From Owenia fusiformis (Eukaryota), in NCBI GenBank assembly GCA_903813345.2, contig CAIIXF020000001.1, positions 11,904,001 to 11,968,000 on the forward strand: a stretch of 64,000 nucleotides of DNA, in the 5' to 3' direction. Positions 1-64,000 of the stretch are shown here, in pieces; position 1 is the first letter of the stretch, and each line of letters starts with the position of its first letter. Under the pieces are notes generated by a model. That model was not told the origin of the DNA. It saw only the letters and a program-made list of their open reading frames with translations, and made no database searches. Made by a program: the position numbers and the translations under genes.

Positions 1-85
1 TTGTATTACATGAGAAATTTCGTTGCATGGGGGATTATATTATGATTCAAAATAAACAGTAAAACAAAATCTTTTTGTCTTGCAG

Positions 86-283
86 TTAAATGACAACAAT
101 GTTTCACAATGGGAGAATATTCTGCACCTGAAACCACTCACCAAACTAGAGACAGTCTATCTAGAACGTAACCCTATCTGGCGTGAAGAAAACAACCCAA
201 CGAAAATTAATGTGAACTATAGACGTAAACTCATGCTTGATTTGCCACAGTTGAAACAAATTGACGCCACCTATTGTAGATAG
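86..283 (+). CDS. PPP1R7: Protein phosphatase 1 regulatory subunit 7 (sds22), last coding exon; rest of gene lies upstream of the window
   Basis: Acceptor tttttgtcttgcag at 72-85, then LNDNNVSQWENILHLKPLTKLETVYLERNP...YRRKLMLDLPQLKQIDATYCR*, matching the sds22 last LRR and LRR-cap (LETVYLERNP..YRRK..LP..QIDAT). Confidence 0.9.
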   Translation, partial: LNDNNVSQWENILHLKPLTKLETVYLERNPIWREENNPTKINVNYRRKLMLDLPQLKQIDATYCR

Positions 284-789
284 TAGTGAAGGTGTTGATG
301 TGGTATGGTACAATCACAGAAAATCAGGTTGATTGTTGACTTGTGACACATTGCTCATTGTTCTGAAGTATTTATTTCATTATGACTGTAATGTAGTGGA
401 ATATGCATATGAGAGAATATTACATGCAGCTGAGTTATTAAGAGGACACTTTTATGATGTTGTGAAAAATTATTTGACATGTGGATGCAGTCAATACTGC
501 CTCTGAAGATTATTCATTGGCCCATTCTAAATGCAAATTTGGATCTTAATATACAAAGGAAGTAATCAGAAGGAATATGAATCATAACACATATACAGAA
601 TGGTATATTTTATAGTCGGATAATGGTTTTATTTGGGACACATTATATAGATGTAAATCATGCACTTCACATATTTAGAGATTTTGCAATTAGAATTGAT
701 TATATCACATTAAATAAATCACACCTGGATATGCTGAAGTGAGCATTTCCCTTGTCAAAAAGAAACAAATTTTCAAGGGGCCATGCATA

Positions 790-1272
790 ACACCCCAGTC
801 ACATTTGTCGTACGGAGGCAGTGCGTCGACCGCAGATCAATTAAATCAGTGTATTTCTGCAGCGAGCGAAGGAAAACTACGCTCACCTTGCAGCCTCCAT
901 ACGGCGTATCCAGTTTTTTAAAGGCCGCAGGGTCGCTGTAGAAATTATAACTCAGAGTTATAATATTTGTTCATTTCTGAGGTCCCCGTAGAACTCAACT
1001 GGCTCAACAAGATTGAATCATTATTTGTGAATGTTTCACGATCACTTTTCATTTGATATTACATCCTAGCACTATTTATAAATTGTCCCGATGTAAATTA
1101 AATGAAAAAAGTATTATTTATCAACAGAAATTTAAAATTCACCATGTGGCTGCCGTCAGAAATGTGACTGCAAAAGTATGAGAGCGCAGAAATTCCACGA
1201 CGAGCGTAGAAATGTAACTGGCCGCAGAAATGATAGATCGCAAGGTCGCTGTAGGAAATGTGACTGGGGTGT
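790..1272. mobile_element. MITE with terminal inverted repeats, downstream of the PPP1R7 stop
   Basis: acaccccagtcacattt (790-806) and aaatgtgactggggtgt (1256-1272) are reverse complements, each flanked by TA; no coding capacity. Confidence 0.75.
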
Positions 1273-2427
1273 TAGTAGTTGAGAGTATACAAAATCTGGG
1301 AATGGTGATAGAAAATCAAGATACCATTTATTTATAGTGAGCACTGTAGAGTGTGCAATGTGTGAAGCAATCTTTTCAAAAATTATACCAATTTTTTGTC
1401 CAAATTATTCTGGGGTTTCAACACAAACAGCTCAATATGATATAAAATATTTTAAATGATTGGTAGTTATACCTCGTTTTGATTCCATGAGACCTCAAGA
1501 AGAATTTGTCATAGAAGGAATACAAGTAATATTCACAATTAATCTGGACAATTTTAAAATAGAGGAGTCCAAAAGGTTTCCAAAAAAGAGGCCATTTTTA
1601 GAAAATGTGCTGACTCTCTGATCTACATTTAGAGCTATTAGGTAGGCTATAGGCAATTTATTAAAAACAAAATGCAATTTTATTCTACATAAATGCTTAC
1701 TTTATTTTCCTCAGCAATGTTTGTAAAACAAATAAAATAAAACATTGATTTTTAAAAATGTTTTCACTTTTCTACTTACTATAATAACAAATCTTTAACA
1801 ATAATCCACACAAAGGGAGTATGTTACGCATCATGTAATTGGATGAATAAATAATACTTCATTGGTCAAATTGTGCAAAGTGTAGTCACGACCAAATAAA
1901 TGCTGGTCCCAAAGGATTTGCCTTGTGATGGTTCAGTATATTTCTCAGCAATAATCTTTTATTATTCCATCTATTTAATGACTATCCAGTGCATTCTTTT
2001 GATTGAATGACGACTTATGTAATCATTTTCCTAGAAAGCTTTTAAAGCTCTCATAAACATTTTAAAATAGGACTTGTTACCCTAGAGTTCAATTTTGATA
2101 CGATCGTAACTTACGATTTTGAGAAAACCATTGTCTACCTTTACACAAACTACACAATGACTTGCGACCAAATCATAAGTTATGACAGTTCCAAAAAAAG
2201 AACCCTTGAATATGCAATTCCTATCAGCTAGTCCCTCTGACAACTACTCTTGATTTCCTGATAAGATCTTAATGATTCAAAATGGATATTTAACTGCCCT
2301 TTATCAGCAATATGTGCAAAGTTTAGAATTTTCTGACTCCATATTTTGACTGATAAAGTTGAGATTGCGCAAAAAAGTTGAGAGTTGGTGTTCCAGTACA
2401 ATGTCCCTAGAACCATCTTACAATATT

Positions 2428-2531
2428 TAATGTGTCTCACAATCTGAAAATCTTCAATGTGTCTCACAATCTGAAAATCTTCAATGTGTCTCGCAATCTG
2501 AAAAATCGTCAATGTGTCTCACAATCTGAAA
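2428..2531. repeat. 27-28-bp minisatellite, about 4 copies, in the probable GMPS 3' UTR
   Basis: aatgtgtctcacaatctgaaaatcttc repeated in tandem; it produces the repetitive ORF 2228..2512. Confidence 0.9.
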
Positions 2532-2725
2532 ATTACTTCACCATCACTTTTGCTTTTGTAAAACCAACATCTTCTGATGTTATCAAATTTTAGGCGTGTC
2601 AAAAATGTTTAGTGGAAACTACATATTAATATCAATAAAATACAGTCAGTCCACTCGGGGTATGGCATTCATAATTGGTCGACTACAACTGACTACTGGA
2701 GATATTTCATTAGAAGCAGTTAGTG

Positions 2726-5700
2726 TTATTCCCACTCAGTGGTCCCAGGTGGTTTGGAAGTGAGGTCATAAAGCACTCGAGATATTCCTGGAATCTTCAT
2801 TACCTCATCTGCCATTTTGAACACAACCTGGAAAAAAACAATCAAAATGCTATAACTGAACATACTTTCATAATAGGTACAAGCATAGACAAATAAGGGC
2901 CCAGGTCAAACACCAATATGTCAATGAACTAATATTTAAGTAAGGGGGTGAAAAATGAAATTAATTTTTTTAATTACTGATATTTAATTAATATTAAGCT
3001 GTGGATTTTCAGATCCGAGAATTTACTTTGATAAATTTTATCAAATTTTTTTCCAAGATTTATCCCACAATGCATCATCACCATGATGAAAATCAATTCT
3101 CAGATCGTACAATGTAAATACCTCTTCTGTTAAATGTTTCCCTGGTTCAGCTGCTATCCCAGTCATAAAATCAGCTGTCATAAATGTCCTTATCACAATT
3201 GACCATTGAGACGAGGGTTGATGTGCGACAGAATCGCGATCAAAATGGATGGGAATCATAATTACAGGCATCTGGCTGATTTTCAGAGTCTCTCTTGCAT
3301 CCATGAGTTGTTTGTTGACGACATGATCAACCTGGCGTAGCGTCCCGAGGACACCTGTTGTCAGGAAGGTTGGGGTGATGTCATTGACAGGATGCATTAT
3401 GGGATTTCCAAAGGTGTAGACAACTCTGGAAATACAAACATTAGAATTATAAGGAGATCAAATATTAAATCTTGTGGGTACTCTTTATATCGCTCACCCT
3501 GTACCTAGGTGGAATACAGAATGGTTAGACAGATATGAGGATTGATGAAAGAAGAACATTTATACTTCCACTAGCAAAGTGTTAAATGGAAAACTTTCTG
3601 TTGTACAAATCTTCCTATATCTATTACCTGATTGATTCAAAAATGAGTGCTATATGTTACACATGCAGATATTGTAGAACCAAAACTCCTTCATACAGCA
3701 GCTTATGTACAGGCAAAGCTTGGTAACCTCAAAAACTTACCTGTTAATATTATGACAAATTCTGGGTATGATTTTGGCAAGTGACAATAGATCCTTCCAA
3801 CAGGGCTCACTATCTGATGACAATGCTACCACATAACTGTATGTGCGACAATCGCCCTACAATAAAATACATTCAGTAATATAATGCATTTAAAGTTTCA
3901 TTTGTCAAAGGTTTGAGTCATGTCAAACTCAGTCATCAGCTACAGTTGGATGATGAGTCAATAATGAGTCAATATGAGTTAATAATGCTGGCTTTCCAAA
4001 AAATGCTCACACATTACTGCTTTAGTCAAACAGTCTATTTATGGAATGTGACTTATACGTTTCGTACGTTTAACTGTTCAAAAACTGTTAACTCACAACT
4101 TTTTACTACACTGATACATCTGCATTGGAAGTAAAATTATTAAAATTTCAGTATAATATGTAACGATAGGGGGGCATTATCTTAAACAAGACATTAACAT
4201 GCAAAATGCCACCACCTGCCATATACATACTCCAAATGCCAACCATCGAACACTGTCCACAAAAAAAGTTGGAGACTTTAACAATATGTCACCACTTGTG
4301 GTAGTAGTGACGTAATAGTTCCGGACTTACCTGTACACCCACTGTTTTGATGGGAAGAAGTGTTGAGATGTAGCTGTTAGCTGAACTAATGCGCATTAAT
4401 TCTGCTTGCTCTTCCTCAGTGGTGCATTCCTTTACACGGGTGAGCAGTGCATGAGGCTAGAAACAGATTGTGCATAAGATTCATGGTGATATCATCAGTG
4501 TAGAACCAAACACTGGTACTAAACAGACCTCAGCATTTGAGGATCCTCACTGAGCTGAACATGCTGCGGAGCTCACTAATACATATAGCCCAGTCCCGCA
4601 AAACATGAGATACTGCCGAGCAAGCTCATGGTATCACAAGGTCTGGTTTAAATACCCATGTTATATGTTTCACAAGTTTTCATATTTGAACAATTATTGA
4701 GCAATTTAGTCATTGAGTTTGAATTCTAGTGACTCAACATCTAAGATGAACCACATTTTGAAAGTGGAAATGCTAGTACTTCATTGATTATTGAATCTAT
4801 CGAATTGTTTATTGAACTAATTAACTGTATACCCTTACCTTTTTTATTGAATTTGAAAAGTCCACTATAATTTTTAATATGATTTTAGTTTCTGCAAAAT
4901 CTTTTTCCCTATATGGTTCTGAGGCACATATCACCCTGATAGCTAGTCCTGGTCCTGAAATGATGGATGAAATATAAATGATCTTAATGACCTTAAATGA
5001 TCTTACACTACTCCATTATGTATTGACTCGTAAAATAGCTCACAGTGATGAATATCACAACTAAGTGACAAACAGTTTAGCTTTTTCTAAAGATAAACTA
5101 GAAAAACAGCAACTCCACGGAGGAGCAAATCCCACCGAACAAAACATATTATGCTTATTATTGCTAGTGTAAATGTTGAAATGTTTGTGCACTTTGTGAT
5201 AGAAGCATGAAATTTAGTTAGTTAGTTTATACCATTGTGAACTAGGCATCATCATATAAAATTTGAACCAAATCTGTTCACTGGTATATGTGTTATCAAA
5301 GATTACGTTTTTTACGAAAATTGGCCGCCATCTTGAAATTCAGCCGCCAACTTGAAAATTATTTCTTGAACAGAGCTACTGTGTCCCTAGGCATAATCAT
5401 ATAAAATTTCAACCGAATCTGTTCACTGGTATTTGAGTTATCAAAGATTACGTTTTTTATGAAAAATTGCCGCCATTTTGAAATTAAGCGGCCATCTTGA
5501 AATATTTTTGTCGAACATAGCTACTGTGTCCCTAAGCATCATCATACAAAATTTGAACCAAATCCGTTCACTGGTATTTGAGTTATCAAAGATTACATAT
5601 TTTTACGAAAAATGGCCGCCATCTTGAAAATCTCTTTTTGTGCGGAACCCCTTTGTCCCTAGGCATCAGCATATAAAATTTGGACCAAATCCGTCAACTT

Positions 5701-8700
5701 GTATTTGAGTTATCAACGATTACATTTTTTAAGAAAAATGGCGGGCATTTTGAATTGAGCGGCCATATTGAAAATTCCTTCTCGAGCAGAGGTCCTACAC
5801 TCATAAGGCATAAGCCTTCGTTCGGTGGGATAATAAAAGACTCAAGGGCTTATCCAAGCTATCATGCTTTGACCTAAGCTGGCAAGTGTTGCAAAACAGC
5901 ATTCTTGGCAAGGGCTTTTGTATTTTCGATCATAATTTAGAAATTGCTAAACAATGGACGATGATGCAGAGAGTAATCTACGACAGCAGACCAACATTCA
6001 ATTAAATTTGTAAATTGTGATGGCTTGCAATTAGGTTTTAAACTGGGTATATTAAAGGTAATAGGTAAAGTCATAGGCAAGGTACAACAAGGTGAGTTTT
6101 TATTTATTAATCTAGTCTACCTAGGTTTCAGCATTTTTGTCAATTGGTTAATTAATGAACTTGTAGAAATAGTGTTACCTGGGAATGGATGTCTTTCCAC
6201 GAGCTCACTCGGTAGACCTAAATCTCGACCAATCTGCCGAACTTCATCTTTGTGGAAATCTTTAAGGGGTTCAACAACTCGTCCTCTTTTTCTTAATTCT
6301 CTAACAAGATCTGTGTCATTGTGATGTGTCTTTATGGCATCTGCTTTGTTACTGGCCAACTCGCTAGCACTCTCAATGAGGTCTGGCCGTAAGGTTCCTA
6401 GACAAACAATTCAAAATTCTTATACTATTAAAATATTTGTACCATGTACCCCATATCTATTTGGCTGGGTATAAATTGCACGATTCAGTGTAATAATTAA
6501 TAAATATAAATGCAGACATACAACCTGCTTTTGCTTGTTAGTATACCACATGGATTATGTCAAACATTATTTGTATTATGCTACTAACAATATTTCAAAC
6601 TATTTAAAATGATTTGATGGCTATACAAAATGCTTTTTTGAAAACAACTGATCATTACCTTGACCCAGGTAGACATCTTCTATTTTTAGATTCAATTCCT
6701 CTACAACTTCATTTGCAACCTAAAATAGTAGATAAAATACGATATGACCAATTTTGTGAATATTGATAATATAACAAGGCATTAACATGCAAAATGTCAC
6801 CACCTTCCATTTGTTACAAATGCTGAACACCAACCAACAAACAACACCAGCAGAACACCATTTACAAAAAAGTTAGAGACTATAACAATATGTCACCACT
6901 TGTGGTGGTGACATAAAAACAACAGATAGCAGCCAGATCAAATCACTGCATAGTACAAGTAAATACTACTTTTATCCTTTCATCAATGATATTACTAGGT
7001 TATTCTATGGGGATGAGGGGTGAAACGATATATTGTTCATAGAAATCAATGTATTTCTGTACCTTCATAAAAGTATCTCCTATGATGTTTCGCTTTTCTT
7101 CCGGACAAGACGTACAATTGAGCATTTTTGTTTTTCTTTTCCGACTAACTGGATCTGATTTGTCTATAGGGATTGAGGTGGTTCCAGTGTAGAAGTCATG
7201 GGAAGCATTTACAACTGAAACAAATAAACATTACATTTGTGTTATATTTAACTTGCATACTAGAGGTGTCAAGTATTAACCGGTTAACCGGTTAACCGCC
7301 GATAATGACTTAACCGGTCTGTGTTTTTATGGGTGGTTAGTTGACCGTGAATAATTCTTTTATTTCCCGCGCTAATATTGCATGCTCATCTGTTTGGTTT
7401 TAAAGTGTCAGTTTCACGTAAGCTTCTCATACATGTCATAAGTCCGATAACTCCTTGCAAACATCCAATCAGCAACTTTAATCCCTGACACATTGCTTTC
7501 CCGAGCTTACTTTGCATGTTAATCTGTTTGTTTTTCAAGTGTCAGTTTCATGTGAGCTACTCATACATGTGATAGTTCCGATCACTCCTTACAAACATCC
7601 AATCAGCATTTTAATCCCTGCCACATTGCTTTCCCGCGCTTACTTTGCATGTTATGCCTGGGTCACATTTTCCCCGATCCATCGGCCGGCGCCCGGCCGA
7701 TTGAGTGTTTTGTTCAATATTGTATTCAATTTTGAACAAAATACTCAATCGGCCGGATGCCGTAGTGAAAATTGGAGCTAATGTGACCAAGGCATTAATC
7801 TGTTTGTTTTTCAAGTGTCAGCCATGTGTAATCAACTCATGTTGCAAAACTATTTCATAAATAAATTATATGCATTTTTTAATTCTTCAGTTTTGTTATT
7901 ATTGTTGTCTATCAACGTCGCCAAAATGTCAAAGGTCAAAGCCTCGCTTTGGTAGTGAGAAAATTAAAATCAAAATAAACACTAATCAGCTGCAATTCTC
8001 GTTGTTATGGTGCGTTCTTGGAGATTCCAAGGGTAAACCAGTGTGGTAATTTAGAGGTACCGGTAGTCAGGTAGTGTATGAATAGAACAGAGTAAAGCTT
8101 GACAAACGTATAAAATAAACGCTGATATATCATCTTTCCAATTTTTTTCAACTTTCAAGATCGAAGATGAAGATTTCATTTGAAATTATCAGTTCAAATT
8201 TCCCGCCGGTTAACCGACTTTAACCGGTAAAAACATCCAGTTAACCGGTTAATGCTCAAGCAGTTAATTGACACCACTATTGCATACCCTCGTAAATATC
8301 GAAAATCTGATACCTTTTAAGAGAGGAAATCAAACTGATATGTTACATCGAGTATTATATTATATTATAATATGCTCTAACATTTTTTGTTATTACTTAA
8401 CACACCAAATTTCCAAAGAAATATTTTTAGAAATATTCAGATCAAGAACTGCTTTTGACAATATGACACATAAGGACAGGATACTTTGTACCACTATTGA
8501 CTTGGTCTCACCTCTTAGTTTGAGTCCTATATTCTCTAGGGACTGTTGGACATGTTTGCTTTCGTGTTTCCTCATAAAACCATTGTCTATATGTACAGCT
8601 ATGACCTGTTCTGGGGTAAGGGCTTTGTGTAATAGTGAAGCACACACAGTGGAATCCACACCTCCACTAACCAACATCTGCAATAAAAGTAGAGTGAAAA

Positions 8701-11700
8701 TGAAGACATTTTATATTCAGTACACAGCCAATCTCCAACAGTACCCTATGGTACTGTAGACTAAAACGGCAAGTTTAAAGGGTCAACAGCTGTAACTCTC
8801 ATTCTAAGTAACCACTAAATATTTTTATTATAATGATATTAGTAACCAACACAAATAATATATTAAAATTTTGAACATTTTAACATTTTCTTTCTTACTG
8901 TTTTATATGACACCCAACATACCAATACTTTACTGTCTTTTACTGTCTTCTTAATATAATCAATACAGACAGCCTCTCGAGAGGACATTGTGTAGCTACC
9001 AGTGAAATGGCAAATCTCAAAAAGGAAGTTTTTCATCATTGCCATGCCATTCTGTGTGAGATCAACCTCTGGGTGGAACTGTACTCCATATAACTGAGCG
9101 CTCTCATTAGCAATTCCTAAAACAGATTGAACACATTTATTGACATTGTTTTTACTTCATGTAAAATTGACAATATGGCCAAGGAATATTCTTAATACTG
9201 AACAAAATATTAAAACTAGAAAAATAGGACGCACGGTCCTGTGCTCACACAGTTTGGAACCTTCAGAGGAATGTATATCCTGACTTTCAAACAAAAATAT
9301 TGATTCGGATTTGTAGTCTCGAACTTTGAGAAACTTAGACAGCACAGTTGTGTGACCTAGTTTGATGACCTTTGACCTTGAACATTTTACTTATTTAGAG
9401 CTCAGTCTTATGTGATTAAGCTGACCAAAATTTACATCCAAAAATCAATTTGAAAAATCAACTTTTTTGACCTTTCAAAGGTCACTGAAGGTCAAGTAAA
9501 GGTCAAATCCTAAAACTAATGTCTGATTTGAACTCCTGGTAACTTGTAGATGATTTTCAAAAAAAATGTGGTCAAATTGAAGAAAGTTGAAAAATATCTT
9601 ATTTTTACTGTTTTTTTACGTCAAATATCTCAAAAACGGTAAAAATTTGATGCTGACATATATTGAGCAATATGTAGGGAATGCTAAATCTAGTTATGAT
9701 GTAATTTATTGCAAGAAATGATCAAATATAAGGTAAACTTTGAGAAACTTGTCAATCACAAAACCTGCCACTGACTTTATACATAAGAAAGTTTCCAAAA
9801 ACAGTAATTCCAAGAGCTTTGAAATCTTCAGAGGACATAAGTTGCATATACAGCAACTACTACAAGTTATTTGAAAGTTCTACTTCAACAAAGTGTCTAG
9901 TATTTACAGAAAATTTGACTTGTTGACGTCAAAATCAGCAATTTCTCGGAAACCGGGGGAACTTGGGAAATGGCGATGATAGGTCAAATAGGCATTACGG
10001 ATATGCATAAAATGACTTTGGATATGACTCAATCCGAATAGCAGTTTTAATTTGTGCGGCCAATGTTGACGGACGGACCAACGAACGGACGGACCAACGG
10101 ACGGACGGACGGACCAACGGACAGACGCCTGGTCGATCCCATAGGCTCACTGTGTGAGCCAAACACAGCAACTTCTCGGAGTAGCAAATCCCACATCATA
10201 AAACATATTTTATCAAGACTTGTATGCCCATAGGGTAAATCTACTGCAGATGAGCCTCAGTTCAAAGATTTCGGCCTTCGTATTTCAGTTTAACATGTTC
10301 TTTCACGAGGAACAAATCTGAGAATATAATCTACCTGCAATTGTTTTGCCAGACATTGCAACAGTCTTGAAGCCATCAGCTACTTTATCTATGCTATCTC
10401 CATGTGTCAGTAGTACAACTTGTTCTTTTGATAGACCCCTAATATAGAAAAAAGAAGACATAAGAAACAATGCAATGTACAACAAGTAGCTGATTGTACA
10501 AAAACAAGTTACACATACCATTATCTGTAATTAGCACTCTAAAAAAAACATCTCCTTCAGACCATTCTAACATTGGATAATAATAATATAAATTCATGAT
10601 TTCCCTGACTCCTGAGCATATTTTGGTATCCTTTAACAATAAGTTGCATAAATATACTGCCTCGCTTTAGGGAACCAGCAGTTATAGACATTTACCTGTA
10701 GAGTAGACATGTAGGATCTACTGTTATGTCAAACTGGCCATCTTCTCTCTGTCTCTTTTGTTCTACTTTTCCATTGAACTCATGATTCATCAACTAGTGT
10801 ACAAGACAACATCGTGTTACATACATACAGGACATCAGTGATAAATACAACATGGAAATATATCTACATTGGTGGCAGGGGTGGGTGAAGTGTTTGTGGC
10901 AGAGGTTGATGTAGGCCAGGTTGGGCCATACTATTATGGTCACAACAATTCAATTCTTGGGAAGTTGACTGTCAGAGCCCTATATTGGTTGCAACTGTAA
11001 TAAAGCTCACAGACCCGTTCTTGACTTGGGGAGGAGAAATTATCACTATCAGTGACTGATCAGGTAATTGGTCAAGGACAGGTCACATGACAAAAAAAAC
11101 ATTTCCCTGTAAAGCTTACTGTGTATTGGCTGACACAAGAACCTACAAATTGTTTTTTAATATCCCATCTTCAGAACAAGGACCATTGAAAATTAGGCCT
11201 CATTTTTTGGGGATAATCTGTTCAAGGTGTTCCCTGAATTGATCATCATACTGTTCATACTGATCATTGTTAGCTCTTAAATGCTTATGATATGACACAA
11301 TTAACAAAATGGCCTTATCTATATATTTCCAACATAGTTCAAAAAGGGATGTGATGTTAAACATATATTAAACTTTGAATGGCCTTATCTGTATATTTCC
11401 AACACAGTTCAAAAAGGGATGTGATGTTAAACATATATTAAACTTTGAATGGTCATATCTGTATATTTTCACAACATAGTTCAAAAAGGGATGTGATGTT
11501 GATCATATAATAAACTTTGAATGGCCTTATCTGTATATTTCCAACATAGTTCAAAAAGGGATGTGATGTTAAACATATATTAAACTTTGAATGGTCATAT
11601 CTGCATATTTTCACAACATGGTTCAAATCACAAATTACGACAATGTGTAGGCAGGGTGTGTGTCATCAGACATCATGCGGCACCTACTTAAACAAATTCA

Positions 11701-14010
11701 AGCCAGTATCAATGTCAACTTGGAACTGGCCATCTTCTCGCCAGGACGTCTGAATAACCGTGCCACCAAACTCCCTGTTAATCATCTAAAAAATGACAGT
11801 AGTACAATATTAAGGAAAGTGGATCTTAAGGAAGCAATTTTTCATATCCTAAAGACTACAAGTATTAGTGCAGCACCTATTAAAACCTAACTGCCTCACT
11901 GATATGATGAAGGACATATAACATATGACATATAATATGATAAAGTGCAGGAATTAGTTGACACAGTTATTCTGATATTAATCAATACTATATTCAGAGT
12001 TAAGTGACTGTGTGTCCAATAACTGCGCAACAGTCTCATTTTCAGGCAACTATTACATTTCCATATATTAGATGGTTTCCAGATTGGGCCACTCATAAAC
12101 ATGTACATCACCTCGAAAAAGAAAACTACACACAGATACCAATTATTTCTCTCTTTTATTGTAAGTTTTAGAAAACTTCAGTAGTTAATTCTCAAAAGTA
12201 TGTCAAAACGTCAATAAAAAAGGTACAGTGAATGATTGTTTAAATGCTAAAGCATATTTTGACACATGCAAATATACTTTCAACAATACAGTTCCCAACT
12301 TTATGTATGTCTCAGTTATTACAATGCTAAGGATCTTATATATTGGTTAGGAAGCAAAGAAGTGGATAATAAATACCTGCATCCCATAGCAGATCCCAAG
12401 TACAGGCAGGCCACAGCGGAATATATCAGGGTCATATCTTGGAGCATCATCAGCATATACAGAGTTAGGGCCACCAGATATGATAATTGCACTATGTACG
12501 TAAAAGAATAATAATTTTAAATTAACACGAGATAATCTTTTTCATGACACAAATTAGGAGTTTTTATTTCTAATTATTAGCAACATGTAACCCATAGTAA
12601 CAATGATGTCATATATGATGCAAGTTGCTACGTATTGCATTATTATACACAAACAGAAAATATGGGTTCTCTTTTTTGGGTCATCCTGAATTACAGTGGA
12701 GTGATATTTAAAAATTCAAATCTTATTGGCTCGGAGAGACTTGCTATAATTCGAAACAGTCTTCAGAACTCCCATTAAAAGTGGGAAACATGAAGTTAAC
12801 ATACTGCTTTAATCACTCAGATCAAGGTATGAACAAGTTTCTCTTCTCAACCACTCTATTCAGCAAAATATATTTTCTGACGATGGCAATGAGATCAATC
12901 AGAATTTCAGTGATTAAAAATTACCTGAAACCATTTTCTTTGAGAGTAAATGCAGGAGTGTCCAAAGCGAGGATCTCTGTGTCAATCTTGAGTTCTCTAA
13001 CTTTCCTGTCAATCACCTATGAAAGCAAATAGTAAAGGTCAATAGCTGTATGGTCATCTTTTTTTAAACAACCCTAATAATTATATTATGAATAATTTAT
13101 ATTTCATAATGTATAATGTTAATGAGTGTTACTCAATCATTTTTGATGTTTATAATTCATAATCATATGTTATTTACAATTTTTCATTTTTCAATTTATT
13201 TATTAAACCATCATCCGATCATTGGGAATTAGGTACAACAATATAATAATATAATTTATTCCATAATAACAGTGAATAGAATTGATATTCAAGATATCCT
13301 GATCAGATCCCATATCAGCCAAAATTCCATATCAGAACTATTTATGTTTTTCGTTTAAAAAAATATTAATGGAATAAATAAGTATTGATGGTTGTGAAAG
13401 AATATTAATTGTTTCCTTGAGAAAATATATTGGCAAAAAATATCACATTGACACTTGGGCAATCACCCTGGGACAATGTGATATTTTCTTTGGCCAATAT
13501 CATATCCCAAAATAAGAATTATATTCCATCCCACCCATTAAAGTTGCAACAATTAGTGCAGAGGGGCCATTCAACGATCAGGGACCAGTGTCAAAATATA
13601 TTTAAGTTTGGATATTTCATCAAGACTTACATCTATTTTTATTATCTACAAAGAAACCACCTAGATAAACATCAGCTGATATTCCTCTTGAAACATTGAA
13701 ACATGGTGGATCTTAAAAATGTAAAAATTGATTTCCTCTTTTTGAAGCTTTGAAGAAATTGATAGTTTATCCATACATTTTAAGAAAATAGGTATGTCAA
13801 AGAAGATGTTAAGCCAAATGTTGCCTTGATAGCTCAGAAAATTTAGAATTTTCCTATTTTCTCTGTACAGGCCTTGTTGCCCCTTTAAATAACCTCTATT
13901 TATCATCCTACCTTTCCGTACTGAGCACCAGCATCCAAAATTGCAACCTTCTCCATCCCTTCTGTGGTACCATTAACTTCGATACTCTCTCCATTCCCGT
14001 TCCCGTTCAT
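2726..14010 (-). CDS. GMPS: GMP synthase [glutamine-hydrolysing], ~687 aa, 15 coding exons
   Basis: GT-AG, phase-consistent exons in transcript order: 13912-14010, 12925-13016, 12377-12491, [11688-11785 or 10696-10793], 10335-10438, 8923-9116, 8512-8677, 7063-7214, 6659-6719, 6179-6397, 4839-4954, 4331-4456, 3741-3856, 3122-3425, 2726-2827 (2064 nt). Motifs [70 protein letters not shown]. Confidence 0.97.
4186..4314 (+). repeat. Short dispersed repeat (~130 bp) with a terminal hairpin; other copies at ~6775-6915 (+) and ~27712-27852, ~30912-31035, ~51870-51990 (-)
   Basis: Shared gcattaacatgcaaaatg(t/c)caccac ... aaaaagttggagact(a/t)taacaatatgtcaccacttgtggtggtgac; the 3' end is an inverted repeat. 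Confidence 0.8.
4526..4654. mobile_element. Small MITE-like element
   Basis: gtactaaacagacct ... aggtctggtttaaatac form imperfect terminal inverted repeats. Confidence 0.5.
5097..5834 (+). mobile_element. Helentron/HINE-like non-autonomous element with internal tandem repeats (family A)
   Basis: Starts actagaaaaacagcaactccacggag; internal ~130-140-bp units containing aaaatggccgccat; ends ttcgttcggtgggataat. Reverse-oriented relative at 43068-43977. Superfamily inferred from structure only. Confidence 0.7.
7261..8279. mobile_element. hAT-type MITE
   Basis: TIRs tagaggtgtcaa / ttgacaccacta; 8-bp TSD ttgcatac (7253-7260, 8280-8287); subterminal ttaaccgg repeats. Confidence 0.9.
9215..10163 (+). 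mobile_element. Helentron/HINE-like element with GGAC microsatellite and 3' hairpin
   Basis: Starts actagaaa; tgaccttga motifs; (ggac)n at 10068-10125; terminal hairpin ggctcactgtgtgagcc; directly followed by a remnant of the family A 5' end (10164-10205). Confidence 0.65.
10696..10793 (-). CDS. GMPS: GMPS alternative coding exon 4b (putative mutually exclusive with 4a)
   Basis: acactag|TTG ATG AAT CAT ... CTC TAC AG|gtaaat; 98 nt; encodes [32 protein letters not shown](R). Confidence 0.88.
11308..11626. repeat. 70/72-bp minisatellite, ~4.5 copies, between GMPS exons 4a and 4b
   Basis: ggccttatctgtatatttccaacatagttcaaaaagggatgtgatgttaaacatatattaaactttgaat units start at 11311, 11381, 11451, 11523, 11593. 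Confidence 0.92.
11688..11785 (-). CDS. GMPS: GMPS alternative coding exon 4a (putative mutually exclusive with 4b)
   Basis: ttttttag|ATG ATT AAC AGG ... TTG TTT AA|gtaggt; 98 nt; encodes [32 protein letters not shown](K), with the same length and phases as 4b. Confidence 0.88.
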
Positions 14011-14317
14011 CGTTTCTTACTACCTTTAAATAAATGTTAATAATTTGATTAGTGATTTATTAATCTGTTATTGGTCAGGTATCTATGACGAGTTTTGAAA
14101 CTCATTCACTTATTTTTATCTGTAAATGCTATTTTTGAGATTGACGTTTGAGTGATATATAACATCAAAAATACCTAATTTTGAGATTTGTAATGAATGT
14201 ACAATGCATTGGTGATAATTGCCATGTGTAAATGGAGTAAAACAAACATGTATGAATGAACCTGTATATTGGATTGTATATTATAATACACAGAAACCTG
14301 TAAATTGAAACACCTTA

Positions 14318-15975
14318 ACTAGACAACAGCAACGCCAAAGCGTAGCAAGTCCCACGAACAGCCATGACTGGCATTTTTACAAACAAAGTATATAGCAAAA
14401 ATGGCAGCCATTTTTAAAAATGGCCACCCTCTACCAAAAGTGTCATTAGACAGTGTGCCATGCTTATAGTATTCGCATTCCAAATATGAACAAAATCGCT
14501 CGCCTACTTTTCGCGTTATAGTAAAATATGTTAAAATGGTGGCCATTTTTCAAAATGGCCGCCTTTTACCAAATGTGTCATTAGACAGACGTGCTATGCT
14601 TATAGTATTCCCACACTAAATATGAAAAAATCGCTCCACTACTTTTCGAGTTATAGTAAAATACGTTAAAATGGCGGCCGCCTTTTACCAAAAGTTTCAT
14701 TAGACAGTGTGCCATGCTTATACAGGGTGTCAAATGGTGTTGTGCCCCCCCTCCACAGCATAAACTACGAAAGATACACACACATACCATATACCATTGG
14801 AAAGAGCATTTAAGTGTTGTTAACATGTGAAAAGATGAAAATGCATGATGGAAAATAAGATATATTTTTAACTTACTTTTAAAAGTGAGTATGACCCCAT
14901 TGGGCAGCCTTAACCGCTACCAATCTAGCCGGATATGAAGCTAAGAGGGAATGGAAAGGGGCTGTGTCTTTCTCAAGAGATTTTAATACTTTTCAGAGGT
15001 TCTTGAGCAGGGCATCTTTGGAATACCTGTTCTCTGCAGCTTCAGTGTCCATAAGTTGCTCTGTTTTATCCATTTATATAGACCCCATGTGCTCTGCAGC
15101 ATTCAGGTCAGGGCTGTTGCTCGGGTATTCATCAATACCAAAAAAAGTCTATGCCAGATTCTCAAAAATCAATGAAATAGAGCACTACACTAGTACATTT
15201 CAAATGCATGTGACACTCTGTAGCAATATCTGACCTAAGTCATCTAGGGTTTATTTTATCCAGAATTGAATGCTCTTTCCAATGACATACATAATGTGTA
15301 GGTACCTTTCTAAGTTTATGCTGTGGAAGGGGGGCACAACGCCATTTGACACCCTGTAGTATTCATATACCAAATATGAACAAAATCACTCCCCTACTTT
15401 TCAAGTTATAGTAAAATACGTTAAAATGGCGGCCATTTTTCAAAATGGCCACCTTCTACCAAAAGTGCCATTAGACAGTGTGCCATGCTTACACTATTCA
15501 CATACCAAATATGAACAAAATTCCACCACTAATTTTCGTATTATAGTAAAATACGTTAAAATGGTGGCTATTTTTCAAAACCAAATATGAACAAAATCGC
15601 TGTACTTCTTTTTGAGTTATAGCAAAAATCGTAAAATAACGAGTAAAGGCCGCCAGTTTTCAAGATGGCTGCCATGTGCTTCTTTAATATCTACATTTCT
15701 AGCTTTATTAATGTCCTATATAATTTCTTTACATTTAAAACATATTGCTATTACAGTTTTACATATTGCACCTAAATTACTGTAAAATCTGCATTAAAAT
15801 GGCCGCCATTTTTAAATGAGCGGCCATTTTGAAAATCGGCTTTCGGGCAGAACTTCTACCCCCATACGGTATATGTGTACAAAATATGAACAAAATCGGG
15901 CCATCGGTATTTGAGTTACGGACGGATGGACGGAGGCGTTCCCTATATCCCTCCGAACTTTGTTCGATATGATAA
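14318..15975 (+). mobile_element. Helentron/HINE-like element (family B) with a nested MITE
   Basis: Starts actagacaacagcaacgccaaagcgtagc; ~120-bp internal units with aaaatggcggccattt; ends ggacggatggacgg...ccctccgaactttgttcgat. Closely similar reverse copy at 58429-59476. Confidence 0.75.
14723..15356. mobile_element. Tc1/mariner-type MITE nested in the family B element
   Basis: TIRs cagggtgtcaaatggtgttgtgcccccc / ggggggcacaacgccatttgacaccctg; TA duplication interrupting the host motif gccatgcttata|gtattc. Confidence 0.88.
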
Positions 15976-15977
15976 TA

Positions 15978-16641
15978 AGTAGAATACTTTACAGAGTCCA
16001 AAGACCAACTGACTTTGTGTAAAATGAACCTTCATAAGTAGAACACCTCTGTTAGTGGAACACTTTACAGAGTCCCAAGACCAACAGACTTCATGTAAAA
16101 TGAACCTTTATAAGTAGAACACCTCTGTTAGTAGAACACTTTACAGAGTCCAAAGACCAACTGACTTCCTGTAAAATGAACCTTCATAAGTAGAACACCT
16201 CTGTTAGTGGAACACTTTACAGAGTCCCAAGACCAACTGACTTCATGTAAAATGAACCTTTATAAGTAGAACACCTCTGTTAGTGGAACACTTTACAGAG
16301 TCCCAAGACCAACAGACTTCATGTAAAATGAACCTTTATAAGTTGTAGAACATCTCTGTTAGTGGAACACTTTACAGAGTCCCAAGACCAATAGACTTCA
16401 TGTAAAATGAACCTTTATAAGTAGAACACCTCTGTTAGTGGAACACTTTACAGAGTCCCAAGACCAACAGACTTCATGTAAAATGAACCTCTATACGTAG
16501 AACACCTCTGTTAGTGGAACACTTTACAGAGTCCCAAGACCAACTGACTTAATGTTAAATGGACCTCTTTAATTGGAACACCTGTTAGTAGAACACTTTT
16601 TAAAGGTAGCAAAGATACTCCACTTAGACAGGTTTTACTGT
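15978..16641. repeat. 76-bp tandem array (~8 copies) ending in a MITE-like terminus
   Basis: acagagtcccaagaccaactgacttcatgtaaaatgaacctttataagtagaacacctctgttagtggaacacttt repeated; ends aggttttactgta, like the tacagtgaaacct family at 50578-50766 and ending at 33735. Confidence 0.9.
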
Positions 16642-18522
16642 AGCTGTCATATTACATGTATTTTCATCATAAATAATCTTGAAATACTTTAATTCATAAA
16701 GGTACGTAAGCAACATTAATAACAATTATCTGTCATATTCCTCACTCTCTGATGGGTCCATGTCTTACATGTGACTAAGATGAAAAAGCGATATTCAACA
16801 GAAGCCAGGTGACCGTTAAATATTACACAAATATTGAATTCTGTTGAGTTGAATATCTGTATTTATTAAGTCATTGAAATGTTTCTCGCTTTCTCATTGG
16901 ATAAGAACCGATCACATGATTAAAAATATTAGGGTGTATTTCATTGTTTCCTTCAGACTCCAGCCGCAGCCTCGTTTTCAACTGTATATACCACGATGTA
17001 TATACCACAGAGTATATACCACGGTAGAAAGTCCCGGATGTTATGTTTTTGTTATGATGTCACAACAATATTGTAGAAAATACTTGGATACGCACAGCAA
17101 GAAAACTTCATCGTTATGACGTCACAGCTTACATATGTATATTTGTAGTATGAGCATGGGTACTCATAGCAATTGTGCATCCATTGCCATGTTCTTGATG
17201 TTTATAAACAAGTGATGTCACAAGTCATCCTGCACGTGTGACTTTTGAGGATGAAAGATGGCAATATTTTGCATCTAAGAGTGGCTGTAGTTAGAGTGGT
17301 TATTCTGACGAGCACATGTATTGTATCTATGTGTTAAATGGTTAAAAGAAATACACTTAATTTCTAGAACATTTAAATAATATAATAAATCAAATATTCC
17401 ATTCTATTTTCGGTGAATATATGTCCATCTTTCCCTCAGGTAAATATGCTGAGGGAAAGATGAACATGTATTCACCTCAATAGAATGGAATATTTGGTAT
17501 ATATTTCTGAAGGTGTATTCACCGCAACCCGAAGGGCGAGGTGAATACATCTCTAGGAAATACATACATTTTAAAAAGACCAATTCAAGGAATGTTTTAT
17601 CCATTTACTTAGGGAGGAAAAACAAAAGGAAGTATATTAGCCCTTACAGAAATTGCTCACATGCAAGTCTGATAATGATATAGGGTGAAGGGTAGTATGT
17701 ATCCAACAAACTGACTAGAAGTCAGTCTGTTATGATATACTATAGTCCTGTGGAAATTGCAGTGAACTTCTTTGCACAAAATCATCAATTTGATGAAGCA
17801 TTAGTTCACAAAAATAAACATTATAACATTTCAATTAAGTAGTAAGGTATAATTAAATGCAATAAAAAGTAACACAGCATATTGTCAAGTGGAAATAAAG
17901 CTAAATGAAGTAACAAATATGCAAATTAGTTTACTCCATCGGCCATTTTGAATAGCACTTCCTATCTAAACAAATATTTTGAATTACCAAATCTTAAAGG
18001 GACTTTAAAATACTTAAGAGGCTAAAATGAGGGATTACAAGAAATACTCCTCAAGAAAACAGTCCTACCTTTCTATGAGAATGGGTTCAGGTGCCAAAAA
18101 CAGCTGATTTATGGATATATATCATTTTAAAAATTGGAAGCAAGATATTCTTTTTGGAGGCCATGTTTTTTCTACTGTCATGACAGGAAATAGATTATCA
18201 AAACGAAAACTTAATTAACATCATTAATTCTGAATTTGGCTTAGAACACTTACTCAGTTATGTATTCTAATATTTTTAGCATGATTATTGACTATTTTTT
18301 TAAAATCATTATGTTGTAGAAAAAATATTTTCAAAAAATAACAATCTACATGTAAATTATTAAAATTACTCCTACTAATCAAGCTGAGGTCGTGGTTAAA
18401 GCATCAGACTTATGAATACATTTTTCTAGGTTTGAATCCCGGCCATGGGAAATCTTTTTCTTTTTTTTCTTTATTTCGTAGCCTGAGCCACTATATATAT
18501 TTTTTATCTCATTTTAATTTAA

Positions 18523-18813
18523 CCTCTTGACTACCCAGAATGACGAGATTTCTCGTCACCTCAGAAATGACCTTGAAACCCAGAGGGACGAGAAAATCCG
18601 TCACAAAATTGTTCACAAAAAGTGCTCTTATTTGAACAATTTTCACCCAATTTACACAAAAATCATTTTAAAACGTGTAGAAATGATCTCTGCCATCTAA
18701 TTTTACTAAGTTGAGCATCTAAAGTTGTAAAGGTATGTAGTAAAATGTCAAAAGGTGGCAAAAATGAAAAATTCTCTGGTTTCAACCAATTTTAAAGCCT
18801 GGAATTCAAGAGG
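18523..18813. mobile_element. piggyBac-like MITE
   Basis: TTAA|cctcttga ... tcaagagg|TTAA, with an internal inverted pair gacgagatttctcgtc. Confidence 0.8.
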
Positions 18814-18899
18814 TTAACACAGTGTCAATATTATTTATTACTTTTTGGGGTTTATAATATAGGTAAAATGTCTGCGTGTGGCTTTAACATAGGTTGTAG

Positions 18900-20530
18900 T
18901 CTAGGGTTTACTATATTAGCACATAGCCATCTTTAGATAGATGGCTATGCATATGTTGAAATTCCCAGCCTATGTTAAAGGTCTTTAACAAAAATGTAAG
19001 AAATCTTGGAAACATTTAACCTACTTCATTCGATGCAGAACATTCTAAAGTATCGTTTTCCTGACCATATCACGCAATCCTGAGTCAGGAAACAGTGTAA
19101 TTGACAAAAAATGTATTTGGGACTTCTCATGGCATGGAGGCGCATTACCCAACTTCCTGAAAAGCCATCTTGAAAATGATCAACTCTTCAACATTTCTCT
19201 TCAATATATTTCCTCTTCCACTCCAGATAGCCCGATATGGTAAGAAAAACGATACTTGTACAAGTGCATCGATTGAAGTAGGGACAGGCCTCGAAATTAG
19301 CGTTGCGAAGGTAGCGATTCGCTACCTGTTTTCCCAGAACACTACTTGTCATTTCCTCCAATTAGCTAACTTCGCTAGTTCCAAACAGCCCCCGGAAACA
19401 GCCAGACCCGAAGATTTGGTAAGAAAAAAGATCGAACTTCCGAGAAATGAAGTGAGCGATAATAGAGTACTCACACTAAAAAGTGATAAAAATGACACAT
19501 GTTGTAATTCGATGCATCCTCCCGATAAATATGCATCAGTGGGTCCTTTTAACACAATTTTAAACTAATATTATCTCAAAATAGGCTGAAATGAATGAAA
19601 GAAATGTTCAAATTTAGAGTCGTTTCCGCATTTAACCAAGTAGTCTTTTGCGCAGCTTTTTTGCGCATGTCAACATGACAGTCAAGGTCATGAACTTTAG
19701 TTTGACGTTTCCTCTTTCTTTCTAACATTTCTCGTTATTCTTACGACTTTTACATGGAAAATGACGATCTATCATTAAACAAATAGCTTTCAGTATAATA
19801 TCAGATCGATATCGAACGGTCTCTAGCGGAAATAATAAAGATAATCGGGGAGAACATATCATTCAATTCGCGGGGCTCCGCTAGGGAATTCTGCAATATT
19901 TTTTACTGATTTTATTTGTTTATTGATTCTTGGTTCATTTAGCGATCTTTACCGTAAACTCTCCAATAACAATCCATTCCATTATTATACTCCGTTCTGA
20001 TGTTGCAAGTTAGTCATATTTGGCAAGAAAACTTTGCCATACATGAAATTCCCGGGGATTTTTTACTTCTTCCATATATCTAATAGAGTGCAGTGTTCTC
20101 CCCAGGATTTTATCTCAAGTGGGTGCAAAATTCTTATTTCACAATTTAGACCAAAATTGGAAAAATATGCCTATTTTTCACGTTTTTCTCATTTTCAAGT
20201 AGGTGCAAATTGATTCTCAGGTGGGTGCATGCATATTACCAAAATCTCAAGTGGGTGCTGCTGGGGAGATCACTACAGTGTAATATCTTATTATTGCGCT
20301 GGTAAGTCATAAGAATAAAGATCGAAATCTTCACTATCTGGTTCTCTCAAATAGCTACCTGGAAAATTCACTAAGTAGTGAAACAACTACCTGATAAAAA
20401 AAGTTAAGCGCGAGGCCTGCGTTACCAAGATTTCTTACATTTTTACCAAATACCTTTATAAAGGACTGGGAATATCAACATATATTCTCAGGAGATAGCT
20501 TTGTGCAAACTAAGTAAGTCTAGGGTGAAG
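18900..20530. mobile_element. Degenerate DNA transposon with ~110-bp imperfect TIRs; boundaries approximate
   Basis: atatgttgaaattcccag...aaaaatgtaagaaatcttgg (18951-19009) is the reverse complement of ccaagatttcttacattttt...ctgggaatatcaacatat (20425-20484). Confidence 0.6.
20091..20276 (+). mobile_element. Short hAT-like MITE; second copy at 28605-28809
   Basis: cagtgttctccccagg ... ctggggagatcact termini and repeated tctca(a/g)gtgggtgc, shared by both copies. Confidence 0.75.
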
Positions 20531-21340
20531 GGTATAATGTTGACACTATTTCGTTTCAATTTGGGGTAACTTTATCATATGAGGTAACTTCGATACCTTG
20601 TTTGTATTTGCTCTAATTTCCGTTCAAGGGGGAAGCACAGGAATTCGTCTAGAAGGAAAAAGAAGTCAATAGAGCAAGCCTTGACTCACAATGAGATGGA
20701 GAAACTTGAGTTCTGACACCATAATAGTGATATTTTAAAAAAAAGAAGTAAAAATGACAAGTTTTTCAAAAAACAAATCATATATCTGTTATCCAAATTT
20801 AAATGCTCGTTTTATGCTGTATTTTTTTCAGCTGTTACTTACCCGATTTTCCAGATCATTCACTTATATTGACAACTTCCTATTGTTGTTGAAAATTATA
20901 TCCTTTCCGTTCGAAATTTACTTATTTTTCAGAAATATCCATCTAAACAAAAACATCATAACATTCATAGATTTCGCCATTGTATTGACCCGGATGAAGG
21001 GCCCCGGATGTACTATACTCCCATACGTAGAATTGCGGACAATATTAGACTCTGCTCGTACCACGTGATTTGGAAATCAAGAGAAAGTGATTGGTTGCAC
21101 TGCGCGTATTAATCGATAACCCCAAGTGCAGTGAACTAATATCAACAAAACTTTGACTTAAATTTCTTTTCACGAGATTTCATCATGAATTTTGATTTGG
21201 AAACCTAAAAAACTCAATATTTCATAATTATATCTTAAAATAAAATTGAATTCATCGACGTTAAAAGGGGGACTACATTCAACAATTTTTGATTATTCAT
21301 TCTGATTGCCGCAGTGTTTATACTAAGACACTGCCATGCC

Positions 21341-21740
21341 AGGCCTGTCAACTTGGGAACACCCAGCATGAGTGACTTGAAAATGTTGAACACCTCCCCT
21401 CAAAATGTGGACACCTTGGTCCAAATCTGAACACCTTGATTCAAATTTTGAACACCTTGGTTTAAATTTTACGAATATTTTCGAACAGAATGCGTGACAT
21501 ATACGTAATTCGCGTGAAAAGTCCGAACAAAATGCGTACATTTTTTTCCGGCGTTCGTATTTTGGCTGTGTAGACGATCTTTTTTAGAAATTTTTCTACA
21601 GAAATATTTTTGCTTGACAATTACCAGGTAAAATGCGTATTTGCGTGACATTTTCTGTCACGCAAAAATAACTGGCGTGACTTCAAATTCTTCAGCAAAT
21701 GCGTGACAAATACGCAAATTGCGTGACAGTTGACAGGCCT
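21341..21740. mobile_element. hAT-type MITE
   Basis: aggcctgtcaact / agttgacaggcct TIRs flanked by the 8-bp direct repeat gccatgcc. Confidence 0.85.
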
Positions 21741-22151
21741 GCCATGCCTTTCAACAATTTTCGTTCAGTGCAGTCGTGCTTATTTCCAACATGTCTAAAT
21801 TGAAAAAAAATTGAAAATTTCATTTCTAAGTATATTACTAAACGCAACACATATTGTGACACATATTGAACTATAGCAGCACAGGATATTATAAAGCAAC
21901 TATCGATCAACAAGTTTCATAAAAATAGGTACATGTAAGTAAACATCATGAAACGACAAGATAGCGAAATTTTTCTAATAAAGCAAAAGTTGGAACTTTT
22001 GTTTTGGAACTTTTGTTTTCTTACAAATTTTTCAGAAAAATATCCTTCTAGAACTTTCGACTTGTATGACTCTGATCGCATCAGCATTGAGAGCATTCTT
22101 TTGCCTGTACGATTACAACTTGGGAGAATTATCTACGCCCCTTACACTTAA

Positions 22152-22491
22152 GATACCTGTACTTCAATTGATTCCTGGGTATTTCAGCATTCTTTTCGTG
22201 TAGTTGAATCCACAATTGTATGGGTATATCGGCAGAACGGGAACATTTTTCTTTTTCATCGAGAGATATTCCATCACTTTCCAAGATGGCAGTTGGATTT
22301 AAAAGGGATTCCCCGTTTGACTGACCCGGAAGCACCAAAAATGGAGGAATTTGACGGTTGCAATAAGTTAAATATTACACGCAAATAGTGAGATTAAAAA
22401 CAAAAATTTCTTTGTTCTGCCGATAAACCCAGACAATTATTGTGGACTACAAGAATGCTAAAATACCAAGGAATCTATTGAAATAGGTATC
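22152..22491. mobile_element. TTAA-flanked MITE (Kolobok-like)
   Basis: TTAA|gatacctgtacttcaattgattcctgggtatttcagcattctt ... aagaatgctaaaataccaaggaatctattgaaataggtatc|TTAA. Confidence 0.75.
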
Positions 22492-23149
22492 TTAAGTCTC
22501 TCACAACTGCCGGCGGACCCGTACGCCCAATTTCAAACTTTTAAAAACTTTACTTTTTCGCCCCATTCGAATTGTCCAATTAGATTGCCCGATTTATTCA
22601 GTGCCTAACATGACTTCCTGTTGACCTAAAAATGGCGATATTTCGAAAAATAATTCTCAATTCAACAATTTAAACAGTGTTTTAGTCGTGTTAAGTGAAC
22701 AAATCGTACAAAATGGCGGACAAATATGATCACAACGAAAATGTGGAGGAAATGGACTACGATTTCAACTCTTTAGGCTCTTGGAAGCCGATAATGGTCA
22801 TCGAAAATAGAAACTAGAATATTTTCTGAATTGAAAAATTGAACATTCGATCGCTGCAAATTCAGATTTGAATTCTGACCAGACGAAGGGGCGGAGCGGC
22901 GGATTTCGGAGGAGTATTCATGGTATATTTATGCCCAGTCATGTTATTGTACGAAAAATATTTATAAGAACATTTTTTTCATGAGCCAGGCCACTGTATC
23001 TTCCCTTTGTGAAAATTTTATCCAGATTCATTCTGTAGTTATTGAGATATTAATTATTTAGTCCAGGCATATCATTTTTGCACTCTTTGAAAAAGAAGCC
23101 AGATGCGTGGGATATATTTGCTGAAATAAGGCAGCATGGTAAAGGTTAA

Positions 23150-25110
23150 GGTGACATTTAAGTTAATCAAAAGTACAAAAACATGGGAGCCATATTTTTT
23201 TGATAAAGTCAGAAGATTTTGAATTCTGTTTTCCTTGTATGTGAATCCATTTCCTGACTAAAGAGACACATAAAAGAAAACCTCACATTTAAACGCATTT
23301 TTCATAACTATGAATTAGAGGTGCATGGCTCCCCAAAGCTAGCATGAAGAGTGTGAAGTGAGGCCATTTTTTGAAAGTTTCAAGGAGTAGCCTTGCGAAA
23401 ATTCTATTAAGGTCCATGGTTCATATATATGGAATTCCCTCAATGAAGATATTAGAAATAAACCATTAAATTCACTCATATCTCGTTTGAAAATTGACCT
23501 CCTGAGTACAGAGTAACCAAAACATCTATTTCATTTCTTTATTGTCTCATATTATTGTATTTGTATAATGTATTTATATTATATTATTGTATTGACCTAT
23601 GTACCACTTTAAATGTTCACAGTTTATCATGTTTATTGTAAATTTAATTATGGGCAGTCATACACCCCCTGGGGTGTCATAGCCTGTATAATGTTGTAAT
23701 TTTTGTAATGAAAACTGAAATAAATTATTTTGAAATTGAAATTGAACAGTCACACATTTGCAAGAATTCAAAATTTCCATATATAATCTTACCTTACCAA
23801 GGAACAATGAAGGAGCATGAAAATGTGTACTTCTTGCATTGTTAGAGTATAATAAAGCTCAAACCATTGTGAATTCTAAATATTTCATGTCTACCATTTT
23901 GTTTCCTGGAACTATTTTTTAGTCCAGAGTTATCCTCATTCATGTATCCATTGTTTATCATTCATAAAGCCTCTATCATTTACTCACTTCGAGAGCCATG
24001 TTAGATTTTGAAACTTATGGCTCTCAAACGGAGAAGTGAACAGCTGATCAATAGTGACCTTTGAAACTGAATTAAGTCGATCCGCGGCTTACTTTTGGTC
24101 TCTAACTGTGTCTTACATCAGTATCATCAATCTGTGTAAGTATTGGAGCGCTGGAGTACTTCTTTTTCGATCAAGACTTGTAAATTGTTCATCGAGTTAA
24201 AGTTTTACAGACCTATTTCCAATATGGCGGTTTGCTAGGTGCGAGATACGCAACGAACGAAATGAATTTTGAGAATTAGTTAGGTTCGGACAACCTCCGG
24301 AGATTTACGAAAATGTCCGAGCAGAAACCGCCATATTGGAATTTGGCAGTAAAACGATTCACTCGACCTAACAATTACAAGTCTTGATCGAAAAAGAAGT
24401 ACTCCAGCGCTCCAATACTTACACGGATTGATGATACTGATGTAAGACACAGTTAGAGACCAAAAGTAAGCCGCGGATCGACTTAATTCGATTTCAAAGG
24501 TCACGATCACTGAGCTGTCCAAATGCTCCGTGGGAAAGCTATTATATCAAAATCCAAATAGCTTTCGCAGGAAGTAATCTATCATGTATCTATCATGATA
24601 ATTATACTGTAATAGATAAAATATACAAGTGATAATCCATGCCACTTGGTGTAGTATCAAAACTTGTATGAGGATTAATCAGGAAGTCTAGAAGTAGTTC
24701 CGGCAAACAAAATGGTGAACATGAAATATTTAGAATTTACAATGGTTTGAGCTTTATTATACTCTAACAATGCAAGAAGTGCATATTTTCATGCTCCTTT
24801 GTTGTTCCTGGGAAAGGTAAGATGATTTGTGGAAATTTTAGACTCTTGCAAATGTGTGACTGTTGCAAGGCTACTCCTTGAAACTTTCAAAAATTTGCCT
24901 CACTTCGCACTCTTCATGCTAGCTTTGGGGATCCATGCACCTCCAATTCATAGTTTGGAAAAATGCGTTTACGTGTGATGTTAACTTTGACGTGTTTCAT
25001 TAGTCAAGATATACAATTCATATACAAGGTAAACAGATTTTAAAAACATGTGTCTTTATCAAAAAAATATGGCAGTCATTTTTTGTACTTTTTATTTAAT
25101 TTAGCTTCGC
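23150..25110. mobile_element. ~2-kb foldback element, almost entirely palindromic, TTAA-flanked
   Basis: 23160-23394 pairs with ~24865-25100, 23747-23910 with ~24700-24864, and 24053-24232 with ~24325-24505; ~350-bp insertion in the left arm. Confidence 0.8.
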
Positions 25111-25208
25111 CTTAAGTGTAAGAAGCATAGAAAATTCTCCCATGTTGTAATCGTACAGGCAAAAGAATAAGACGTTCGCAGGACTATAGTCCTGGCACGG
25201 GATAACCC

Positions 25209-26057
25209 TAGTTCAACGTCGTTAAACTCAATAACGGCGTTCTTTAATATTAGGAATTTTCTTGGGGCCATTATTGAGTTTAACCTCCTTACTATTCTTT
25301 CCTATGATGCAAGTTCTGAATCCATCGAAACCATTTTTCCGCGATAACGTGCAACTGATACTTGACAGTAATATAAAAACACATAACATCAAGCGATTTA
25401 ACACAATATTCTTTTGTTAAATGTTCATTTATACGAGTAAAATGAGGCTACACTTACCAATCTCTAAAGTGACATTCCGCATGTCCGTCATTGTGTCTGT
25501 TCGTCTGAGTGTCCCGGATCGTAAAATTAAACTACCAGCGAAACGAAATTGTTGTCAAATAGATTGATAATTATTATCGCGATTACTCGGGATAAAAAGA
25601 TCAATTTTGAGGATAACAGGTATCTTTGATTAATTCATATAGCGCGTGTATACACGCAAAATAGTTATTAATCGCAAACCTACTGTTCGTTAATGCAGTG
25701 CCGTGATGACGGTTAAATCCTGAAACGATTTGCAATTTCGATGTTACCGAAACTGACCGACATTTTCGTCATTTTCAAACCTGTCTCCAATATTTTCGTA
25801 ATTATGCATCAATAGGGTCTAAGGGGGATACGGAACGGGGTGTATGTGTTTATAAGGTATGTATGCATGTTTGAATCACATTCTTTATGTAATATTGCCA
25901 TGTTTTCAGGGTTTAATTTGTTCCGCTTGTCGAAACCTGCTGAACGATTAAATTTACGCATCAAAGGCAAAATGGTCATGGAGGTTAGACCTAGCCGGGC
26001 CATAACACACGTCAGATAAGAAACGAGGCCCGGGCTAGGTCTAATGTTGTTGGACTA
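25209..26057. mobile_element. Non-autonomous DNA transposon with short TIRs and a 10-bp direct repeat
   Basis: tagttcaac / gttggacta termini flanked by gggataaccc (25199-25208, 26058-26067). Confidence 0.6.
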
Positions 26058-26398
26058 GGGATAACCCTAGACCACATCATCATCAGGCACTACGACATGC
26101 AGTATGAAAAAGTTATATGCGATCATCTTTTTAAATACCATATTCACTAGATCTATCTAAAATTGTCTATGCAGAGGTTGTTCAGTTGGCTTTAGACAGA
26201 TGTGTAAAATGTCGATTTAGTACCAAATGAAAACAACATGAATTTCAACCTGACGAAAAATCAAAAGAAAACAAAAAAAATTCACACTTTCATTCGTCAG
26301 TAAAGACTATGAAAGTTATTCTTGGTAATGATCACTGAATCATATCATTGCTTAAGTTACTATAGATGCATTATATGTAGATATTTAAGTAAACTTAC

Positions 26399-26480
26399 CA
26401 CTTTGGTGTTTAAAAGCGAAAATATTGGAATAATTTCACCAGACAAATCCCCGAAATAGATGACCTTGACCTACACGTGC
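26399..26480 (-). promoter_or_regulatory. Candidate GMPS non-coding first exon and promoter with E-box
   Basis: GMPS ATG exon has an acceptor 13 nt upstream (14024-14025), so an upstream UTR exon is expected. Consensus minus-strand donor TG|gtaagt at 26393-26400 outside recognisable repeats; CACGTG at 26474-26479. Confidence 0.45.
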
Positions 26481-26663
26481 TTTTCTGCGGTGAGAGTTTC
26501 GTACTTTTTTATTTTGTAATAAGATCATAAATTTAGGTTATTCTAATATTTATTGAAAAGATTTAATTTTGTTATATAAAATTATTATTTTTTTTGTCGC
26601 TGATGCATTTGTAATAGTGGAAAAATTAATAATAGTGAATACATAAAGCTACATTCGTAGCAC

Positions 26664-26678
26664 CGTTGCTTGGCAACG
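26664..26678. promoter_or_regulatory. RFX X-box motif upstream of the uncharacterised + strand gene
   Basis: CGTTGCTTGGCAACG palindrome resembling the 13-bp X-box, ~140 bp before an AAG|gtatgt donor at 26816 (likely 5' UTR exon). Confidence 0.7.
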
Positions 26679-27425
26679 ACTCAAGCTAGAATTTTGTGTT
26701 TGCAGACTCTATTTTATCACTGCTGTTTTCACAACAAAATAACACGTTACACGCGACTCACGAATTTATTGTGTATAAAAACTATTGGAATAATACGCAC
26801 AATATACTTTGAAAGGTATGTGAACTACATGAAGTCTCAGAGTTCCATCAGTTTTGATGAATTATGGTCCAGATAAAATTTAAAATGAATGAATCAATGA
26901 TGATAGGCTAGGCTAATTGATCATTCATACATTATACAATTGATGAAACTGAGTGTGACTGTGAATTACTAACTTACTATATTTGCACATTGCCATCTTT
27001 TAGATAGATCTCTCTCAGCAGATAGCTTTGTGCAAACTAAGACTAAGTAAACTGTGAGATAGCCTAGGCCTAGTAGTTACTCAGTTAGGCCTGACACTGA
27101 CAGTACACAGTAGGTACACAATGACAGTGAAACTGCAGAGTGAGATTTCATCGTGATAATTAGCCTAGATGTGTTGAAGATATTTTTGAGAATAGACATG
27201 GGCATTCAATAGAGCCCATGGAATAGAGTAGGCCTACAGGGAAGCAATGTATTGTAGGTAATTGAAGTTCAGTACTGAGACTGAGAGTGAGACAGCCTTT
27301 GAAAAATATAGTCTACTCAGTCTTACATTGTCTTCTTTCAAGGCCCTACACTGTATTCCATATAGAAGACAGTGAATTCTATAAATCTATTTTCAATTCT
27401 TTTCAATTCTTTATTTCAGTAAACA

Positions 27426-30412
27426 ATGACAGACAACTCCAGCATGGACGTGATTACTCAGCGTCCAAGGACTCCAAATGACCAGTACACAGTTCTCACA
27501 AAGCAACAAATAAAGAACATATCAAAAACTGCTGTAAGTATCATCTGAAAATTATTCTTCATTGATAGGCCTACAATGCAGTTGAATCATGGAATTCATT
27601 GTAATTCATTTAATATTTCTCAATAGCCTGATGAATTATCCTGCAAAAATTGGGCTTTAAGATATATGTTGATCTACAGTACATTAGATAATTATGCAGT
27701 TTACTTATTATGTCAACATCACAAGTGGCGGCATATTGTTCTAGTCTCCAAATTTTTGGGGGCAGCGGTTGGTGTTTGTCATCTATGAGTGTCTGTAACA
27801 TTGCATCTGTAACAAATGGCAAGTGCTGACATTTTGCATGTTAATGCCTTGTTCATTAATATTATTGATATGCGGTAGGTGTGTACACAAATACACAATA
27901 TTTTTTTAATATACAATTAAAAATGTACTTATTGCTTTCAGTTAACCCTGTCATTGCAAACGGAGTTTGTCATCTGCCCCAGAATAGATCATACATTGAA
28001 ATACATGAAAGTCTTGCTACCATTAAACATAATTAATTTGATCAATCTTATAGGAAGCATCCCCCCACTTCCACATCACAAAGCCTAAAGTATTTGATGA
28101 CAGGCGAAAATATATGGACAGACATGCGACGTGTACCAATCAATATCATCTAAGAGGAAAACCAATGTCTCAGCCCTATGACTGGATAGATTTCCAGTGG
28201 AGTCGATATCCAGCTGAAAAGTATGACACATGTAGAGATGGAGCAAGTTTCAGATGGGGCCCTTCAAAAACAGGTAGAATATATTTATCTGTATTTCATG
28301 TATTTTGAGTTCTAACAAACCCAAAGAGGTATATAGGCATATGTTTTTATGATAATATGTTGAAAAGATTGCAATGAACAGAATAATATAGGTAATATAG
28401 GCTTGCTTCAAGTCTCTGGACCCCCCCCCCCCTGCTTATCTATTTCACCACTAGATGGTAGGTGACTATAGTGGAAGAGGGGTCACTAGGGCTTGCAGCT
28501 AGACTATAAATTACAGTAGAAAAAAGTTCTCAGATTAACACAGTCTACAAGTTTTAGCAGTAGTCCTTTCCCCTCAATGTATATTTTGATGGAAACAGTT
28601 GTGGCAGTGTTCTCCACAGGATTTTTTCTCAAGTGGGTGCAAAATTCTCATTTTCACAATTTGGACCAAAATTGGTCAAAATATGCCCATTTTTCATAAT
28701 TTTCTCATTTTCAAGTGGGTGCAAATGGATTTTCAGGTGGGTGCAAGCCTGTTTTTAAAATCTCAGGTGGGTGCTGCACCCACTTGCTTTAATGCCTGGG
28801 AGATCACCGTGTGGCCTTATCGAAATGTGTTTAGTAGTGGTGTCAATTAACCGCTTGAGCATTAACCGGTTAACCGGGGGTTTTTACCGGTTAAAGTCGG
28901 TTAACCGGCGGGAAATTTGAACTTATAATTTCAAATGAAATCTTCATCTTCGATCTTGAAAGTTGAAAAATTGGAAAAAATGATATATCGGCGTTTATTT
29001 TTTACGTTCGTCAAGCTTTACGCTATTCTATGTAAGTAAGCGCGGGAAAGCAATGTGGCAGGGATTAAAGTTGCTGATTGGATGTTTGTAAGGAATTATC
29101 GGACCTATCACATGTATGAGTAGCTCACATGAAACTGACGCTTGAAAACAAACAGATTAAAATGCAAAGTAAGCGCGGGAAAGCAATGTGGCAGGGATTA
29201 AAGTTGCTAATTGGATGTTTGTAAGGAGTTATGGGACTTATGACATGTATGAGTAGCTTACGTGAAACTGACACCATAAAACCAAACGGATTAGCATGCA
29301 AAATAAGCGCGGGAAATAACAGAATTATACACGGTCAACTAACCGCCCATAAAAACTCAGACCGGTCAAGGCATTATCGGCGGTTAACCGGTTAACCGGT
29401 TAATATTTGACACCTCTAGTGTTTAGGGTGTATGACGCATTTATCAGATCTAAAATGTTGAGTTTACCTAATCATATTCCATACTTTCAGGTGAAAGAAC
29501 ACTGAGTCACTATCAAGGTGAAACAATAGACAGATATACAACAATAGATATGTACAGAAGACCTGCCACTAACAACCTCAGCCAATGTGTCATGTCCTAT
29601 GGTAGGCCCAGCTATGGCTATTACACCCAGAGATACCCATGTAAGTCAGCAGTCAGTTGAAAAATTTAGTGTGACATTAATTGTGTTGTTTAATTTTAAA
29701 ATAGGATACTAGAATTCCCAGTCTGCTTTTTGATTCAAAACAGGATCAACTTGTATTCTTTAGGTCTATTTATCAATATGGCCAACATGTTTGTGACTGA
29801 TATTTACTGATAAAATGTTATTATTTTACAGCCAAATCAACATGGTTTGGAGCTTCAACTCCCTTAAACCAAACTAATGTCCTACAAACAGTGCCACAAA
29901 AGACGAAGGAAGAATATGACAATATTAATTATGCCCAACAATGTGCCAGTAAATCCAGAGATGGAAAGTGGCCAGACTATTCAGAATACACAGACAAACT
30001 CTTACTAAGATCAAAAACAGAACCTAGAATAAACAAGTGAGTACATGTCCTACAGAATATTGTAGTTGTTTTTATTTTAGTGAGATCTCGTACCAGTCCT
30101 GGGGTCTTGCCATATACATTCCTTTTTGTTGATCAAAAAATTGATCAAACGACTTCATGGTTTTATACTGTAATGTACTGTACATAATATTGCTTCAATT
30201 CAGGAAAAAAATCTAGGAAAAACCAACAACAAAATAGCTGAATCAGCTGCAATGGTTTTAGGAATTTAAATATTTCAAATCATTGTTTAAAGAATTAAGA
30301 AACTTAGTTTGCTTGTACCAATTTAACAAATTATGCAATTTCTTTTATATCATGTATTTTCAGTTTGGAACAAAAGAAAAGGTATGTCCAACTAGCAGAA
30401 ATATGTGTGTGA
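27426..30412 (+). CDS. Uncharacterised ~243-aa protein, possibly ciliary/axonemal
   Basis: Five GT-AG, phase-consistent, stop-free exons: 27426-27533, 28054-28273, 29491-29640, 29832-30036, 30364-30412 (732 nt). MTDNSSMDVITQRPRTPND...YDWIDFQWSRYP...SYGRPSYGYYTQRYPSKSTWFG...KWPDYSEYTDK...AEICV*. Family not recognised. Confidence 0.8.
28835..29418. mobile_element. hAT-type MITE, internally deleted reverse copy of 7261-8279
   Basis: tagtggtgtcaa / ttgacacctcta TIRs; 8-bp TSD gtgtttag (28827-28834, 29419-29426). Confidence 0.9.
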
Positions 30413-31741
30413 CACTCAAAGTAATGGAACAATGTGACAGACATACCTACTTAACAGAAGTGAATATGTATGTCTCGATATGGAATCAGTTATTAATATC
30501 ACATGCAATATACAATACAAAACATGAAAAATGGAGATTTAGACTTTACTACAAATATAACGATATGAGTAGAAATATACTTTATTTCTAGCCAGAATCC
30601 ATTATTGTCTGTAGGTGACCGAATCACATTTCTGAAATGCAAATTCTTCGTTGATTCTGCAGTAACGGGAAAAACGAAATACTCTAATGTGTGTGTATGA
30701 TACATGTGCCATGTGATATATTTTGAAGTACAGCACAGAAGGAAGTGTGGTATTTCAATTAATATGAGATTTTCATAATCTTGACTTAAGATATCAGTGC
30801 TGGACACTGGATAGTGGATATTAAGTCTATTGACCATCAAGTCATGGAAAACTATAAAACATTGACAAAATGGTGGCATTTTGAGTTGTGTATCATATTT
30901 TATTAATTTTTATGTCACCACCAGAAGTGGTGACATACTGTTATAGTCTCCAACTTTTTTGTTGATAGTGTTTGGTGTTCAGTGGTCGGTGTCTGTAACA
31001 AATGGCAGGTGGTGACATTTTGCATGTTTATGCCATTTTATGATACATATTGTGAGATTACTTTGCTTTGCAATATACAGCATCATTTTATACAATTTCT
31101 GTTTTTTGAATAGCATTTTCATCATTTTTGTACATTCCTTGTACCTATTTTTAGTCATGAAGAGTTATTCGTAAATTGTAAATGATGAACTGGGTTTTAA
31201 AAAAGAATGCACTAAACAGAATTACAAAAGACTCAGAGTTTACATGCAAATATGCATTATTTATATAACATTATCATACACTTATTTTTTACCAATAAAC
31301 TAGCATAAAAATATCATATATAATTTTCTTATTCTTTTATGCAAGATGAGTAAAATAAAGACATTTTATATCACCCCCATTTTTAGACTTCAAAAGAAAG
31401 GAAATACATGTACAGTGAAATCAGTCAAATTCGAACGCCAAAGGGAAGACCAGCCAAAGGTGTTTGATTTAGCAGATGTTCACATTTCAAGGTTATCAAA
31501 TATATGAGCTATGGGAGATCACAAAGGGACCTAGAAAAGTGTTCACATTAAAAAGTGTTCCGGATATACAGGTTTTTGAAATTGAAATCACGTTGCACTC
31601 ATTGTCATGCCTTTTTGGGAATAACTCATTTTAGGTATTGTACTTGAACCGTTATTTAATGGTTTTGTGAAATTGTTGGGTCAAATTAATTTTGAATAGG
31701 TCAGACTCTTGAAGATAACATAAATGTTATAAATATTACGA

Positions 31742-34700
31742 TCAGTTTGACTGGCCATAAGCTTTTTTAAATTGCATATCCAAATAATCCAGTGCATTGA
31801 TTGGTTCATATTTATTTGACCCATCTAGACTCTTCACTATGGTGCTATTATCTGGTTGTATAAAGAATGCCATTGATTTGCGGGCGCATCTCCTTAGCTT
31901 TTCATCAGTAGGAACCACTACTCTATGTCTCTGGAAATACAAGTAGACAGTGTATTATGCATGCATTCTGTAACAGGTATTAAAACTGATACAATGCGTA
32001 ACAAAGGGTTTCAGAATTATACGTTAGTGGTATAGTTTTATAGCTACGGTATTCATCCATTTGTGAAGGAATTTCAAAAGTGATTTTAAAAGCATGAAAT
32101 ATAATGTGAGATCATCCCTTCCTAATATAAGTCTATAATGTAAATACTGACAATTATATAGATTGCATGAACAAGTATTTTAATTAATCGTCAAAAGCTA
32201 TGAATCTGTAGCATATTCATTAGCAAACTAATCAACAGAGTAAAGCATGAGAGTTCAGAAGAATACCTAGCTATCCTTCATAATACATTACCCCATTACT
32301 CATCACAAATTCCCCCTTATATTATACCATTGCATGTGAGGCATGTGTACCATCCCCACTATGTACATATCCCCACTATCCATCCCCACTAGGTAGAACC
32401 TCACATTTGAAAGTAGAGTATCAGAAGTCCACCTCTGCATCATATCACCAATGTTCACCAAGACTGTATCAACAACAGGAGTAGCAGAAACAAATGTCCC
32501 ATCCCTAGATGCAACCTGCAAAACAATACAGAAAGCAGAAACAAATGTCCCATCCCTAGATGCAACCTGCAAAACAATACAGTAAAGCAGAAACAAATGT
32601 CCCATCCCTAGATGCAACCTACAAAACAATACAGTAAAGCAGAAACAAATGTCCCATCCCTAGATGCAACCTGCAAAACAATACAGAAAAGCAGAAACAA
32701 ATGTCCCATCCCTAGATGCAACCTGCAAAACAATACAGTAAAGCAGAAACAAATGTCCCATCCCTAGATGCAACCTGCAAAACAATACAGAAAAGCAGAA
32801 ACAAATGTCCCATCCCTAGATGCAACCTACAAAACAATACAGTAAAGCAGAAACAAATGTCCCATCCCTAGATGCAACCTGCAAAACAATACAGAAAAGC
32901 AGAAACAAATGTCCCATCCCTAGATGCAACCTGCAAAACAATACAGTAAAGCAGAAACAAATGTCCCATCCCTAGATGCAACCTGCAAAACAATACAGAA
33001 AAGCAGAAACAAATGTCCCATCCCTAGATGCAACCTGCAAAACAATACAGTAAAGCAGAAACAAATGTCCCATCCCTAGATGCAACCTGCAAAACAATAC
33101 AGTAAAGCAGAAACAAATGTCCCATCCCTAGATGCAACCTGCAAAACAATACAGAAAGGCAGAAACAAATGTCCCATCCCTAGATGCAACCTGCAAAACA
33201 ATACAGAAAGGCAGAAACAAATGTCCCATCCCTAGATGCAACCTGCAAAACAATACAGTAAAGCAGAAACAAAAATTTGGGTTTCAAGTAATTATTGTCG
33301 TAAAAGTACAAGGAATTCCTTTTTGTTTTTTCTTCTTGGAAACCTTGAAGAAACTAAAAATGTAGTATATGAACAATGTATTACAGCAACATATCAATAT
33401 GCATTTTAAAAATCCTACTATTTCACGATCACGAGGGTCTCAAAAATTGAGTAATTTTTCACAAAGATTTTACTCTGAGCAAATGGAAAAAGGATAAATC
33501 ATTTTATATCTACATACATTAGAACATGTCTAATGTGAACACCACTGGGACTGACAAAAAGTGTTTCTGGTATTAAATCAGGTGTTCACACTTCAAGGTT
33601 TCTAAACAAATGTATGTGAGCAATGGGAGAAAACAAAATTGGAGCCAAAAAAGTGTTCACATTGAGTGGTTTTCGAATTATAGGGATAGGGGGCCCGAGG
33701 GGGGGTTGCTGTTTAGATATACAGGTTTCACTGTACCTCTAATCCTCCTATATCATCTTGAATTAGAAGTGTTATAGACCCATAGTCTGAATGCTCCCCC
33801 AATCTTAACTGGCCTGCTTCGATTTCTACAAATTCAAGAACATGCATTTGCATCCATTTGTTTCAGCTCAATAAAATCACTGACAAGTGGCTACAAGATA
33901 TAGTATTAGTTTGACCTGTGAAATTAACACTTAGACTGAAAGTACTTGTCCGTAACATGAATCACAGAAGTCTCCAAATCTATTTTGAAGCTGTTATACA
34001 TTTACCTTTATCATCTGGAACTGGGGGATAGTTTAGGAACCTAATACAGCTTGTGTTTTCTAGTGAACCAATTTTCGAATGATATTGGTCAAAATAGTTT
34101 CTTTCCTGAAATAAAAGAAACATTTTCAATATGTATATTCACAATTAATTACTTCTTAAATATTCACAGACAGATATGTTATTTGAATAAACACCAAAAC
34201 TTAAAACACCAAAACTTTAAAATCCTGTTACCCATTAATCTGTTAATGTAAAATGAATCTCAATTAGAGGAACATCTCTCAAAATGGATCAATTTGTACA
34301 TACCATTTTCATTCCCAATGCCATTATCTGAAGGACTCGTTTTCCCAATTTTTCACAACTTCTGAAAAGTGTCTCAAAATCACTGTAGAAATTAGGTAAT
34401 TCTTCCTTTGGTATAATCTGAAAATACAAGACTGTCTATAAAACAACGAGTTAAAAAGTTGTCATTATTTTCTATCAATTTCCTTCATGAAATTTTGAAA
34501 AATCCAAAAAATGGTAAATTAAATTGTCACAATAATTTATTAATTGGCCATAATATGAATAAATGCCAAAAGTCCCATCAGTTCAAAATGATAGTTGATA
34601 AATGACTGTACGAGGATTGACATTCAAAATTACCCCAGAGTATTATATTACTTTCCGACTTTATTTGGGACTTTTTGCAAATATTCACCTATCGTCCAAA

Positions 34701-35670
34701 TGATGTGAATATCGCAGCATTGTATTGGAAATTGATTTTTTCAATGATTTACTGTAAAAGTATAGAGTAAGGATATTGGAAATTTGTAGTACTCAAAGTG
34801 CGTCGTTTTATAACTCACCCTGTAACTCTTTCCGTAACGATCATTTCCCTATAGATACTTTTAACCAACCTCTTGTTTTAAAAAACATGCTTGGGGGATT
34901 TTTATTGATAAAACTGAAATAATTTAATTTAAAAGGGTTCAATTTACCTTTGGTGTTGTCCCATCATAAGGTATGAAGCTATATGTTTCTTTCAGATCTC
35001 CTGGTTGAGATGGGTTCAATCTAAATTAATTATAAACAAAATAACTTTAATGACCTAATAAAAAATATTGGAAATATATGGCTGAGAAAATCAAATTAAT
35101 TAATCTTTGGATGGACACCCAGGTATGTTCTTGATAAAAAAAAATATAGAAACAAAATTGAACTTACCGTTCGCCTTCCATAGGGGCATAGCCATAGTAC
35201 TCTCCTTTTGGAATGGCATATCGCATTTTGACTTCTTCAGGTAGGTCGAAGAATTTCTGGGATACATTGTATACATCACTTATCTAAAAAGGAATACTAG
35301 TAGTAAAAATAGATCTTGGATTTTATTCTTTTAAATAGCACTACGTTCTGAAGTAATAAAAAGACAACGTTTGTCGCTGAAATATTTGTTATAGGCAAAA
35401 TGGAATTAATTATTGGCAGTCCGGAGTCCCTCCCCCGTCCCTCTCATGGCTGCCTCCCTGGGGCTGCCCACAGTACATCTATCATAAGCTTGGCTTGATC
35501 ATTAGCACCAAAATCCATACTTGTGTCTTAGGAAGTCCATGTCCTTTCAAGTAGACAAACCCTACTGTCGTGAACGCTTTGTAGACGCTATCTGCAAGTT
35601 GCTGGAGTTCATCATCACCCACCGTATTCACATTTAGTCCATATGCAGAAAAGTCAACAATTGGGATCAT
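31742..35670 (-). CDS. 2-oxoglutarate/Fe(II)-dependent dioxygenase (DIOX_N + 2OG-FeII_Oxy, IPNS-like), ~313 aa
   Basis: Exons 35521-35670, 35168-35283, 34948-35020, 34304-34417, 34006-34105, 33737-33825, 32405-32515, 31742-31930 (942 nt). Motifs IPIVDFS, GFVYLKGHG, FFDLP, GDLKE, RFLNYPP, GEHSDYGSITLL (HxD), VNIGDMMQRWT, HRV, RKSMAFF (RxS). Confidence 0.93.
32484..33271 (-). repeat. 51/52-bp tandem array (~15 copies) of the exon 7 splice acceptor plus exon start
   Basis: Unit on the transcript strand: tttactgtattgttttgcag|GTTGCATCTAGGGATGGGACATTTGTTTCTGC; the last copy runs into the real exon. Confidence 0.95.
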
Positions 35671-36143
35671 TTTTACAAGAGTTCAAAAACACAGAAGGTA
35701 CATACGCGTAGACCTTTGTACTTATACTTTGTGTCAACGTTTGAACTGCACCAAGCGACTGAATAGTATTACCTACATACGAGGTCTGGAAATTCATTAG
35801 CCTGAGAAAGGGATACGTTTTTATTGAGAAAACCAAATTATTGTTTTATGTTGTATCGGTTAGATTATCGTCAATCATATATTTGAGGTGATCCTTTTTC
35901 AACAACAAACACAATGTCAAAATAACCCACCAATACTTCATTTCATTACAGCATACTAGACCTCAGATCTACCTACTTATTGTGTTTGTATAACGAGACT
36001 AGCATTGATAACAAAGTAAACACAGGCCCTCTGAAACACAGACACGGGAACAAGAGTTCATCCCCCTCCCATTCACTCTGTATTACTTAGAAAAAGACTG
36101 TATTTTTTACATTAGCGATACAGTGACTAGGGGGGGGGGGGGT

Positions 36144-37492
36144 CAGGGGCGTAGGAAGGTGTAAATGCAACACTACGCCAAAAATCCCGCCAAAAAAATA
36201 TGAAACAATTGTGTCAATATTCTATAGCAAAACGCCTATATTATGCTTGTAAAACGTCATTTTATGGTAACAGAGATTTTAAGCTTGCAATGTTTTTCAC
36301 AAACTAAATGTGAACGGAAATACTTAAGCGATGCATTTATATGGGCGATTGGGCATACGTATAGGTTGGCGTTTCGATTTTATATGCAAGCTTTAAATCC
36401 CTGATACCTTTTTAATGTGCTTTAATATGTTCGAATGATTTTCATCATTTAAAATCACCTTGGAAAGCCTATCTTTTAAATCACGACACAAATCATTCTC
36501 ACTTTGCTAATGTCTCGAACGATTGAGACGACCAATTTCCAAAAAAACAATTAGAGATTTTTTAATCATTTTCGAATAATTGAATTAAGATATACAGATA
36601 TATAGTATTGTCTGATTCCATCGTGTACCATGCAATACAATACGTACAGATTAAAGAAACTAGTTTGATCAATTGATATAAAGAAACGCATTCGTGATCA
36701 ATGAAACAAATAAATACACCCACCGCAAAGGTCAAATCGAGGTCAACGTGACTTAGGGGGTGCCAAAAATGTTATAAAACAAGAATCTATTATTTTTCAA
36801 ATGAAAAAAAATAGGTAATCGCTTTTCTAGAACTGAAATCAATGGAACGTGTAATTGAATAATCAGCATTTTCAAGTTGTTTTTGTCTTTAACATCCATA
36901 TTTCAAAAAGTACTACCAATAACAATTAGTGATTTAGTAAGAAAATAGATAATTGTTGACTTAACTATAATTTCGTGTCTATGATTTTGCATAGCAACGG
37001 AATATAAATCGATAGTGAAATTGAAAAATTGGGGTAGGGGAGAATAAAAAAAATGTACATCTAAATTTAAAGAGGTTCATCATTATAATTATATGATACC
37101 ATAGTTTGCATAAGCATTACGGAAAATGCAGAAAAAATGTCAAAGGTATTTATCAAGTAGTTTTTGAAAAAAAAACAGTTTTCCTCTCAAATTCGTGAAG
37201 AGAACGCAATTCACGAATATTTGGCAAAATTGTATTCATAAGACATTCAATAGTGGCTCGATTTTCATGAAATAAAGCATGTTGCTAAGGGAATTAAATC
37301 TGTTAAATGATATTTTCCAGACAGACCAATAATGATATGGTATCCACAAAACATTTCTTTAGGCTCGAGATTACTTTTACAATTTATGAACAATGAGAAA
37401 ATATGACTAAAGAACATAGGAAAATTCTTTTTTATTCTCACTTTTCAACACTACGCACTGGCGTTTTGGCGTACATTGTTCCTACGCCACTG
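36144..37492. mobile_element. hAT-like non-autonomous element inserted in a G run
   Basis: caggggcgtaggaa / ttcctacgccactg TIRs, with poly-G on both sides. Confidence 0.75.
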
Positions 37493-37899
37493 GGGGGGGG
37501 GTAAATCTTCCTGGGCCCTGTGCTCTGAAATTAAACTCATGTTGCCTGATGGTCTCGATGAATGGCAACATTCAAAGCCTTGTTAAAGTTGAAGGAGTCA
37601 CGGAAAAAAGCATCCCCCTCACTGCTTGGCTATTAATAAGGATAAAAACATATACCCGCCCCGGGTAATTATATCCTTCTCTGGCTCCTTGTGATCCCTC
37701 CCTGATCCCCCGGGCCTGATCCCTAGCCCATATGCTATATATTCCACGGCTAGTAGCTTACTAGGTTACTAACTCGTCCACAATCGGTAAACATGATAAA
37801 GGTTATTCTTTTTGTACATTTTACATCTCTTCAATATTTGCACCTATACATTCAAGTAATCAGGAAGTTATCAAACTGTTATTTTATACGTGATTAATT

Positions 37900-38058
37900 C
37901 CCGGGAAAGGTGCGTGCCCCTGTTTAAAAAGCGCGGGTAAATGCCCGCCACCTATTTATTTGACAAAGTCTCGTTAATTCTCGCGTGTGTTCGAGCAGGA
38001 TAGAAATGGCTGCCAAGAAACAGAAAAAGATATCTCCAGAAGTCAACTAATTTAGTAG
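37900..38058 (+). promoter_or_regulatory. Candidate DNAJC14 promoter and non-coding first exon
   Basis: Locally CpG-rich (gcgcgggtaa, tctcgcgtg), YY1-like aaatggctgcc at 38004, donor-like gtaggt/gtttgt at 38055/38059. The ATG exon has a strong acceptor at 39655. Confidence 0.55.
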
Positions 38059-39675
38059 GTTTGTGTGACCTTTATTGCATATTTATTAGTGGCAAAATAT
38101 GAACATGACTTTGGTCCACATTTGTAACGTGTCTGATTACCTCTTACGCAACTGCAAAGTTACTAACTTCTCAAATGCATTGTTCAGCTTGTCAAAAATT
38201 GACAAGGAAGAAATCAGGTCAGATTTATATGATCTTGAGTCTATTGACCTTAGAATATATACACGGAAATTAACTAATCGATGCTTTCAATGTTATGTAG
38301 ATGTGATTAAAATCATCTTCACAATGGGGAAGAAATTTCTGTTCAGTAAGTGTTTTCAGTCTGTCATGACAAGAGCTCAGAGTTGGAATCTTATCCTTGA
38401 CATTTCTGCATTTGCCATGTGGTTCATTGTCATCATTATGTCTCTATATTACAATAGTTGACTTGTAGAAGAGGCATTCCTGCCCAGATGATTTTTACAT
38501 TAAAAGTGGAGTCTGTGTCATGGTATTTCAAAAAAGTGTATCCATTGGACTCTACACTTGATAAAAATAACATTTTGACACAAAAATACTCCCCTCTTAT
38601 CTTTCACTTATCAGTAATATAGAAACTTCAGATCATAAATGCAATGGTTAATTTTTTGTCAAACCTGACAGAGAACATTACGTCTAATTTAACAATATTG
38701 CAAGAGGATAATAAGTCAATTTACAACAAATATATAATATAACCATGATCATGATTCACAATTGATTCTCAGGAAAGAAAATTATTGAGGTCATCTTTTT
38801 CTATTTAGTCCCTCTTTCGATATCTTCTCCCTGTAAAAAACAAATATTGTCTGGTCTCAAATGTATGGTAGTTTGTTGCTTCACAGTTTGCTGTTTGCTA
38901 ATTTATTGGAAGCGTTTTTAATATCTCCATTCTATAATTTATAATAGAGGTCTATCTGCAGATGTCATAAATCACATTGGAATCAACTGTGATAATTGGA
39001 GTTGATGGAGAATGCAATATTACACTTCTCACATGACTGTCAGGAGGGCCTGCCTAGAGGGAATATTTTCATGAGAATAGGCAAGATGTGATTTATCTCA
39101 AATGATATGCTTTCATTTGAAGCATCTGGATATCTATTTCGATTTAAATTTAACACAAACTAATTTCTATTGTTGCTTTTTAGCCATGACCTTATTGCCA
39201 TGACAACAATTTTTTATTCTTGATTTTATTCTCAATGCTTGGAAAAAATTAATGTTGTGCCAAATTGTTTTTCGACAGGTTATTGTTCACTAATATTTTT
39301 CATATGAGTACAAGCTCAGTCTTAAATTATGAAACTTTCAATTCACCTTTTACTGAATAATTTTGTCATTTATTCTTACTGCAAACTTTGAAAAGGAACA
39401 AACTACTGCAGTCTGACAATGCTTGGGTTTTTGGCATTTTAAGAAATCGGTCATCTTCATTAAAGTAGGTGCTACACCCATGTATCCCTTTCAGATCTCA
39501 ATAATAGGTGTTGGCTCAGCCTAACCATTTGTGCCCACTTGATAAAAATCCTGAAAAATTGGCATGTATTGATCAATTTGTGAAAATGACAATTTCTATA
39601 CAAATCTGAAACACAGCAAAGCTTTTGGTCTAAATTCTTTTTTTTTGTTCTGTAGGGATTCACAATACAAAGAAA

Positions 39676-42600
39676 ATGGCTGAAGAGCTGACTCATGATG
39701 AAAATTTGACCCCGGAACATCAATTGCTGGGTGATTTATTGAAGGATGCCGGATCTCCATCTATGTGCAACTTGACGTCTCAAACTGAAGGCACATCAAC
39801 ATATCAGTCTTGGTCACCATTCCTTACCTCTACCCAAACTGGACAGTTTGATTTTGGTCAAGGTACAGAGGCATCAGCTTGGGCAAATTTTCAGCTCCCC
39901 GATGAGAGTCCTCTTAATCTGCCTGGTGCACAATCCAGCAGACTCGGCTCTTATGAGGACTATATCGCATCATTAAGCCAGGCAGATTCTAACTCTGAAC
40001 ATGGCTCGGAAAGTGGTAACAACTTCTATGGCTTTTACCCTAGCACAATAGATGGCTTGGCATCTGGTATGGAAGCTAGTGCTGCCAATGGAAGGGATTT
40101 GTATGCGGAGGCTATGCAGCAGTATAACTGCTACAATACTCAATATGATCCGTTTGGGTCTTCGGCTGTACTTCAAGATCTCACTGATGCAACTACTAAA
40201 ACTCATAGCTCAGCTGCGAAACCTAAAACATATTCTGATGTTGCCAAAAACGCAGCAACCAAGCAACCAAAGATAGCCAGTGGTGGAGGTACTAAGATAC
40301 CTGATGGGGGTAGCAAAGCTGGCACTGGGGCTCCACCAATGATGAGGCCTGCAGCAATTCCCAGGCATTTCATTAAGCAGAAGAAACCACGTGGCTTTTT
40401 CTTTCCTAAAGCGAGACATACATCCATGAGTGAAGATCTACCAATCCCTACTGTGAAACCTGATTCTAAGTATGGACTTGATAGCTTCGATGACTTCCCT
40501 GTTACTGGCCCTGCCAAAGAGAGAGCTAAACTGACTAAGACACAGTCGGCCGAGGAGCTACCCATAAGTCGCAAAGGAAGCACTAGTAGTGTGAGTAGCA
40601 GCAGTGGGATAGAAGATATCATCACCCCAATAGTTAAGCCAACAACCAGTCCTGGGGAGGGAAACCCACAACCCGTATCACGGAAATCCAAACAGAAAGA
40701 ATCGGCCAGCAAGTCCAAGCAGCAGCAGCAGCAGCCAAGTAAGGTTTTCTTTGACCCTAGACGTATGTTCCCTGATCAAAGTACGAGAGGGGGATCTAGT
40801 AATGGCAAAGAAGAAAAGCATTCAATCCCAAATAACCAACACTCTAAGGCACCTGAAGATGGCCATATGTTGAATAATGGTAAACTGAACAGCAACTTGA
40901 TGAAATCCAATGGAAATGTAAAGAAGAACTCGCAGACATACATTAACAACGACCTCAGAAATAAAACAGACAACAAGAAGCAGACCAACACAGAGAGCAG
41001 GGGGTCACCATACAATGATAAGCCAGGAACTGGTATGAAGACAACTCACACTACCACTGGGGATGTACACAATAATAACGTACCAAAACCAGAGGCTGTC
41101 AAGAAGAAAAAGAAACAGAAAGGTCATGATTATATAGGTGAGTTCAATGTCTACTATTCATTTAACTAAAACTGCAAATTATGAAATCGCAGTGATTTAA
41201 TGTGGCAGTTAATTGCATCTCAACTGTGCACAATGTTGTACAAAACACCATTTGAAAATCAATTATGCCAATCTCCCTCTACTTCCCTCTCTAACTCTGC
41301 CATTTGCAGCCTAGCTTCTTATAGGTTTGTAGCAACAAAATCACTGGTTGATTAGCACATTTCTTTACACTTGGTACAAATAAATAGCTAGAGGGTTAAC
41401 ATTTCGAAATAAGGATATAGGTACCAGAAAATGTGTTTACGTCAGAGATGTTAATTTAAAAGTCACTTTGTGTTATAAAGCTAAATGTTTGCTTTGGTTA
41501 TCATTGAACAGTGTAGCGTACAGCTATTTTTAAACAGCATGGTTGCATTAGTGCATGTATCTTAAATTAATTATAACCCTTTAATCATATATCATATATC
41601 AGCTTTGTGATACATGTAAATATATCACATTTGTACAATATAGTTTACCGTTTATTCAGTTTACTGTACTAGGAATGCCATGCTGGATATTATTGAATAA
41701 ATTCTTAACAATCTGATTGTTACAGTGTTATAATTAAATAAATGGCTCTTGACTTAAAAAGATTTATAAAAGTTAAATTTTAACTATGTATACATGTCAT
41801 GTACCAGTATGTAGCTTTAATGTTACAACTCTTCAGTTTAGAAATAATTGTGCTCCCAAACATATCATTTACATAGAGGTTTTCAACAGAACTGGCTTTA
41901 TTAAATATTATTTTATTTGTCACATAATAACTTTAGTTATACAGGCTCACACATATTAAAAACTAGATTTCTCTAAATCTCAAAGTTGTTGATGTAATGT
42001 TTTTGAAGTACACCACTGCTTCACATTTCAAACATTACATTTGACCCATACAGAAAATTAGTAAAATCTCATCTGTGCATCCAGGTCAGCATCGGGTCGA
42101 ATTTGAAATAGAAGGTGATTTTAAAACAGCATTTGGTCAGTTTGAAGCAAGTTGAAAATGACGATTTTTACCCTATTTACTGAAATATTTACTGAAACGT
42201 TTATCGAGATTTAGCTGTAGGAATTTGTAGGGAATGTTTTCAGGATGTTTCACTTTATTCATAGCTCTTCAAACACAGAAACCTTTAATTTGACCTAGAT
42301 TTAGATGTTTGACCTTGACCATGATACAAATAATTTCCCAGCAAGTCTACCCCAGGTCCCTGTTATTAGCAGCATAGGGTTAATAGCTGAAACCTAGCTA
42401 GTAATATGAGGAAAGAGACAGAAGAATGAATAAATGATTAATTAAAGTAATATTTTTAAGAGGGCCTCCTCTTGCTAATAAGAGATACATCTATAATATA
42501 TGTAAAATGTAATGAATATATATGTATACTGTACAGTAGCTGTAATCAGTTAGTGGTATCCTACCACTGAGAAAATATAATCATTGGTCACAAAATAGTA

Positions 42601-45600
42601 GGTTAATAATCCAGTAGCCGACAGCCGAGAGTTGCATTCGCAAATACAAGCTTTGTGTCACAGATTCATTTCATGACAAAAATACCTGCAGTCAATACTG
42701 GCTAATGATAATATGAACAATTGATTTCTGTCTCTTCTTAAAGCTATGAGAGAATGTAAAGATTAGGAATCCATTTCTTAAACCTTCCATCGGGTCATGT
42801 TTATACTGATGTTATAAATCTGTACTTCTAATAATAAATTGTTATTTGCATTGCATTTGTATATTTGTTTGAAAGAAAGCCAATACAATTGTGAACTCAG
42901 AATGAAACCAAACATCCTAATTACATGGCTTTGCCAAATACAAGTATAATCTTGCTGTTGTATCAATGTAAATAGAAGAAGAAATATTAAGATTGTCCCC
43001 CAGCATTTAAACTATCATATGCTTTCCTATCTAGCTTTGAAATCTCTTTGAGGTCTCATTTCTACTGATTATCCCACCGAACGAAGTTCGAGGAGGATAT
43101 AGAAAAGCCATCCGTCCGTCCGTTCGTGTGTCCGGGCAATAACTCAAATACCGGTTGACGGATTTCATTCAATTTTATAGACTTATGCCTTATGGGTGAA
43201 GGACCTCTGCTCGATAAGGAATTTTCAATATGGCTACTAAATTCAAAATGGCGGCCATTTTTCAGAAAAAATATAATCTTTGTTTACTCAAATACTGGTG
43301 GATGGATTTGGTTCAAATGTTATATGCTGTTGCCCAGGTACAAAGGAGCCTTGCTGAAGAAGACATTTTCAAGATGGCCACCATATTTCAAAATGGCGGC
43401 CATTTTTTGTAAAAAAACGTTATCTTTGATAACTCAAGTACCATAGAATGGATTTGGATCAAATTTTATATGCTGTTGCCTGGGTACAAAGGAGCCTTGC
43501 TCAAGAAGACATTTTCAAGATGGCCACCATATTTCAAAATGCCGGCCATTTTTGTAAAAAAAGTTATCTTTGATAGCTCAAATACCATTGAATGGGTTTG
43601 GTTCAAATTTTACATGCTGATGTCTAGGGACATTGACCAAAGCTCTGTTCGAGAAGGGATTTTCAAGATGGCAGCTAAATTTCAAAATGGCCGCCATTTT
43701 TCATAAAAGAATGTAACCTTTGATAACTAAAGTACCAGTTGGCGGATTTGGATTAAATGTATATGCTGATGCCTTTGGACAAGAGAGCTCTGCTAAAGGA
43801 GAAATCTAAAGATGACAGCTGAATTTCAAAATGGCAACCATGTTTCATGAAAACACAATCTTTGATAATTCAAATACCAGTGGATGAATTTGGCTCAAAT
43901 TTTATATGGCCGCTGTTTACCAAAACATGTTTTGTTCGGTGGGATTTGCTACTCCGTGGAGTTGCTGTTTTTCTAGTTTTAATATTTTTGCATGTTTAAC
44001 CATAAAGACTTCTTTTTGCAAATAAGGTTTTACATTAATCCCATAAATTAAATAATTAAGTGACTTGTGTCAGTTGTCAGTATCATGAAATGGTTTCTTG
44101 CCCAACCAAAACACTATTGCCATCTATTTGGCAAAGGCGAATCATCTTTTTTTGAAATTTGCTTCATAAAAAGCAGCCTTACCATCTACCTACCCACTAA
44201 ACGTAAGCGATTTCACATAGAATTTGCTATAAATCACGAGCTACTGCCTAGAACAAGTACTTTCCTGAACCATTTTGAATTGCATATTTTTGGTTTTTCT
44301 ATGTACAAAACATTAAAACACAAGTGTGATAAATTACATTTATTTGTTGTGGCAAGGCAAGGGAATGGAGCAAGTGGCTGATTGGTATATTTATAAAACA
44401 TTAAAATGAGTGTATTAAATTGCAGGTATTTGTTGTGGCAAGGCAAGGGAATGGACCAAGTGGCTGATTGGTATATTTATAAAACATTAAAACGAGTGTA
44501 TTAAATTGCAGGTAGTTGTTGTGGCAAGGCAAGGGAATGGAGCAAGTGGCTGATTGGTATATTTATAAAACATTAAAACGAGTGTATTAGATCTAAATTG
44601 CAGGTAGTTGTTGTGGCAAGGCAAGGGAATGGAGCAAGTGGCTGATTGGTATATTTATAAAACATTAAAACGAGTGTATTAAATTGCAGGTATTTGTTGT
44701 GGCAAGGCAAGCGAATGGAGGAAGTGGCTGATTGGTATATTTATAAAACATTAAAATGAGTGTATTAAATTGCAGTTATTTGTTGTGGCAAGGCAAGGGA
44801 ATGGAGCAAGTGGCTGATTGGTATATTTATAAAAACATTAAAACGAGTGTATTAAATTGCAGGTAGTTGTGGCAAGGCAAGGGAATGGAGCAAGTGGCTG
44901 ATTGGTATATTTATAAAACATTAAAACGAGTGTATTAGATCTAAATTGCAGGTAGTTGTTGTGGCAAGGCAAGGGAATGGAGCAAGTGGCTGATTGGTAT
45001 ATTTATAAAACATTAAAACGAGTGTATTACATTGCAGGTATTTGTTGTGGCAAGGCAAGGGAATGGATCAGGTGGCTGATTGGTATATTTATAAAACATT
45101 AAAACGAGTGTATTAAATTGCAGGTAGTTGTTGTGGCAAGGCAAGAGAATGGAGCAAGTGGCTGATTGGTATATTTATAAAACATTAAAACGAGTGTATT
45201 GAATTGCAGGTAGTTGTTGTGGCAAGGCAAGAGAATGGAGCAAGTGGCTGATTGGTATATTTATAAAACATTAAAATGAGTGTATTGAATTGCAGGTAGT
45301 TGTTGTGGCAAGGCAAGGGAATGGAGCAAGTGGCTGATTGGTATATTTATAAAACATTAAAACGAGTGTATTAGATCTAAATTGCAGGTAGTTGTTGTGG
45401 CAAGGCAAGAGAATGGAGCAAGTGGCTGATTGGTATATTTATAAAACATTAAAACGAGTGTATTAAATTGCAGGTAGTTGTTGTGGCAAGGCAAGAGAAT
45501 GGAGCAAGTGGCTGATTGGTATATTTATAAAACATTAAAACGAGTGTATTAGATCTAAATTGCAGGTATTTGTTGTGGCAAGGCAAGAGAATGGAGCAAG

Positions 45601-48600
45601 TGGCTAATTGGTATATTTATAAAACATTAAAATGAGTGTATTGAATTGCAGGTAGTTGTTGTGGCAAGGCAAGAGAATGGAGCAAGTGGCTGATTGGTAT
45701 ATTTATAAAACATTAAAACAAGTGTATTAAATTGCAGGTAGTTGTTGTGGCAAGGCAAGGGAATGGATCAAGTGGCTGATTGGTATATTTATAAAACATT
45801 AAAACGAGTGTATTAGATCTAAATTGCAGGTAGTTGTTGTGGCAAGGCAAGGGAATGGAGCAAGTGGCTGATTGGTATATTTATAAAACATTAAAACGAG
45901 TGTATTAAATTGCAGGTATTTGTTGTGGCAAGGCAAGCGAATGGAGGAAGTGGCTGATTGGTATATTTATAAAACATTAAAATGAGTGTATTAAATTGCA
46001 GTTATTTGTTGTGGCAAGGCAAGGGAATGGAGCAAGTGGCTGATTGGTATATTTATAAAAACATTAAAACAAGTGTATTATTTGCAGGTAGTTGTGGCAA
46101 GGCAAGAGAATGGAGCAAGTGGCTGATTGGTATATTTATAAAACATTAAAATGAGTGTATTAAATTGCAGTTATTTGTTGTGGCAAGGCAAGGGAATGGA
46201 GCAAGTGGCTGATTGGTATATTTATAAAACATTAAAACGAGTGTATTAAATTGCAGGTATTTGTTGTGGCAAGGCAAGCGAATGGAGGAAGTGGCTGATT
46301 GGTATATTTATAAAACATTAAAATGAGTGTATTAAATTGCAGTTATTTGTTGTGGCAAGGCAAGGGAATGGAGCAAGTGACTGATTGGTATATTTATAAA
46401 AACATTAAAACGAGTGTATTGAATTGCAGGTAGTTGTGGCAAGGCAAGGGAATGGACCAAGTGGCTGATTGGTATATTTATAAAACATTAAAATGAGTGT
46501 ATTAAATTGCAGTTATTTGTTGTGGCAAGGCAAGGGAATGGAGCAAGTGGCTGATTGGTATATTTATAAAACATTAAAATGAGTGTATTAAATTGCAGGT
46601 AGTTGTGGCAAGGCAAGGGAATGGAACAAGTGGCTGATTGGTATATTTATAAAACATTAAAATGAGTGTATTAAATTGCAGGTAGTTGTGGCAAGGCAAG
46701 GGAATGGAACAAGTGGCTGATTGGTATATTTATAAAAACATTAAAATGAGTGTATTAAATTGCAGTTATTTGTTGTGGCAAGGCAAGGGAATGGAGCAAG
46801 TGGCTGATTGGTATATTTATAAAACATTAAAACAAGTGTATTAAATTGCAGGTAGTTGTGGCAAGGCAAGGGAATGGAGCAAGTGCCTGATTGGTATATT
46901 TATAAAACATTAAAACGAGTATATTAAATTGCAGGTATTTGTTGTGGCAAGGCAAGGGAATGGAGCAAGTGGCTGATTGGTATATTTATAAAACATCAAA
47001 ACGAGTATATTAAATTGCAGGTATTTGTTGTGGCAAGGCAAGGGAATGGAGCAAGTGGCTGATTGGTATATTTATAAAACATTAAAACGAGTGTATCGAA
47101 TTACATGTATTTGTTGTGGCAAGGCAAGGGAATTGACCAAGTGGCTGATAGGTATATTTATAAAACATTAAAAGGAGTGTATTAAATTGCAGGTATTTGT
47201 TGTGGCAAGGCAAGGGAATGGAGCAAGTGGCTGATTGGTATATTTATAAAACATTAAAACGAGTGTATTGAATTGATTGCAGGTAGGGGAAGATCACCTA
47301 ATTCCATCCAATTTTTTCTATTTTTCTTTTTATTGAAAAACACGGCGAAGATTATCAAAACCGCTTGAAAACTATATGAAACATCAATAAAACTAACATT
47401 ATTTGTGGGGTCTCGTTTCAAATCATCCCTGTTTGATTGGTTAATATCATAGAAAAGGTGGACAATTGCGTTTCCTAATCCCGTCCACCTGTCCTAATCC
47501 CGTCCACCAAACAGTCCTAATTCCAGCCAGCCAACAACCTAATGCCGTCCACGTGATTAATTACCGTGATTCTCAATAAGTTTACATCTATTACCCAATA
47601 TTTGTTCATTCCCTAACCATTTATACTATGGTATGTTACCCTACGGTGTTATAACTGAATGACTTATTCATATTTTTGTTACAGCGCAGCCAGAGTGGTG
47701 ATATATTCGTTATAGTATCTAAGTTTAGGAAACATTGTTCGGCGGTTGGGATTTCTCACTTGTAACAAATTGCCGGTGACATTTGGCTTGTTGTAATAAG
47801 GCCTACAATTTGTTAGATAACGTATTTAGCAAACATGTTGTCAGTTTATATTCCTTTAAGGATCAGATGATAAGGTCCCCGTAGTGTTAAAACCTGAGGC
47901 CCAGGAATACGTTAAAAATGTTTAAAATGTCCGCTAGTGTTCTGAGATGTTAATGCGTGGTGTATACATGTATATTATACTAGATTACTTACATGTATAA
48001 GAATAAGACTGATTTTTATAAGCTAAATGGATAATAATTCTTTTTATTAATGACAGTATACCCGGGCCTCAGGTTAAAACAATGTACGCCAATGCCAAGT
48101 GTTAACAAGCAAGGGTAAAAATTGAACAGGCCTACACCTACCTTAAGTTCTCAAGTCAAATTGTCAAACTCACAATGGGTTCACACTGCGACAGCATACT
48201 ATTTTCTCAAAGTTATGTATCATCGTATTACGAAATAATGGAATCTGACAATACTATAGTTGTATACCATACCTGTAGGTCATGTAGGTATCATGATGAT
48301 TAAAAATCGTAGTATCTGGAATATAGTTTTACTGCTGTGAAAAGTGCTCGTCTATAAAGCAATCCTTTTTATTGGAAAACAAAGTCAGGTTGAGTTCTGT
48401 CAAGATTTCCAAAATCGTCGTTCAATAATGATTTAAATGTCAAAAAACATTTGATCGTTTTAAGCACACAATTATAGTTGCAATAGATGCATTTAATTTA
48501 TTACCATTTGGATCTGGGACACTGATATTTCCCAATGGTTCCATTAACAAATATATTTAATAGTCCAACAATCTGACTATACGATACCATACACTGACAC

Positions 48601-51600
48601 GTAATCAGTGATTGAAAGTGCATAATAGGCCCAGTATATAAACGTTGAAGCTAGCGTTGCGTACTAGGCTTTTGACCCAGGCTACTAAATAGGTTTCTGT
48701 TTGATTTAAGCTTTTTTAGCAAATCTGCTTTTAAATTTCTTCTCTTTATTTAGTTTCCTTTTTTCTTTCCGGAATATGGTAACCAATGTGAACTATGTAT
48801 TGTATAATCATTTTCGTATGGAATAAATCAATGATTAGCATATGTTTATGTACATGATGTAGTTCAATTTATACTAAAATAAAGTTACCAAGTCGCTGTA
48901 TTTAACTTTATATTGTAGTGTAAACCAATGCAAAGCTGAAATCAATGGACCTCATGCGTGTACGCGTTACGTACCCCATGATTAAGCAAGTTGGAATAAG
49001 GCATCGTATACTAATGACATTTTCAGATATTCAAAGTACACATGTAAATGTTAATACGTAATTAACAATCTGACTATACGATCACGGATTGTTGACTTAG
49101 GTATAGCATATCTTGCAGCCGTTTACCTCAAAGTCAACTGGCCTTCTCTGTCGACTTTCACGGCCTCTTCCAGTGTTTCCCGTCAATATTTTGGCATTGT
49201 GACCTAAAAATAATAAATGTCCACGTACATATCGTCTTTTACACATGTGTTTTAATTCAGTTTTTAAATATAATTCAACTTCGACAATCGTCTTCAAGTA
49301 CACAGTGCAATGAAAAGAAGAATCTCCAAAAAGGGGAATCCCCAAATTTTCTAATTGAACTTAATTCCTAATTCCGGTCAATCTTTTCAGACAAATTGTC
49401 AGGGTTTTAATTAATTTTTAAGTTTATTATGTCGATCTTTTAAAAAAATTAATATTCAATATCAAATTAAAATGAACTTCATGTAGTTTTCCATTCCAGA
49501 TTTGCATAATATATCATATAAAGACGGAGACATAAAATACTCACATTAAAATATGGCGCCAATTGGAAAGAAACACCAAGATCAACAATGAATTATAATC
49601 GATCAACCTTTTACGTAGATATAGATTCTAAAATGAAACTAGGTATCAACATGTGTCAATTTATTCATTAATACTAATACAAATATTCGTATATATCAAT
49701 ATATCGTATGGACGATATTAGGCAGTGTTGGCTGTCATTAGGTTGTGTTGGACGCCATTATAAGTTATTGAATAATTTGAAGTGCAATACAGGATATATT
49801 CTGTTCGAGAAATTCCGTATTGGAACGAGACGAAGTCGAGTGCCAATACAGAATATCGAGACAGAATATATCCTGTATTGCACTTCGAATCATTCAATAA
49901 CGTTTTTATCGTGTTATCCTCTGTATTGCTACTGAGATTGTCTCCTCCGTACCAATATTTTCTGTATTGCGACGGAGATGATCAACGCGGACAATCTCAG
50001 TAGCAATACAGATTGGTACAGCACAAGAACTGACCAATCAGAGGGCTTCATTTTACAGATCATGCGATAATAGGTTGTGTTGGATGCCATTAGGTACTGG
50101 ACGGAATTAGGTGATTCTACCCTAGTTGTTTTGGCAAGGCAAGGGAATGGAGCAAGTGGCTGATTGTTATATTTATAAAACATTAAAACGAGTGTATTAA
50201 ATTGCAGGTAGAGTCCAAGTGGCTGATAGGTATATTTATAAAACATTAAAACGAGTGTATTAAATTGCAGGTATTTGTTGTGGCAAGACAAGAGAATGGA
50301 GCAAGTGGCTGATTGGTGAGATTTGGAGCCTATTGTGGATGGTACTGCAGTTGCTGTTCACATGTGTTTGCTTACTGTAAGTAACAACTCTATGTACAGA
50401 GTGTCCCGAAAGTATAGGACCTCCCTAGATAGACATAAACCAATGTCTGCATGGTATGTGTCTACCTAAGGGGTCCCATACTTTTGGGACAGCCTGTACA
50501 TTAGGAAAAAGCATATAATCATCCTTCTCAGTCTCAGATGTTGCTAGATTATCGGGGGTTCCATTGTCTCACAATAATACAGTGAAACCTGTATATCTGA
50601 ACACCTCTCTAATCCGAACACTTCTCAATGTGAACACTTTTTCTCGGTCCCAGATTAGTTTAAACTTCCATTGACCTACATGTTGAAAAAACACGAAATC
50701 TGAACACTTGTTCCTTGAAACACGTTTATTTGCTCCCAGAGGTGTTCGGATTAGTCAGGTTTTACTCTCAGTAATGCTAAATATCAGTCATGTAACATAG
50801 TAATGTGAATCAAGGTGAAGTGAGAATGTATGCAATTAGTAAGTTGACATTTACTTTTAATGAACTGTGATTTATTGACAGCGTTTAATATTGATTAATT
50901 CCTTCTTCATTAGGGATGATGTCTGTAATTCCCAACAGTTGTTCAAGAAGAAAAGTTAATTCATAAAGGGGGATTGATTTCTATTGTGAAGAGTTAATGA
51001 TTTTTTAATTTTCAAGTGTTTTTTCTATAGTATATGAGTTTATTACATTACTTAACAAAAGTATCCAAATAATCGATTTCCAAAGTGAAAAATGTTAGTG
51101 GCAATTTTTAAACCTGCACATCGCTCCAAAACGCAATATGTTGACATATATTGTTTTTACATTTTCAAGCTCTAATATAAAGTTTATGTAAATAAAAATT
51201 GTTTTTTTCTGCGTAATATCAAAGAACAATCATTTAGTTAAAAAAAATAAAAAGGCGAATGCGGGATTCGAACCCGGGCCTCCCGCGTGCTCAGCGAGGA
51301 TTCTACCGCTACACCACCGTATTAGTATGGATGATGTAAGTAATTAAACGCTACTTATTTTGAATGCTATGATTCGGAAGTGACGTCACGTTCTTCATTT
51401 AGAAACCTTTCCAAAATCATATCGCCGGCTCCGATCGAAGCAAATTCAATGAAAAATCTTTGAAATGACACATTTATCGTAAGTATTTCTACACAAGATT
51501 TGCCCCATTTGTTCATCATTCTATAATCTTTCATTAAGCTCAAAATGATAAAGTTCACCCCCGAAACAACCCAAGATTGCGTTTCGGAGCGTAGTCCAGC

Positions 51601-54600
51601 TTTAAGTGAAAGGCCAATTTTGTTGGGAGGGGGTTCATTTTCCACAACTTTTGGGATTTCATAGATCCTATGTTATTTTGTGTTATTCATAATACCTTCA
51701 AACACTAACCTAGTTCTATAAGAGGCTGGAAGTTAATGAACTGTGTTGTAAGATGTCTCCCTGGTCAATATCAATTCATTAAACTCATTAGCCTCAAACT
51801 CATTTTATTTCATCAAGGTTGTTTGAACATTGACTGATCCTTTTTCGATTGTTGTTGTTTGATGTAGATAAGTGGTGACATATTGTTAAAGACTCCAACT
51901 TTTTTGTGGATGGTTTAACGTCCGGTGACTGGTGGTGGTTGACATCTGTAACAAATGGCAGGTTGTAAAATTTTGCATGTTAATGCCATGTTATATTATT
52001 GAGGAATCAATTTGAATTTTATTATACTTTCAGATTTGTGGTGTTGAAGAGGGCATGCAGTACAGTTGTAGCGTTTATATGTTCCAAATTTAACACACAT
52101 TTTAAATGGGGCAAGTCTAACGAGAACTATTTTGACGCTTCGGGTCCGGGAAAATATCGTGGACATCGTGGATTAGAAGAAAATATAGTCCTACCTTCTA
52201 CAGGAGATGAAGCTATGAAACGACTCTTAGCTTGTAAAGGAAAAGACCCTTATAGGTGAGATATGAGAATATGTGATACATTATCACTTTGCTGTTCATA
52301 TTTACATTTTAAAGCACTATTTCCAACTATTAAAATCTGAAAGAGTGTAGAAATGTAGTTTACTTTGTAATTTTTAGGGGTGAGACGAGTCGAAAAAATC
52401 CGATTCGAGTCGAATCCGATTCGAGTCAGAAAATGACGATTCGAGTTTCGAATCCGTTTCGAGTCAGATAAAGTGCGAACAACATCGCTTTTGACCGTTC
52501 GTATTTTTAATGCGTCAATGCTGGAAAGCCGGAAATATAAACAAACACAATTCGTTGTAAGTTTATTCTGATTTTATTACATATATTCTTTCATTTATGT
52601 GTACATACAATATAATAATTTAATACAAGCATATCCAAGTCATTGAAACTTATATATTCAACGCAATATCGAGTAAAAACATGCATATTGACAGTATTTT
52701 TCTGAATTTTTTTATTTTTTCGAATTTTTTTCTCAACTCGAAAATGATTCGATTCATCAACTTCGACTCGATTCGACTCGACTCGAAGCCCCAAACCCGC
52801 GAGTCCTCGACTCATCGGGTTGTCGTCTCACCCCTAGTAATTTTGTTTCACCACACTCTGTGTTTAACTTGTGATTTTGTTTCAGTATACTTGGTGTTAA
52901 ACTCGTGATTTTGTTTTTAGCATACTTGGTATTAAAATTGTGATTTTGTTTTGGCATACTTGGTGTTAAACTTGTAATTTTGTCTCAGTATTCTCAGTGT
53001 TAAACTTATGATTTTGTTATGTCACATATGTTAAACTTGTGATTTTGTTTCAGTATTCTTTGTTTTAAACTTGTGATTTTTCAGTATTCTTGGTGTTTCA
53101 ATTTTCATGATGTTTAAATTGTGATATTGTGTAACTTATGATTTTGTTCCAGTATTCTTGTTGTTAAACATGTGATTTTGTTTCAGTATTCTTGGTGTTA
53201 AACTTGATGCAACTGATGATGAAATTAGGAAATACTACCGTAAACAAGCTGTTCTAGTCCATCCAGACAAGGTAACATTTCAACTACACTCTGTTAAGCA
53301 TGATAAAAGGCAAGAAGTTTAGTTAGAAATAAAAGAGTTATCTCATGAATGGGACCCTTACATGGCTCCTAAAAGGTAGAAGACACTAAATGGTGTGACA
53401 CTATAAGCTGAATTTTGTCCACATAGAGCATGTGCACAATACTAAAGACATGTAAAATTGAACTGTCAAAATAATAGAAATTACTCACCAGCTCGCCTCT
53501 ACCGGAAGTTATGATACGTTATGGTGTAACTACAGTAATTAATTTTAAAATATTGAAAAAATCAACAACATTCAATTTCTAGGGTGTACAACCATTTTCG
53601 AGCGAATTTGCCGATATAATAACAATATTTTTGAGTTTCCCTAGGCTATATGTAAACTTCATCAATACACAGTATATTCAACATAGGTTTTGCTTCTCGA
53701 TTTTTAAATATCACTATGCAAAGACAGGGACTCATTTTAGGTAAAATCATTGCTTCACCAATGAAAATTAAAGGGAACGTTAGCTCACAAAATAAATAAA
53801 TCCATTACAATGTTAAGTATATGATTTGAAAGATTGTCTGGATTATATGTGTGATCGATTGATGCATAAACAAACATATTCATTTCAACTTGCAGACCTC
53901 CATTCTGGCTCATGTATAGGCCTAAGACGCCATATTGCCTTATGTATTGTACTGCCCATGCGTGCATATTTAATGCGTGACGTCACATCGACAGAGATCA
54001 GCGATCAAGTTTGACTAAAAAATTAAAAGGTCCACACTTAACAGCACAAAAATGATATCAATGATCGCCTATTTCATATCAAATAAGTGTAGGATGTAAG
54101 GTTTAAAATTTTTCATGTTATTTAGTATTTACAGAAGCAGAGCTTGTAAAGAAACCAAGTTTTAAATTTCGATTTTGACTGTTGACAAAAATAAAGAAAA
54201 GAGAGAAAGAGGCGACTTGTTAGAAACAATGACATGAAATTGTGAATAAAAAAGATATTATTGTGGGTTTTATTTTTTGAGAGTTCATCAAATACACTCA
54301 TGTGTATTAATTTAAATATGCATTGTAAAACCTCTCAGTTCTACCAAGCATTATAAAAACTGATCGAAATGGCTTCGTTTTTAAAGTATAAAAAACACTA
54401 CCCTACCCGGAAGTAGTATAACATGTATATTGAAACCATGTGCAAACTGTAAATCACGTGAATTGGCTGATGCAATCAGGATGTGACTAGTACAAAGTAA
54501 CTATGATGCAATCAGGATATGACTTGTGCAAAATAATTGGCTTCACCTAGAATTCGCGATCTTTGCTCTTTAGCATAATATGAAGACATGTTTTGTGTTT

Positions 54601-57600
54601 AAGTAGCTAGATTCAAATACAAACTAAATGAATATAACATAAACCAACCATCATTTGTTCCAATCATGGCGAATTTTCAAGGAAATACGTGTAACTGAAT
54701 GTAAATCAACAGCGGAGCTCTTCAATTATGAGGTGAGAAAAATGTAAAAATAAAAACAAAAATAAATCTCACAGAATAGAGCTATTTATACGATTCTAAG
54801 TACATTTTAAGTGCTCCATACATTAATGTAAGTATAAAAGCCATTAACCTCAACTGGGAAGCACTTTCCAACTATTTTTACGGCTTGAATTGTAATAAAA
54901 TGGCACTTATCTCAAAAAATGGAAATTTGAAAGAAGCTCAATTTATTGTGAAGATGAAGTTTATATATATCTGTATGGGGGTGCGAATATATAGTCATAG
55001 TATGGGCTAATTCGCTTAAAAATGGCGATATATACCTCAGAACTTGTATTTTGTGATTTTTTCAATATTTTAAAATTAATTACCGTAGTTACACCATAAC
55101 GTATCATAACTTCCGGAAGAGGCGAGCTGGTAAGTATATTTCAGTTCTTTTGACAGTTCAATTTTACATGTCTTTAGTATTGTGCACATGCTCTATGTGG
55201 ACAAAATTCAGCTTATAGTGTTACACCATTTAGTGTCTTCTACCTTTTAGGAGCTATGTAAGGGTCCCATTCATGAGATAACTCTTTTATTTCTAACTAA
55301 ACCTCTTGCCTTTTATCATGCTTAACAGAGTTTAATAATATCATAAATAGTCAGTGATTCAATTTACCGAGGTAAAGCATAACTTCATTTCAAAGGGCAA
55401 CATGGTGCCCAATGGCCAAGATTTCACTTTTTTTAATCACCATCTATTGAAAATTAAGCACAAAATTGTTATTCGGCCTGGACCAAGGAGGATAATGGCC
55501 ACTATGGCGCCACCTATTGGTCAGATCTGTATAGTAAAATGTAAGCTTTCTAATGTAGTACTTATACCCTGAGAACAGGCCTAGCAAGGTAGTGATAATA
55601 ATGTTGTAATACATTTTCATTACAAAAATAATGCTAGAGTAAATACATTCTCTCCAGTTGGCTCCAACTATTGCTCAAGTCAATGTTGTAAAATATAAGC
55701 CTTCTAAACTAGTACTTATACTCTGAGAGCAGTTCTCACAAGTGGTTGTAATCATAATTCATATTTATTTCAATTCCGCATGTACGCTTCAATCATGGAT
55801 CCTATGTGTTAAGGCTCAATATGATCTTTTATTTCATTGATTATAAATGATTTCAGAACAAACAACCTGGTGCTGAAGAGGCTTTCAAGATACTTGGACA
55901 TGCATTTGAACTCATTGGAGAACCGGTAAGATTCATGGTCATAAACATGTTAGAGAATGAACACAAGGTTGTGTACATTATTCCAAAGAGCATGATTAGC
56001 CACGTTTCACGTTAGAGCAGTGTAATACGCCAATCCTGATATTCTATTTGTCATGCATACAATCTTTAAAGCAGCACTCTGGAAGGAACTTATAATGTTT
56101 GGTCCAGTACTAGATTGTGAAGAATATATGAAGCATGTTTCCGAAGTAACTACTGATAATTTTTGTTTCAAAAATAAGTTGTCATTATTTCATGTTTCAG
56201 AGTAAAATAGTTATATTGTGTTATTTCAGAAGTAACATGATTTTGTATGTTTCAGGAGAAGCGACGCTTGTACAATTCTCAGGAGTTTGAGGCTGCAGAA
56301 GCAGAGGCTGCCATGGTAACTTAAGACATTTTATTTTGAGGCTATTTCATTACACTGTAATGAAACAGTTTATATTAAAGCTATTTGAAATCAACAGCTC
56401 ATTTGTGTTGTCTTATTATCTAAATAAATGAATTCAATCATCTCTCAGTACGAACACTTTCTCTCAGTCCAAATCACCCATAAACTCCCTTGAAATGGGA
56501 ACATCTGCTTTTCTGAACACTTTCTCTCAGTCGTAATGGCATTAAAATAAGACAAGTTTTACTATATAATTAGTATTAATTACTTATGCAGTCAATAAAA
56601 TATCCAACTTCGTGGACATTGGTTTCTGCCTTGGCAGTTGGTTGTGTTTGTAATGCCATCTAATATAAAATTCACATTTATGATGGATATAAGCAGAATA
56701 AAAATTCAAACATGTTAGAAATTTGATGAATTACATTCCTAAATATTAAGTTTGTGACTTTCAGAAAGAATTTGCTGATCTTCTTACAAAACTACAGGAA
56801 AAGATGCAAGAGGTAAGACACAACATCTGAGTGCCTAAAATACATAAACTAATATTACAATAGCCATTCAGTAACCTTCTATAGATTGCTCTTTACATAT
56901 ATTGTCAATTGTCATAGATTATTGTCTGTTGAAGATCAATAAGATATTATTCACATAAAGAAGTAGAGAAATCAGAAGGCTATCAGAAATTCAAAAATAT
57001 TTAACAGTATTTATTAAGTTTGACCATGGGATTTGTTAATCCATTTAGGCTTCGAACCTGATGCGTTGTGACCATTGCGGAGGCAAGCATAGGAGGTTCC
57101 CTGTAGATAGACCCTGGTACAGTGCAAGATTCTGTGATAGATGTAACGCTAGACATTCTGCTAAAGAGGTGGGTGATTTTTCGATATAGACTTGCATCAG
57201 AAACAATGTACATGTATTGCTTGCCAGGGCAGAAATACACACTTGTAATTTTGAAATATAGTTTGTCTGTATTCATTTTAATAGGACCATAATCATACGT
57301 GGGTTAATCATGCATGAATTGAAGGCCACATTATCATAATACCATCTCATCTTATCTATATTTTTGAAAATGGAATAGGGATTAGATCTGGCATATTCTT
57401 TACACCATACTATTAGCAATAAGAGAACCCATTTACCTAGATTGACTATAATGTCAAGATATTACAAAATGATTGAGGATATTGGATTATCATGACCACC
57501 ATAAACTTTCATCTGATAAGGCATCAGCCATGTTGAAAGACATTGCAAGCCTGTCCAGACCAATGACTAAGCAAGAACAGTACTCTGTTTATGAATTAGA

Positions 57601-60044
57601 TATTCCTTTTTTCATTAAATAAATTTTGGCTGCTTTGTGAAAAAAAAATGAAAACTTGTTATTTTCAGAAGGCAAAAGATGACAACTATTTGGGAGTAAA
57701 TGGCTATTGAACACAGAGAACAATATCTGTTAAAACCGTGTTCTCTCATTTTTCAGGGAGATCTCTGGGCTGAGAGTACTATGTTAGGCTTTTACTGGCA
57801 CTACTACGCCTGCATGGAGGGTGGTGTCTATGACATCACAGAGTGGGCGTCATGTCAAAGGGAAGGATTCAAACACCTACAGGCCAATGCTCATCACGTC
57901 ATGTATAGGATAGCCACTAACGCTAGTCGACATCACAACCAGGCACGATCAGGGTAAAGGAGTTTGAATCATTTTGCTTTGTCATTCTTGATGTACTGTG
58001 ATGTACTTGTTTTTAAGTGATTTTTCATCATGATGAAGACTAGTCTCAGTGTGGAGAACGAAGTTCATCAGTCTACTGCATGTTACGCCTGCTTTGGACA
58101 ATTTTGATATTTTTACATATTGTAGATTTATATGTCATCTTTTGAATATCCATAATTTAATTTGTGTGTTATTTCAATATTTTTCATGAAAAAATTATTT
58201 GCGCAGTAGACTGATGAACTTCGATCTCCAAACCGAGACCTGTCTTTTATTGAATCGGTCTGCTGCATGTTACGCCTGCTTCAGACAATTTCTATATTTT
58301 TACATATTTTAGATTTAAATGTCCTCTTTTGAATATTCTTAATTTAATTTGGGTAAGATTTCTAGATTTTTCGAGAAAAATATTAGCGCAGTAGACTGTT
58401 CTCCAAACCATGACTTGCCTTTTTCATTATTATCCCATCGAAACGAAGTTCGGAGGGATATAGGGAACGCCTCTGTCCGTCCGTCTGTCCGTCCGTCCGT
58501 CCGTCTGTCCGTCCGTCCGTCCGTCCGTACGTACGTCCGTCCGTCCGTCCGGGCAATAACTCAAATACCGTTGGCCCGATTTTGTTTATATTTTGTACAC
58601 ATATACCCTATGGGGGTAGAACTTCTGCTCGAAAGCCGATTTTCAAAATGGCCACTCATTTCAAAATGGCGGCCATTTTAGTGCCGAATTTACAGTAATT
58701 TAGGTGCAATATGTAAAACTGTAATAGCAATATGTTTTAGATGTAAAAAAATTATATAGGACATTAATAAAGCTAGAAATGTAGATATTAAAGAAGCACA
58801 TGGCAGCCATCTTGAAAAATGGCGGCCTTTACTCGTTATTTTACGATTTTTGCTGTAACTCGAAAAGTAGTGGAGTGGTTTTGTTCATATTTGGTATGTG
58901 AATACTATAAACATTGCTCACTGTCTAAAGACACTTTTGGTAGAAGGTGGCCATTTTATAAAATGGCCGCCATTTTGAAAAATGGCCGCCATTTTAACCT
59001 ATTTTACTATAACTCGAAAAGTAGTGAAGCGATTTTGTTCATATTTGGTATGTGAATACTATAAGGATGGCACACTGTCTAATGACACTTTTGGTAGAAG
59101 GCGGCCATTTTTCAAAATGGTCGCCATTTTAACGTATTTTACTATAACTCGAAAAGTAGTGAAGCGATTTTGTTCATATTTGGTATGTGAATACTAACAG
59201 CATGACACACTATCCTATGACACTTTTAGTAGAAGGTGGCCATTTTGAAAATTTTTTTGAAAAATGGCCGCCATTTTAATGTATTTTACAATAATTCGAA
59301 AAGTAGTGAAGCGATTTTGTTCATATTTGGTATGTGAATACTGTAAGCATGGCACACTGTCTAATGACACTTTTGGTAGAAGGCGGCCATTTTTGCTATA
59401 TACTTTGTTTGTAAAAATGCCATCCATGGCTGTTCGATGGGATTCGCTACGCTTTGGCGTTGCCGTTGTTCTGGTTATTTATTCGGTTGAACCATTGAAT
59501 TTTTTGTTGATCTTTTTGATCTTTATTAGATTAGAAATGAACGACTTTTCTTGTCTTGAAATGACAGAATAAATAACTATGGTACCCATTTTAAATTAGA
59601 TTTTAAGTTGCCTTGTTAATGTTGAAATAAGGAGTTCAATATCAATAGATGGCAACTTTGAATTTGCACTCAATAATTTCAATATTTCTTGCATAATCTC
59701 AAAAATACAATGCAATACTAAAACAGCTTAACTTGATGTTGAATTTGTAAGAGCATAGGCAGGAGAACTTAACTTTGTTACTATTCTAGTCTAATTTGGA
59801 ATAACTTATGCACAAATCAGTCCATATGCATATCAGTCAAAATTTTTTCTTTTTCAGTTTGAAGAAGCAAGGGGAAGAACTGGAAGACTTTATCAACCAT
59901 TTGTTTCACAATTCTCGGCCAACGGAAGGCGCTACCCAACAACCACCTGATGCTCACGGTTACCCTGGCAACCAACAAACAACACAACCATCTTGGAATT
60001 CCTCTAGTAAAAATAAGAAACGTGGTAAAAAGAAGCGACATTAG
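39676..60044 (+). CDS. DNAJC14: DnaJ homolog subfamily C member 14 (J domain + Jiv90 domain), ~851 aa
   Basis: Exons 39676-41137, 50271-50376, 52034-52255, 53187-53271, 55857-55925, 56256-56315, 56765-56812, 57049-57168, 57757-57953, 59858-60044 (2556 nt, phase-consistent). Long low-complexity N-terminus, hydrophobic segment, DPYSILGV..YRKQAVLVHPDK..AEEAFK J domain, CDHC/CDRC..H.AKEGDLWAE..YDITEWASCQ Jiv90 domain. Confidence 0.95.
43068..43977 (-). mobile_element. Helentron/HINE-like element (family A), reverse orientation
   Basis: Reverse complement of both termini of 5097-5834; (ccgt)n at 43112-43122; internal aaaatggcggccattt tandem units. Confidence 0.72.
44330..50315 (+). repeat. 86-bp tandem array (~34 copies to 47285, about 2 more after 50123) of a DNAJC14 splice acceptor plus first 45 nt of the exon
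   Basis: Unit gtatatttataaaacattaaaacgagtgtattaaattgcag|GTATTTGTTGTGGCAAGGCAAGGGAATGGAGCAAGTGGCTGATTG; final copy is the real exon at 50271; interrupted by an insertion at 47286-50122. Confidence 0.95.
47286..50122. mobile_element. 2.8-kb non-autonomous TA-targeting DNA transposon inserted in the 86-bp array
   Basis: TIRs ggggaagatcacctaattccatcca / tggacggaattaggtgattctaccc; TA duplication splitting gcaggta|gttgtt; subterminal cctaatcccgtcca repeats; no transposase ORF seen. Confidence 0.88.
50397..50496. mobile_element. ~100-bp Tc1/mariner-type MITE
   Basis: ta|cagagtgtcccgaaagtataggacc ... ggtcccatacttttgggacagcctg|ta. Confidence 0.7.
51254..51323 (-). pseudogene. tRNA-Gly-derived pseudogene or tRNA-like repeat
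   Basis: GGTGGTGTAGCGGTAGAATCCTCGC-TGAGCAC-GCGGGAGGCCCGGGTTCGAATCCCG closely follows eukaryotic tRNA-Gly(GCC) with A/B boxes and a downstream T run, but the acceptor stem does not pair and the anticodon loop is altered. Confidence 0.7.
52375..52836. mobile_element. hAT-type MITE
   Basis: taggggtgagacga / tcgtctcacccccta-type TIRs; 8-bp TSD gtaatttt; subterminal gattcgagtc repeats. Confidence 0.9.
52837..53205 (+). repeat. Degenerate ~33-35-bp tandem array (~10 copies) of the J-domain exon acceptor plus exon start
   Basis: Unit tgtgattttgtttcag|TATTCTTGGTGTTAAACT; the last copy is the real exon at 53187. Confidence 0.88.
53288..55331. mobile_element. 2-kb element with ~270-bp near-perfect TIRs
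   Basis: actctgttaagcatgataaaaggcaag...ttttaaaatattgaaaaaatc (53288-53563) is the reverse complement of ~55056-55331; no TSD or ORF recognised. Confidence 0.85.
58429..59476 (-). mobile_element. Helentron/HINE-like element (family B), reverse orientation
   Basis: Reverse complement of 14318-15975 without the nested MITE; long (ccgt)n microsatellite at 58475-58550. Confidence 0.78.
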
Positions 60045-61761
60045 TTTTGGCCTCTCATTTTGACAATTAACATCAGGGTGGTGAACTATAAGTTATTGGA
60101 CTATTTCATTGCATGTATTTCATAAAGTTCTGGGAGAAGGTGCTTTTCACATTTTCACATTTTCAGCTTAATCATGCGATGGCACACATTTATTTTATTC
60201 AGATGATTAACACAACCACCTGGTAATTTAAAGTCATATTCAAGTTGAATGGGAATGTAAATTCAGTTTCACATGTACTACGGTTTTCGGGACATAGCCA
60301 GGTATATCCTTGGTGGGTTAATATTTTCAAATTCTGGCTATGGTCCTTATTTGTAAAACCAGTTCACACATCTTGAGTGATGTGACCATTGCTTTAACAT
60401 ATTAATCAATGCAATAATTCTAGCTCGTAGATTATAGTGTTTTATGTTAGTTGTTTGATACTTCATTGTTGGAAACTGCTGAATAAGTTCAGGGAGACAC
60501 TGAAGATGTATGTTTATTAATGTTTTTTATGTGAAAAATCAAGGTGACTTTTGATAAGCATGATTGTATTCAATATGGTACATTATAGGGGAAAAGTAAG
60601 GTTTGCTGTGTTAACATAGAACAGAAGATCATATTGTACTGAAAATCAAAGTTTTACAGATGAAGGTTAATGCCAAATCTTGATCATTTTAATTGTGTCT
60701 TTTATACTTAGTATTGACGACTATTCCATGTACTGGTTAAGTTACTCCAAACCTAAAATTATCTATTTTGTGTCATGTTTAGAGCAAAGTTAATTAACTT
60801 TTTATTTTATGGTTTGGTTTCCATTTCAGGTATAAGTATAGAGTACTGTATTGAATACAGTCATGAATGCACTTCACACGTGTGAAAAAAACATGACAAA
60901 ATGCTCAGATTTTGTAATTCCAAATCAGTTTTTATTTTTTATTTCATAATGATAATGCTCATATGACAAATATAAGGCAAAGTAAGGTGAATATAGATAT
61001 AACTTTATAAATTTTATTGACTGGATCATGTTACTGAATATTTTAAAAATTGCCACACTTGTGAGAACAATCAATACTTTGAAGACATTGTCTTGCCAAA
61101 TCTTGATCATTTTAATTGTGTCTTTAATATTTAGTATTTATGACTATTCCATGTACAGTGTTAGCCAATAGGGCTATACATGTTTCCTGGACTTGAGTTT
61201 GTGGAATAGACATTGTATCATTATTTTAATTAATAGTTAAAAAGACATCATTTTCCACACATCTGTAAGGGAATTTTTAACATTCATGCCAACTCATGTG
61301 TGTAACTTCTTGTTTCATGTTATGTTATTTTGCTATATACTAGTACTGTATAAAACTATTTAATTGAGCTACTTCATATTGTATGCAAATAAATAAGGAA
61401 ATAAAACTTATTTACTTTCATTTCAAACTTTTATTTGTACCTTGTATGTATAAATAATACAACTATAATATTGTTTCGTAAAAAACATCTACCCATTTTT
61501 ACTGAGTGTTTCATTCAGTTTTAAGTTGGACAATAATAGTAGAAAACAATAGTTTCCTAATACACATATTCATTCAAATTCAAATTCTGCTCGACTTCTC
61601 CAATATTGAAATGTTTAATCAAAGAGGCTATTTACATCAGGACATATATCTCTATTATCAACAGGGATAAGGGCAACTATGAGCTCAGAAACTGTTCAGA
61701 AACGTTTCAAATAAGTTTCAATATTGGATAAGTTGAGCAGAATTTGAATGAATATCATATA

Positions 61762-63431
61762 CAGGGTGGTCCAAAAAAATGGGACACTCGTATTTTGAAA
61801 ATAGATATTGTTGATTTTCTTGATGAAAACTTGACATATTATATACCAGTGGATAGGGAATTTACTTATCTTTAATTTGGTATACCATAAGTTCAAATTT
61901 ATTATAATGTCTGTCAACCAGCGTCCATTATATAAATGACGTCATTTTCGTTTCAAAACAGGTTTTCCGAAACTTGCAAAAACCAAGTTTTTAGTCAACT
62001 TGATTTACATAATTAGACGCTCAATATATCCACCAATTTGATCAATTATAGCTCTCGATTTTAGCCTTAACTGGTCAAATGCATCATTGACATGCTGTTG
62101 AGACAGTGAATTTGCCTTTCCAATAATTCTGTCCTTAAGGGACTGAGTAGATGTAAGGGGTTCATGGTAAACCAATTCTGTTAGTTCTCCAAATACGCGG
62201 TAGTCGCAGACATTGACATCAGATGATCCAATTATGTTGTTTTTGGACCATCCTGATATGAGCTCACTTTCGAATTATTACATTTTCCAACAAGATGGGG
62301 TTCCAAGCAATAGATCTCACAAGAGTGTCAATTGTTTAAAGGAAAATGTGCCTAGATTCATTCCCCTTAATCACTGCCTCGCCCAGATCACCTGATTACC
62401 CAACGTCTACCACTACCACGTATGGGGAGGACTGACAGAATTGGTATACCATAAATCCTTAAAGGGTTCCGATTAGCATCCCGTATAAAAACAATATGGC
62501 GGCTCCAGGCGAATTAACAGGATCAGTCCATTTTTAAGAAATAAGGGGAGTTCTGTAAAATCCAGTTTATTGAAATTGTCTTTGAGATAAAGTAATCCGT
62601 TTATAATGATTTTGAAAACGTTATCCAAAGAGTGATTGCGTTCAAAGAATACATGTACAACAGCTAATATAAATCCTTGTATTAGAAACCGGTTTGTCTT
62701 GCTTTGTTTCATTTGTAGGATATTTCATATGCCAAGCTGTGTGCTATTACGTTATGGGGAAATTTAGATGCCAATCTTTCCTTATTATAAACAAATAGAA
62801 GATCCTGAAACTTCACCCATAAATGTGGAATTGATTTGTCAAAAAAAAAATCACCCTTTTATAAATGTGTGACGATCTACAATATACTTATGCTATATAA
62901 CAGTTAGAGGTGTTGACACAACGACCTCGAACCTGAGAACCCTTGAGTATTATTCCGGGATCGGGCCTTTTATACTAAACGGTGAGCAACACCAGAAACG
63001 AGCGTTCGATTTGCTAAACGATATGCGTCACCCTTTAAGATCTATTCAGTCCCCTAAGGACAGAATTATTGAGAAGTGAAATTCATTGTCTCAACAGCAT
63101 ATCAATGATGCTATTGACCAATTTAGGCCAAAATTGAGGGCTACAATTGATCAAAATGGTGGACATATTGAACATCTGTTTATGTAAATAAAGTTGACAA
63201 TAAAACTTGGTTTTTGCTACTTTTGGAAAACCTGTTTTGAAACGAAAATGACGTCATTTATTTATATTATGGACGCTGATTGACAGACATTAAAATAAAT
63301 TTGAATTTATGATATACCAAATTAAAGATGAGTAAATTCCCTATCCACTGGTATATAATATGACATGTTTCATCAAGAAAATCAATATCTATTTTCGAAA
63401 TACGAGTGTCCCATTTTTTTGGACCACCCTG
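61762..63431 (+). mobile_element. Degenerate Tc1/mariner element with ~380-bp TIRs and transposase remnants
   Basis: ta|cagggtggtccaaaaaaatgggacactcgt ... acgagtgtcccatttttttggaccaccctg|ta. Remnant YIFQQDG..SH.S...L......FI and, after a frameshift, SPD....Y.VWG near 62280-62430; C-terminal INDAIDQF..L...IDQNGGHIEH near 63100-63175. Confidence 0.9.
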
Positions 63432-64000
63432 TATATCCAGATGAATATATTCGATAGTAATAAACTTTTAAAAGTATTAAATGGGAGAATTCAATGATAT
63501 AAGCCAATTCATGCATATACAATAATGTATGCCTTTGTATTAAATAATAATATATATGGCATTGTACTAAAATACCTTAATTGGTGACTTCAATGTAATG
63601 TCTACATCTTAAATCAGAGACATTGATTGTGCTTTTAATATACAGAACTACCTCCTATAACCATAGTACAGTAGACCTATCAAGAGTTCAATGATTGTAG
63701 AAGGAATGCACATGAAAATGTCCAAATTATCCTATATTTATAATTAACTCAGTAAGACCCTGATAAGTCCAAAAGGCAGATTCTCATGGTGATTCATTTA
63801 CTTCTTTTTAATAGAGATCTACTGATGATATGATCATTTTAAATCTGTATCTCCAAGTTTGATTATATTCTACTTTCCTCCATTTTTTACCTTCTCCCAT
63901 TCAAATTCATGTTTAAATACATAATTAATAATGTCAGCTCTATAGTTCATCTAAGTCTAGGGAGTCATCACTGTCAGCCGTATCCACATCACTCAAGTTT

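Follow-up and report, generated by a model that had tools for sequence, protein, structure and literature searches.

Intron 1 of a DNAJC14-like gene of the annelid Owenia fusiformis contains a tandem array of about 35 copies of the gene's own intron 1/exon 2 boundary, and in the RNA sampled only the true acceptor, at position 50271, is used. In that RNA, splicing of the host gene is undisturbed by the array, which we call array A and which is, with high probability, a neutral intronic minisatellite of the type known as a 'mirage'. Two further arrays of this kind lie in the window, by which we mean the whole 64-kb stretch of DNA that was analysed, with positions counted from its first nucleotide.

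The host gene and its exons

The features of the host gene and of array A are as follows:

39676..41137, + strand: coding part of exon 1 (ATG at 39676; from the open reading frame, its translation and junction reads)
41138..50270, + strand: intron 1 (9133 nt, GT..AG), within which lie array A, an insert resembling a transposon and a repeat block of 144 bp
44300..47285, + strand: main block of array A, 34 complete units and the left part of a 35th
47286..50123, no strand assigned: transposon-like insert of 2838 bp, splitting one array A unit after GCAGGTA
50126..50230, + strand: remnant of array A, made up of what lies right of the insert in the interrupted unit and of a 63-bp unit with an internal deletion
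50231..50376, + strand: true unit, the last 40 nt of intron 1 and exon 2
50271-50376, + strand: exon 2 (106 nt, donor ACT/GTAAGT), encoding GICCGKTREWSKWLIGEIWSLLWMVLQLLFTCVCL; joints 41137>50271 and 50376>52034
52034..52255, + strand: exon 3 (junction reads and protein match)
53187..53271, + strand: exon 4, start of the J domain, SILGVKLDATDDEIRKYYRKQAVLVHPDK; joint 52255>53187

The translation of exon 1 is identical (100%) to residues 1-487 of the annotated O. fusiformis protein P0001 (851 aa). The exon ends ...ATATAG/gtgagt, giving the donor TAG/GTGAGT at 41137/41138.

Anatomy of array A

Each unit of array A consists of about 41 nt of the end of intron 1 followed by a 45-nt (or 42-nt) copy of the head of exon 2. 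Homology to exon 2 extends over 45-47 nt, with GGT common to both sides of the breakpoint. Tandem Repeats Finder reports the array at 44300-47275 (period 86, 34.4 copies, 92% matches, score 4935) and a remnant of it at 50153-50273, and a 32-nt probe for the boundary finds 28 extra copies in intron 1 at ≤6 mismatches. By splitting the array at a unit anchor we obtained 34 complete units of 83-92 bp, which are 84-98% identical to the true unit and have a mean pairwise identity of 0.924. The acceptor AG is kept in 32 of the 34 and lost in two; it is followed by GT (as GTATTT or GTAGTT) in 26 units and by TT in six. Both remnants also read AG/GT, and the truncated 63-bp unit, which starts at 50168, has an acceptor-like cag/GTAGAG at 50207/50208. 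The exon-like part is 45 nt long in 28 units and 42 nt in six, the sole length variant being the loss of one TGT from a TGTTGT repeat, and its length is thus a multiple of three in all 34. Its reading frame is open in 33 units (unit 46303 has TGA), and the sequence that follows is TTG/GTATAT in 33 units and TAG/GTATAT in one. The multiples of three (34/34) and open frames (33/34) are somewhat more orderly than expected.

This unit-by-unit split confirms the anatomy given in a preliminary description of the DNA: a decoy acceptor plus exon head, with AG/GT at the junction, GT after the unit, lengths in multiples of three, and an upstream exon ending in ATAG. The array which that description placed at 44330-50376 is real, but 47286-50123 is the transposon-like insert and not array.

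Array A shows concerted evolution, with less homogenised units at its boundary, clearly so only at the 5' edge. The lowest identities to the true unit are those of the first unit, at the 5' edge (84%), and of the second-to-last complete unit (89.5%), and the last complete unit is 96.5% identical. Units repeat exactly at lags 4 and 14, three-unit blocks recur (Tandem Repeats Finder also gives a period of 264), and the variants are structured, with a 6-bp insertion in five units and a 3-bp deletion in six. The unit that starts at 47239 is interrupted after GCAGGTA by an insert whose ends are 27-nt inverted repeats (85% complementary) and which is flanked by TA on both sides (47284-47285 and 50124-50125). 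The insert (47286-50123) resembles a non-autonomous DNA transposon. On its right, the stretch 49708-50171 is a repeat of very high copy number, with a depth of 272 in RNA reads and a summed contig depth of 109364 in the contig set X13.

It is extremely unlikely that the array, or its copy number, stems from mis-assembly of a shorter repeat. X13 contigs barely cover it, at a summed depth of 0-15.6 as opposed to 27.8 on flanking unique sequence; this set is labelled 'RNA?' and reads as genomic DNA, its contig record 6 continuing unspliced from exon 1 into intron 1. Short-read contigs are, however, expected to fail on such an array, and their sparsity proves nothing either way. Structured unit variants, recurring three-unit blocks, and a transposon with its target-site duplication inside one unit are not expected from errors of collapse or expansion. 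Moreover, a published O. fusiformis assembly, possibly the one from which the window comes, used PacBio reads with an N50 of 25.75-30.75 kb (PMC9977687).

Splicing of intron 1 in RNA

We examined splicing in two RNA runs of one study (X22 and X24, each read at 6-12%) and in a contig set, X10. The direct joint 41137>50271 (mapped as 41135>50269 'cut +2', skipping 9133 nt, GT..AG) is carried in X22 by 63 reads with 43 different start positions and in X24 by 20 reads with 14, as well as by one spliced 3221-nt contig in X10. None of the 15 joints listed leads into array A; a further 152 joints and 1290 loose ends lie outside the listing, and isolated reads into the array may be among them. Mean depth in six bins of the array (44140-46923) is 0-0.11 in X22 and 0-0.24 in X24, and the array bases aligned number at most about 51 and 176, respectively, so that at most one or two reads touch it. 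In exon 1, the depth is 45-73 (X22) and 19-29 (X24), and in the unique parts of intron 1 it is 0.31 and 0. These libraries are dominated by mature mRNA, with a pre-mRNA signal of about 0.5% (0.31 in the intron versus 45-73 in the exon), and 83 junction reads would still allow an alternative isoform at a few per cent. Reads are scarcer across the first junction than across the two that follow (63 versus 94 and 111 in X22; 20 versus 33 and 37 in X24), which we provisionally put down to 3' bias and to multi-mapping of reads with less than 45 nt on exon 2. The larger of these counts, 111 and 37, are those of joint 52255>53187, which is also present in an X10 contig. P0001 carries one copy of GICCGKTREWSKWLI, and its 90% cluster has one member.

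Array A might instead engage U2AF/U2 or exon-definition complexes unproductively, and so slow the removal of intron 1 or promote its retention. About 34 acceptors that match the true one over 41 nt upstream would suit such a role, and, in the portions consulted, the literature on vertebrates contains a concept of 'decoy exons' (PMC6097662, PMC7373989). There is no sign of retention, though, in the depths of unique intron 1 and exon 1 just given, and the array has no conservation signal and is split by a transposon. We regard this regulatory role as very improbable.

Two further boundary arrays in the window

The window contains two more arrays built from an acceptor and the exon head that follows it, one in the same gene and one in a 2OG-Fe(II) oxygenase gene:

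52840..53186, + strand: array B, 8 degenerate decoy copies of a 34-bp unit, adjoining the true acceptor of exon 4
32516..33273, - strand: array C, 14 decoy copies of a 52-bp unit before exon 7 of the 2OG-Fe(II) oxygenase gene
32405..32515, - strand: true exon 7 of the oxygenase gene, VASRDGTFVSATPVVDTVLVNIGDMMQRWTSDTLLSN (Pfam 2OG-FeII_Oxy on the open reading frame)

The unit of array B comprises 12 nt of intron end (attttgtttcag) and about 22 nt of the head of exon 4. Its values of the Tandem Repeats Finder type are a period of 34, 10.9 copies and 71% matches; the boundary probe finds five extra copies at ≤6/32 mismatches, and its AG is not followed by GT. Array C has units of 20 nt of intron end and 32 nt of the head of exon 7 (period 52, 15.2 copies, 97% matches), and the boundary probe finds 14 extra copies. 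The AG is kept, and the exon-like part identical, in all 14. At the limits of this exon, the annotated O. fusiformis protein P0014 reads ...IGGLE/VASRDG...LLSN/RHRVV. Array C is young and array B degenerate, and with unit identities of 97%, 92% and 71-80% arrays C, A and B are of clearly different ages. The presence of two further boundary arrays of different ages in the same window points to a mutational process rather than to a gene-specific function. Within the 64-kb window, boundary arrays occur at 3 of 30 acceptors and at none of the 30 donors, an enrichment at acceptors that is suggestive only.

Boundary arrays give many spurious protein matches, which is a warning for annotation: tblastn placed the exon 2 peptide at 22 decoy positions. 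Exon-chaining from protein matches was misled by arrays B and C.

Coding constraint and strength of the decoy sites

The exon-like part of the array A units varies as freely as the intron part, and the copies show no coding constraint. Among 32 units, 10 of 46 exon-derived columns are variable, compared to 7 of 40 intron-derived columns, and by a hand count the changes in the exon-like part are 3 synonymous, 10 missense, 1 nonsense and 1 in-frame deletion. We also calculated U1 duplex energies, a crude measure. These are -4.2 kcal/mol for the decoy donor TTG/GTATAT, -5.7 and -6.2 kcal/mol for the donors TAG/GTATTT and TAG/GTAGTT that splicing of exon 1 to a decoy would regenerate, and -10.6, -7.0 and -9.8 kcal/mol for the three donors in use. 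TAG/GTATTT and TAG/GTAGTT match CAG/GTRAGT at 6 of 9 positions.

The preliminary description had proposed that the intron could be removed recursively or that single units could act as cassette exons, and named exclusive use of the direct junction, with no intermediates, as an outcome that would speak against both; among the joints listed, the direct junction (63 + 20 reads and one contig) is the only one found, with almost no depth on the array. Inclusion confined to some tissue or stage, which would insert G(I/S)CCGKAREWSKWLI peptides, rich in Cys and Trp, ahead of the membrane segment, would be helped by lengths that are all multiples of three, by the absence of a stop from 33 of 34 units and by an AG ahead of the exon-like part and a GT behind it. 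Against it stand the single copy in P0001, alone in its cluster; the excess of missense and nonsense over synonymous changes, in an exon part no more conserved than the intron part; the weak donor-like site; and the pseudo-intron of only 41 nt between adjacent units. Arrays B and C are not frame-preserving, and because their exon-like parts are 22 and 32 nt long the preservation of frame in array A looks coincidental. We therefore hold inclusion of the units to be highly unlikely.

Recursive splicing, in which exon 1 joins a decoy AG, regenerates TAG/GTATTT or TAG/GTAGTT, and then splices again, either into a unit further on or into exon 2, would remove the 9.1-kb intron stepwise and leave no trace in the mRNA. 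AG/GT is present in 26 of the 34 complete units and both remnants, each unit has a GT downstream, as the RS-exon model needs (PMC8605326, in the part available), and intermediates would be near-invisible in libraries so dominated by mature mRNA. However, no joint from 41137 to the array is among those listed, and the array has almost no depth. The AG/GT of array A also does not regenerate the strong donor expected of a recursive splice site: the regenerated donors are weak beside those in use (-7.0 to -10.6 kcal/mol), and Drosophila ratchet points tend toward strong ones, according to the excerpted account (PMC8605326). Since the true exon 2 starts with the same GTATTT, AG/GT was inherited from the exon head and did not evolve as a ratchet point. 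Six units have AG/TT, and the AG of array B lacks a following GT. Recursive removal of the intron is accordingly very improbable, if slightly less so than inclusion of the units in the mRNA.

Discussion

We infer that array A originated at the DNA level. A segment across the intron 1/exon 2 boundary (about 41 nt of intron and 45-47 nt of exon) would have been duplicated in tandem, expanded by unequal exchange or slippage until about 35 copies were present, evolving neutrally, and later split by insertion of the transposon. The 3'-most copy alone continues into the remainder of exon 2, and in the RNA sampled it is the only acceptor used; the 34 AG-bearing decoys leave with intron 1. Because the decoys match the true site from -41 to +45, the choice between them must depend on sequence further downstream. 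The discriminator may be exon definition: the true exon is 106 nt long and ends in a perfect GTAAGT donor, whereas the pseudo-exon of a decoy has 45 nt and a weak GTATAT behind it, with the next AG only 41 nt away. As a functional element, the array probably has no consequence for the gene.

The original paper on the Adh3 mirage is reportedly that of Canestro et al. in 2002. In the portions of the lancelet papers available, mirages are tandem repeats across intron-exon boundaries, of which many retain AG/GT and which leave splicing undisturbed, and their array copies are homogenised while the boundary units diverge (PMC3087553, PMC3902484). They are described there in Adh3, troponin C, the globins BflGb6 and BflGb9, and PGBD5 (PMC3087553, PMC3902484), and length polymorphism is a noted property. 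Array A resembles them in that its unit holds intron and exon sequence of one boundary, AG/GT is kept in many but not all copies (AG in 32/34, AG/GT in 26/34), and the normal splicing of the host gene around it is undisturbed. It differs in its host, an annelid rather than a cephalochordate, and in its roughly 35 copies, compared with 3 and 6 units in two BflGb6 haplotypes, the only copy numbers at hand from those portions. Lancelet mirages are there reported on both boundary sides, whereas all three Owenia arrays in the window are on the acceptor side. Within the literature searched, 'mirage' in the sense of a boundary minisatellite was found in lancelet papers only.

A second likeness is to intron 7 of human F7, where, in the excerpt available, the first element of a 37-bp VNTR lies across the exon 7/IVS7 boundary, a natural model in which the choice of splice sites has been studied (PMC1557585). 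In both cases a splice site identical to the authentic one is multiplied and the pseudo-sites are normally silent. F7 multiplies a donor, of which the most upstream copy is authentic, and the choice was explained by 5'-to-3' scanning (PMC1557585); array A multiplies an acceptor, of which the authentic copy is the most downstream, so this scanning rule cannot explain the choice here.

With the ratchet points and RS-exons of Drosophila and vertebrates, as far as the accessible text describes them, array A shares a juxtaposed intronic AG/GT and a short cryptic exon that has another donor downstream of it (10.1101/006163, PMC8605326). Unlike them, it has no junction reads among the joints listed, its regenerated donors are weak, and its sequence is inherited from the exon head. 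The intron of array A is 9.1 kb long; the average size in a Drosophila recursive-splicing survey, in the part available, is 17,953 bp, a value that could refer to introns or to segments. Zhuo et al. (2007) reportedly treated human introns and exons that tandem arrays had created or modified. Array A is also like the human tandem arrays of De Grassi and Ciccarelli (2009), in which, by the available text, an intragenic minisatellite expansion may bring splice signals with it and change the structure of the gene (PMC2812944). Those cases change the transcript or protein, whereas array A leaves the transcript unchanged.

The preliminary description had also mentioned tandem duplication as a route to intron gain, which is fair context, since lancelet mirages are discussed as raw material for intron gain in the part of that paper available (PMC3087553), but no intron has been gained here. 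We considered intron gain by the Rogers model and rejected it: splicing starts from the exon 1 donor at 41137, which precedes the array by 3.1 kb, and all copies lie inside the existing 9.1-kb intron.

Array A is a natural experiment in the choice of a 3' splice site, in which about 34 near-copies of the true acceptor (41 nt upstream and 45 nt downstream) are transcribed first and ignored; in this it parallels, on the acceptor side, the donor VNTR of F7. With it, the range of 'mirage' minisatellites grows from cephalochordates to include a spiralian. We put forward only tentatively, as a possibility less likely than its opposite, the broader idea that boundary minisatellites are no lancelet oddity, and may reflect a mutational process that is still under way, with a bias to acceptors, in an annelid whose genome evolves slowly. 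A genome-wide excess at 3' splice sites would imply a duplication mechanism linked to splice sites or a strong asymmetry in tolerance. If the idea is true, Owenia would offer a natural series, of 5 to 35 identical decoy acceptors, in which to study the choice of the true 3' splice site, and would allow intron gain by duplication to be tested as it happens.

Array A in intron 1 of a DNAJC14-like gene

The gene that hosts array A encodes P0001, an annotated protein of 851 amino acids from the annelid Owenia fusiformis with DnaJ and Jiv90 domains. An ORF at 39676-41136 is 100% identical to residues 1-487 of this protein, and by tblastn searches and exact-translation checks we found nine introns. 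Exon 1 ends in ATATAG|gtgagt at 41137. The features used below are as follows.

Genes, exons and array landmarks in the window
2729-14010, minus strand: GMP synthase gene, 15 exons (P0016, 687 aa)
31745-35670, minus strand: 2OG-Fe(II) oxygenase gene, 8 exons (P0014, 313 aa)
47239: unit 35 of array A, interrupted after GCAGGTA
47286-50123: transposon-like insert of 2838 bp, with 27-nt inverted ends (85% complementary) and TA on both sides
50168: internally deleted unit of array A, 63 bp
50231: true unit of array A, continuing into exon 2
50271-50376, plus strand: exon 2 of the DNAJC14-like gene (tblastn, exact translation)
52034-52255, plus strand: exon 3 of the same gene (tblastn, exact translation)
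53187-53271, plus strand: exon 4 of the same gene (tblastn, exact translation)

An LRR-like ORF lies at 56-280, and there are no Pfam matches between 14.5 and 31 kb of the window.

Tandem Repeats Finder reports array A at 44300-47275 (period 86 bp, 34.4 copies, 92% matches, score 4935), with a remnant at 50153-50273. Cut at a unit anchor, the array contains 34 complete units of 83-92 bp. In each, 40-41 nt that match the last bases of intron 1 exactly (…ttaaattgcag) lead into a copy of exon 2 from +1 to +45, and the following unit starts G|TATATTT; the homology to exon 2 reaches +47 because GGT is common to both sequences at the breakpoint. The acceptor AG is kept in 32 of the 34 complete units and lost in two, with AG|GT in 26 units and AG|TT in 6. 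The exon-like part is 45 nt long in 28 units and 42 nt in 6, has no in-frame stop in 33 of 34 (the unit at 46303 has TGG>TGA), and is followed by TTG|GTATAT in 33 units and TAG|GTATAT in one. Contigs of set X13 do not resolve the repeat. The array as first described, with units split into a decoy acceptor and an exon head, an AG|GT junction, GT after the unit and the same end of exon 1, is thus confirmed and its anatomy accurate. Its span had been drawn to include 47286-50123, a segment that is the 2838-bp insert and not array.

The insert and other repeats

Its ends and flanks mark the insert as a putative non-autonomous element resembling a DNA transposon, inserted within one of the units of array A. 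It has short subterminal repeats at 47473-47552 and 49709-49760. The right-hand segment, 49708-50171, contains additional nested inverted repeats; RNA reads and contigs alike show it to be repeated in extremely high copy. Elsewhere, tandem blocks of 127-147 bp with a AAAATGGCGGCCA-like motif occur at 5242-5754, 14398-14679, 43139-43908 and 58848-59394; they recur in the introns of different genes, which makes them a dispersed family. Between 42748 and 44139 reads are plentiful and mostly sense to the DNAJC14-like gene, but they have loose ends, so their source is probably other copies. Tandem duplications of 133-134 bp at 7363-7654 and 29034-29316 are reverse complements of each other; a further dispersed element thus occurs here in either orientation.

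Splicing of intron 1 in the sampled RNA

We mapped reads on 39500-53400 from two RNA-seq runs of one study, X22 and X24 (6-12% of each run was read), and from contig sets X10 and X13. The direct junction between exons 1 and 2 is well covered, as are the next two.

Splice junctions of the DNAJC14-like gene
41137>50271 (listed as 41135>50269, cut +2, GT..AG): X22, 63 reads with 43 start places; X24, 20 reads with 14 start places; X10, a spliced contig of 3221 nt
50376>52034: X22, 94 reads; X24, 33 reads; X10, the 3221-nt contig
52255>53187: X22, 111 reads; X24, 37 reads; X10, the 3221-nt contig

Across array A (six bins, 44140-46923), X22 has a mean depth of 0-0.11 (no more than about 51 aligned bases) and X24 one of 0-0.24 (no more than about 176), compared with 45-73 and 19-29 on exon 1. 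None of the 15 joints listed leads into array A (another 152 joints, and 1290 loose ends, lie outside that list). The count at the first junction is about 0.6 times that at the next, a deficit that may come from 3' bias and ambiguous mapping into the array; a read that extends less than 45 nt into exon 2 matches many places. On unique intron 1 sequence (41356-41819) depth is 0.31 in X22 and 0 in X24, so mature mRNA makes up about 99.5% of the libraries. Such libraries can rule out common cassette use and retention of the intron, and do not bear on transient recursive intermediates. Retention of intron 1 is contradicted at the few-per-cent level by its depth. X10, labelled 'DNA?', contains the spliced 3221-nt transcript contig, and X13, labelled 'RNA?', has a 2470-nt contig that crosses from exon 1 into intron 1 unspliced at uniform depth; both labels are guesses that these contigs contradict. 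In exon 1, we counted as allelic variation a 3-nt deletion at 40718 (34/92 reads in X22, 3/30 in X24) and several SNPs of intermediate frequency at 39690-40674.

The functions proposed for array A are unsupported. One of them was that single units act as frame-preserving cassette exons; the direct junction reads and the near-zero depth on the array contradict such use at the few-per-cent level. The protein P0001 reads …GHDYIGICCGKTREWSKWLIGEIW…, with the motif in single copy, and its 90%-identity cluster has one member; the length range of the protein search excluded isoforms longer than 853 aa, although such an isoform should still join the cluster. The other proposal was recursive splicing, in which joining exon 1 to a decoy would regenerate a donor and the intron would be removed in steps. 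We estimated donor strength as duplex energy with the 5' end of U1, which is a crude measure.

U1 duplex energies of donors
Used donor, exon 1, TAG|GTGAGT: -10.6 kcal/mol
Used donor, exon 2, ACT|GTAAGT: -7.0 kcal/mol
Used donor, exon 3, AG|GTGAGA: -9.8 kcal/mol
Decoy donor, TTG|GTATAT: -4.2 kcal/mol
Regenerated donor after joining of exon 1 to a decoy: -5.7 / -6.2 kcal/mol

The donor that such joining would regenerate is weak, at -5.7 or -6.2 kcal/mol, which makes recursive splicing through array A unlikely.

The acceptor context is the same in the decoys and the true site (9 of 22 pyrimidines from -25 to -4), and the discriminating feature must therefore lie beyond +45. Past that point there remain 61 nt of exon 2, followed by a perfect GTAAGT, and for this reason exon definition may be what singles out the true acceptor. 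Exon 2 also contains a strong donor-like TTG|GTGAGA (50315; 50313-50321) of -8.1 kcal/mol, comparable to the used donors, exactly at +45 where the homology to array A ends; use of this site was rejected, as no such joint is among the joints listed.

Companion arrays at other acceptors

Running Tandem Repeats Finder on the whole window, we found a second array, array B, at 52840-53206 (plus strand; period 34, 10.9 copies, 71% matches), which ends exactly at the exon 4 acceptor of the DNAJC14-like gene (53186/53187). Each unit joins 12 nt of intron end, attttgtttcag, to ~22 nt from the start of exon 4. Eight degenerate decoys (52840-53186) precede the true site, with CAG kept in five and TAG in one. 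Array C, at 32483-33273 (minus strand; period 52, 15.2 copies, 97% matches), adjoins the exon 7 acceptor in the 2OG-Fe(II) oxygenase gene. It has 14 decoys (32516-33273), each of 20 nt of intron end and 32 nt of exon head, with AG in 14/14 and identical exon-like parts. The true exon 7 follows, as placed from the annotated protein P0014, which reads …IGGLE|VASRDG…LLSN|RHRVV. Unit identities of the three boundary arrays differ (97%, 92% and 71-80%), and they therefore probably arose at different times.

For the three annotated genes we mapped every intron by exact translation, 30 in total (GMP synthase 14, oxygenase 7, DNAJC14-like 9), and probed each boundary with 32-mers. Extra copies within the same intron occur for three of 30 acceptors (28, 14 and 5 copies, with at most 6 mismatches) and for none of the 30 donors. 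Under random placement of 12 arrays, at least three fall on acceptors with P = 0.008, or 0.049 if donors are counted too; with the ascertained array set aside, P = 0.06 for at least two of the remaining 11. When the set was narrowed post hoc to the six arrays outside dispersed repeat families, the values were 8e-5 and 0.002. Against an excess at acceptors, local duplication is common here, since a second copy in the same intron exists for 61 of 317 intronic 32-mers sampled. The enrichment at acceptors depends on the null used and is not robust, and we regard it as suggestive only.

Variation among the units of array A is what neutral drift gives. In an alignment of 32 units, from which the two most degenerate were dropped, 10 of 46 exon-derived columns are variable versus 7 of 40 intron-derived columns. 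Reading the exon-like variants by hand, we counted 3 synonymous, 10 missense and 1 nonsense change; there is also an in-frame deletion that shortens TGTTGT by a TGT, an outcome expected of slippage. The multiple-of-three length of the exon-like part is probably a coincidence, because in arrays B and C this part is ~22 and 32 nt.

Precedent and origin

Array A is a boundary-spanning minisatellite, and in the sampled RNA its decoy acceptors are silent. The 'mirage' minisatellites of lancelets, whose unit spans an intron-exon boundary, are its exact precedent. According to the lancelet papers (PMC3087553, PMC3902484), mirages retain AG/GT in many copies, leave splicing undisturbed, differ in array length between haplotypes, have boundary units that escape homogenization, and are proposed as a route of intron gain in Rogers' sense. 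Each feature that we compared (a unit across the boundary, AG/GT in many copies, undisturbed splicing and a divergent edge unit) is common to mirages and array A. At the edges of array A, the 5' unit is divergent (84%) and the last complete unit is not (96.5%). The VNTR in intron 7 of human F7, with silent pseudo-sites (PMC1557585), is the donor-side analogue.

The array would have begun with a ~86-bp duplication spanning the boundary, the breakpoint showing microhomology of 1-3 nt. Amplification probably followed by unequal exchange, because blocks of three units recur and Tandem Repeats Finder reports a period of 264. A transposon would then have split one of the units close to the 3' end of the array, and an internal deletion may have occurred within the next unit. 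An RNA-mediated origin, by back-splicing or from a lariat, was rejected: the unit has 41 nt of intron beside the exon head, in genomic order.

In the limited literature searched, to which this result applies, 'mirage' in the minisatellite sense appears only in the lancelet papers and in none on annelids. What sets array A apart is its copy number, the phylum of its host, and the presence of two companion arrays within 64 kb.
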